Shown: one piece after another, positions 1 to 24,777 of the stretch
How positions within the stretch are numbered: position 1 is the stretch's first letter
How the letters are laid out: the number at the start of each line of letters is the position of its first letter
Virus record (IMG/VR): IMGVR_UViG_2778261216_000008
Span: 1-24,777 of that record
Length of the DNA stretch: 24,777 nucleotides
Direction: 5' to 3' (one strand)
DNA from: a virus
Lineage: Duplodnaviria > Heunggongvirae > Uroviricota > Caudoviricetes
Translations under genes and position numbers: made by a program
Notes under the pieces: model-generated
The model's input: only the letters and a program-made list of their open reading frames with translations
Told to the model about the DNA's origin: nothing
Databases searched by the model: none

Positions 1-114
1 TTCGCGTGAAAGGTAAGTATTCTGCGCAATCTCCCCGACTGTCGCCGGTTCGGTGACGCTTAATTCATTAAACACCACTCTGGCAGTTTCTGTCATATCC
101 TGCTGTTTCAGCAT
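1..114 (-). CDS. 5' end of an unidentified gene running off the left edge (MLKQQDMTETARVVFNELSVTEPATVGEIAQNTYLSRE...)
   Basis: ATG at 114..112 preceded by purine-rich GGAAAAGGGAAAAAGAC; open to the window edge; too short for the ORF track; product not recognised. Confidence 0.3.
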   Translation of the reverse strand, partial: MLKQQDMTETARVVFNELSVTEPATVGEIAQNTYLSRE

Positions 115-236
115 GTCTTTTTCCCTTTTCCGGTTAACGTGACACACCAATAACTCTTGTCGAAAAAGCCAGCAAGCTGAAAGACCGGTATGCACCGCCG
201 CCAGCGCGTTTACTGTACTGGACAGATTTCAGCCAT

Positions 237-262
237 AAAAAAACCCGCTCGCAGCGGGTTTA
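237..262 (-). terminator. rho-independent terminator hairpin, U-tract on the minus strand
   Basis: AAAAAAA-CCCGC-tcgca-GCGGG-TTT on plus; on minus the GC stem is followed by 7 T. No plus-strand ORF ends upstream of it. Confidence 0.55.
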
Positions 263-306
263 AGCTGTGTGGCGAAGTAACCACTCTTAACACGATACAA
301 TAATTT

Positions 307-335
307 TTGCGTACGCGTTAGCGCTTTTGTATATT
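307..335 (+). promoter_or_regulatory. candidate sigma70 promoter of the 369-1932 operon
   Basis: TTGCGT (307-312), 17-bp spacer, TATATT (330-335), about 35 nt upstream of the ATG at 369. Confidence 0.4.
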
Positions 336-368
336 CAGCTTAATCCTATGTATTTATGGAAAAATAAG

Positions 369-1400
369 ATGAGCAAGCGTGAAATCAAAACTAAAAAAAT
401 AATCTATAAAGAAGTCACAATGTCAGGTGTGTCAAAGACGCTCCAGTCGATGCTAATGGAACTGCTCAAAAAACACACTAAAGCAGATTCTCGCAAGGAA
501 ATGGTCAACCCAGGAGAGGAAGACTTATTCCGATTAATTAATAAACATGAAGAGTTCCAGGGAATGCTGTTTTGCCAGCTTGTTGCCTTCGAACCAGGCC
601 ATTCTCAACGCTATATACAGCTTAAAAATGATGCTGAATCTTATGAAATAAGATCCGTAACATCAGATGAACTTTCTAAAATGACTGTTGAAGAAGCTGA
701 AGAAGCACGCACAGAGAGGGAACAGGTTGTGCGTGAGTTTATAGATTCAATTCTTTATTTCGGTGTATTTGGTAACAGCATCGTAGTAATGCAATCCAGA
801 TCTCTTACAACAAGAGAACTTGAAACACATCTGAAATGGTTACTTGGCTCTTTAAGCAATTACTTAGGCGCAGAAAACATCTTAAAAGTTTCCGATAAGC
901 CCAAAGAAGAGATCATTGAGGAAGTTCTAAAACGACCTGTAAAATCAGTTTCTATAGGTGCCCCTGTAACTGCCGTTAACGAATTTAGTCAAGGAAGCAA
1001 AAGCCCAGGCTGGGTTCCCGCAGGAACTGCCTCTGAACTCCTTAAAGCTATGTTAGCAGAGAAATGGGAAAGCTTCTTACGTAGTAGCAAGCTTGAAGAT
1101 TGTCTTGATGACGCTAATCTTGAAGTAACGCTGAAAATCACATACAAGAGGAAAACTTCTGATTCAGGAGAAAGGATGTTAAGAAATCTTGTTGACGCTA
1201 CCAGACACTACCCGGATGATGACGTCGTTGTTGAAATGGTTGGCGGGACGCGTTTAACTGGTAAAGAGATTCGTTTATGGAATACTGTTAAACTCACAAC
1301 TTACAATAGCTTAATTGATGAACATGAACTATATGGCCAAATGCATGATTGGATGGTCGCTCTGATCAACAATGGAGAAATAGAAGAGACCGATGAATAG
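369..1400 (+). CDS. hypothetical soluble protein (about 343 aa), first gene of a two-gene cargo operon; no recognisable motif
   Basis: ORF 327..1400 in track; ATG 369 (MSKREIK) chosen, alternatives TTG 327 and ATG 420; charged, helix-rich, no Walker or obvious catalytic motif; AT-rich relative to flanks by eye. Confidence 0.65.
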   Translation: MSKREIKTKKIIYKEVTMSGVSKTLQSMLMELLKKHTKADSRKEMVNPGEEDLFRLINKHEEFQGMLFCQLVAFEPGHSQRYIQLKNDAESYEIRSVTSDELSKMTVEEAEEARTEREQVVREFIDSILYFGVFGNSIVVMQSRSLTTRELETHLKWLLGSLSNYLGAENILKVSDKPKEEIIEEVLKRPVKSVSIGAPVTAVNEFSQGSKSPGWVPAGTASELLKAMLAEKWESFLRSSKLEDCLDDANLEVTLKITYKRKTSDSGERMLRNLVDATRHYPDDDVVVEMVGGTRLTGKEIRLWNTVKLTTYNSLIDEHELYGQMHDWMVALINNGEIEETDE

Positions 1401-1932
1401 AGAGGCTGCTAAGTGCATATCCTACCAACAACCAAGTAGAGCATTCCACTTGGTTGTTGTAGTATTGCTTATGTCTACAGCCTGGTTTATCGCCAATAAG
1501 TACATCATTTTAACATCCATTCCTTGGGGCGTATTAACTATCCTCATCTTACCAATTGCAAGTAGCGCAACCCTGTTTCATAAGTTATCTGAAACCCAAA
1601 AAAACGTTGCTGAGGATTTATCTCGCAATGAACAAAGAAGGTTAACAAGGCTTATTAAAGAAAAAAGCCGGGCAACATTATTCATGCTTACGCTACAAAT
1701 TTCGATAATAATTTTTGTGGCATTGATTAGCCTTGGCAATGAGTCCTCTTTTGTTCAACAGCACATTCATACTATAAGTAAATTCGTTGTTTGTGCTTTG
1801 GTTTTTTCACTATACTCATTAATCCCTGTTTTACTAGGGGTAAAGGAAGTCATTGATTTTGAAGGGTTAATAAAAACACGAAAAACATTAAATAAGCGTA
1901 AAAAATCTGCATTATCCAAGCTTGGGAAGTAA
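1393..1932 (+). CDS. small integral membrane protein (179 aa, about 4 predicted TM segments, basic C-terminal tail)
   Basis: ATG 1393 overlaps the upstream stop (ATGAATAG); hydrophobic stretches LVVVVLLMSTAWFIA, GVLTILILPIASSATLF, LFMLTLQISIIIFVALISL, FVVCALVFSLYSLIPVLLGV. Confidence 0.7.
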   Translation: MNREAAKCISYQQPSRAFHLVVVVLLMSTAWFIANKYIILTSIPWGVLTILILPIASSATLFHKLSETQKNVAEDLSRNEQRRLTRLIKEKSRATLFMLTLQISIIIFVALISLGNESSFVQQHIHTISKFVVCALVFSLYSLIPVLLGVKEVIDFEGLIKTRKTLNKRKKSALSKLGK

Positions 1933-1944
1933 TCCAAGCTTGGG
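1914..1944. repeat. 12-bp direct repeat TCCAAGCTTGGG x2, each with the palindrome CCAAGCTTGG, at the convergent junction with Q
   Basis: Copies at 1914-1925 (inside the end of the membrane-protein gene) and 1933-1944 (between the two convergent stop codons). Confidence 0.5.
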
Positions 1945-1953
1945 TTAGCACTC

Positions 1954-2310
1954 TTAAACCATTCTCAGAACACCATCAATAAAACCTAAAGCAGTTTGCA
2001 ATTCCTTTCTGATCGTACCATCTGAGCATTTCCGCTTCTTTGCAATTGTACGGAGCGAAACCCCAATAACAAAATGTGCGATTATCAGCTCATATTCTTC
2101 AGGCCTATATTTACGCAACCGAGCCACACAACTGTCTATCATAATGCCTTCGTCATCATCACACTGAATCCGGGACTTTTTGCCATGAGGTAAAAGCCCC
2201 TTGAAGCCAGCGGCTACCGGTTGCCAGTCCACTCCGCTATTGTCTGAAGCAGCCCAAGCCCCCCAACGATCCATCACTTCATACATATCACGCATCAACT
2301 TTCTCCACAA
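1954..2310 (-). CDS. Q: late-gene antiterminator Q, QuuD-like small Q family
   Basis: 118 aa; MRDMYEVMDRWGAWAA...AAGFKGL...RIQCDDDE...CSDGTIRKELQTALGFIDGVL resembles DLP12 QuuD as recalled from memory; last gene of the leftward early operon. Confidence 0.7.
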   Translation of the reverse strand: MWRKLMRDMYEVMDRWGAWAASDNSGVDWQPVAAGFKGLLPHGKKSRIQCDDDEGIMIDSCVARLRKYRPEEYELIIAHFVIGVSLRTIAKKRKCSDGTIRKELQTALGFIDGVLRMV

Positions 2311-2312
2311 AA

Positions 2313-3308
2313 TCAGGACAGCACACCAATCGCCAGCGCGCGATCGATAAAACGAAATATCAGCTCCAGTTGGGAACCATACTTCTCTTCAAATGCCACG
2401 GTATCCGCATGCAGTTCGTCATGGTGTTTTCTGCACAAAGGCAACACAAAAAGGTCATGCGCTTTTGTACCCATTCCACCCTGACCATGGCCAATCAGGT
2501 GATGCGGATCGTCGGCTGGCTTACCACAACATGCACACGGCTGCGTCTTAACCCAGCGCGTGTACTTTTCATTAACCCAGCGACGACGTTTGGGGCGTAA
2601 CATAAAAGACTCCGGCGACTCCGGATCCACTTTCAGCGCCAGCACCTTTTTCGCTTTATCCCGGATGATGCTGGTGGCGAGAACCGAAGGCACAAGGTCA
2701 CTTTCCCGGGTAACAGACGGCACAACAGTCTTCGGTAATCTCAGTGCCTTACGGGCTGCACTTTCCGGTAAGGCATCTGCCAGGTCATTACGAACCAGCC
2801 ACCAGCACAGTTCCGGCATTGTCACAACGTGACTGTCATCAAAACCGAGATCCCGGCGCACAACAGACAACACCCAGCGGGCACAGTTATCCGTTGCCAT
2901 TGCTTCCAGCCGTTCCGTGAACTGATCGCGCAGCTGGTTATCGCAGTGCCAGCACAGACGGATTGCGCCCGGCGCGTGCCGCATTGTGGTCATGTTCTCG
3001 CTGTGCCATCCGGAATGAGGCCACTGACAGCCCTTTTCACGAAGTAACCAGCTTTCAAGACATTCCACGCCACCAGCACGACGAATAACTGCCTCATTGC
3101 GGAACACGGCCCGAACGGCAGGATCATCCGCTAACGGTTGTGATGCCGCCGGAACGGCACCACTGGCAAAAGATGAATAGCGTTCCGGCTCAGGCTCCAG
3201 CAGGACACGTCCCTGCATAAACAGGGGCATCAGCTCTGAACCTGGTCTGAACAGTACGATCCCCATTCGCGGGGCAATTTCAGGAGTCAACAATGCTCTC
3301 ACGGTCAC
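2313..3308 (-). CDS. prophage protein with C-terminal Cys/His-rich HNH-like motif (possibly DUF968 family)
   Basis: 331 aa; C-terminus CACCGKPADDPHHLIGHGQGGMGTKAHDLFVLPLCRKHHDELH; GTG start; family assignment from memory only. Confidence 0.55.
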   Translation of the reverse strand: MTVRALLTPEIAPRMGIVLFRPGSELMPLFMQGRVLLEPEPERYSSFASGAVPAASQPLADDPAVRAVFRNEAVIRRAGGVECLESWLLREKGCQWPHSGWHSENMTTMRHAPGAIRLCWHCDNQLRDQFTERLEAMATDNCARWVLSVVRRDLGFDDSHVVTMPELCWWLVRNDLADALPESAARKALRLPKTVVPSVTRESDLVPSVLATSIIRDKAKKVLALKVDPESPESFMLRPKRRRWVNEKYTRWVKTQPCACCGKPADDPHHLIGHGQGGMGTKAHDLFVLPLCRKHHDELHADTVAFEEKYGSQLELIFRFIDRALAIGVLS

Positions 3309-3353
3309 CTCAGCGAACGATATTGCATGAACACAGGAGAAAAAATTCAGCCA

Positions 3354-3611
3354 TCACGCAGTAAACTCCTTCACCAGAGTTTCAAACTGGCTTACCTTGC
3401 CTTCCAGTTCCGCCACGCAATCCACCAGCTCATCCACCGCCTTTTGTGTGCGGTGTTTTGCCTGCAGCAGATCACGAAGCGCCGGAGTAAGCTGCTTGCG
3501 GAGCGTATCCTTTGCCACGCTCATTTTTTCCATCTGTTCAGCACAACGAAGCATCTCCTGCGCCTGGCGACGAAGTTGTTCCGGTGAAACAGTGGCTGTT
3601 CTGTTGTTCAA
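3354..3611 (-). CDS. hypothetical small protein (85 aa, coiled-coil-like)
   Basis: ATG overlaps the DnaB-like stop (ATGA); no recognisable domain. Confidence 0.5.
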   Translation of the reverse strand: MNNRTATVSPEQLRRQAQEMLRCAEQMEKMSVAKDTLRKQLTPALRDLLQAKHRTQKAVDELVDCVAELEGKVSQFETLVKEFTA

Positions 3612-5008
3612 AATAAACGCTCCGTTTTACTACCCGACATGCGGTTATTGCTGTATCTGCGCGGAGTGCCCGGCGTCATGGGAGTGGAAAGAACCCGGGC
3701 ACTCTCCTGGTCCACAGGCAGAAAATGCCCGTTATGAAAACGCCGGTAAATGGTACCCAGCGTGCCATTACGCTGTTTCGTGATGTTGATTTCAGCTATG
3801 CCTCTCGCCTGTGTCTCCGGGTTGTACACCTCATCCCTGTAAAGCATCAGAATGATGTCTGCATCCGCCTCTATTTCCCCTGAGTTTTTCAGGTCCGAGT
3901 TCATGGGGCGTTTATTGGGTCTGGATTCCACACCGCGGGAGAGCTGGCTCAGAGCAATCAGCGGAAAACCGCCGGATTTTGCCAGGCTTTTTAGTCCCTT
4001 TGAGATTTCCCCCACAGCAAGGTCGTGACGCCCCGTGCTGCGGGTTTTAATCAGGCCGAGGTAATCGACCACCACCAGCGCCGTTTCCGGGTGTTTCATC
4101 CGGTGGTGCCTCGTGGTTGCACATATCTCATCAATGGTCAGGTTTGCCTGGTCCACCATCCAGATATTACGCCCCGTCATTCGTCCCACGCCCTGTGAGA
4201 AACGCGCCCAGTCTTCGTCTTCAAAACGGGCAACAGACTTAAGACGGGATACCGGCATTCCCCCGGCAGCAGACACCATACGTTCACCAATCTGAATGTT
4301 CGCCATCTCCATGGTGAACAGAAGCACGCCATGCCCCTGCTCAGTCACCTTGTCGATGATATCCAGCGCAAGTTCGGTTTTCCCCATCGAAGGACGAGCC
4401 GCAATGAATACCAGGTCGCCTGGCTCCATACCGCCCGTTTTTGCGTCCAGTTCATCAATACCGGTCATCAACGCCCTGGATTTCTCCAGTCCCTGATTGC
4501 GGCATTCAACACGGTCGACCACTTCCGGAAGGACATCATCAATGTGAACCGGCTGAATGACGCCCTTTCCGGTCGACAGTGAGGCCATCATGTTCTGCGC
4601 ATCCTTCAGGGCATCCTCGGCTGCTTCACAGGTATACGCATCACGTAAATTCTGTAATGCTTCAGTCAGTGTTTTTTCTGCATCGCGCAGTGCGGCATTA
4701 CGCCGCAACGCTGCGACATAGTGCTCCAGTGAAGACTTCACCCAGGTTTTGCGTCCGGTGTCGGTAATCACCGGGGCAAGTTCCGGCATCTCATTGCACA
4801 GCAGTACGGGGTCAATGACGCCGGATACACGGGCCTGTCTGCAAATTCCCGCGTAAATATCCCGGTACTGTCGTGCAGAAAAAACGTCCGCCGACAATGT
4901 GGCCAGAATATCCATCACTTCCGGATCAGCCCCACGCAGAAAAAACGCACCGATGACAGCTCCTTCCAGGTCATAATTACGCCACGCCGGATTTGTCGGG
5001 TTTGTCAT
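3608..5008 (-). CDS. DnaB-like replicative DNA helicase
   Basis: Walker A ARPSMGKTELALDI plus DnaB-like C-terminal domain; start MTNPTNPAW overlaps the DnaC-like stop (ATGA). Confidence 0.85.
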   Translation of the reverse strand: MTNPTNPAWRNYDLEGAVIGAFFLRGADPEVMDILATLSADVFSARQYRDIYAGICRQARVSGVIDPVLLCNEMPELAPVITDTGRKTWVKSSLEHYVAALRRNAALRDAEKTLTEALQNLRDAYTCEAAEDALKDAQNMMASLSTGKGVIQPVHIDDVLPEVVDRVECRNQGLEKSRALMTGIDELDAKTGGMEPGDLVFIAARPSMGKTELALDIIDKVTEQGHGVLLFTMEMANIQIGERMVSAAGGMPVSRLKSVARFEDEDWARFSQGVGRMTGRNIWMVDQANLTIDEICATTRHHRMKHPETALVVVDYLGLIKTRSTGRHDLAVGEISKGLKSLAKSGGFPLIALSQLSRGVESRPNKRPMNSDLKNSGEIEADADIILMLYRDEVYNPETQARGIAEINITKQRNGTLGTIYRRFHNGHFLPVDQESARVLSTPMTPGTPRRYSNNRMSGSKTERLF

Positions 5009-5895
5009 GCTGCCACACCTCTGATATGCGCACGGTAGCTTTCCCAACCAAACACCAGGCAGTTACGCCCACCATCAGTAACGCGATCCACAATCCGTTC
5101 ACCAATGGATTCCTTAAGCTGTTCAAACGTCAGGTTGCTGATCAAAATTGTCGGTAAAATGCTTTCGTAACGCGCATTTATGATTTCCTGCAGGATGGTT
5201 ATCTCCGCAGGCGTACCGAACTGCACACCAACCTCATCGATGATAAGCAGATCCAGCGATGCAAAATGATTAATCACTTCATCGTCAGTGCGCTCAGAGT
5301 TGTGGCGCCAGGTATTTTTCACCGCACGGGTAAGCCGCATTACATCCGTGATTTCTATGGTTGCCTGGTGGTGGCGAATAATATTTTTTGCCATTGATAC
5401 AGCCAGGTGATTTTTACCGGTACCACAATTGCCAATCATGACCATGCTGGTGCCTGCAGCGAGACATTTCTTCCAGGAAGCGGCATAGCGCTGACAGGCT
5501 TCAAGGTTTTTCTGTGCGTCAGTATTCACCGCCTGATAATTCTCAAACTCACAGTCCTGGAACCGGCGGGCAATACCGGCCTGATCGAGTAATTCACGAA
5601 CCTTCAGGGCGCGTAATTCGTCATACACGCGGTCCAGCTCCTCACTGAGGCAGGACAGGCAACCGGACACCCGTTTGACAGCTTTCCCCCTTACATCCGG
5701 GCCCGTCAGCACATAGCGCGTGTATTTTCCGTGTTTCCCGCAGGACACCGTCTCAGTGCTTTGCACCCAATGCTCACAGCGCCACGGACGCTTTCCGCCA
5801 CGGACAAATGCCAGCTCCTCTTCCAGGTCTGCCTTGCGGTTAAGTAACTGCGCTTTGTCGTGTTGCATGTGTTGTTTGTTCAGGAAATTAGTCAT
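5005..5895 (-). CDS. DnaC-like (IstB-type AAA+) helicase loader
   Basis: Walker A GNCGTGKNHLA, Walker B LLIIDEVG; start MTNFLNKQ after RBS GGGAGGG. Confidence 0.85.
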   Translation of the reverse strand: MTNFLNKQHMQHDKAQLLNRKADLEEELAFVRGGKRPWRCEHWVQSTETVSCGKHGKYTRYVLTGPDVRGKAVKRVSGCLSCLSEELDRVYDELRALKVRELLDQAGIARRFQDCEFENYQAVNTDAQKNLEACQRYAASWKKCLAAGTSMVMIGNCGTGKNHLAVSMAKNIIRHHQATIEITDVMRLTRAVKNTWRHNSERTDDEVINHFASLDLLIIDEVGVQFGTPAEITILQEIINARYESILPTILISNLTFEQLKESIGERIVDRVTDGGRNCLVFGWESYRAHIRGVAA

Positions 5896-5914
5896 TTTCA
5901 CCCTCCCCACAAAA

Positions 5915-6826
5915 TCACCAGTTGAAGTTCGTTGAGCCGTAGTCCTGTTCACTGAATCCCGAGATCGGGAGGCTTTTGCCCCGCCCACCTCCGGGGGCTG
6001 CTGGCTGTTGCCAGGATTCCTCGAAATGACGATCGGGTCCAAAGAACGTCGACGCCTGCTTCACGAACTGGGTACCGGTATTTCCAGAGACACGCACCCA
6101 GGCGGCATAGCGTTTCACACCGTTGAGCATGGTTTCGGGTGTCACACCTTCCCTGATTCGGGCTTTCCAGGCTTTGAAGGCTGCTGACTTGGAATTACCA
6201 CCAGCACGTTTGGGATATTCCTGCCAGGCCTGTTCAAATTCCGGTGAATATTCCTGTCTGGCAGAACGCGCTGGTGCAGACGCGTCAGCGGATGCGCCAA
6301 TATCTTGCGGTTCATGTTTTGAATTTACTGGTGGTTCATGTTTTAAACCTTGTGGATCTGGGGTCAGATTCTGAAGGGTCAAACGCGTATTTTTGCCAGA
6401 ATCTGAAGGGTCAAACACACCTGAACATACAGATTCTGACGGTTCAGATTTTGAAGGTTCAGAATCTGAAGGGTCACGTAATCCTGAAAGTCTGCGCTGC
6501 TGTTTCAGTTCTGCAACCTTATCCCGCTCTGTTCTGGCAAGCAGCTCAAGCCGATCAGCATTCAGATGATAAAGATTGGACGTATTACGGTTACCTTTGC
6601 GGCGTGACTGACGCGTCAGCCAGCCATCAGCCTCCAGTTCGGAGATTGCCGTTCTGACTGTACTTTCTCCCAACCCAAGCTGTCGGCATATGGTTTCAAC
6701 ACCTGGGTAGCACACCCCGTCATCATTCGAATAATCCGCCAAGCGCGCCATAATCATCAGTTTTGCACCTTTGATGCCATATGCTGCACATGCATCCCAG
6801 ACATTACCTAGGATTTTGCTACTCAT
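5915..6826 (-). CDS. replication initiator (lambda O-like) with N-terminal HTH and internal iterons
   Basis: N-terminal HTH-like segment; iteron array inside the coding sequence (Ser/Asp/Pro repeat in the protein); directly upstream of loader and helicase. Confidence 0.7.
   Translation of the reverse strand: MSSKILGNVWDACAAYGIKGAKLMIMARLADYSNDDGVCYPGVETICRQLGLGESTVRTAISELEADGWLTRQSRRKGNRNTSNLYHLNADRLELLARTERDKVAELKQQRRLSGLRDPSDSEPSKSEPSESVCSGVFDPSDSGKNTRLTLQNLTPDPQGLKHEPPVNSKHEPQDIGASADASAPARSARQEYSPEFEQAWQEYPKRAGGNSKSAAFKAWKARIREGVTPETMLNGVKRYAAWVRVSGNTGTQFVKQASTFFGPDRHFEESWQQPAAPGGGRGKSLPISGFSEQDYGSTNFNW
6309..6477. repeat. origin-type iteron array inside the initiator gene
   Basis: GGTTCATGTTTT x2 (6309-6320, 6333-6344); CAGAWTCTGAAGGGTCA x3 (6365-6384, 6397-6416, 6460-6477) plus degenerate copies at 6430-6461. 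Confidence 0.65.
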
Positions 6827-7047
6827 ACGGCACCTCCCAGACGCTTAAACATTTTTCCGGACTGAAACGCCACCAGCGGATAACTCAGGGTATGAGTACG
6901 TCCCTGAACCTGGCAGACAACCTTCTGGCTTTCTGTATTGACCAGGCAAACCCGCAGAACGTGTCCATTGCTGGTGGTGAACCACTGCCCCACACGGGGG
7001 CAATGGTTGTATCGGTGATACAGGAAATTAACGATGTGGCGGATCAT
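6823..7047 (-). CDS. hypothetical small protein (74 aa)
   Basis: ATGA start/stop overlaps on both sides within the operon; no recognisable domain. Confidence 0.45.
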   Translation of the reverse strand: MIRHIVNFLYHRYNHCPRVGQWFTTSNGHVLRVCLVNTESQKVVCQVQGRTHTLSYPLVAFQSGKMFKRLGGAV

Positions 7048-7238
7048 GGACGCACCTCCGCCGTAGTTACGTATTTAACCGGGCTACCTTTCATTGAGAT
7101 GGTTTCACACATCTCTGCCGCTTTCAGTTCTGCCGTTTTTCTGGATTTATAGCGACGGTGCCAGACAGATACATCCGTGCGAACTGATACATCGTTTCTG
7201 TATTCAGTTGTGGAAATAATAATTTCGTAACTAATCAT
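7044..7238 (-). CDS. hypothetical small protein (64 aa)
   Basis: ATG 7238 after RBS GGAGG, overlapping the upstream stop; track ORF 7044..7253 trimmed to this start. Confidence 0.45.
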   Translation of the reverse strand: MISYEIIISTTEYRNDVSVRTDVSVWHRRYKSRKTAELKAAEMCETISMKGSPVKYVTTAEVRP

Positions 7239-7597
7239 GGACGCGCCTCCCACTGATTACGGCGGAAAGCGGTAAGATTCAGGCTGTTCCCTGCCTCATG
7301 GAATGCTTCAATGCAGCTCTCGTAGTACCGCATTGTGCGTAGACTTAACCCAAGCTGAAGCATCATCAGGCCATCAAAGGTGATGTAATAACCACGCAGG
7401 GAGTCACCATAGATGTGATAAGTACCCGGTATGAAATTGCGGGTAAAAAATTCGCGCGAGCAGTTCAGATACTCGATTTTGTCGACGATGTTCTGGTGCA
7501 TGCGCTTGAAATGGCAGGCAACATGCAGGGAGAAAATAACGGCCTTGCCGTTGACGACTTCGATTTTCAGGTATGGGGAAGTTGGGTCTGTAGCCAT
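7235..7597 (-). CDS. Rha-family (Phage_pRha-like) protein, diverged paralogue 2
   Basis: 120 aa from ATG 7597 after conserved GAGGCTGCCATC; GKAVIFSLHVACHFKRMHQNIVDKIEYL and YYITFDGLMMLQLGL parallel the Rha core of the upstream paralogue. Confidence 0.55.
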   Translation of the reverse strand: MATDPTSPYLKIEVVNGKAVIFSLHVACHFKRMHQNIVDKIEYLNCSREFFTRNFIPGTYHIYGDSLRGYYITFDGLMMLQLGLSLRTMRYYESCIEAFHEAGNSLNLTAFRRNQWEARP

Positions 7598-7890
7598 GAT
7601 GGCAGCCTCCGTATGCAATGGATAACTTCCACCACCGGAAACGCCAATTTCGCTGGTGGTGAACTGAGCAGGGTTGGCGTAACCGGCGCATACGGAAACC
7701 GGCGCACCTTTCGGTGCCCCCACCCAGCCCACCATAATTTGGGTATAGCTGAGTTGTAGCAACAAAAAAGACGCTAACGCGCCAATTGTCGCCGTATGCA
7801 ATTCTAGGACGCCAATCCCGGCACCCGTTTTATAAGGTGCCTGAACAGTGTAACGTCCCGGAATGGCAGAATCAATATTCAGGTAGCGGA
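7598..7890 (-). promoter_or_regulatory. structured leader 2 upstream of Rha paralogue 2 (candidate cis-regulatory RNA/attenuator)
   Basis: Shares a 42-nt near-identical 5' block, CCCAAATTATGGTGGG and the RBS block with leader 1; hairpin GGGGCACC-GAAA-GGTGCGCC (7701-7720); GC stem + T6 at about 7764-7783. Confidence 0.5.
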
Positions 7891-8442
7891 TCATAGACGC
7901 ACCTCCTTGTCAGAACCATTCAGCCTGGAATCAACAAGTGCAGCACCAAAAACAGCATCACCTACACGGTCGTACAGTTTGCTGGCCAGCGGAGATTCAA
8001 CAGCCTTAAGCATTGGATAAAGCTGGCTTGTCCAGATTTGATGGATTTCACGCAAATGCAGGTATACGCCTCTGGCGTTTCGTGCGACAGCTGACATATC
8101 AGACGCATCGGCACCTGATAAACTCTTCTCCATCTGGTTAAAGGCATTGATGTATGCCTCTTTGAACCTGGCTGCACGTTTACCAGTGAAGCCCATGGCA
8201 AGAAACGCAAAACCGTCGCGGGTGATTTGATAGCAAGGTAGTTTGCGGCCTGTGCAATCAGTGTAATCACTCACCGAAAAATTGCGGGCAGTGAGTGATG
8301 CGGAACATTCAAGCGTGCGGATCTTTTTCAGTACATCGTCATGACGTTTGGAGAAGAAGTTGGCAACAGCCAGGGATGAAGTAACAGCCTGACCATCAAC
8401 GATGGCAATTTCAGGTTGAGTGAGGGTTGGGATCGTAGCCAT
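7891..8442 (-). CDS. Rha-family (Phage_pRha) regulatory protein, paralogue 1
   Basis: 183 aa from ATG 8442 after RBS AAGAGG; GQAVTSSLAVANFFSKRHDDVLKKIRTLE...YQITRDGFAFLAMGFTGKRAARFKEAYINAFNQME matches the Rha domain pattern. Confidence 0.7.
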   Translation of the reverse strand: MATIPTLTQPEIAIVDGQAVTSSLAVANFFSKRHDDVLKKIRTLECSASLTARNFSVSDYTDCTGRKLPCYQITRDGFAFLAMGFTGKRAARFKEAYINAFNQMEKSLSGADASDMSAVARNARGVYLHLREIHQIWTSQLYPMLKAVESPLASKLYDRVGDAVFGAALVDSRLNGSDKEVRL

Positions 8443-8738
8443 GATGGCAGCCTCTTTGGTGATTTTTAATAACTCACCACCAAGGCTTTCCACGACCTTA
8501 TTGGTGGTGAGACGTACAGGGGTGGAAATACCGGTCACCAAAGAACCCGGCCCAACCGAAGTTGGCCCTGCACGCCCCACCATAATTTGGGCGTAATGCT
8601 GCTCATGACACAAAAAAACCGCAAGAGCGCGGCTGTGCGCTTTGGTGAATTCCGGGTTTCCACGCCCGGCACCCGCTTTATAAGGTGCCTGAACAGTGTA
8701 ACGTCCCGAAATTGAGGAATCAATATTTTGGAGAACAA
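8443..8738 (-). promoter_or_regulatory. structured leader 1 upstream of Rha paralogue 1 (candidate cis-regulatory RNA/attenuator)
   Basis: Hairpin GGCACC-N10-GGTGCC; hairpin GGGCCAAC-UUCG-GUUGGGCC (8549-8568); 11-bp stem CTCACCACCAA/TTGGTGGTGAG (8473-8511); GC stem + T7 (8612-8633). Confidence 0.5.
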
Positions 8739-9563
8739 TCATGCAGCACCCGCCAGTTCTTTATCGTGGGTGAATTCGCCATTCCAGTTTCTCTTCATGG
8801 GTAATGCACCTCTAAGATACTGGCGATAAATCCAGACCGCCCCTTTCTGGAGAAGAACTGGTGTATACGAATAAAACCCTTCTTCATAACCTGAATCGAT
8901 ATAGTGGTGACGTTCGGTCAGATACAGATCTCGGGCATATGCCTTTACACGCCATGCGGGGCTTCGCGATTCAGGACGCTCGTCATAAAGCCAGTTGTGA
9001 GCCTCCAGAAATGCTGTGATACGCTGAACATTTACTCCATTAAGTTGCTTGCAGAACTGAACCGGTGTCATGCCAGGCTGGAATAAATTTTCCAGATGTT
9101 CGATGTATTGGGCCTGACGATGAACGTAACTAATTGCTCTGTTTTTAGCCTCATATTCATCCGCCCAGGCACGGGCAGCAGCAGCCGGATCGCTAAAATC
9201 TGGTAGGGATGTCATTGTGGTAAGACTGTAATTCCCCGTTTTACGAATTGACGGAATTACCTCCGATGTAATCCACCGTTTAAAACGTCTTGCCTGTTTT
9301 TTTCGACTTTTGATAATCAGCGCATAGAGCCCGGATTCATTGACCAGCAAAGGCTTACGTCCCGAACCTAAGTAATCCTTATATTCGGTTTTATCTTCAT
9401 CATCGATGGACTGAAGGGAGATAGCAGTATTTGTCAGCCCCAGCGCGTTACATATATCCACGGCAAAAAACCATGGTGTTGAATCAATGACCACACTACG
9501 AACTGATGACAACAATTCACCAGTGCTTGATTTAAAATCGAAAACTTTGATATTGTTTTTCAC
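8739..9563 (-). CDS. Bro-N domain antirepressor-like protein
   Basis: GTG 9563 after RBS GGAGA; N-terminus KVFDFKSSTGELLSSVRSVVIDSTPWFFAVDICNALGL is Bro-N-like; track ORF trimmed at the upstream stop. Confidence 0.65.
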   Translation of the reverse strand: MKNNIKVFDFKSSTGELLSSVRSVVIDSTPWFFAVDICNALGLTNTAISLQSIDDEDKTEYKDYLGSGRKPLLVNESGLYALIIKSRKKQARRFKRWITSEVIPSIRKTGNYSLTTMTSLPDFSDPAAAARAWADEYEAKNRAISYVHRQAQYIEHLENLFQPGMTPVQFCKQLNGVNVQRITAFLEAHNWLYDERPESRSPAWRVKAYARDLYLTERHHYIDSGYEEGFYSYTPVLLQKGAVWIYRQYLRGALPMKRNWNGEFTHDKELAGAA

Positions 9564-9615
9564 GTAATATCTCCGACGATAAACCCGACTGGCCGGTTTT
9601 CTCTGCCGGCCTTTC

Positions 9616-10323
9616 TTATTTCTGCCAACCAATAACCTGAAATACCCCCATTTTCGGGTAATACCAGCAAGTCCCTCGCGGTTCTGCTTCCTCCATAACC
9701 CGATAAAAAGCAGCCATAAACGGTTCCACAGCAACAATTGCGCGACGAGACAACAATCCATCCGGCCTCATGAACTCATGGGGGTCGGTAGGGATCTGAT
9801 ATGCGTTCACCAGATTGCGGCATTTCGCATCTGACATACCCGTTTTCGCCGCCAGCTGACGATAGCCTGCATAACCATCGCGTATGGCGCCTCTTTTGAT
9901 TTGTTCGACAGTTTCAGTAACGTGGGTGACTTTCTCTTCCACCTGCTCAAGACGTCTTTGTTGGCGAACAGCTTCAAGCGCCATTGCAGCAACCATTTCG
10001 ATCTGGCTCATTGGTTTGCGGATTTGTTCTTCCAGTTCGCGCCAGCGGTCTACCAGACGGGCGGTGAATTCAGGGCAAAGCTGTGCGACAACAATGATGC
10101 TGTCGCGTTTGCCTCGTTCACCTTCGAATACATACGCGCTAGAAAATCGGCGAGGGCCAAGTGATTGTTTATTCTCAATTTCCACAGACTGTGGAAATTG
10201 GATGATTCCCTTTTTAGCCAGTGTTTCAATAGTTCTCTTAACACTATCTGGTCTGCTTCCCACCAGCTCAGCTATCTCAATACTGGTCATGGATGCTTTA
10301 TCGGTAAAAATTGTTGTATTCAC
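9616..10323 (-). CDS. Rha-family N-terminal domain regulatory protein (in the cII position)
   Basis: 235 aa; TSIEIAELVGSRPDSVKRTIETLAKKGII...SIIVVAQLCPEFTARLVDRWRELE is Rha-like; ATG overlaps the cro stop (ATGA). Confidence 0.6.
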   Translation of the reverse strand: MNTTIFTDKASMTSIEIAELVGSRPDSVKRTIETLAKKGIIQFPQSVEIENKQSLGPRRFSSAYVFEGERGKRDSIIVVAQLCPEFTARLVDRWRELEEQIRKPMSQIEMVAAMALEAVRQQRRLEQVEEKVTHVTETVEQIKRGAIRDGYAGYRQLAAKTGMSDAKCRNLVNAYQIPTDPHEFMRPDGLLSRRAIVAVEPFMAAFYRVMEEAEPRGTCWYYPKMGVFQVIGWQK

Positions 10324-10583
10324 TGTTTATCTCCTTCGCACACTCCATCTTCTGTGTGCGCTAAACTTGGGTGTGGGAAAAGCTCCGGTAGATCAGGACG
10401 AAATTCATACGCCTGGACTTTCCCATCGACCGCCTTAACCAGAGACGGAACAAATTCAGGAGAAATTTTTTTCTTCCCATTCAGCCAGTCGCAAATTGTT
10501 GACTGCGCGCGACCACAACGCCTAGCCAGAGCAATCTGGCTTCCCGCAATATCTACAGCCTTGGCTATACCTTCATTTTTCAT
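10320..10583 (-). CDS. cro: Cro-like HTH repressor
   Basis: 87 aa from ATG 10583 after RBS GGAGG; HTH QIALARRCGRAQSTICDWLNGKK; divergent from the CI-like gene. Confidence 0.7.
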   Translation of the reverse strand: MKNEGIAKAVDIAGSQIALARRCGRAQSTICDWLNGKKKISPEFVPSLVKAVDGKVQAYEFRPDLPELFPHPSLAHTEDGVCEGDKQ

Positions 10584-10706
10584 ATCGACCTCCAACCTGA
10601 TTTCATTCACTATAGCGATTGATTAAAGCGATTGCAATGTACGGAAAAGCGGTTTGTGTATATATCGCTAAGGCGATACACTAAAAGGGCAGAAAAAGGA
10701 GGACTT
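10584..10706. promoter_or_regulatory. divergent immunity-switch region (pR-like cro promoter, operator-like dyads, cI upstream region)
   Basis: Minus strand TTGCAA-17 bp-TATAGT (plus 10609-10637); palindrome TATCGC-TAAG-GCGATA at 10663-10678; AGCGATTG direct repeat; motif TATAGCGATTGA at 10611-10622. Confidence 0.55.
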
Positions 10707-11411
10707 ATGAGCTTTTCAGACAGGCTACAGTTAGCTATGACTATCCGCGGATACTCGCAGGGAAAACTGGCCAGAGAGGTTGGCATGGCTCAATCGAGCG
10801 TAAATAAACTGGTTAATGGTGCCACAGGCTCCAGGAAAGTTGTGGAGATAGCCAATACCCTGAACGTGCGCCCCGAGTGGCTATCGTACGGTGTTGGTCC
10901 TATGACCCCAGAAGAAAGCACATCCTGCAATCCGACACCACAGGAATCATATTCCCCGCTGGAAAATGATAAGGATATTTTTCGTGTGGAAGTCCTGGAT
11001 ATCGCTGCCAGCGCGGGACCAGGAACATTCCTTGTTTCAGATTTTGCAGAAACGGTCCATGCTATAGAATTTTCACATGACGCCGCAAGACGTCTGTTCT
11101 GTAGCAGGCCAGCAAATATCATAAAGATGATAACAGTTGATGGCGACAGCATGGCTCCTACTCTGTGTGCAGGAGATCAGGTGTTTGTCGACGTATCCGT
11201 CAGAAATTTTGAAACTGACGGTATCTATATTTTTATTTTTGGGCACACCTTCCATATCAAACGCCTGCAAATGCAAGGGATGCAACTTGCTGTTATATCA
11301 GACAATCCGGCCTACAAGGAATGGTTTATAAGTGAATCAGCTGAAGAACATCTATTCATAATGGGGAAAGTTCTCATTCATCAGTCAATCCAGTATAACA
11401 GGGTCGGATAA
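10707..11411 (+). CDS. cI: CI-like repressor (HTH_XRE + S24 LexA-type peptidase domain)
   Basis: 234 aa after RBS AAGGAGG; HTH GYSQGKLAREVGMAQSSVNKLVNG; S24 motifs VDGDSMAPTL and FHIKRL; candidate Ala-Gly cleavage site in SAGPG. Confidence 0.85.
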   Translation: MSFSDRLQLAMTIRGYSQGKLAREVGMAQSSVNKLVNGATGSRKVVEIANTLNVRPEWLSYGVGPMTPEESTSCNPTPQESYSPLENDKDIFRVEVLDIAASAGPGTFLVSDFAETVHAIEFSHDAARRLFCSRPANIIKMITVDGDSMAPTLCAGDQVFVDVSVRNFETDGIYIFIFGHTFHIKRLQMQGMQLAVISDNPAYKEWFISESAEEHLFIMGKVLIHQSIQYNRVG

Positions 11412-11520
11412 GTCAACATCACCGGCAGCTGTATTGCGCAGCTGCTCTACTTTCCTGTATCTCAACTCCCTACGTATCGTCTCATTTCTCTCATAATCTG
11501 TTCTTTGCTGCCCAAAATGC

Positions 11521-11568
11521 ATAGCTATAGCGATTGACATAACCAAACGCTTTAGCTATTGTAAAATT
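11521..11568 (+). promoter_or_regulatory. candidate pL-like early-left promoter with operator dyad
   Basis: TTGACA at 11534-11539 with TATTGT/TAAAAT downstream; dyad ATAGCTATAGCG (11521-11532) / CGCTTTAGCTAT (11548-11559); shares TATAGCGATTGA with the cro-cI region. Confidence 0.4.
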
Positions 11569-11587
11569 AAAACAACAGGAGGCTCAT

Positions 11588-12259
11588 ATGAAGCATGCAG
11601 TTAAGGTGATGGATGAAATTGCAGCACAAATACAAGAAAGCGGCTCGCTGCTTGGAATGATCTATTCCTACATGTCAGAAAACGGAGCAGAAAGTGAGAG
11701 GGTTTATAATGCAATCAGATGCCTGATGCGTTCCCTGCAAAAAACAGAAGAAACTGCATCAATTTTTGCAGAAAAACTATGTGAGGCAAAAGCTATGGTT
11801 TCGCATGGTCACTTTTTTGGAAAAATCCGTGCCCAACGTGAAGCCTGCGGTTTGACGACCACCGAACTAGCCAGACTACTCGATCTTGACGAAGAGATTA
11901 TTCTGCAATGGGAGAGTGGAGAGTTCGAGCCAACCATCAGCATGCTTATCCCCCTGGCAAACGTCCTGGGATGCGATCCGCTTTCTCTGCTGAGTGAAAA
12001 CAATACCGCAGTACCTGTGCGCGTAAATGCTCCTGAAGCCCATATGGAAAGTATTGGCACACGCATCAAAAGCGCACGTAAAAAACTGGGATTAACCGAA
12101 TCTGATCTTGCCCGCATGATTAATACCTATAGCGACCCCATAAATGACTGGGAATGCGGCATCCATGAAGTTCCTGCTGATCAGATAGTACCACTGGCCA
12201 GTGCTCTTAATTGTGACCTGATGTGGTTGTTAACAGGCAAATCAGAAGCAAAGGAGTAA
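11588..12259 (+). CDS. protein with two tandem XRE-type HTH domains (223 aa), first gene of the early-left operon
   Basis: Strong RBS AGGAGG; HTH 1 GLTTTELARLLDLDEEIILQWESGEFEPT, HTH 2 GLTESDLARMINTYSDPINDWECG. Confidence 0.7.
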   Translation: MKHAVKVMDEIAAQIQESGSLLGMIYSYMSENGAESERVYNAIRCLMRSLQKTEETASIFAEKLCEAKAMVSHGHFFGKIRAQREACGLTTTELARLLDLDEEIILQWESGEFEPTISMLIPLANVLGCDPLSLLSENNTAVPVRVNAPEAHMESIGTRIKSARKKLGLTESDLARMINTYSDPINDWECGIHEVPADQIVPLASALNCDLMWLLTGKSEAKE

Positions 12260-12264
12260 CAACA

Positions 12265-12465
12265 ATGACTGGCAATATCCATGATAAGTATGAAGGCTTA
12301 TGCCTGGCACCGGATTCCTTTGCAAACAATATCCATAATTTATTATGCGCAGTTGTTGTATTACAAATGTCAGACAACGACGCAATAAAAAGAACAGGTG
12401 ATGAAGTTCTTGAATTTGCACGTTGCTATGCTGAAGCAGCTGCTGAAAAAGAACTAACCAGTTAA
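12265..12465 (+). CDS. hypothetical small protein (66 aa)
   Basis: ATG 12265 after RBS AAGGAG; track ORF 12223..12465 trimmed. Confidence 0.4.
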   Translation: MTGNIHDKYEGLCLAPDSFANNIHNLLCAVVVLQMSDNDAIKRTGDEVLEFARCYAEAAAEKELTS

Positions 12466-12546
12466 ATAGAACAAGTCATCTCCGGATAATATATTACGGC
12501 TTAATCGCCGGGGATTATCACACCCTTAATCCACAGGAGGTTTTAT

Positions 12547-12660
12547 ATGACCTTTATAAAACATAAGGCATCACACAAAACAGCCTGCCTTATTGCACAG
12601 CACGGGAAAAATTACATGCATATTGCCTGCTTGTTTCTGCGTAAAGCATATGGGAGATAA
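12547..12660 (+). CDS. possible small basic protein (37 aa), not in the ORF track
   Basis: ATG 12547 after RBS AGGAGG; MTFIKHKASHKTACLIAQHGKNYMHIACLFLRKAYGR; stop 12658-12660. Confidence 0.3.
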   Translation: MTFIKHKASHKTACLIAQHGKNYMHIACLFLRKAYGR

Positions 12661-12662
12661 TA

Positions 12663-12845
12663 ATGCATCAGAAAACAGCAGAACACGAGCAAACCAGAGT
12701 ATTGCTGACCATCAAAAACGGGAAAGTAATATTAATTCGTCATGTTCATGACGATGAACTTGTAGGAAGTCTTTCAACATTCCTGTTTATTGCAGAAAAG
12801 GCAGGATATGACGTTATTGCACCAGCAGATGAAGATGAGGAGTAA
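12663..12845 (+). CDS. hypothetical small acidic protein (60 aa)
   Basis: ATG after GGGAGA; no domain recognised. Confidence 0.4.
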   Translation: MHQKTAEHEQTRVLLTIKNGKVILIRHVHDDELVGSLSTFLFIAEKAGYDVIAPADEDEE

Positions 12846-12850
12846 ATATC

Positions 12851-13423
12851 ATGCAATACGCTGAATTCCAGGCTGAAGCAACAGCCACAGGTATACGAAC
12901 TGGCAGTATGACTATTGATTATCACGACGCAATCCGCCGTCTGGATGCAGGTGAATTCGATCATCCTAATGTGAAAGGTTTGCAAATCCTTCAATGCCTC
13001 GCACAAGCCGACAATGCAGGATTACTGGGTAAACTCCCTGTTGAGATGAAGGTAGCCCAGTGGCGCTGGTTGTACGTGACGACATTCATCAACGAAGAAG
13101 AAAACAAGAATGGCACTATTGATATCCCAAACGAACACGGAACAACAGATCGCGCCGTAATATATAACGGGAAGCATGGGGTTATGACGATATATCCCGG
13201 CCCCATTCGGTTTGCCTTACAGCAGTATATTGAATGGAATTTAATTCAAAAATACGGCAAGGCAGAAGGAATGGGTAGAGCGCTGTTTCTTTATCAGAAA
13301 ATGCTCATTACATACCCAGATAAAGGTTTCATTGTTTCAGACATGGGGCGAGAAGGGCTTGAACTCCTTCTGGATGAAATGATTAACGACCTGAATACTC
13401 ATGGTATGCCAGAAGGCCAGTGA
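12851..13423 (+). CDS. hypothetical protein (190 aa)
   Basis: ATG after RBS GAGGAG; no motif recognised; followed by the terminator-like hairpin at 13439-13463. Confidence 0.6.
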   Translation: MQYAEFQAEATATGIRTGSMTIDYHDAIRRLDAGEFDHPNVKGLQILQCLAQADNAGLLGKLPVEMKVAQWRWLYVTTFINEEENKNGTIDIPNEHGTTDRAVIYNGKHGVMTIYPGPIRFALQQYIEWNLIQKYGKAEGMGRALFLYQKMLITYPDKGFIVSDMGREGLELLLDEMINDLNTHGMPEGQ

Positions 13424-13438
13424 CACATTAAATATTAA

Positions 13439-13463
13439 GAAGAATATAATTCTTCCGTTTTTT
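13439..13463 (+). terminator. candidate rho-independent terminator
   Basis: GAAGAAT-ata-ATTCTTC followed by CG and T6; AT-rich stem, so modest. Confidence 0.4.
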
Positions 13464-13476
13464 ACTAACCATTTAT

Positions 13477-13584
13477 ATGAAAAACAACCGTGAATTAAGC
13501 AGAGTAAAACTGCTTTTAATCCTTGCCACAGTACTGACAATAACAGAAATCATTATTCTCTTTATTGCGCTGTCTGTCAGTTAA
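13477..13584 (+). CDS. possible small hydrophobic peptide (35 aa, one TM segment), not in the ORF track
   Basis: MKNNRELSRVKLLLILATVLTITEIIILFIALSVS; weak RBS; immediately upstream of a second small membrane protein and the SPFH gene. Confidence 0.3.
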   Translation: MKNNRELSRVKLLLILATVLTITEIIILFIALSVS

Positions 13585-13607
13585 AAATATCGGGATACCA
13601 CATACCA

Positions 13608-13796
13608 ATGAGACTGTATTTCACAATAGTAATTTTACTGGCAATTATCGCATGCATTTACGGATTACTCGTTCCGTTCCTTATATCCATGAAGGATACG
13701 ATAGCAGTTACTTCTGGCTTTGCACTGGCGTTTCTGACCCCGCCCTGCATTTATGCCATTTACAAGGGTCTTTCTTTCACTAAGGATAAAAAATGA
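13608..13796 (+). CDS. small membrane protein (62 aa, 2 predicted TM segments)
   Basis: Hydrophobic YFTIVILLAIIACIYGLLVPFLI and SGFALAFLTPPCIYAIY; stop overlaps the SPFH ATG (ATGA); weak RBS. Confidence 0.5.
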   Translation: MRLYFTIVILLAIIACIYGLLVPFLISMKDTIAVTSGFALAFLTPPCIYAIYKGLSFTKDKK

Positions 13797-14620
13797 AAAA
13801 AATTATTTTTGCTTTAGCCATTGTTCTGCCGATCATTGGCCTTGTCGGCTGCGATCGCGTTGAACCCGGTAATGTTGGCATCAAAGTAAATAAACTGGGC
13901 GACGATAAAGGCGTCGGTGAGGTGGTCGGTGTTGGTCGCTACTGGACTGGCTGGAATACTGAAGTTTACATCTTCCCAACCTTCAAACAAATGAAGACCT
14001 ACGATGAGCCGTTCAGCTTCCAGATGAGTGACGGCACAACCATCGGCTATCACATCGGTGTTGCCTACAAAGTTGATCCATCCAAAGTTACCACGGTGTT
14101 TCAGACCTACCGCAAAGGCGTGGATGACATTACCGCCACTGACCTGCGCCAGAAGATCGCCGACGCACTCAATCGACTGGCCAGCAAAATGACCACCGAC
14201 AAATTTATCGACGGCGGCAAGTCTGAACTACTGGATGCCGCACTTAAAGACATTCAGGAAGAGATGACCCCCATCGGCGTTCAGGTAATGAGCCTCTCTT
14301 ATGTAGGTAAACCGGAATACCCGCCAACCGTTATCGACAGCATTAACGCCAAAGTCACGGCAAACCAGAAAACCCTGCAGCGCGAACAGGAAGTCAAGCA
14401 ACGTGAAGCGGAGGCCAACATGCTGCGTGCAGAAGCTGCCGGACAGGCTGATGCCATTCGAACAAAAGCCCTGGCAGAAGCCGATGCCATTCGTTTACGC
14501 GGCGAAGCTCTGCGCCAGAACCCTGGCGTCATGGAGCTGGAAGCCATCAACAAGTGGAACGGTACACTGCCGCAATACATGACCAGTGGTGCCAATACAC
14601 CATTTATCCAGATTAAATAA
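13793..14620 (+). CDS. SPFH/Band-7 (prohibitin-like) domain lipoprotein
   Basis: Signal peptide with lipobox LVGC; SPFH-type core; Ala/Glu/Arg-rich coiled-coil tail (QREAEANMLRAEAAGQADAIRTKALAEADAIRLRGEA). Confidence 0.8.
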   Translation: MKKIIFALAIVLPIIGLVGCDRVEPGNVGIKVNKLGDDKGVGEVVGVGRYWTGWNTEVYIFPTFKQMKTYDEPFSFQMSDGTTIGYHIGVAYKVDPSKVTTVFQTYRKGVDDITATDLRQKIADALNRLASKMTTDKFIDGGKSELLDAALKDIQEEMTPIGVQVMSLSYVGKPEYPPTVIDSINAKVTANQKTLQREQEVKQREAEANMLRAEAAGQADAIRTKALAEADAIRLRGEALRQNPGVMELEAINKWNGTLPQYMTSGANTPFIQIK

Positions 14621-14648
14621 CTTACACGCCCGGCAAACCGCCGGGTTA

Positions 14649-15032
14649 ATGGAAAATCAGATGAACAACCAGAATACTCAACCGCAAATAATGAACTATG
14701 ACCCGAATCTGACGTCGTGCGGACGCATGGCAAAACAAACCGTTCGATTAACTTTCGGACTATGGGAATACCGCGAAACATTCGAAGTTACTGTCGGCGG
14801 CAATCTGACCGGACTGGATGTTATCAATTGCGCTATTGAAAGCCTGTACGCAACGCTGCCTTATGAAGAAGTCCTGGATGAGCGCACAGGGAAAACGGAT
14901 ATCATGGCCACCATTAATATTGGCGAACTGATATGCCAGGATGAAGACCTGTCCGGGGAACTCTGGCTTGCCGGGATGCTTATCTCAGCAGAAATTATCA
15001 GTATTGAACCCGCTACAAACATACGGCTCTGA
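14649..15032 (+). CDS. hypothetical protein (about 127 aa; alternative start 14661)
   Basis: Track ORF 14586..15032 trimmed to the first ATG after the SPFH stop; no domain recognised. Confidence 0.5.
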   Translation: MENQMNNQNTQPQIMNYDPNLTSCGRMAKQTVRLTFGLWEYRETFEVTVGGNLTGLDVINCAIESLYATLPYEEVLDERTGKTDIMATINIGELICQDEDLSGELWLAGMLISAEIISIEPATNIRL

Positions 15033-15063
15033 AGTTCTCACTATTCAGAGAGCAGGAGAAAAA

Positions 15064-15180
15064 ATGTTCGCTCTGATTAATCAGGGACAACTGTATACCG
15101 ACAGTGCCGGTTACCCGGTAAAAATTGTTCGCTGCATAAACAACACCGTGTTGTACAGAAGATGTGAAGCGAATGTTTGA
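15064..15180 (+). CDS. possible small protein (38 aa)
   Basis: ATG 15064 after RBS AGGAGA within track ORF 14941..15180; MFALINQGQLYTDSAGYPVKIVRCINNTVLYRRCEANV. Confidence 0.25.
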   Translation: MFALINQGQLYTDSAGYPVKIVRCINNTVLYRRCEANV

Positions 15181-15223
15181 AGTGTGGTGCCACTGCCGTG
15201 GATGAAAGTTTTATGAGGTTGGC

Positions 15224-15478
15224 ATGCAGACAATCATCTATCAGATAACCCCCAGCAAATGGTGTACGGAGAGAGTCCTCATTGCATCAACAGGGCTAAA
15301 GCCTGGCACCATCGAGCGAGCCAGAAGAAAGTCATGGATGCAGGGAAAAGAATACCGCCATTACGCTGTAGAAGGTGATCCGGGGCATTACAGTGAATGC
15401 CTGTACAACATCGAAGAAATTATGCGATGGATCGAAAACCAGAAACAACCAGGTGCCAAAAATGCAAGTTCCGGTTAA
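15224..15478 (+). CDS. xis: excisionase-like protein
   Basis: 84 aa directly upstream of int; KWCTERVLIASTGLKPGTIERARRKSWMQGKEYRH resembles the excisionase-like family of P22/Stx-type phages. Confidence 0.65.
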   Translation: MQTIIYQITPSKWCTERVLIASTGLKPGTIERARRKSWMQGKEYRHYAVEGDPGHYSECLYNIEEIMRWIENQKQPGAKNASSG

Positions 15479-15511
15479 CCTGTTAATGCTCCTGGACGTC
15501 TGGGAGGTTTT

Positions 15512-24777: not shown

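What the first reader, a model, noticed from the sequence alone, without database searches (positions are those of the whole stretch)
307..1944. AT-rich two-gene cargo operon (soluble protein + 4-TM membrane protein) inserted convergently next to Q
A 343-aa soluble protein with no motif I recognise is translationally coupled (ATGAATAG overlap) to a 179-aa protein with four hydrophobic segments. It has its own sigma70-like promoter, is visibly more AT-rich than the flanking phage genes, and points against Q. This Q-to-lysis interval is a classic lambdoid cargo site (stx in Stx phages, nmpC in DLP12). The soluble-sensor plus small 4-TM partner layout parallels lambda RexA/RexB-type abortive-infection pairs; I see no sequence similarity to RexAB, so this rests on architecture only. 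A lysogenic-conversion factor is an alternative.
Basis: partly seen in the sequence, partly recalled or inferred. Interest (0 to 1): 0.8.

Follow-up and report, generated by a model that had tools for sequence, protein, structure and literature searches.

The report
Rex-like exclusion gene pair in Stx2 prophage
Two AT-rich genes wedged next to the late-gene regulator Q of a Shiga-toxin prophage encode a cytoplasmic protein with the fold of phage lambda's RexA and a four-helix membrane partner, so they most likely form an uncharacterised relative of the classic RexAB system that lets a resident prophage abort infection by other phages.

Summary
Gene A (369-1400, 343 aa) and gene B (1393-1932, 179 aa, four hydrophobic helices) overlap by ATGAATAG. 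Their GC is 0.385 against about 0.51 for the neighbouring phage genes, and they converge on Q. The window is an Stx2 prophage of E. coli integrated at yecE.

The cassette is cargo. Related phages have the same flanks with nothing between them, or with a different two-gene pair.

A belongs to a large unannotated family (722 clusters at 50% identity). A B-type gene follows it directly in 80 of 82 loci. In 13 of 33 lineages the pair sits just downstream of a cI-like repressor on the same strand, as rexAB does in lambda. In another 13 it sits at the Q site, as here.

B has RexB-like topology but no detectable homology to RexB.

Best reading: a RexAB-type sensor and membrane-effector exclusion system from a sequence family distinct from lambda RexAB and P. 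putida RexABpp. Function is inferred, not shown.

The parts
307..335 (+). Candidate sigma70 promoter of the cassette: TTGCGT (307-312), 17-nt spacer, TATATT (330-335)
   Evidence: Read directly from the sequence. It matches 8 of 12 positions, which is below the scan threshold. It is conserved in the 81%-identical Pantoea locus L023 but not across the family. Unverified.
369..1400 (+). Gene A: 343-aa cytoplasmic protein with a RexA-like two-domain fold; the proposed sensor or activator
1393..1932 (+). Gene B: 179-aa inner-membrane protein with four TM helices, a conserved basic central cytoplasmic loop (E80-x-R82-R83-L84...K91) and a basic C-terminal helix; the proposed membrane effector
   Evidence: ORF overlapping A by 8 nt. 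PHROG 16807. Hydropathy and charge distribution. AF2 model pLDDT 77.5. Family alignment A6. Lies directly downstream of A in 80 of 82 loci.
1915..1944 (.). 12-bp direct repeat TCCAAGCTTGGG (1915-1926 and 1933-1944) flanking B's stop codon, at the right-hand cargo junction
   Evidence: Exact repeat. Homology to Q-bearing relatives resumes at 1954. Its meaning is unknown.
1954..2310 (-). Q antiterminator (context; convergent with the cassette)
   Evidence: PF06530, E 1e-45. Distant Q21 relative.
238..314 (-). Conserved backbone element at the left cargo junction: a roughly 77-nt structured RNA ending in a strong intrinsic terminator (261->241 plus T7). It probably belongs to the late-operon leader, not to the cassette.
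   Evidence: Terminator scan. Weak full-length isrK-like Rfam match, 19 bits, below the family's threshold. Fold z-score -2.5. Conserved in phages with and without cargo; homology to the cargo-free phage ends at 314.

Best explanation
The cassette encodes a two-component, RexAB-type prophage exclusion (abortive-infection) system. It belongs to a sequence family that has not been annotated.

Protein A is a cytoplasmic protein with the RexA/RdgC-type split two-domain fold. By analogy it is probably a dimer that binds DNA non-specifically. It would act as the sensor of an infecting phage.

Protein B is a four-helix inner-membrane protein. Both termini and a conserved basic central loop face the cytoplasm. 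It would act as the effector.

On infection by another phage, A would activate B. B would then depolarise or permeabilise the membrane, arresting the cell and aborting the infection.

The pair is horizontally acquired cargo, transcribed against the lytic genes. It is presumably expressed in the lysogen from its own promoter.

Shown here: the gene pair and its cargo status, the RexA-like fold of A's model, the obligate A-B pairing, and the occupation of the rexAB slot behind cI in many relatives.

Inferred: dimerisation and DNA binding, A-B signalling, membrane action, the exclusion phenotype, and expression in the lysogen.

For: Pairing. A B-family ORF lies directly downstream on the same strand in 80 of 82 loci. 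The two exceptions are a contig end and a truncated A.

Synteny over 33 lineages. In 13 the pair follows an HTH_3 + Peptidase_S24 cI-like repressor on the same strand, the lambda cI-rexA-rexB layout. Two more have the repressor about 1.1 kb upstream. Thirteen are convergent on Q, as in the window. Acinetobacter phages show the cI layout.

Topology of B. Four TM helices with cytoplasmic termini. The most conserved residues are in the central cytoplasmic loop. The same holds for RexB and Sbash gp31, where loop mutants R70A and D73A abolish defence (PMC6426596).

Cargo behaviour. GC is low, the cassette is rare in E. coli (14 of 5426 genomes), and the same site holds alternative or no cargo.
Against: No sequence-level link to RexA or RexB was found. 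hhalign gives Prob 0.7% for A2 against the RexA family and 0.3% for B against the RexB family. hmmsearch finds nothing in either direction. The Pfam RexA, RexB and DUF4747 models and the PADLOC RexA/RexB models do not hit.

The global Foldseek TM-score to RexA is low (0.29/0.35). The A model is only moderately confident (pLDDT 74, and 55-65 over residues 200-280).

Lambda RexB is not among the top 50 structural matches of the B model. Four-helix membrane bundles are generic.

In this window the pair is not in the immunity operon. Its promoter is unverified.

No expression or phenotype data exist.
Confidence: 0.65

Rival explanations
1. The pair mainly tunes the prophage's own lysis-lysogeny decision or its late and Stx expression, rather than excluding other phages. 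A would bind DNA or the repressor, as lambda RexA does when it biases the switch toward lytic growth. Alternatively, convergent transcription across the Q/late-promoter junction would modulate Q read-through.
For: Lambda RexA acts independently of RexB on the bistable switch (bioRxiv 10.1101/2021.04.19.439022, listed; PMC11077077). The pair sits either beside cI or within 17-38 bp of the Q stop codon in 26 of 33 lineages, both of which are regulatory hubs. In the window it separates Q from the conserved leader/terminator that precedes the methylase-tRNA-stx2 late region.
Against: The membrane partner is strictly co-inherited, which a pure DNA-binding regulator would not need. Related phages work with no cargo at this site. 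In lambda the switch role coexists with exclusion rather than replacing it.
Confidence: 0.15
2. A Butters-type inversion of roles. The cytosolic protein A is the toxic or antiviral effector. The membrane protein B only sequesters or restrains it until infection.
For: This arrangement is described for mycobacteriophage Butters gp30/gp31, as summarised in PMC12894663. My data say nothing about which partner is the effector.
Against: In lambda, Sbash, CarolAnn and P. putida the membrane protein is the effector. B's most conserved residues lie in a cytoplasmic loop and the post-TM4 helix, which is compatible with either role.
Confidence: 0.08
3. A lysogenic-conversion or host-physiology module unrelated to phage exclusion. 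Examples would be a membrane stress or persistence factor, or an addiction-type toxin-antitoxin pair. The RexA-like fold would be reused for another DNA transaction, as in RdgC.
Confidence: 0.08
4. A lysis-timing accessory (holin or antiholin-like membrane protein plus regulator), because it lies between Q and the lysis genes.
For: It lies in the Q-to-lysis interval. B is a small multi-TM protein.
Against: It is transcribed opposite to the late operon. The same pair lies in the immunity operon in 13 of 33 lineages. There are no holin Pfam or PHROG hits. A separate holin, lysozyme and spanin set is present downstream.
Confidence: 0.03

Closest known systems
Phage lambda RexA/RexB exclusion system (Pfam PF15969/PF15968; PDB 8TWQ for RexA)
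   Different: There is no detectable sequence similarity for either protein. A is 343 aa against 279. B is 179 aa against 144 and has an extra basic C-terminal helix. In this window the pair lies at the Q/late-promoter junction, convergent on Q, and not in the immunity operon. Lambda RexB is not among B's structural matches.
Pseudomonas putida prophage P1 RexABpp (PP_5643/PP_5644; Sci Rep 2026, PMC12894663)
   Same: A soluble protein of about 330 aa related to RexA only remotely (by HHpred and structure), paired with a four-TM partner of about 185 aa. It is AT-rich prophage cargo near the cI-like repressor. This is experimental precedent that such remote pairs are real defence systems whose membrane protein is the growth-arresting effector.
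   Different: It is a different sequence family. A Pseudomonas homologue of RexApp (L106:12581-13573, 330 aa, N-terminus MHRTATFV) is not recognised by the A-family HMM or by hhalign. RexBpp's termini, read from the paper's primers, do not resemble B.
Actinobacteriophage Rex-like systems: Sbash gp30/gp31, CarolAnn gp44/gp43, Toast gp42, Butters gp30/gp31
   Same: RexA-like proteins of 337-372 aa paired with four-TM partners. Their position relative to the repressor is variable. The central cytoplasmic loop of the membrane protein is functionally critical. The B model weakly matches a 165-aa Sbash protein (TM 0.53/0.57, E 0.26).
   Different: The DUF4747 motif reported for gp30 and RexA is not detected in A. 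I could not verify that the Sbash hit is gp31. The hosts are Actinobacteria.
RdgC (recombination-associated DNA-binding ring dimer, PDB 2OWL)
   Different: It is much weaker than the RexA match. RdgC is a chromosomal housekeeping protein with no membrane partner.
Kiwa (KwaA four-TM + KwaB DUF4868)
   Same: A small four-TM protein plus a soluble protein of about 310-340 aa, forming a membrane-associated defence pair.
   Different: No PADLOC KwaA/KwaB hit and no DUF4868 hit. The gene order is reversed. A's fold match is RexA.

Membership tests
Lambda RexAB (PF15969 RexA / PF15968 RexB) | The soluble component belongs to the RexA sequence family | tested here: not met
   Pfam and PADLOC RexA models do not hit A or any of 134 family members, while lambda RexA hits them as a positive control. 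hhalign of A2 against the RexA family gives Prob 0.7%. hmmsearch finds nothing in either direction. Caveat: the same hhalign set-up also misses the published RexA-RexApp link, so it is insensitive.
Lambda RexAB (PF15969 RexA / PF15968 RexB) | The soluble component has the RexA split globular + dimerisation-domain fold | tested here: met
Lambda RexAB (PF15969 RexA / PF15968 RexB) | The partner belongs to the RexB sequence family | tested here: not met
   No PF15968 or PADLOC RexB hit. hhalign of A6 against a six-member RexB alignment gives Prob 0.3%. The lambda 'RTRRL' resemblance to B's loop motif is not conserved in RexB.
Lambda RexAB (PF15969 RexA / PF15968 RexB) | A four-TM inner-membrane partner encoded directly downstream of the soluble gene, with cytoplasmic termini and central loop | tested here: met
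   Hydropathy and positive-inside analysis. AF2 helices. Adjacency in 80 of 82 loci.
Lambda RexAB (PF15969 RexA / PF15968 RexB) | Located in the immunity operon downstream of cI | tested here: not met
   In the window the pair lies next to Q, about 8.7 kb from the repressor region. Within the family, 13 of 33 lineages do have the cI-A-B layout, and 2 more have cI about 1.1 kb upstream.
Lambda RexAB (PF15969 RexA / PF15968 RexB) | Both genes are required for exclusion of superinfecting phage, with membrane depolarisation | not testable with these tools
   Needs plaque assays and membrane-potential measurements.
Lambda RexAB (PF15969 RexA / PF15968 RexB) | RexA is a dimer that binds DNA non-specifically | not testable with these tools
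   Multimer and DNA modelling are not available here. EMSA and SEC are needed.
P. putida RexABpp family | Sequence homology to PP_5643/PP_5644 | tested here: not met
   A Pseudomonas sp. 286 homologue was recovered with the RexApp N-terminal pattern. It is not recognised by the A-family HMM or by hhalign. PP_5643 itself was not available, and the B partner is cut off at the locus end.
Actinophage Rex-like systems (Sbash gp30/31 type, DUF4747) | DUF4747 motif in the soluble protein; homology of the membrane protein to gp31 | tested here: inconclusive
   No DUF4747 Pfam hit. The B model weakly matches a 165-aa Sbash protein, E 0.26, TM about 0.55. I could not confirm that protein is gp31.
Kiwa (KwaAB) | KwaB DUF4868 domain and KwaA family membership | tested here: not met
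   No PADLOC or Pfam hit for A, B or 134 family members.
Any system in PADLOC-DB v2.0.0 | HMM match to a catalogued defence protein | tested here: not met
   A newer DefenseFinder release could not be run. One GenBank record labels an Acinetobacter homologue of A 'DefenseFinder protein'.

The most novel reading that the evidence does not exclude
The A/B pair defines a large Rex-like family of at least 722 clusters at 50% identity, with no Pfam or PADLOC model and no description found here. It would be far more widespread than lambda RexAB itself (36 clusters at 90% identity). The family moves between two fixed cargo slots of lambdoid prophages: behind cI, and tail-to-tail with Q. In Stx2 phages the Q-site copy lies between Q and the conserved late leader/terminator that precedes the methylase-tRNA-stx2 region. 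Convergent transcription there could couple expression of the defence pair to late-gene and Shiga-toxin expression.
Probability: 0.25. Interest if true: 0.75.

Novelty: new variant of a known kind. Interest (0 to 1): 0.6.

Why it matters
RexAB was the first abortive-infection system discovered, yet its mechanism is still unresolved. Only about five Rex-like systems have been described (PMC12894663).

A family with the RexA fold would give many natural variants for working out how RexA-type sensors switch on their membrane partners. It has hundreds of sequence clusters and a strictly conserved, differently built four-TM partner. It would also add a missing model to defence-annotation tools.

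The pair occurs in Stx2a and Stx2c phages of O157:H7 and other STEC, directly beside Q and upstream of stx2. It may therefore affect which phages can superinfect toxigenic strains. It might also affect late and toxin expression.

The work also marks the Q-leader junction as a swap site for two-gene cargo, which is a practical place to look for further prophage-borne systems.

Tried and rejected
1. Sequence-level homology to RexA and RexB was sought by hhalign with single sequences and family profiles, by hmmsearch in both directions, and with Pfam and PADLOC. All were negative. A calibration showed this hhalign set-up also misses the published RexA-RexApp relationship. The negatives therefore mean 'not detectable here', not 'unrelated'.

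2. A tempting match between B's invariant loop motif ExRRL and lambda RexB 'RTRRL' was rejected. The motif is not conserved in five other RexB proteins.

3. Profile search of A2 against PDB sequences found nothing.

4. Foldseek of the B model against afdb50 was unavailable. Against BFVD there was no significant hit, and lambda RexB was absent from the top 50.

5. I tried to find out whether P. putida RexABpp is the same family. Its sequence was not in any collection. Primer-derived 25-mers were absent from viral contigs and genome contigs. A seven-residue RexBpp fingerprint matched none of the 79 scored B homologues. A degenerate N-terminal pattern finally recovered a Pseudomonas homologue, which is not in the A family.

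6. The search for related loci with the broad alignment A2 failed because no stretch was conserved enough. The narrower A1 worked.

7. My remembered accession for phage Sbash was wrong; it returned phage Cosmo. So the Sbash structural hit could not be tied to gp31.

8. A literature search by WP accessions returned nothing. The DefensePredictor paper does not mention Rex.

9. I could not locate the Q-dependent late promoter by eye or by scan. The isrK-like Rfam match is well below threshold.

10. The other cargo pair at this site (A'/B') shows no significant similarity to A/B, RexA, Pfam or PADLOC.

Full report
**What is in the sequence**

Gene A runs 369-1400 on the + strand (343 aa). Gene B runs 1393-1932 on the + strand (179 aa). 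They overlap in ATGAATAG.

The cassette is AT-rich. Its GC is 0.385 and its GC3 about 0.34. The adjacent DUF968/HNH gene has GC 0.55, DnaB has GC3 0.59, and the early-right region as a whole has GC 0.51.

The neighbour at 1954-2310 on the - strand is a Q antiterminator (PF06530, E 1e-45). It is distantly related to Q21. Its stop codon lies 21 bp from B's stop, so the genes converge.

B has four hydrophobic helices. Its N-terminus, 39-aa central loop and 29-aa C-tail are rich in K/R, which predicts an N-in/C-in topology.

The proposed promoter, TTGCGT-17-TATATT at 307-335, matches only 8 of 12 positions. The region has no more promoter-like sites than shuffled sequence. The promoter is therefore plausible but unproven.

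**Where the window comes from**

The window is 100% identical to an Stx2c prophage of E. coli 89-3156. It is 99.2% identical over the first 2.4 kb to Stx2a phages Stx2a_WGPS2 and Stx2a_1447 of O157:H7. The prophage is integrated at yecE.

On the strand of Q the gene order is:
- replication genes, DUF968, Q
- the cassette, in antisense
- a conserved roughly 77-nt structured element ending in a strong terminator (314->238)
- a 65-aa winged-helix-like ORF, a DNA methylase, three tRNAs, stx2AB, and the lysis genes

**The cassette is cargo at a swap site**

Phage PPyecE_EH1910 has the same flanks joined directly. Homology ends at window 314, 15 bp from that phage's Q stop.

Phage mEp460 and many E. 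coli prophages carry a different pair at the same place and in the same orientation: a 308-aa protein plus a 182-aa membrane protein, with overlapping genes. Their homology to the window runs to 333 on the left and resumes at 1954 on the right.

Of 5426 complete E. coli genomes, 4261 have a match to some part of the 2.4-kb query. Only 14 have the cassette.

**What the proteins are**

Neither protein matches Pfam or PADLOC-DB v2. PHROGs lists both as unknown function.

The word-indexed search found only 28 clusters for A and 15 for B. A full profile search of 1.84 billion representatives found far more: 722 clusters at E <= 1e-3 and 233 at E <= 1e-30. None of 134 diverse members has a Pfam or PADLOC hit.

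An AlphaFold2 model of A (pLDDT 74, pTM 0.71) was searched against the PDB in two ways.
- Foldseek returns the two RexA chains as the only hits below 1e-3 (E 5.7e-5, probability 1.00), aligned over the whole length.

The global Foldseek TM-score is low, at 0.29/0.35. That is expected if the two domains are oriented differently, and the RexA paper argues RexA itself reorients them.

A's predicted secondary structure fits the split RexA architecture, though this is my inference. It shows an N-terminal sheet-plus-helices domain, a second sheet-plus-helices domain, and a C-terminal helix.

**Pairing and context**

I collected 78 viral contigs with A homologues and 4 further loci (L007-L010) from three contig look-ups. 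A B-family ORF lies directly downstream on the same strand in 80 of these 82 loci. The two exceptions are a contig end and a truncated A. Pairing holds down to 23% identity in A.

The loci were dereplicated at 85% identity into 33 lineages. Their contexts are as follows:

| Context of the A-B pair | Lineages (of 33) |
|---|---|
| HTH_3 + Peptidase_S24 cI-like repressor directly upstream, same strand (lambda cI-rexA-rexB layout) | 13 |
| Such a repressor about 1.1 kb upstream | 2 |
| Tail-to-tail with a PF06530 Q, 17-38 bp between stop codons (as in the window) | 13 |
| Elsewhere | 5 |

Sequenced phages show both layouts. Acinetobacter phages have repressor, small ORF, A, B. Shigella phage SfIV has the Q-site layout, with B cut by IS1.

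The B family is conserved mainly in three places: a PW before TM2, the central loop (E80-x-R82-R83-L84...K91), and the helix after TM4. The central cytoplasmic loop is also the functionally critical part of Sbash gp31.

**What could not be shown**

No sequence-level similarity links A to RexA or B to RexB. An apparent RRL motif match to lambda RexB is not conserved in other RexB proteins.

My hhalign set-up is insensitive. It gave Prob 0.1% for RexA against a homologue of P. putida RexApp, a pair for which the published HHpred probability is 98%.

The B model finds no significant structural match. Lambda RexB is not among its top 50. A 165-aa Sbash protein appears weakly (E 0.26), but I could not confirm that it is gp31.

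**Relation to the literature**

A 2026 paper shows that P. putida prophage genes PP_5643/5644 are a defence system. They encode a protein of about 330 aa that is remotely RexA-like and binds DNA, plus a four-TM protein. The membrane protein is the growth-arresting effector. The paper counts only five Rex-like systems described so far (PMC12894663).

Using primer sequences from its supplement, I recovered a Pseudomonas homologue of RexApp (L106:12581-13573). The A-family profile does not recognise it.

The window's pair is therefore a third sequence family with the RexA fold, not a member of the lambda or the P. putida family.

One GenBank record (PQ859669) labels its A homologue 'DefenseFinder protein' without naming a system. 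A newer DefenseFinder release may already hold a model for this family. I could not check this, and it tempers the novelty claim.

**Conclusion**

The best-supported reading (confidence about 0.65) is a RexAB-type exclusion system made of a RexA-fold sensor and a four-TM effector. It is carried as AT-rich cargo and transcribed against the lytic genes.

The shown steps are the genes, the cargo status, the fold, the pairing and the synteny. The mechanism, the expression in lysogens and the phenotype are inferred by analogy with lambda, Sbash/CarolAnn and P. putida.

The rivals are:
- a role in the prophage's own switch or late/Stx expression (0.15)
- a Butters-type reversal of roles (0.08)
- non-defence lysogenic conversion (0.08)
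- a lysis accessory (0.03)

I rate it a new variant of a known kind, with interest 0.6.

Noticed in passing
L005:1881-3342 (E. coli PS1Thumoskin9); L004:1798-2724 (phage mEp460); same site as window 334-1953: Other prophages carry a different overlapping two-gene pair at the same Q/leader junction, in the same orientation: a 308-aa soluble protein plus a 182-aa protein with 3-4 hydrophobic segments. It has no Pfam or PADLOC hit and no significant similarity to A/B or RexA. It may be an analogous system. The site behaves as a swap site for two-gene cargo.
   Followed up: partly
window 238-314, - strand: A conserved, roughly 77-nt element just left of the cassette folds into three hairpins (z -2.5) and ends in a strong intrinsic terminator (261->241, T7). 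It gives a weak full-length match to the Gifsy-1 sRNA family isrK (RF01394, 19 bits against a threshold of 50). It is present in phages with and without cargo. It may be the short leader transcript of the Q-dependent late promoter (StxS/IsrK type). I could not locate the promoter.
   Followed up: partly
window 1915-1926 and 1933-1944: An exact 12-bp direct repeat, TCCAAGCTTGGG (each copy containing the palindrome CCAAGCTTGG), brackets B's stop codon at the right cargo junction. It could be a recombination scar or a weak bidirectional hairpin.
   Followed up: no
L103:3501-4324 (Shigella phage SfIV, KC814930): SfIV carries an A homologue (32% identity) at the Q site, but its B gene is truncated by an IS1 insertion. 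This is a natural knock-out of the membrane partner.
   Followed up: partly
L102:3501-5008 (Acinetobacter phage phi1_092021, PQ859669): The A homologue (33% identity), in a repressor-small ORF-A-B operon, is annotated 'DefenseFinder protein' in the GenBank record. No system name is given. PADLOC v2 has no hit for it.
   Followed up: partly
window 1-114, - strand (continues beyond the window start; L002:11917-12114): The first gene after the terminator is a 65-aa ORF with weak winged-helix hits (TrmB, E 0.002). It is conserved upstream of the DNA methylase-tRNA-stx2 region in many Stx phages. Its function is unknown.
   Followed up: no
E. coli OkiPb01677, NZ_AP042483.1 2160897-2164634 (hit H3): In this strain the region that otherwise matches at 100% is interrupted by an ISVsa5 (IS4-like) element. 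I did not check whether the cassette itself is interrupted.
   Followed up: no
window 13793-14620, + strand: An SPFH-domain protein gene and several small unknown ORFs lie in the early-left operon between the repressor region and the integrase. They are possible further prophage cargo.
   Followed up: no
L106:12581-13573 (Pseudomonas sp. 286, UVIF01000023.1): A 330-aa homologue of P. putida RexApp (N-terminus MHRTATFV, C-terminus ...ALMV) was recovered from a degenerate N-terminal pattern. Neither the A-family HMM nor the RexA HMM detects it. At least three sequence families therefore appear to share the RexA-type fold: the fold of A was modelled here, and that of RexApp is as reported in PMC12894663.
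   Followed up: partly

What the first reader, a model, noticed from the sequence alone, without database searches (positions are those of the whole stretch)
7235..10323. Four antirepressor-family genes in the cII position; no cII/cIII/N-like genes recognised
Between cro and the replication genes are a Rha-family gene, a Bro-N gene and two tandem Rha paralogues, chained by ATGA overlaps. I recognise nothing resembling cII, and the early-left operon has no N- or cIII-like gene. The lysis-lysogeny circuitry may therefore differ from the lambda paradigm. The Rha2 paralogue is much more diverged than its leader.
Basis: partly seen in the sequence, partly recalled or inferred. Interest (0 to 1): 0.45.

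Follow-up and report, generated by a model that had tools for sequence, protein, structure and literature searches.

The report
Two RNA-gated antirepressor cassettes beside cro
The four "antirepressor" genes are real, but the two conserved "leaders" are pairs of small regulatory RNA genes (IsrK plus C4) of the known phage P1 / Gifsy-1 kind. They are present here as two mutually non-cross-reacting copies inside the early operon of an E. coli prophage.

Summary
The window is the E. coli 89-3156 chromosome. It holds a phiP27-like lambdoid prophage integrated at yecE, with its early-right operon on the minus strand.

Four Rha/Bro-N genes do lie between cro and the replication genes. No cII, cIII or N homologue is detectable by sequence.

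Each ~300-nt "leader" of the two distal Rha genes is an RNA module:
- a promoter-like site;
- IsrK sRNA with a terminator (Rfam 65 and 55 bits);
- C4 antisense RNA (84 and 81 bits);
- a target overlapping the Shine-Dalgarno of the Rha gene.

The two exposed C4 elements pair with matching sites in the cassette's own IsrK and own leader, and poorly with the other cassette's sites. Across 59 related cassettes in 12 specificity classes these pairings covary (97-99% paired, 0 of 500 shuffles as high). This is the P1 immI a1b1/c4/a2b2 logic and the Gifsy-1 isrK-orf45-anrP locus, duplicated with different specificities.

The annotated long ORFs ("ash family protein") run through the RNA genes. That stretch shows no codon-position signature, yet the frame is never interrupted (0 versus 33 stop columns), and the long ORFs of this window start at ATGA junctions. 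That may let ribosomes on early-operon transcripts pass through the cassette; this is hypothesis only.

Verdict: a known kind in a variant architecture, of moderate interest.

The parts
10320..10583 (-). cro-like first gene of the early-right operon (YdaS/HTH). A promoter-like site TTGCAA-17-TATAGT lies at 10637-10609.
   Evidence: Pfam YdaS_toxin 57 bits, phrog_35; promoter scan; RefSeq annotation
9616..10323 (-). Rha1: Rha-like winged-HTH protein (235 aa). GTG start overlaps the cro stop (GTGA). No RNA module upstream.
   Evidence: Phage_pRha 24.6 bits (below cut-off 29.9), phrog_63 'anti-repressor Ant' 3e-48
8739..9563 (-). Bro-N domain protein (274 aa), GTG start, 52 nt downstream of Rha1. 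No RNA module upstream.
   Evidence: Bro-N 74.9 bits, phrog_130 6.5e-59
8695..8723 (-). Predicted PisrK-A: -35 TTGATT (8723-8718), 17-nt spacer, -10 TACACT (8700-8695), start at G8688.
   Evidence: Read from the sequence. 8/12 consensus matches, below the scan threshold. Most conserved leader segment between A and B (87%). Rfam isrK position 1 falls at 8688, and in Gifsy-1 that position fits the mapped start (PMC4825925).
8612..8688 (-). IsrK-A sRNA (the a1b1 element): a1 GTGGAAA 8663-8657, b1 TCACCAAAG 8648-8640, intrinsic terminator plus U-run 8634-8612.
   Evidence: Rfam RF01394 65.3 bits (cut-off 50); terminator scan; complementarity
8500..8587 (-). C4-A antisense RNA: b' loop TCTTTGGTGA 8544-8535, a' TTTCCAC 8528-8522. 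Its 5' AUG (8583) is in frame with Rha.
   Evidence: Rfam RF01695 83.6 bits (cut-off 45); fold
8443..8499 (-). a2b2 target leader A: a2 GTGGAAA 8493-8487, b2 TCACCAAAGA 8462-8453, overlapping SD GAGG 8454-8451.
7891..8442 (-). RhaA coding body (183 aa) from ATG 8442. The annotated long ORF 7891-8742 (283 aa) adds 100 codons that are the RNA module.
   Evidence: Phage_pRha 105.5 bits; PHROG profiles match only from profile position 101 or 144 onward; codon-position test
7847..7875 (-). Predicted PisrK-B: -35 TTGATT 7875-7870, 17-nt spacer, -10 TACACT 7852-7847, start at G7840.
   Evidence: As for cassette A
7764..7840 (-). IsrK-B sRNA: a1 TTGGCGT 7815-7809, b1 GCATACGG 7799-7792, terminator 7783-7764.
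   Evidence: Rfam RF01394 54.9 bits
7652..7739 (-). C4-B antisense RNA: b' CCGTATGC 7695-7688, a' ACGCCAA 7680-7674.
   Evidence: Rfam RF01695 80.7 bits
7598..7651 (-). a2b2 target leader B: a2 TTGGCGT 7647-7641, b2 GCATACGGA 7616-7608, overlapping SD GGAGG 7610-7606.
7235..7597 (-). RhaB coding body (120 aa, Rha domain only) from ATG 7597. The annotated long ORF 7235-7894 ('ash family protein', 219 aa) starts at an ATGA junction with a strong SD (AAGGAGGT).
   Evidence: Phage_pRha 28.6 bits (cut-off 29.9), phrog_995 1.4e-53; 37% identical to RhaA
6823..7238 (-). Two small ORFs of unknown function (64 and 74 aa) that link the cassettes to the replication genes through ATGA junctions.
   Evidence: phrog_7046 and phrog_1153, both of unknown function; junction motif
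10707..11411 (+). cI-like repressor (HTH_3 plus Peptidase_S24), divergent from cro. Context for the switch.
   Evidence: Pfam and PHROG; RefSeq annotation

Best explanation
WHAT IT IS
Region 7235-10323 (minus strand) is the cro-proximal part of the early-right operon of a phiP27-like lambdoid prophage. It encodes four Rha/Bro-N DNA-binding regulators. The first two (Rha1, Bro-N) are plain operon genes. The last two are each gated by a self-contained RNA switch of the P1 immI / Gifsy-1 isrK type.

ANATOMY OF EACH SWITCH (shown by sequence and comparison)
1. A conserved promoter-like site.
2. IsrK: a ~77-nt terminated sRNA carrying sites a1 and b1.
3. C4: an ~88-nt structured antisense RNA exposing a' (junction) and b' (loop).
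4. A leader carrying a2 and b2, with b2 overlapping the Shine-Dalgarno of the Rha gene.

HOW IT MOST LIKELY WORKS (inferred from P1/P7 and Gifsy-1)
- In the lysogen, transcripts that start at PisrK mostly stop at the IsrK terminator.
- Read-through transcripts yield C4, which pairs with a2/b2 and blocks Rha translation. By analogy with P1, this may also promote Rho-dependent termination downstream.
- IsrK is a mimic of the target. When it is abundant it pairs with C4 (or with the C4 segment of the long transcript) and frees the ribosome-binding site, so Rha is made.
- The two cassettes have different a/b sequences, so they are independently addressable (hetero-immune, as P1 and P7 are).
- The Rha proteins are presumed to be transcription regulators or antirepressors acting on a repressor of this or a co-resident prophage. 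That step is not shown.
For: - Rfam gathering-level hits: C4 83.6 and 80.7 bits (cut-off 45); isrK 65.3 and 54.9 bits (cut-off 50).
- Cognate complementarity at fixed positions: b' pairs 9-10 nt with its own IsrK and its own leader, and 6 nt or fewer with the other cassette's. a' pairs 7 nt with its own sites.
- 59 unique related cassettes from viral contigs fall into 12 (a',b') classes, each with matching a1/a2 and b1/b2.
- Formal pair counts for IsrK(a1b1)-C4(a'b'): 98.9% of cells paired, 12 of 16 pairs changed on both sides, covariation 0.668 against 0.166 in shuffles (0/500), and at most 51% paired when slid.
- Formal pair counts for C4 b'-leader b2: 97.3% paired, 7 of 11 pairs changed on both sides, covariation 0.754 against 0.215 (0/500).
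- The same isrK-then-C4 order occurs in Gifsy-1 upstream of anrP, and in SfV, cdtI, P88, N15 and a Yersinia phage. P7 has c4-a1b1, then c4, then icd, then ant1.
- In Gifsy-1, Rfam's c4-a1b1 model overlaps isrK.
- Experiments in PMC4825925 show that the isrK promoter drives anrP transcription without translation, and that IsrK supplied in trans activates translation about 140-fold by pairing with the 'orf45' segment. That segment is the C4 hit.
- The leader has no coding signature (entropy 0.53/0.55/0.55 by codon position). The Rha body does (0.53/0.32/0.81).
Against: - No expression data exist for this prophage.
- The promoter is only 8/12 to consensus and was not picked up by the scan.
- The prophage may be defective (xis frameshifted).
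- The cargo proteins are not homologous to the proven antirepressors: AnrP carries an ORF6N domain (BLASTP E = 0.76 against RhaA). P1 Ant was not compared with them here. Their target is therefore unknown.
- The published P1 model (C4 represses in trans) and the Gifsy-1 model (IsrK activates by opening a cis structure and an upstream ORF) differ in emphasis. Sequence alone cannot say which dominates here.
- The gene frame stays open through the RNA genes and has a strong upstream start, so the region may also be translated.
Confidence: 0.8

Rival explanations
1. Protein-only reading, as in RefSeq and by the first reader. The two distal genes are 283-aa and 219-aa 'Ash-Rha' proteins whose N-terminal ~100 residues form a conserved protein domain (Pfam Phage_ASH). 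The leader is conserved because of that domain.
For: - Phage_ASH hits above its cut-off (59.8 and 56.8 bits against 26).
- PGAP calls the long ORFs.
- The frame is open in 59 of 59 unique cassettes.
- Starts sit at ATGA junctions, and the start at 7894 has a strong SD.
Against: - Substitutions in the leader are spread evenly over codon positions, unlike in the Rha body.
- The variable residues are exactly the covarying RNA sites.
- Two Rfam models pass their curated thresholds.
- In Gifsy-1 the homologous stretch is not fused to the downstream gene, and its nucleotide sequence, not its amino-acid sequence, is conserved (PMC4825925).
- Stand-alone relatives (P7, N15, the Yersinia phage) have stops in all three frames.
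Confidence: 0.08
2. Inert relics. The cassettes are decaying remnants in a defective prophage. RhaB is a truncated pseudogene-like paralogue and nothing is regulated any more.
For: - xis is frameshifted and a DUF4222 gene is truncated.
- RhaB lacks the C-terminal region of RhaA and falls below Pfam's cut-off.
- Only 3 of 5,426 complete E. coli genomes carry this exact arrangement.
Against: - All three complementary site sets are intact in both cassettes.
- Both RNA pairs score like those of functional phages.
- The short RhaB form is conserved in the viable phage phiP27 as L16, also 660 nt, and matches phrog_995 at 1.4e-53.
- All ORFs of the operon are intact.
Confidence: 0.08
3. Activation-only model, as published for Gifsy-1. 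The C4-like segment acts only in cis, as part of an inhibitory fold of the read-through mRNA, and as an upstream ORF (the orf45 equivalent, here fused in frame to Rha). IsrK in trans opens it. No free C4 repressor RNA is made.
For: - PMC4825925 reports alternative structures A and B, 30S toeprints and compensatory mutations.
- The C4-internal AUG is in frame with the Rha ATG in 59 of 59 cassettes, at 138 or 141 nt.
Against: - The same paper detects a processed short RNA from this segment (STnc1160, 'orf45'').
- The C4 fold is conserved at Rfam scores around 80 bits.
- b' pairs with b2 across the SD with strong covariation. The activation-only model does not need that pairing; the P1 trans-repression model does.
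Confidence: 0.2

Closest known systems
Phage P1/P7 immI operon (a1b1, c4 antisense RNA, a2b2, icd, ant1/ant2; Citron & Schuster 1990, cited in PMC2864571 and PMC12197685)
   Same: - The order target mimic, then C4 RNA, then a target overlapping the RBS of the first downstream ORF.
- Two recognition elements (a, b).
- Specificity differences between relatives give hetero-immunity.
- Rfam C4 matches both the window and P7.
   Different: - P1's operon stands alone with its own C1 operator. Here two cassettes sit inside the early-right operon of a lambdoid phage.
- The upstream element is a terminated sRNA (the isrK model; the c4-a1b1 model scores only 22.6 bits here).
- The cargo is a Rha-domain protein, not Icd plus Ant.
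- An open frame runs through the RNAs here, whereas P7 has stops in all three frames.
Salmonella Gifsy-1 isrK-orf45-anrP-isrJ locus (Hershko-Shalev et al. 2016, PMC4825925)
   Same: - Directly homologous RNA module: an alignment of cassettes A and B with the Gifsy-1 and phiP27 modules has 74% mean column identity.
- Same a/b logic.
- isrK then C4 Rfam hits in the same order.
- IsrK terminator read-through produces the mRNA.
   Different: - Gifsy-1 has a single cassette, located after the Q gene.
- orf45 ends at an AUGA overlap with anrP, instead of being fused in frame.
- The cargo AnrP is an ORF6N protein unrelated to Rha.
- The paper does not mention phage P1 (a term search for 'phage P1' found nothing) and treats the C4 segment as an ORF.
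phiP27 (Stx2e phage) genes L14-L15-L16, and the cro-proximal regions of SfV, cdtI, mEp460 and Stx phages
   Same: - Same operon layout of Rha, then Bro-N, then an 'ash'/Rha ORF, then replication genes.
- 92% nt identity to phiP27.
- The same embedded isrK plus C4 pair inside a long ORF.
   Different: - phiP27, SfV and cdtI carry one cassette; this prophage carries two. Tandem pairs also occur in viral contigs L034, L043 and L076.
- The window's cassette B has different a'/b' alleles from phiP27's, although the surrounding tract is about 92% identical overall.
N15 anti-immunity region and P4 CI RNA (from my own knowledge: Ravin et al. 1999 and Deho's work on P4; not read here)
   Same: Small processed RNAs of the C4 clan control antirepressor or early operons by pairing with repeated sites in the same transcript. 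N15 shows isrK plus C4 Rfam hits.
   Different: These are stand-alone loci that act mainly by premature transcription termination. N15 has stops in all three frames.
Lambda cII/cIII/N circuitry
   Same: Position only: the genes occupy the slot between cro and the replication genes.
   Different: - No sequence similarity to CII, CIII or N.
- No detectable N.
- A Q-family antiterminator is present (1954-2295, PF06530 155 bits).

Membership tests
Rfam RF01695 C4 antisense RNA | Covariance-model score at or above the gathering threshold (45 bits) over the full model | tested here: met
   83.6 bits (8500-8587) and 80.7 bits (7652-7739), model positions 1-87 of 87
Rfam RF01394 isrK | Covariance-model score at or above the gathering threshold (50 bits), ending in a terminator | tested here: met
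   65.3 and 54.9 bits, model positions 1-77 of 77; terminator-like hairpins plus U-runs at 8634-8617 and 7783-7770
Rfam RF03163 c4-a1b1 | Score at or above 46.7 bits | tested here: not met
   22.6 bits, E = 0.018, at 8649-8701 only. Gifsy-1 (48.1 bits) and P7 (55.5 bits) pass.
P1-immI-type antisense switch | The C4 RNA exposes two elements (a', b') that are complementary both to an upstream pair (a1, b1) and to a downstream pair (a2, b2) in the same transcript | tested here: met
   Covariation: 98.9% and 97.3% of cells paired, 0/500 shuffles as high. a2 was tested only by a position-independent search, because MAFFT put it out of register.
P1-immI-type antisense switch | The downstream target overlaps the ribosome-binding site of the first regulated ORF | tested here: met
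   b2 8462-8453 overlaps SD GAGG 8454-8451. b2 7616-7608 overlaps GGAGG 7610-7606. Each ATG lies 8 nt downstream of its SD.
P1-immI-type antisense switch | C4 is processed from the operon transcript and represses in trans; IsrK/a1b1 counteracts it | not testable with these tools
   Inferred from P1/P7 and from the Gifsy-1 experiments (PMC4825925, PMC12197685)
P1-immI-type antisense switch | The regulated protein is an antirepressor that inactivates the prophage repressor | not tested
   The cargo is a Rha-domain protein. It shows no similarity to AnrP (E = 0.76). P1 Ant was not compared.
Pfam PF09669 Phage_pRha | Score at or above 29.9 bits | tested here: met
   Met for RhaA (105.5 bits). Not met for RhaB (28.6 bits) or Rha1 (24.6 bits), which are supported only by PHROG profiles.
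Pfam PF02498 Bro-N | Score at or above 25.6 bits | tested here: met
   74.9 bits for 8739-9563
Pfam PF10554 Phage_ASH ('ash family protein') | A protein domain, meaning sequence conserved at the amino-acid level | tested here: not met
   The HMM scores 59.8 and 56.8 bits. However, the stretch shows no codon-position bias (0.525/0.55/0.547 against 0.529/0.322/0.805 in the Rha body) and coincides with the two RNA genes.
Lambda CII / CIII / N | Detectable homology to PF05269-type CII, to CIII, or to N | tested here: not met
   No Pfam hit at E of 0.01 or below on any early gene. phmmer --max best E = 0.36. PHROG 4836 'CII-like regulator' hits the two-HTH protein 11588-12259, but that is a label only.

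The most novel reading that the evidence does not exclude
The cassette may be dual-mode.

What is observed: an amino-acid-unconstrained but never-interrupted reading frame runs through the sRNA promoter, the IsrK terminator, C4 and the a2b2 target, and into Rha. In this window it starts at an ATGA junction with the upstream gene.

Proposed consequence:
- Early-right (pR) transcripts would be translated straight through. Ribosomes would prevent the terminator hairpin, C4 folding and pairing, and Rho action. The cassette would then be transparent in lytic growth, the replication genes downstream would be reached without an N protein, and an extended Ash-Rha protein would be made.
- Transcripts from PisrK start downstream of that ATG, are untranslated, and are terminated or repressed in the lysogen.

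Two such orthogonal gates in tandem would then give two independently triggerable antirepressor outputs.
Probability: 0.3. Interest if true: 0.65.

Novelty: new variant of a known kind. Interest (0 to 1): 0.42.

Why it matters
- Annotation. Thousands of enterobacterial prophage genes are named "ash family protein", or are over-long "Rha family" proteins, where the 5' third is actually two regulatory RNA genes. The Pfam Phage_ASH model and PHROGs 995 and 821 appear to carry this artefact.
- Literature. Two threads that reviews still list separately are the same module: IsrK corresponds to the a1b1 element and "orf45" to C4. The threads are P1 c4 repression and Gifsy-1 IsrK activation.
- Biology. 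Many Shiga-toxin and related lambdoid phages place such RNA-gated regulators where lambda has cII. Orthogonal specificity classes (12 seen here) imply a combinatorial immunity or cross-talk code among co-resident prophages, which bears on prophage induction and toxin release.
- Open idea. If the translation pass-through hypothesis holds, it would be a compact way to make a terminator and an antisense repressor active only in the lysogen.

Tried and rejected
- RNAduplex on full-length RNAs was uninformative, because it ignores intramolecular structure. I replaced it with tests restricted to the loops and junctions.
- The consensus promoter scan did not report PisrK (8/12 matches). The promoter therefore rests on conservation and on homology to the mapped Gifsy-1 start.
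- I expected the Rha genes to be AnrP homologues. They are not; AnrP is an ORF6N protein.
- Global nucleotide alignment of the two coding bodies gave inflated identities. I replaced it with a codon alignment.
- MAFFT placed the a2 site out of register between classes, so a2 covariation was not scored with the count of structure pairs. Only the position-independent search covers it.
- I tested whether the open frame separates embedded cassettes from stand-alone ones. It does so only partly. cdtI and SfV are open; P7, N15 and the Yersinia phage are closed; but stand-alone Gifsy-1 and P88 also have one open frame.
- PADLOC and Pfam gave nothing for the low-GC cargo genes.
- ARAGORN found no tRNA or tmRNA.
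- I did not use the large protein-homology, structure-prediction or fold-search tools. The question was settled at the RNA and profile level.

Full report
ORIGIN AND LAYOUT

The window is identical to E. coli 89-3156 chromosome NZ_CP027366.1, positions 2154231-2179007. It holds the regulatory half of a lambdoid prophage whose integrase (15511-16797) abuts yecE/DUF72. The closest described phage is phiP27, at 92% nt identity over the matching part.

The early-right operon runs on the minus strand, in this order:
- cro-like 10320-10583
- Rha1 9616-10323
- Bro-N 8739-9563
- ORF 7891-8742
- ORF 7235-7894
- two small ORFs (7044-7238, 6823-7047)
- O-like 5915-6826
- DnaC-like 5005-5895
- DnaB-like 3608-5008
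- orf85
- DUF968/HNH 2313-3302
- Q-family antiterminator 1954-2295

A cI-like HTH plus S24 repressor (10707-11411) is divergent from cro. The early-left genes follow it on the plus strand.

CHECKING THE OBSERVATION

The four Rha/Bro-N genes are there. Bro-N (74.9 bits) and the Rha domain of 7891-8442 (105.5 bits) pass Pfam's thresholds. Rha1 (24.6 bits) and the Rha domain of 7235-7597 (28.6 bits) fall just below 29.9, but they match PHROG antirepressor/Rha families at 3e-48 and 1.4e-53.

ATGA overlaps are real at four junctions. Three of them share the motif GGAGGTGCGTCYATGA, against 0.24 matches expected by chance. Two details need correcting: cro/Rha1 overlap by GTGA, and Rha1 and Bro-N are separated by 52 nt.

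No cII, cIII or N was found. There is no Pfam hit on any early gene, and no PHROG labelled cIII or N. phmmer --max with lambda CII/CIII/N, P22 C1/c3/gp24 and the Gifsy-1 CII analogue, run against all 346 stop-to-stop frames of the prophage part, gave nothing better than E = 0.36. One caveat: the first early-left gene (11588-12259, two HTH_3 domains) hits PHROG 4836, which is labelled "CII-like regulator". That is a label, not a demonstrated function.

The remark that the leader is better conserved than the Rha2 body also holds: 71-78% nt identity for the leader, against 51% nt and 39% aa for the body.

WHAT THE LEADERS ARE

Rfam at curated thresholds finds, on the minus strand, isrK at 8612-8688 and 7764-7840 (65.3 and 54.9 bits) and C4 antisense RNA at 8500-8587 and 7652-7739 (83.6 and 80.7 bits). 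Each "leader" therefore has four parts:
1. a conserved promoter-like site (TTGATT, 17 nt, TACACT);
2. IsrK, with an intrinsic terminator;
3. C4;
4. a ~55-nt leader ending in GAGG, 8 nt, then ATGGCTAC.

Reading the sequence shows the P1 logic. The C4 hairpin loop (b') and the single-stranded junction (a') are complementary to sites at fixed positions in the cassette's own IsrK (a1 at +26, b1 at +41/42) and in its own leader (a2, b2). Site b2 covers the Shine-Dalgarno.

| Site | Cassette A | Cassette B |
|---|---|---|
| a | GTGGAAA / TTTCCAC | TTGGCGT / ACGCCAA |
| b | TCACCAAAG(A) / TCTTTGGTGA | GCATACGG(A) / (T)CCGTATGC |

For b', cognate matches are 8-10 nt and cross-cassette matches 6 nt or fewer. 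For a', each cognate match is 7 nt. One cross-match also reaches 7 nt: the a' region of C4-A pairs with GGTGGAA in leader B, at a different position from a2.

COMPARATIVE SUPPORT

A 24-nt pattern covering the promoter and the start of IsrK retrieved 120 viral contigs. These gave 62 unique cassettes, 59 of them with the full anatomy, in 12 (a',b') classes. There are four a' alleles and at least nine b' alleles, and they reassort. Every class has matching a1/a2 and b1/b2 sites.

Pair counts on the 59-sequence alignment:

| Pairing | Cells paired | Pairs changed on both sides | Covariation (observed vs shuffled) | Shuffles as high | Paired when slid |
|---|---|---|---|---|---|
| IsrK(a1b1)-C4(a'b') | 98.9% | 12 of 16 | 0.668 vs 0.166 | 0/500 | at most 51% |
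| C4 b'-leader b2 | 97.3% | 7 of 11 | 0.754 vs 0.215 | 0/500 | at most 46.5% |

Because the sequences are related, the shuffle counts are not probabilities. The slid controls and the number of distinct pair types make the case.

RELATION TO KNOWN SYSTEMS

- P7 has c4-a1b1, then c4, then icd, then ant1/2.
- Gifsy-1 has isrK (34240-34316) and a C4 hit (34131-34214) directly upstream of STM2616/anrP. Rfam's c4-a1b1 model overlaps its isrK. The C4 hit occupies the segment that Hershko-Shalev et al. named orf45. Their first AUG at +107 is the AUG in the C4 5' stem.
- They showed that PisrK drives anrP transcription without translation, and that IsrK in trans activates translation about 140-fold by pairing with that segment. 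They also showed that a processed RNA (STnc1160) derives from it, and that its nucleotide sequence, not its amino-acid sequence, is conserved (PMC4825925).
- A term search of that paper found no mention of phage P1. A 2025 review lists IsrK and c4 as separate systems (PMC12197685).
- The same isrK plus C4 pair occurs in SfV, cdtI, P88, N15 and a Yersinia phage.
- The cargo differs between relatives: AnrP is an ORF6N protein with no similarity to RhaA. Among the 59 cassettes some carry a non-Rha cargo behind the same first ~8 codons. The RNA module is thus a portable gate.

TANDEM AND EMBEDDED ARRANGEMENT

phiP27, SfV and cdtI have one cassette; this prophage has two. Cassette A is 97-98% identical to those of mEp460 and Stx2 phages. 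Cassette B lies in the tract that matches phiP27 at 92% overall. The pair therefore arose by module insertion, not by local duplication.

Tandem pairs also occur in contigs L034, L043 and L076. In all four cases, this window included, the two cassettes differ in b'. Only 3 of 5,426 complete E. coli genomes have this exact 3.7-kb arrangement.

THE OPEN FRAME

RefSeq annotates 7891-8742 and 7235-7894 as single ORFs ("Rha family phage regulatory protein" and "ash family protein"). Pfam Phage_ASH matches the leader translation.

The leader has no coding signature. Entropy by codon position is 0.525/0.55/0.547, against 0.529/0.322/0.805 in the Rha body. The Ash "domain" therefore looks like a translation of RNA genes.

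Yet the gene frame is uninterrupted in all 59 unique leaders, while the other two frames carry 15 and 18 distinct stop columns. A crude estimate is (2/3)^33 = 1.5e-6. Further points:
- The C4-internal AUG is always in frame with the Rha ATG.
- The first in-frame ATG is followed by A, giving ATGA, in 9 of 10 sequence contexts. In this window those ATGA junctions do overlap the upstream gene's stop; elsewhere the upstream ORF was not checked.
- The start at 7894 has a strong SD, AAGGAGGT.
- Stand-alone modules in P7, N15 and the Yersinia phage have stops in all frames, but Gifsy-1 and P88 keep one frame open.

I read this as selection for ribosome transit rather than for a protein sequence, possibly to carry pR transcription through the IsrK terminators to the replication genes in a phage without N. 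This is a hypothesis only (probability about 0.3).

MECHANISM

Shown: the anatomy, RNA family membership, and the three-way complementarity with covariation and orthogonality.

Inferred from P1 and Gifsy-1:
- C4 occludes the Rha ribosome-binding site in the lysogen.
- IsrK acts as a decoy or activator.
- The IsrK terminator limits read-through.

Not shown: promoter activity, RNA processing, and what the Rha proteins do. The cI-like repressor has an S24 domain. On my own reading of its sequence it also has an Ala-Gly site and GDSM and Lys motifs. SOS induction probably does not need these regulators, so they may act on other prophages' repressors or on commitment.

VERDICT

The real content is a known RNA-controlled antirepressor module in a variant architecture that is tandem, orthogonal, embedded in an operon and read through by an open frame. 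Interest is moderate.

Noticed in passing
L123 (Gifsy-1, NC_010392) 34131-34329, minus strand: The published 'orf45' of the Gifsy-1 isrK-orf45-anrP locus coincides with a gathering-level Rfam C4 hit, and Rfam's c4-a1b1 model overlaps isrK. The IsrK system and P1 c4 immunity are therefore the same module. A term search of the 2016 paper found no mention of phage P1, and a 2025 review lists the two separately.
   Followed up: yes
window 7598-7894 and 8443-8742 (minus strand); Pfam PF10554, PHROGs 995 and 821, NCBI name 'ash family protein': These protein-family models and names appear to be built on translations of the IsrK/C4 RNA genes. There is no codon-position signature, and the PHROG profiles match the real Rha body only from profile position 101 or 144 onward.
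   Followed up: partly
L003, L005, L006 and others; L127 (cdtI) 1177-1500; L128 (SfV) 1177-1500: In most Stx-, SfV- and cdtI-type phages the open frame extends a further ~100 codons upstream ('MNSLTANNRLSQQ...'), again starting at an ATGA junction. The translation has an odd composition. Whether this is coding sequence or another non-coding element was not examined.
   Followed up: no
L054 8733-9100: Two identical IsrK copies lie 238 nt apart with no C4 within 140 nt downstream of either. They may be orphan decoy sRNAs.
   Followed up: no
window 9591-9621 (+), with a promoter-like site at 9290-9317 (+): A strong terminator-like hairpin plus T-run lies on the strand opposite the operon, in the Rha1/Bro-N gap, about 275 nt downstream of a plus-strand promoter-like site. 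It could end an antisense RNA against the 5' part of Bro-N, in the manner of lambda oop.
   Followed up: no
window 7891-7906, 7235-7250, 7044-7059 (minus strand): The boundary motif GGAGGTGCGTCYATGA (SD plus overlapping stop and start) recurs at three gene junctions, against 0.24 expected. These are likely module-exchange or translational-coupling joints. Cassette A was probably inserted at such a joint.
   Followed up: partly
window 10610-10619 and 11525-11534 (minus strand); 10663-10678: An exact 10-mer, ATCGCTATAG, is shared by the pR-like and pL-like promoter regions. A perfect palindrome, TATCGCTAAGGCGATA, lies between cI and cro. These are candidate operators for the cI-like repressor.
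   Followed up: partly
window 369-1932 (+): Two low-GC genes (38-41% GC; 343 aa, and 179 aa apparently membrane) lie on the opposite strand just beyond the Q gene, where Stx phages carry cargo. They have no Pfam or PADLOC match.
   Followed up: partly
window 15064-15477 (+): The xis gene is annotated as frameshifted and a DUF4222 gene as truncated, so the prophage may be excision-defective.
   Followed up: no
window 13608-14620 (+): The early-left operon carries an SPFH/Band-7 lipoprotein gene preceded by a 62-aa membrane ORF. This is probably a lysogenic-conversion or exclusion function. No PADLOC hit.
   Followed up: partly
NZ_CP027366.1 ('places in record: 2'): The same genome has a second place matching part of the query. 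This may be another prophage with a related cassette, which would matter for cross-talk between specificity classes.
   Followed up: no

What the first reader, a model, noticed from the sequence alone, without database searches (positions are those of the whole stretch)
7598..8738. Two paralogous ~300-nt structured leaders before tandem Rha genes, with covarying tetraloop hairpins
Each tandem Rha gene has a ~300-nt leader. Both share a near-identical 42-nt 5' block containing the hairpin GGCACC...GGTGCC, a 16-nt block CCCAAATTATGGTGGG and the RBS/start block. Between these they diverge but keep structure at matching positions: GG-G-CCAAC-UUCG-GUUGG-G-CC versus GG-G-GCACC-GAAA-GGUGC-G-CC (same G/G mismatch, compensatory stem changes, two different stable tetraloops), a CACCACC/GGTGGTG stem before the RBS, and a short GC stem with U6-7 mid-leader. 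This suggests cis-regulatory RNA (attenuator, or antisense-type control as in P1 c4 and P22 sar) rather than protein constraint. Both leaders are also open in frame from an ATGA-overlap start, so a translated N-terminal extension is not excluded.
Basis: seen in the sequence. Interest (0 to 1): 0.75.

Follow-up and report, generated by a model that had tools for sequence, protein, structure and literature searches.

The report
Two P4/P1-type antisense-RNA immunity cassettes
The two "leaders" are tandem copies of a known phage control cassette (an isrK-type decoy RNA, then a C4-type antisense RNA, then its target sites on the ribosome-binding site of a Rha gene), each with its own pairing specificity. 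This is a new example of a known system, not a new kind of RNA.

Summary

- **Identity.** On the minus strand, each ~300-nt leader holds an isrK RNA (RF01394) with an intrinsic terminator, followed by a C4 antisense RNA (RF01695). All four hits score above Rfam's gathering cut-offs.
- **Target pairing.** The C4 hairpin-2 loop (a') and junction (b') are perfectly complementary to two sites downstream. One of these, a2, overlaps the Shine-Dalgarno of the Rha gene. The same two sequences recur inside isrK (a1, b1).
- **Specificity.** The two cassettes differ in both a' and b', so they should not cross-react.
- **Covariation.** Across 43 distinct homologous leaders there are 8 a' loop variants and 6 junction variants. 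The targets covary with them (95.9% of cells paired, against 34-44% in slid controls).
- **Known relatives.** P4 (seqA–CI–seqC–kil), Gifsy-1 (isrK–orf45–anrP) and P7 (a1b1–c4–icd) have the same layout.
- **Reading frame.** The frame in phase with Rha never contains a stop in 25 leader clusters, while the other two frames hold 86 and 136 stops. Yet it evolves without amino-acid constraint (pN/pS 0.84, against 0.22 for Rha).
- **Annotation.** Pfam's "Ash" domain and PGAP's "ash family protein" are translations of this RNA cassette.

Verdict: a new member of a known kind, of modest interest.

The parts
8695..8723 (-). Distal cassette: putative promoter, TTGATT (8723..8718), 17-nt spacer, TACACT (8700..8695), 6 nt before the first base of isrK
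   Evidence: Read from the sequence. The -10 aligns with P4 TATAGT and Gifsy-1 TATATT in A3. It matches only 8 of 12 consensus positions, so the promoter scan did not call it. Inferred, not shown.
8612..8688 (-). Distal isrK-type RNA (the a1b1 decoy). It carries b1 (8663..8657), a1 (8648..8640) and an intrinsic terminator (stem 8634..8617 plus U7).
   Evidence: RF01394, 65.3 bits against a gathering score of 50. Weak c4-a1b1 hit at 8701-8649. Terminator. a1 and b1.
8500..8587 (-). Distal C4-type antisense RNA. a' loop UCUUUGGUGA (8544..8535), b' UUUCCAC (8528..8522), and an in-frame AUG at 8583..8581 in the 5' strand of the outer stem (equivalent to the Gifsy-1 orf45 start).
   Evidence: RF01695, 83.6 bits against a gathering score of 45. 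Complementarity. Covariation.
8451..8493 (-). Distal target region: b2 GTGGAAA (8493..8487), TTGGTGGTGAG (8483..8473), a2 TCACCAAAGA (8462..8453) overlapping the SD AAGAGG (8456..8451).
7891..8442 (-). Distal cargo: Rha-family gene (183 aa from ATG 8442). PGAP calls the 283-aa ORF starting at 8742.
   Evidence: Pfam Phage_pRha, 105.5 bits. PGAP annotation. pN/pS 0.22.
7847..7875 (-). Proximal cassette: putative promoter, TTGATT (7875..7870), 17-nt spacer, TACACT (7852..7847).
   Evidence: Identical to the distal copy. Inferred by homology.
7764..7840 (-). Proximal isrK-type RNA: b1 TTGGCGT (7815..7809), a1 GCATACGG (7799..7792), terminator (stem 7783..7770 plus U6).
   Evidence: RF01394, 54.9 bits..
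7652..7739 (-). Proximal C4-type antisense RNA: a' UCCGUAUGC (7696..7688), b' ACGCCAA (7680..7674), in-frame AUG at 7735..7733.
   Evidence: RF01695, 80.7 bits..
7606..7647 (-). Proximal target region: b2 TTGGCGT (7647..7641), GGTGGTG (7636..7630), a2 GCATACGGA (7616..7608) overlapping the SD GGAGG (7610..7606).
   Evidence: The MFE fold pairs a'/b' with a2/b2 in cis.
7235..7597 (-). Proximal cargo: short, diverged Rha-like gene (120 aa from ATG 7597). PGAP calls the 219-aa ORF from 7894 an 'ash family protein'.
   Evidence: Pfam Phage_pRha, 28.6 bits, just under the gathering score of 29.9. PGAP annotation.
7235..8742 (-). Two long pass-through ORFs (8742..7891 and 7894..7235), linked to their neighbours by ATGA stop/start overlaps. 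Their N-terminal ~100 codons are the cassettes, read in the frame of the cargo.
   Evidence: Stop-free frame in homologues.

Best explanation
Each leader is a P4/P1-type RNA immunity cassette placed in front of an antirepressor-like (Rha) gene. The two cassettes sit in tandem in the early-right operon of a lambdoid E. coli prophage, between the cro-like gene and the replication genes.

**What the sequence shows**
- A cassette has five parts in order: a weak sigma-70-like promoter; an isrK-type small RNA ending in an intrinsic terminator and carrying sites a1 and b1; a C4-type RNA with an acceptor-like outer stem, a tetraloop hairpin, and a second hairpin whose loop is a', followed by the single-stranded b'; sites b2 and a2, identical in sense to b1 and a1, with a2 covering the Shine-Dalgarno of the cargo gene; and the cargo ATG.
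- a' and b' are perfectly complementary to a2/b2 and to a1/b1 within a cassette, but not between the two cassettes.
- Across homologues the targets change together with the loops.

**What is inferred from P1/P7, P4 and Gifsy-1**
- Transcripts from the cassette promoter mostly stop at the isrK terminator and yield the small RNA.
- Read-through transcripts yield C4, either processed or still part of the mRNA. C4 pairs with b2/a2 and blocks ribosome binding at the Rha start, probably followed by Rho-dependent termination in the untranslated cargo. This keeps Rha and the downstream genes silent in the lysogen.
- The isrK RNA carries mimics of the targets. It competes for a'/b' and so relieves the block.
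- Because the two cassettes differ in both a' and b', each Rha gene is controlled separately.

**The reading frame (inferred)**
- The frame in phase with the cargo is kept free of stops through the whole cassette, with no amino-acid constraint.
- My reading is that ribosomes arriving from the upstream gene on long operon transcripts read through the cassette. This would unfold the RNA structures and the terminator hairpin and bypass the masked ribosome-binding site, so lytic-phase expression escapes the RNA control.
- I recall P4's nested kil/eta genes being described in this way, but I could not retrieve that paper.
For: - **RNA family hits.** Rfam hits for C4 and isrK are above gathering in both leaders, and in 20 of 20 (C4) and 19 of 20 (isrK) representatives of divergent homologous leaders.
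- **Complementarity in the window.** Distal a' has 10 nt to a2 and 9 nt to a1; distal b' has 7 nt to each of b2 and b1. Proximal a' has 9 and 8 nt; proximal b' has 7 and 7 nt. There are no cross-cassette a/b matches.
- **Complementarity in homologues.** In all 43 unique leaders, an 8-10-nt a2 ends 8-11 nt before the ATG and a 7-nt b2 is present. These leaders carry 8 different a' loops and 6 junction variants, recombined in mosaic fashion.
- **Pair counts on A2.** 95.9% of cells are paired, against 34-44% when slid. 8 of 10 a'-a2 pairs and 4 of 5 hairpin-1 pairs show changes on both sides. 0 of 500 shuffles reach the observed score.
- **Positive controls.** The same search on P7, P4 and Gifsy-1 finds a'/b' at the same C4 positions, with a2 on the SD of icd, kil and anrP.
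- **Homology to P4 and Gifsy-1.** The whole leader aligns with the P4 immunity region and the Gifsy-1 isrK locus, including the -10 box and the GGAGGCTGCCATCATGGCTAC start block (Rfam on P4, P7 and Gifsy-1).
- **Experimental precedent.** In Gifsy-1, IsrK made in trans pairs with the downstream C4-like region and switches on orf45/anrP translation. A processed RNA, STnc1160, lies downstream of IsrK (PMC4825925).
- **Terminators.** Both isrK copies have an intrinsic terminator.
- **Frame kept open.** 0 stops in the in-phase frame, against 86 and 136 in the other two, across 25 leader clusters. There are 0, 22 and 18 distinct stop columns respectively.
- **Frame-restoring indels.** Deletions of -1 and -2 nt occur together in the L011-type leaders in A2.
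- **Start contexts.** An ATGA start at -99 to -101 codons follows at least five different upstream genes, and 12 contexts are fused in frame to a longer upstream ORF.
- **No protein-level constraint.** Substitution rates are equal at the three codon positions. pN/pS is 0.84, against 0.22 in Rha.
Against: - Nothing here shows transcription, processing, or repression in this strain.
- The promoter matches only 8 of 12 consensus positions and was not called by the scan.
- a1 is weak (5-7 nt) in one common leader family, so the decoy role may not be universal.
- Whether C4 acts as a processed trans RNA or only in cis within the mRNA cannot be told from sequence. The MFE of the proximal leader pairs a'/b' with a2/b2 in cis.
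- Rha has not been shown to be an antirepressor.
- The purpose of the open frame is inferred. The P4 kil/eta paper it leans on could not be retrieved and is cited from memory.
- In P7 and Gifsy-1 the frame is closed on one side of C4, so an open frame is not a general property of the cassette.
Confidence: 0.8

Rival explanations
1. The leaders act only in cis, as a structured mRNA switch or attenuator. The C4 fold and the a'/b'-a2/b2 pairing form within one transcript, the isrK terminator acts as an attenuator, and no stable processed C4 RNA acts in trans.
For: The MFE of the proximal leader already pairs a'/b' with b2/a2 in cis and buries the SD. The Gifsy-1 work explains control mainly through alternative structures within the long transcript, plus IsrK in trans.
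Against: P1/P7 c4 and P4 CI are processed, trans-acting immunity RNAs (literature; RNase P substrate noted in PMC2190699). A processed STnc1160 species exists in Gifsy-1. The diversification of a'/b' into many specificities, and their difference between cassettes of one locus in 19 of 20 loci, is what selection against cross-talk in trans would produce.
Confidence: 0.15
2. The leaders are purely non-coding, and the open frame is a by-product of G+C-rich, conserved RNA sequence.
For: No third-position excess and pN/pS near 1. Another frame of the distal leader is also open for 67 codons. In P7 and Gifsy-1 the frame is interrupted.
Against: 0 stops against 86 and 136 in the other frames, over leaders as little as 44% identical. 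About 40 distinct stop columns lie in the other frames and none in phase. Paired indels restore the frame. ATGA-coupled starts follow five or more different upstream genes, and there are in-frame fusions of 182-500 codons.
Confidence: 0.1
3. The leaders encode a genuine folded N-terminal protein domain (the Pfam 'Ash' domain) of the Rha proteins, and the RNA resemblance is secondary.
For: Pfam PF10554 matches aa 15-106 and 15-111 at 57-60 bits. PGAP annotates the long ORFs. The frame is always open.
Against: pN/pS is 0.84 in that frame, no different from the other two frames, against 0.22 for Rha. Substitutions are spread evenly over codon positions. The divergent stretches keep base pairing, not residues. 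In P4 the family matches the obsolete 137-aa 'cI' ORF that overlies CI RNA, not the epsilon protein. No solved structure matches.
Confidence: 0.03

Closest known systems
Satellite phage P4 immunity region (PLE – seqA – CI RNA – seqC – kil, with the nested longer ORF)
   Same: The window's leaders align with it from the -10 box to the cargo start. It has isrK and C4 Rfam hits in the same order. a'/b' sit at the same C4 positions, with targets upstream and on the SD of the first gene. It has the same GGAGGCTGCCATCATGGCTAC start block. A long ORF (8812..8168) runs through both RNAs in the same frame, and the 65-codon kil-sized gene is nested at its end.
   Different: The cargo is a Rha-family gene rather than kil followed by epsilon and alpha. 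P4 has a 78-nt insertion between the isrK-like element and CI. The window has two cassettes in tandem inside a lambdoid early operon. The Rho-dependent terminator timm (PMC3177188) was not tested here.
Salmonella Gifsy-1 isrK – orf45 (STnc1160) – anrP locus (Hershko-Shalev et al. 2016, PMC4825925)
   Same: It has isrK plus C4 Rfam hits, b2/a2 on the SD of the cargo, and an AUG in the 5' strand of the C4 outer stem. Translation of the ORF that overlies C4 was shown experimentally there.
   Different: orf45 ends in an ATGA overlap with anrP in a different frame, and a stop lies two codons before its AUG. In the window the same AUG is in frame with Rha and the frame stays open upstream through isrK. 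The cargo is an ORF6N protein, not Rha. The locus lies after the Q-like gene, not between cro and O.
Phage P1/P7 immI: a1b1 – c4 – a2b2 – icd – ant1/ant2 (Citron & Schuster 1990)
   Same: It has a C4 hit and an a1b1 element upstream. a' and b' are complementary to two pairs of sites, with a2 on the SD of the next gene. P1 and P7 differ in specificity, as the two window cassettes do (from the literature; see PMC12197685). ant2 is nested in frame within ant1.
   Different: The upstream element scores as c4-a1b1 (RF03163) rather than isrK. The frame through c4 stops before icd. The cargo is Icd followed by a KilAC-domain Ant. The P1/P7 operon is under a C1 operator; no operator was looked for here.
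Phage N15 cA RNA / antA-antB-antC anti-immunity locus
   Same: blastn of the distal leader hits the N15 'cA secondary immunity repressor' region and its terminator (H107 and H108).
   Different: The similarity is only 155 nt at 72% identity, and it was not analysed further.
Phage P22 sar RNA
   Same: It is a small RNA that limits antirepressor translation.
   Different: sar is a true cis-antisense RNA transcribed from the opposite strand across the ant start. No Rfam hit or opposite-strand element of that kind was found here.

Membership tests
Rfam RF01695 C4 antisense RNA | Covariance-model score at or above the gathering threshold (45 bits) over the full model | tested here: met
   83.6 and 80.7 bits, model positions 1-87 of 87.
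Rfam RF01695 C4 antisense RNA | Outer stem plus two hairpins, maintained by compensatory changes | tested here: met
   99.7%, 98.1% and 100% of cells are paired in the three helices. 4 of 17 outer-stem pairs and 4 of 5 hairpin-1 pairs change on both sides.
Rfam RF01695 C4 antisense RNA | Single-stranded a' and b' complementary to a2/b2 at the ribosome-binding site of the downstream gene | tested here: met
   The layout is the same in P7, P4 and Gifsy-1.
Rfam RF01695 C4 antisense RNA | Processed from a longer transcript (RNase P) to a stable RNA of about 77 nt that represses in trans | not testable with these tools
   This needs RNA mapping. The 3' ...CACCA end resembles a tRNA acceptor end, which is an observation only.
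Rfam RF01394 isrK | Covariance-model score at or above the gathering threshold (50 bits) | tested here: met
   65.3 and 54.9 bits, model positions 1-77 of 77.
Rfam RF01394 isrK | Ends in a Rho-independent terminator | tested here: met
   Stem 8634..8617 plus U7, and stem 7783..7770 plus U6.
Rfam RF01394 isrK | Has its own promoter directly upstream | tested here: inconclusive
   TTGATT, 17 nt, TACACT matches 8 of 12 positions and was not called by the scan. It aligns with the P4 and Gifsy-1 -10 boxes.
Rfam RF01394 isrK | Hfq-binding small RNA that activates downstream translation in trans | not testable with these tools
   Shown only for Gifsy-1 (PMC4825925).
Rfam RF03163 c4-a1b1 | Covariance-model score at or above the gathering threshold (46.7 bits) | tested here: not met
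   Distal 22.6 bits (E 0.0066); nothing in the proximal cassette. The a1 and b1 sequences themselves are present, and the region scores as isrK instead. In Gifsy-1 both models hit the same DNA.
P4-type immunity region | Collinear homology from promoter through seqA, CI and seqC to the first gene's start | tested here: met
   Alignment A3; Rfam hits on P4.
P4-type immunity region | Rho-dependent terminator within the first translated gene, activated when its translation is blocked | not tested
   No tool is available for Rho sites. Inferred only.
Pfam PF10554 Phage_ASH (as a protein domain) | HMM score above the gathering threshold (26 bits) | tested here: met
   59.8 and 56.8 bits.
Pfam PF10554 Phage_ASH (as a protein domain) | Evolves under amino-acid-level purifying selection, as a real domain should | tested here: not met
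   pN/pS is 0.84, against 0.22 for Rha. There is no third-position excess.
Pfam PF09669 Phage_pRha (cargo) | HMM score above the gathering threshold (29.9 bits) | tested here: met
   The distal gene scores 105.5 bits. The proximal gene scores only 28.6 bits, just under the threshold.

The most novel reading that the evidence does not exclude
The cassette is a doubly read element. Its RNA structures and pairing sites carry the immunity function, while a reading frame with no amino-acid constraint is kept open only so that ribosomes can pass through. On operon-length transcripts, translating ribosomes would melt the isrK terminator and the C4 fold and bypass the masked ribosome-binding site. The same DNA would then be 'RNA-controlled' when transcribed from its own promoter and 'control-proof' when transcribed and translated from upstream. 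Arrays of two or three such cassettes with non-cross-reacting specificities would give lambdoid prophages several independently gated antirepressor-type genes ahead of the replication genes.
Probability: 0.35. Interest if true: 0.55.

Novelty: new member of a known kind. Interest (0 to 1): 0.3.

Why it matters
1. It explains two 300-nt stretches that genome annotation currently presents as protein ('ash family protein', 'Ash domain'). They are RNA immunity cassettes, and neither RNA is annotated in the RefSeq record.
2. Pfam PF10554 matches the DNA of P4 CI RNA, not the P4 epsilon protein. This affects studies that use PF10554 as an epsilon marker or that discuss an 'Ash domain of unknown function' in Stx phages.
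3. Tandem cassettes with different pairing specificities, found in a quarter of the related loci sampled, form a natural set of orthogonal antisense/target/decoy triples. They would be useful for studying how RNA-based immunity specificities diversify.
4. A stop-free frame with no amino-acid constraint is a clean, testable case of translation being selected for its effect on the RNA rather than for its product.

Tried and rejected
- Whole-length RNAduplex of C4 against the targets gave uninformative full-length duplexes, because it ignores intramolecular structure. I replaced it with exact-complement searches.
- The promoter scan found nothing at its threshold, so the promoter rests on homology only.
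- My first codon-frame run mis-registered locus L014, which has a 1-nt deletion just after the ATG. The three apparent in-phase stops come from that row.
- The MAFFT alignment A2 places b2 of the winD-type rows one column off. This lowers the b'-b2 helix to 81% paired. The exact-match search shows a 7-nt b2 in all 43 leaders.
- The papers on P4 kil/eta (Forti et al. 2002) and on RNase P processing of C4 (Hartmann et al. 1995) are not held. What I say about them is from memory.
- A PDB sequence search with the 100-aa leader translation found nothing.
- I did not run structure prediction or the large protein searches, because the substitution analysis already answers the coding question.
- P22 sar-type opposite-strand antisense control was considered and dropped, since there is no such element or Rfam hit.
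Full report
**Context.** The window is identical to part of a prophage in E. coli strain 89-3156 (H31). All genes of interest are on the minus strand and lie in one operon. The order is: a cro-like regulator, a 235-aa Rha-family regulator, a BRO-N protein, the two ORFs of the finding, two small ORFs, and then replication genes (an O-like HTH protein, a DnaC-like ATPase and a DnaB-like helicase). RefSeq annotates the two ORFs at full length: 283 aa as 'Rha family phage regulatory protein' and 219 aa as 'ash family protein'. It annotates no RNA gene there.

**Checking the observation.** Rfam identifies them. Each leader holds an isrK hit (8688-8612, 65.3 bits; 7840-7764, 54.9 bits; gathering 50) followed by a C4 antisense RNA hit (8587-8500, 83.6 bits; 7739-7652, 80.7 bits; gathering 45). 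All four hits cover the full model.

- The near-identical 5' block is the region just upstream of isrK plus its first hairpin.
- The GC stem with a U run is the isrK terminator.
- The 16-nt block is the 5' flank and 5' strand of the C4 outer stem.
- The two tetraloop hairpins are C4 hairpin 1.
That is the only correction needed.
- The full leaders fold better than shuffles (z = -3.6 and -5.4).

**Anatomy.** Exact-complement searches show that, in each cassette, the loop of C4 hairpin 2 (a', C4 positions 44-53) and the single-stranded stretch after it (b', positions 60-66) are complementary to two sites between C4 and the Rha start.

| Element | Distal cassette | Proximal cassette |
|---|---|---|
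| a' pairs with a2 | UCUUUGGUGA – 8462..8453 | UCCGUAUGC – 7616..7608 |
| b' pairs with b2 | UUUCCAC – 8493..8487 | ACGCCAA – 7647..7641 |
| a1, inside isrK | 8648..8640 | 7799..7792 |
| b1, inside isrK | 8663..8657 | 7815..7809 |

In both cassettes a2 overlaps the Shine-Dalgarno, 10 nt before the ATG. The a1 and b1 sequences have the same sense as a2 and b2. No a or b site of one cassette matches the C4 of the other.

Upstream of each isrK lies TTGATT, 17 nt, TACACT, then 6 nt. This matches 8 of 12 promoter consensus positions, too weak for the scan. However, its -10 aligns with TATAGT of P4 and TATATT of Gifsy-1 at the equivalent place.

**Homologues.** I collected 80 viral contigs using only the Rha core protein as query, so the sample is blind to the leader. 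They give 43 distinct upstream leaders in 25 clusters at 95% identity, and some pairs are as little as 44% identical.

- All 20 cluster representatives scanned have a C4 hit 55-58 nt before the Rha ATG, and 19 have isrK.
- The leaders carry 8 different a' loops and 6 junction (b') variants, in various combinations.
- Every leader has an 8-10-nt perfect a2 ending 8-11 nt before the ATG, and a 7-nt b2. b1 is 6-7 nt in 42 of 43. a1 is 8-9 nt in about 60% and weaker in one family.
- On an alignment of 21 distinct C4-to-ATG segments, 95.9% of cells pair, against 34-44% when partners are slid. 8 of 10 a'-a2 pairs and 4 of 5 hairpin-1 pairs change on both sides. No shuffle of 500 reaches the observed covariation.
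- The CACCACC/GGTGGTG pairing is 95.9% pairable but invariant within this set. P4 has GCUAUCGCC/GGCGAUAGC at the same two places. This gives modest support for a real alternative to the C4 outer stem.

**Comparison with characterised systems.** The same Rfam scan and complement search were applied to three known systems. All give the same layout: an isrK or c4-a1b1 element, then C4, with a'/b' at the same C4 positions and a2 on the SD of the next gene.

| System | Locus | First gene after C4 |
|---|---|---|
| P7 | L082 | icd |
| P4 | L083 | a 65-codon ORF at 8365..8168, which I take to be kil |
| Gifsy-1 | L084 | anrP |

- The window's leaders align with the P4 immunity region from the -10 box to the shared start block GGAGGCTGCCATCATGGCTAC.
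- The fragment used as the P4 Rho-dependent terminator timm (X51522 8365-8209; PMC3177188) begins at that ATG.
- In Gifsy-1, experiments showed three things: IsrK supplied in trans pairs with the C4-like part of the read-through transcript and turns on translation; the 45-codon ORF starting in the C4 5' strand is translated and coupled to anrP; and a processed RNA (STnc1160) lies downstream of IsrK (PMC4825925).
- The cargo genes differ between systems: ORF6N in Gifsy-1, Icd plus a KilAC Ant in P7, and Rha here. The cassette is therefore a portable control unit.
- blastn also links the leader to the N15 cA region.
- APSE phages have been reported to carry both RNAs next to a BRO-N gene (PMC7313666).

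**The reading frame.** The frame in phase with the Rha ATG has no stop in the last 300 nt of any of the 25 cluster representatives. The other two frames hold 86 and 136 stops. Counted as distinct alignment columns, this is 0 against 22 and 18, once the mis-registered L014 row is set aside.

- Length differences are net multiples of three. They include a -1 and a -2 deletion about 28 nt apart in the L011-type leaders.
- In 34 of 47 contexts an ATG lies 99-101 codons upstream in an ATGA overlap with the preceding gene, behind at least five different upstream sequences.
- In 12 contexts the frame runs on for 182-500 codons into the upstream gene, and one of those has a second Rha/HTH domain at its N-terminus.
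- Substitutions in the leader are spread evenly over codon positions (for example 0.151/0.158/0.155). The Rha gene shows the usual third-position excess (0.105/0.088/0.254).
- pN/pS is 0.84 in the leader frame, against 1.04 and 0.88 in its other two frames. Rha gives 0.22.

The frame is therefore kept open, but the peptide is not conserved as a protein. This agrees with the remark, attributed to the Gifsy-1 study, that orf45 is conserved as nucleotides but variable as amino acids (PMC12197685).

The AUG that starts Gifsy-1 orf45 is present in both window cassettes (8583..8581 and 7735..7733) and is in frame with Rha. In Gifsy-1 the ORF ends in an ATGA overlap with anrP. In P4 a 214-codon ORF runs through both RNAs in the same frame, with the 65-codon gene nested at its end. 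In P7 the frame stops just after c4.

**Mechanism.**

*Shown by sequence and comparison:* the parts, their order, the cassette-specific complementarity, and the covariation of loops with targets.

*Inferred from the P1/P7, P4 and Gifsy-1 literature:*
- Transcripts from the cassette promoter mostly end at the isrK terminator.
- Read-through gives C4, which pairs with b2/a2 and blocks initiation at the Rha SD. Rho-dependent termination probably follows, which would also keep cassette-initiated transcription out of the replication genes.
- isrK carries target mimics and titrates C4.

*My own inference:* the open frame lets ribosomes coming from the upstream gene on operon-length transcripts read through the cassette. 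That would prevent the terminator and C4 from folding and bypass the masked SD. I recall this logic from work on P4's nested kil/eta genes, but I could not retrieve the paper.

**The 'Ash' name.** Pfam PF10554 matches residues 15-106 and 15-111 of the two long ORFs. That span covers the DNA from the -10 box to the first codons of Rha. In P4 it matches the old 137-aa 'cI' ORF that overlies CI RNA. The epsilon protein is a different family, PF25738. The family therefore describes the translation of the RNA cassette. Papers have used it as a marker for epsilon (PMC8628076) or discussed it as a domain of unknown function in Stx phages (PMC8951638).

**Tandem arrays.** Within 1.5 kb of the Rha gene, 20 of the 80 loci carry two or three cassettes. 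The a' loops differ between cassettes of a locus in 19 of the 20. In the E. coli genome collection, 92 of 5,426 genomes hold at least 80% of the two-cassette stretch.

**Verdict.** The elements belong to families that are already described and partly characterised. New here are the placement in front of Rha genes inside a lambdoid early operon, the tandem cassettes with separate specificities, and the quantitative evidence that the frame is held open without amino-acid constraint. I rate it a new member of a known kind, with interest about 0.3.

Noticed in passing
window 7906..7891, 7250..7235, 7059..7044 (minus strand): A 16-nt junction, GGAGG[T/C]GCGTC[C/T]ATGA (an SD plus an ATGA stop/start overlap), occurs at three successive gene boundaries, with 0 expected in shuffles. 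Similar junctions precede the leader ORF in other loci. It may mark the points where gene modules are exchanged.
   Followed up: partly
L083 (phage P4) 8168..8584 and 7888..8175: Pfam PF10554 'Phage_ASH' matches the obsolete 137-aa 'cI' ORF that overlies CI RNA, not the epsilon (helper derepression) protein, which is PF25738. At least one study used PF10554 as the epsilon marker for P4-like satellites (PMC8628076).
   Followed up: yes
L001 (NZ_CP027366.1) 3559..5066; L086 970..1308: PGAP annotates the cassettes as protein ('ash family protein') and annotates neither RNA. In another genome it flags such an ORF as a pseudogene 'missing C-terminus' upstream of an Icd-like gene, which is simply the P1-like arrangement.
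   Followed up: partly
L046, L069, L076, L011, L016 and others: Arrays of two or three isrK–C4 cassettes lie about 370-850 nt apart, with different a' loops in 19 of 20 multi-cassette loci. One locus has two cassettes with identical a' and b'.
   Followed up: partly
L007 763..2046; L028 283..2058; L074 70..2052: In some phages the upstream gene has no stop and runs in frame through the cassette into Rha, giving ORFs of 428-661 codons. L007 has Rha/HTH domains on both sides of the cassette and lacks isrK.
   Followed up: partly
window 9616..10323 and 8739..9563 (minus strand): Two more antirepressor-type genes (a 235-aa Rha/HTH protein and a BRO-N protein) lie directly upstream of the cassettes without any C4 or isrK element. 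The operon therefore carries four such genes in a row between the cro-like gene and the replication genes.
   Followed up: no
L014 about 1498-1503: One homologue has a 1-nt deletion just after the Rha ATG (ATGCTACG instead of ATGGCTACG). This breaks the frame and is either a sequencing error or a pseudogene.
   Followed up: no
window 8483..8453: In the distal cassette only, the conserved UUGGUGGUGA also resembles a' and is predicted to form a local hairpin with a2 (UCACCAAAGA) that buries the SD in the MFE fold. This could be a cis backup to C4 pairing.
   Followed up: no

Follow-up and report, generated by a model that had tools for sequence, protein, structure and literature searches.

The window, a 24,777-nucleotide stretch of a Stx prophage of pathogenic E. 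coli, carries two overlapping genes for a small membrane hairpin protein and an exported SPFH-domain lipoprotein. These are best explained as a mobile two-gene phage unit closed by a hairpin, and it is very probable that the two products form a real cassette and function together at the membrane. Our preferred reading, to which we assign a probability of roughly 45%, is that the coupled proteins build an inner-membrane cage that may exclude the DNA of superinfecting phages or guard the membrane. The cassette, as read from the open reading frames, consists of:

13608 to 13796, + strand: partner gene, 62 amino acids, two-transmembrane (TM) hairpin protein (ORF, PHROG 1130, pN/pS 0.23, synteny)
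13793 to 14620, + strand: SPFH/Band-7 lipoprotein gene, 275 amino acids (Pfam Band_7, PHROG 200, RefSeq "SPFH domain-containing protein")

The TGA stop of the partner gene shares letters with the ATG of the SPFH gene in an ATGA overlap at 13793-13796, and an AAGGA Shine-Dalgarno sequence lies 6 nt upstream, which bears out the translational coupling proposed in the first-pass annotation. PHROG profiles identify the adjacent genes as members of PHROG 1130 and PHROG 200 (E = 7.3e-23 and 7.6e-113), the families of phage N4 gp19 and gp20; gene order and overlap also agree with those families. Among close relatives, selection on both genes is purifying, with pN/pS of 0.03 for the SPFH gene and 0.23 for its partner. 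The two PHROG entries are catalogue names ("membrane protein" and "lipoprotein"), and the literature searched gives no function, complex, or topology for them. In full-text searches we came across no phage SPFH protein that had been studied functionally; papers up to 2026 only speculate, and describe the phage role of SPFH proteins as unclear.

The SPFH protein has three recognizable parts:

13793 to 13855, + strand: type II signal peptide with lipobox L17-V18-G19-C20 and Asp21 at +2 (direct reading of the sequence)
13856 to 14416, + strand: SPFH domain, residues 22-208 (Pfam envelope)
14324 to 14518, + strand: long Glu/Ala-rich helix, residues 178-242 (DSSP on the AlphaFold2 model)

Its N terminus reads MKKIIFALAIVLPIIGLVGC followed by DR, with a basic n-region, a hydrophobic core, and the lipobox L-V-G-C ending in Cys20. 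This signal peptide, MKK-IIFALAIVLPIIG-LVGC20, follows the lipobox rule [LVI][ASTVI][GAS]C within the first ~25 residues, and lipidation is predicted accordingly. The lipobox Cys is nearly invariant among relatives, with a single Tyr exception (P0145 in A1). Residues 22-208 match Pfam Band_7 (PF01145) with E = 1.2e-30 and 107.3 bits (cut-off, 23.6), spanning profile positions 2-176 of 176, and the SPFH-domain lipoprotein with an LVGC lipobox described earlier is therefore upheld. The domain begins two residues past the lipidated Cys, and thus should rest directly on the membrane surface.

Under the E. coli "+2 rule," Asp at +2 keeps a lipoprotein in the inner membrane. Asp occupies this position in 139 of 140 close relatives, and by the rule the SPFH protein is predicted to stay at the inner membrane. 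Relatives from non-enteric hosts have Ser or Thr at +2 with the partner gene still present; the rule is valid for enterics, and the predicted inner-membrane location applies to those hosts. The idea that a retention residue at +2 (D/E/Y/W) tracks the presence of the partner held in the first eight phages and was dropped when a survey of 259 loci contradicted it.

We then consider the fold. The AlphaFold2 model shows an SPFH fold with a long helix of the kind that builds rings and cages in HflK/C, prohibitin, stomatin, erlin, and flotillin. The "coiled-coil tail" of the first-pass annotation appears in this prediction as the single long helix 178-242. Residues 64-245 are mostly modeled with pLDDT above 80, apart from a low segment at 101-115; the model was built on a shallow alignment (26 sequences at >= 75% identity), and residues 13-63 and 249-275 are unreliable, leaving the N-terminal third at low confidence and the N-terminal 40 residues of the SPFH domain poorly modeled. 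Foldseek matched the model with probability 1.0 to HflK, HflK/C, prohibitin, erlin, stomatin (the core in 3bk6 shares the fold), flotillin, and the major vault protein, with HflK (7vhq_E) at the top, and the coiled-coil regions of HflK and prohibitin are matched both by sequence (PDB) and by fold. After the helix comes a conserved C-terminal segment in which W255, G257, P260, P270, and F271 are invariant columns in the alignment of relatives; we take the helix and this segment to be the parts that form the wall and cap in known SPFH cages. By analogy with the family, the protein may assemble as a cage oligomer, and it is probably a periplasm-facing oligomer of the inner membrane.

E. coli HflK/HflC (PDB 7vhq, 7wi3, and 9cz2) is the best structural and NCBIfam match, sharing the SPFH fold and long coiled-coil helix. 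Its SPFH domain lies at the periplasmic face of the inner membrane, where the lipobox and Asp at +2 would also place that of the phage protein. In contrast to HflK/HflC, a TM-anchored hetero-pair whose partner is FtsH, the phage protein is predicted to be lipid-anchored, is encoded by one gene, and has a 62-amino-acid hairpin as its partner. The usual speculation in papers on such proteins is an HflK/C mimic, and we considered it as a rival: the phage cage would capture or compete for FtsH at the periplasmic face, stabilizing FtsH-degraded phage proteins (CII/CIII-type regulators, Xis, or membrane proteins) and thereby biasing lysogeny or induction. The shared membrane side and the top-ranking HflK and HflC matches fit this rival, as does a position in the pL operon (described below), which is where lambda encodes its FtsH inhibitor cIII. 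The matches themselves, however, fall below threshold for the HflC equivalog TIGR01932 (23.0 bits against 134.4) and the HflK equivalog TIGR01933 (19.6 bits against 159.4), as also for the flotillin FloT equivalog NF058507 (16.5 bits against 700), and prohibitin, erlin, and stomatin match about equally well. The cassette is also frequent in strictly virulent phages, which make no lysogeny decision, and no FtsH-related gene accompanies it. SPFH homologs occur in haloarchaeal viruses as well, whose hosts, to our knowledge, lack FtsH. We therefore regard FtsH capture as unlikely.

The partner has two hydrophobic segments and a Lys-rich C-terminal tail. The topology is predicted to be N-in/C-in, so that the conserved turn between the segments, P23-x-L-I-S-M-K-D-T, would face the periplasm; this turn is the best-conserved portion of the protein. 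Homologs fall into 85 clusters at 50% identity among 1.84e9 proteins, all of 36-91 amino acids, and 0 are fused to another domain. A Pfam search at E <= 0.01 gave no family for it, and it has no NCBIfam, PADLOC, or PDB sequence match. One natural fusion (P0037) arises from a frameshift that joins the C terminus of the partner to the SPFH signal peptide, and agrees with N-in/C-in topology of the partner and a periplasmic location of the SPFH domain; the frameshift falls within a poly-A tract, and an error of assembly may have produced it. Two other SPFH proteins (L251 and L252) were considered as Rosetta-stone fusions for their two N-terminal TM segments, and were rejected because these have no similarity to the partner HMM.

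A small membrane-protein gene just upstream of an SPFH gene is also the arrangement of the stomatin/flotillin-NfeD operons (QmcA-YbbJ, YqiK-YqiJ, and P. horikoshii PH1511-PH1510). The phage partner differs from the products of those genes in lacking the NfeD (PF01957) OB-fold domain: it has no Pfam match and is only two TM segments long. Moreover, the cellular SPFH proteins of these operons face the cytoplasm, whereas the phage protein is predicted to be exported and lipidated.

The sequences flanking the two genes contain three further features:

13439 to 13463, + strand: A/T-rich 7-bp hairpin (stem 13439-13455) with a T6 run, -4.9 kcal/mol
13477 to 13584, + strand: 35-amino-acid hydrophobic ORF, a doubtful gene outside the conserved cassette (ORF list)
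14628 to 14646, + strand: G+C-rich stem-loop GCCCGGC-AAACC-GCCGGGT without a T-run, -14.1 kcal/mol, z = -2.7

The first of these had been taken as a terminator-like element ahead of the 35-amino-acid ORF. It folds at chance level (z = -0.54; 55 of 200 shuffles fold equally well), its stem is mismatched in relatives (L015 variant), and the terminator scan did not report it; we discarded it as an upstream terminator. The 35-amino-acid ORF does exist as described. It lacks a Shine-Dalgarno sequence, has a pN/pS of about 0.58, and is limited to a single sublineage (52 of about 140 close loci), as 22 distinct DNA variants that are all open. Sister variants without the ORF have a strong Shine-Dalgarno sequence on the partner gene instead. 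The peptide was never annotated in RefSeq and was not found in a 15-billion-protein collection. This lineage-specific spread and weak coding evidence rule it out as a third conserved component kept with the SPFH gene.

The downstream stem-loop starts 8 nt past the SPFH stop. Of 143 close loci, 123 have its CCCGG...CCGGG stem, with varying loops and downstream genes, and a majority of the distant clusters also have a strong hairpin past the SPFH stop, several of them canonical terminators. The stem-loop thus marks a conserved 3' boundary of the cassette, and may act as a weak terminator or mRNA 3' stabilizer. Between 12 and 16 kb of the window, Rfam gave no RNA family match.

The pairing of the two genes extends well beyond close relatives. 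In the survey of 259 loci, 32 of the 37 diverged SPFH clusters show a two-TM ORF directly upstream of SPFH, mostly with a 1- to 8-nt overlap, counting upstream proteins either homologous or analogous to the 62-amino-acid partner. These clusters come from lambdoid, P1-like, N4-like, V5-like, jumbo, and metagenomic phages, and the loop motif of their partners is P-x-L-(I/V)-S-A-x-(D/S)-T. The expected synteny is thus kept for the partner. Gene order and overlap are identical in the N4-like phage Moo19 (gp30/gp31, which its record labels N4 gp19/gp20-like), the jumbo phage 7t3, and a P1-like phage; Hena1 has the same order with one gene in between, and the partner also precedes the SPFH gene in Seunavirus, Stenotrophomonas, and Burkholderia phages. 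A first scan of viral contigs returned only 97-100% identical copies, and this diversity was reached through distant queries.

The SPFH protein is 61-91% identical across jumbo, N4-like, V5-like, and P1-like phages and non-mobilizable plasmids of about 100-110 kb, including Yersinia pestis plasmids. Sequence comparison thus indicates that the cassette moves between phage types and is transferred horizontally. Among complete E. coli genomes, about 10% carry it, Stx2 prophages included. GTDB species representatives hold only 15 loci, too few for statistics and consistent with a mobile-element gene. The earlier description as a prophage module holds for the window; the cassette is not prophage-specific, however, being common in strictly virulent phages and abundant in virulent phages of environmental bacteria.

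This very wide spread over phage lifestyles and hosts, with autonomous transfer, would suit a counter-defense or membrane-repair function, in which abortive-infection effectors or infection stress would not depolarize the inner membrane prematurely because the cage stiffens or patches it. SPFH proteins are general scaffolds of membrane microdomains, and the early-gene neighborhoods of the cassette also agree with such a function. Against this, no known anti-defense gene is linked to the cassette, and from sequence alone the expectations are the same as for exclusion; we give counter-defense a low probability. Membership of the cassette itself in a known anti-phage defense system was considered and dropped, as the module matched no defense model: PADLOC-DB v2.0.0 has no family at E <= 0.1 for the 35-amino-acid, 62-amino-acid, SPFH, DUF5406, or upstream 190-amino-acid proteins.

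Within the window, a predicted early-left promoter precedes the cassette by about 2 kb:

11526 to 11561, + strand: predicted pL promoter (TTGACA, 17 nt, TATTGT), overlapped by operator-like repeats

Copies of the operator-like repeat TA(T/A)AGCGATTG start at 10611, 10624, and 11526, an inverted one is at 11544, and the repeats are found both at this promoter and between the cro-like and cI-like genes. The promoter is directed towards the cassette, xis, and int, and every gene from 11588 to int is on the + strand. We infer from this arrangement that it is pL and that it is repressed by CI. The cassette had been placed next to xis-int; it is near these genes (xis at 15224-15478, int at 15512-16798), but DUF5406 (14652-15032) and a DUF4222 remnant intervene. 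No credible sigma-70 site is found upstream of the cassette, and a promoter of its own was dropped as a candidate because the sole + strand prediction falls within the 62-amino-acid gene. With respect to a moron layout (an autonomous prophage insert of promoter, gene, and terminator), the window combines the missing upstream sigma-70 site with a chance-level upstream hairpin and a conserved downstream hairpin without a T-run; in many other phages the gene is followed by true terminators.

Other phages place the cassette in similar surroundings. Among 127 neighboring genes, the top 25 PHROG/Pfam families are replication, recombination, and regulatory ones, and none of these 25 is a holin, endolysin, spanin, or structural family in the proteobacterial phages surveyed. 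Based on these neighbors and on its place in the early-left operon, the cassette looks early-expressed. This position in an early operon and in early or replication surroundings, as opposed to lysis modules, makes lysis timing and lysogenic conversion less probable relative to an early-acting envelope function.

In the case of lysis timing, the 62-amino-acid protein would be holin-like, and the SPFH cage would corral it or the phage holin, delaying or timing permeabilization as in lysis inhibition. The partner, small and with two TM segments and a basic tail, does resemble class II holins in architecture, and the homolog in RB43 lies immediately downstream of rI and rI.-1. A further parallel comes from Staphylococcus Kayvirus MbpS/MbpV, where a distant SPFH homolog (about 23% identity) has a small membrane-protein gene directly ahead of it; MbpS and the small TM protein lie between endolysin and transglycosylase genes, and this location in a lysis module fits a lysis role better than exclusion. 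The Kayvirus partner differs from ours in having one TM segment and a long charged tail, is non-homologous, and belongs to a phage of a Gram-positive host. The lysis families missing from the commonest neighbors in proteobacterial phages argue against lysis control, as does the position of the cassette, which the Q antiterminator gene separates from the expected late (e.g., lysis) gene region. In addition, a periplasmic turn as the most conserved part of the protein is uncommon in holins. We consider a lysis-timing role improbable.

Lysogenic conversion would have the SPFH protein act on the animal host as a surface or vesicle lipoprotein, either a virulence factor or a TLR2 agonist; such a role has been claimed for PM0222 of Pasteurella multocida. 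PM0222 is HflK/C-like, has a mass of 25-35 kDa, and belongs to a lambda-like prophage; it was detected in outer-membrane vesicles, and deleting it reduced virulence. The likeness to PM0222 is one of description, and the window is likewise from a prophage of a pathogen. Asp at +2, however, predicts retention at the inner membrane, the cassette is plentiful in virulent phages of environmental bacteria, and in the window its early operon is putatively repressed and no promoter specific to the cassette was detected. This reading is highly improbable.

Under the preferred cage-and-exclusion reading, the pair would be transcribed from pL as a delayed-early message following induction or infection. 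The partner would insert N-in/C-in with its P-x-L-I-S-x-x-D-T turn in the periplasm, and the SPFH protein would be lipidated and held in the outer leaflet of the inner membrane, on the same side as HflK/C. There it could multimerize into a cage, either enclosing the partner or nucleated by it, and so fence off a patch of inner membrane. The cassette may in this way shield the inner membrane of an infected or induced cell, blocking DNA entry of a second phage at that point.

Superinfection exclusion is the weakest step of this explanation and is offered tentatively, with general membrane stabilization a close second. As a hypothesis only, exclusion by the cassette can be likened to the action of small phage-made envelope proteins that halt a second phage at the envelope, such as TP-J34 Ltp, T5 Llp, phi80/HK022 Cor, T4 Imm/Sp, P22 SieA, and HK97 gp15, some of which are encoded in or beside the lysogeny module. 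The cassette proteins have no sequence or fold kinship to any of these, none of which has an SPFH domain.

A variant that we judge decidedly unlikely is a gated permeability switch. Here the 62-amino-acid protein would be a latent holin-like pore subunit, kept inactive or concentrated inside the periplasmic SPFH cage until puncture by a second phage or a timing cue frees it. If true, the outcome could be lysis inhibition, exclusion, or abortive collapse; such a switch would be a new antiholin/exclusion device common to lytic and temperate phages, and would give an SPFH cage its first defined job in the conflict between viruses.

SPFH proteins (stomatin, prohibitin, and flotillin, as well as HflK/C) are universal membrane scaffolds most of which have ill-defined clients. 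An exported version, predicted to be lipid-anchored, is present in phages of many families, and in phages of Proteobacteria its gene is nearly always paired with that for one specific 60-amino-acid hairpin protein, followed by a hairpin or terminator. The hairpin protein is an obvious candidate client, and the cassette is a minimal, portable two-gene system small enough for expression, purification, and imaging. Should it serve in exclusion or as a membrane guard, the systems of phage-phage conflict would gain a widespread class, and SPFH biology a tractable model.

Two minor observations concern neighbors in individual phages. In Moo19, an exclusion gene of the P22 gp17 type is situated two genes upstream of the pair, and the RB43 homolog adjoins rI; both hint weakly at a link to superinfection or lysis inhibition.

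We show that the SPFH lipoprotein and a two-TM hairpin protein form a real, co-conserved and translationally coupled pair that is mobile among phages and occurs in early-gene contexts. The region contains the following features:

13477-13584, + strand: 35-aa hydrophobic ORF (doubtful as a gene)
13608-13796, + strand: 62-aa ORF with two hydrophobic segments (partner gene)
13793-14620, + strand: 275-aa ORF (SPFH gene), its ATG overlapping the 62-aa stop codon (ATGA) and preceded at 6 nt by a ribosome-binding site, AAGGA
14628-14646, 8 nt past the SPFH stop codon: G+C-rich stem-loop (-14.1 kcal/mol, z = -2.7)

The 275-aa protein matched the Pfam Band_7/SPFH domain over residues 22-208 (E = 1.2e-30). 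Its N terminus, MKKIIFALAIVLPIIGLVGC-DR, is a type II signal peptide with the lipobox LVGC and Asp at +2, and by the E. coli +2 rule the lipoprotein would be retained in the inner membrane. An AlphaFold2 model had a confident SPFH core and one long helix (residues 178-242); owing to a shallow alignment, the initial 60 and final 25 residues were modelled poorly. The domain match, lipobox and helix bear out the lipid-anchored SPFH protein proposed in the first-pass annotation. Foldseek matched the model to HflK, HflK/C, prohibitin, erlin, stomatin and flotillin, all with probability 1.0 at 13-20% identity, while a PDB sequence search gave weak matches only, to prohibitin-2 and HflK. As a member of this family, the protein may form a cage. 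Papers mentioning phage SPFH proteins speculate on an HflK/C-like effect on lysogeny or call the role unclear. The HflK/C matches bear on whether the cassette modulates the protease FtsH; unlike HflK, HflC and FloT, the phage protein fails their equivalog models, falling below cut-off by wide margins, and we regard this function as unlikely.

The 62-aa partner belongs to PHROG 1130 (E = 7e-23) and the SPFH protein to PHROG 200 (E = 8e-113); since both gene families are already catalogued, the cassette is not a new family. The partner has neither an NfeD domain, which sets the pair apart from NfeD-type SPFH operons, nor any other Pfam domain. In the N4-like Shigella phage Moo19, the 66-aa gp30 (N4 gp19-like) has the same architecture and turn motif and overlaps the SPFH gene gp31 (annotated N4 gp20-like). 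Similar partners with the turn motif overlap the SPFH gene in jumbo phage 7t3, Cronobacter phage EspYZU14 and Stenotrophomonas phage DLP_6, and also in a P1-like phage and a Burkholderia phage, where the gene is unannotated; in Erwinia phage Hena1 the partner precedes the SPFH gene in the same order, with one intervening gene.

To survey this pairing, 259 loci were collected with diverged SPFH queries, their SPFH proteins were clustered at 80% identity (37 clusters), and the flanks were searched with an HMM built from partners. The HMM matched in 25 clusters, and in 7 more an obvious two-TM ORF that it missed abuts the SPFH start. A two-TM ORF thus adjoins the SPFH start in 32/37 clusters, mostly overlapping by 1-8 nt. 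Close relatives gave pN/pS values of 0.03 (SPFH gene) and 0.23 (partner). The test named in the first-pass annotation was conservation of the small ORFs with the SPFH gene, and given this cross-phage pairing and these ratios, the 62-aa gene passes it. The ATGA overlap and AAGGA site likewise uphold the proposed translational coupling. Forty-five partners of <60% mutual identity share TM1, P-x-L-(I/V)-S-A-x-(D/S)-T-x-x-V-x-x-G, TM2 and a basic tail. By the positive-inside rule the partner would be N-in/C-in. A putative SPFH cage may contact its conserved turn, which would be periplasmic. Searching 1.84 billion representative proteins with a profile yielded 85 partner clusters, all of 36-91 aa, none fused to another domain.

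Several loci show variants of the junction. In P0037, a 347-aa SPFH protein from a 94-kb contig (compare locus L002, 2270-2510), the two-TM partner is naturally joined in frame to the SPFH lipoprotein. This fusion, which seems to stem from a single-base change in the junctional poly-A run, may be genuine or an assembly error; its topology fits a partner that is N-in/C-in and an SPFH domain in the periplasm. In loci L091 (Shigella flexneri SFBU1023) and L092 (E. coli ECMA0423), ~767 bp, IS1-sized, lies between the two genes (~2233-3001), which suggests an insertion uncoupling them. In Burkholderia phage vB_E175 (L088, 1300-1500), as in ~40 viral contigs related to it, a two-TM frame without annotation ends by overlapping the SPFH start (GTGA), and upstream of it lie a GGAG site and an intrinsic terminator. 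No ATG, GTG or TTG start lies ahead of its first TM segment, and it may start at a non-canonical codon such as ATA.

The 35-aa ORF, grouped with the pair in the first-pass annotation, exists as a reading frame and is not conserved with the SPFH gene. It was present in 52 of ~140 close loci, all of one partner sublineage, with a pN/pS of 0.58 and no ribosome-binding site, and we rejected it as part of the conserved unit. It lacks RefSeq annotation and was not found in a 15-billion-protein collection. Sister variants have a short spacer in its place, and there the partner gene has a strong GGAGG site. The hairpin before it (13439-13463), described earlier as terminator-like, is A/T-rich, at chance level (-4.9 kcal/mol, z = -0.54) and imperfect in relatives, which gives that description no support. 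The partner finding is real and somewhat better than first estimated; the 35-aa ORF and upstream hairpin are worse.

At the 3' end, the CCCGG...CCGGG stem is kept in 123 of 143 close loci, while loops and downstream genes vary. Most distant clusters also have a strong hairpin 3' of the SPFH gene, several being canonical terminators with a T-run. Because this hairpin recurs despite differing downstream genes, the pair behaves as a self-contained cassette closing a transcription unit.

SPFH homologues occur in 794 phage records, including virulent N4-like, Vi01-like, V5-like, FelixO1-like, T4-like, jumbo, PaP3-like, Kayvirus, Enterococcus, crAss-like and haloarchaeal viruses. The more distant examples, from phages of Gram-positive hosts, crAss-like phages and archaeal viruses, also have a small TM-protein gene, not homologous to the partner, that abuts the SPFH gene, upstream or downstream, so pairing with a small membrane protein seems general. 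The lambdoid copy is 61-91% identical to those of jumbo, N4-like, V5-like and P1-like phages, a pattern that points to recent horizontal exchange among phages of unrelated types. Homologues were also found in 536/5426 complete E. coli genomes and 669 plasmid records, mostly non-mobilizable and largely of 90-120 kb. The size range, a 90.9% identity to a P1 phage record and the presence of Yersinia pestis plasmids suggest putative P1-like and SSU5/pMT1-like phage-plasmids.

We scanned 127 flanking genes from diverse phages against two family libraries. The commonest families were transcription regulators, exonucleases, recombinases, ssDNA-binding proteins, helicase, primase, polymerase and ribonucleotide reductase, which fits early or middle expression. 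Lysis control finds a hint in RB43, where the SPFH homologue (ORF139c, L264 10590-12243) immediately follows the lysis-inhibition gene rI and rI.-1 in the same orientation, and in the exceptional Kayvirus homologue within the lysis module; holin, endolysin, spanin and virion families were all missing from the top 25 in both libraries, and this role is improbable. RB43 ORF139c is TM-anchored, without a lipobox, and a 32-aa single-TM ORF follows. In Moo19 a P22 gp17-type exclusion gene lies two genes upstream of the cassette, a hint that the cassette may stop the DNA of a superinfecting phage at the inner membrane, the function we rank first, with a probability of roughly 30%. PADLOC gave no match. 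Membrane protection or counter-defence is not likely. A Pasteurella multocida prophage SPFH protein, a putative member of this family, was reported in one study to occur in vesicles and to add to virulence; a host-directed virulence role here would be very surprising. Its conserved architecture makes the cassette a reasonable experimental target.

Positions 1-17239 are 100% identical to Stx2 prophages in yecE of E. coli, e.g., strain 89-3156, and O111:H- 11128 has the same arrangement, with 99.9% identity across the 1.3-kb cassette region. The setting is as follows:

On the - strand, gene order: Q, replication genes, Rha/BRO/ash genes, cro-like gene
+ strand, gene order: cI-like, double-HTH, three small unknowns, 62-aa, SPFH, DUF5406, DUF4222 remnant, xis, int
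11533-11561, rightward: predicted promoter TTGACA-17-TATTGT, overlapped by TA(T/A)AGCGATTG repeats

Two copies of this 11-nt repeat separate the cro-like and cI-like genes, and it recurs with an inverted copy just past the cI-like gene, at the promoter. From sequence, these elements would be OL/pL (lambda-type early-left operator/promoter); that would place the cassette in the early-left operon, ~2 kb from its start, so that it would be repressed in a lysogen and switched on by induction or infection. A promoter scan detected none of the cassette's own.

Between cassette and xis, the DUF4222 gene (14941-15180) survives as a truncated remnant that relatives' annotations mark as a pseudogene; the 84-aa xis ORF (15224-15478) is intact and is annotated as frameshifted in strain 89-3156. 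A yecE (DUF72) remnant (16764-17255) lies 3' of int, followed to 24777 by a different mobile element with a large serine recombinase (17308-18831) and, on the - strand, Dit-like tail and tape-measure proteins; two prophages therefore appear to be neighbours at yecE. None of the complete E. coli genomes in the collection contains the entire window unbroken. Two overlapping + strand ORFs of 357 and 179 aa (327-1932), opposite in strand to the flanking Q antiterminator gene, had no match in Pfam or PADLOC; their position in strain 89-3156 is between Q and a small hypothetical gene preceding a DNA methyltransferase, and they could be an uncharacterised insert. On the - strand, two tandem C4 antisense RNA and isrK sRNA modules (7652-7840 and 8500-8688), all above Rfam gathering scores, fall in ORFs matching Rha-family and BRO-N genes of strain 89-3156 and look like a duplicated P1/P7-type antirepressor control unit.
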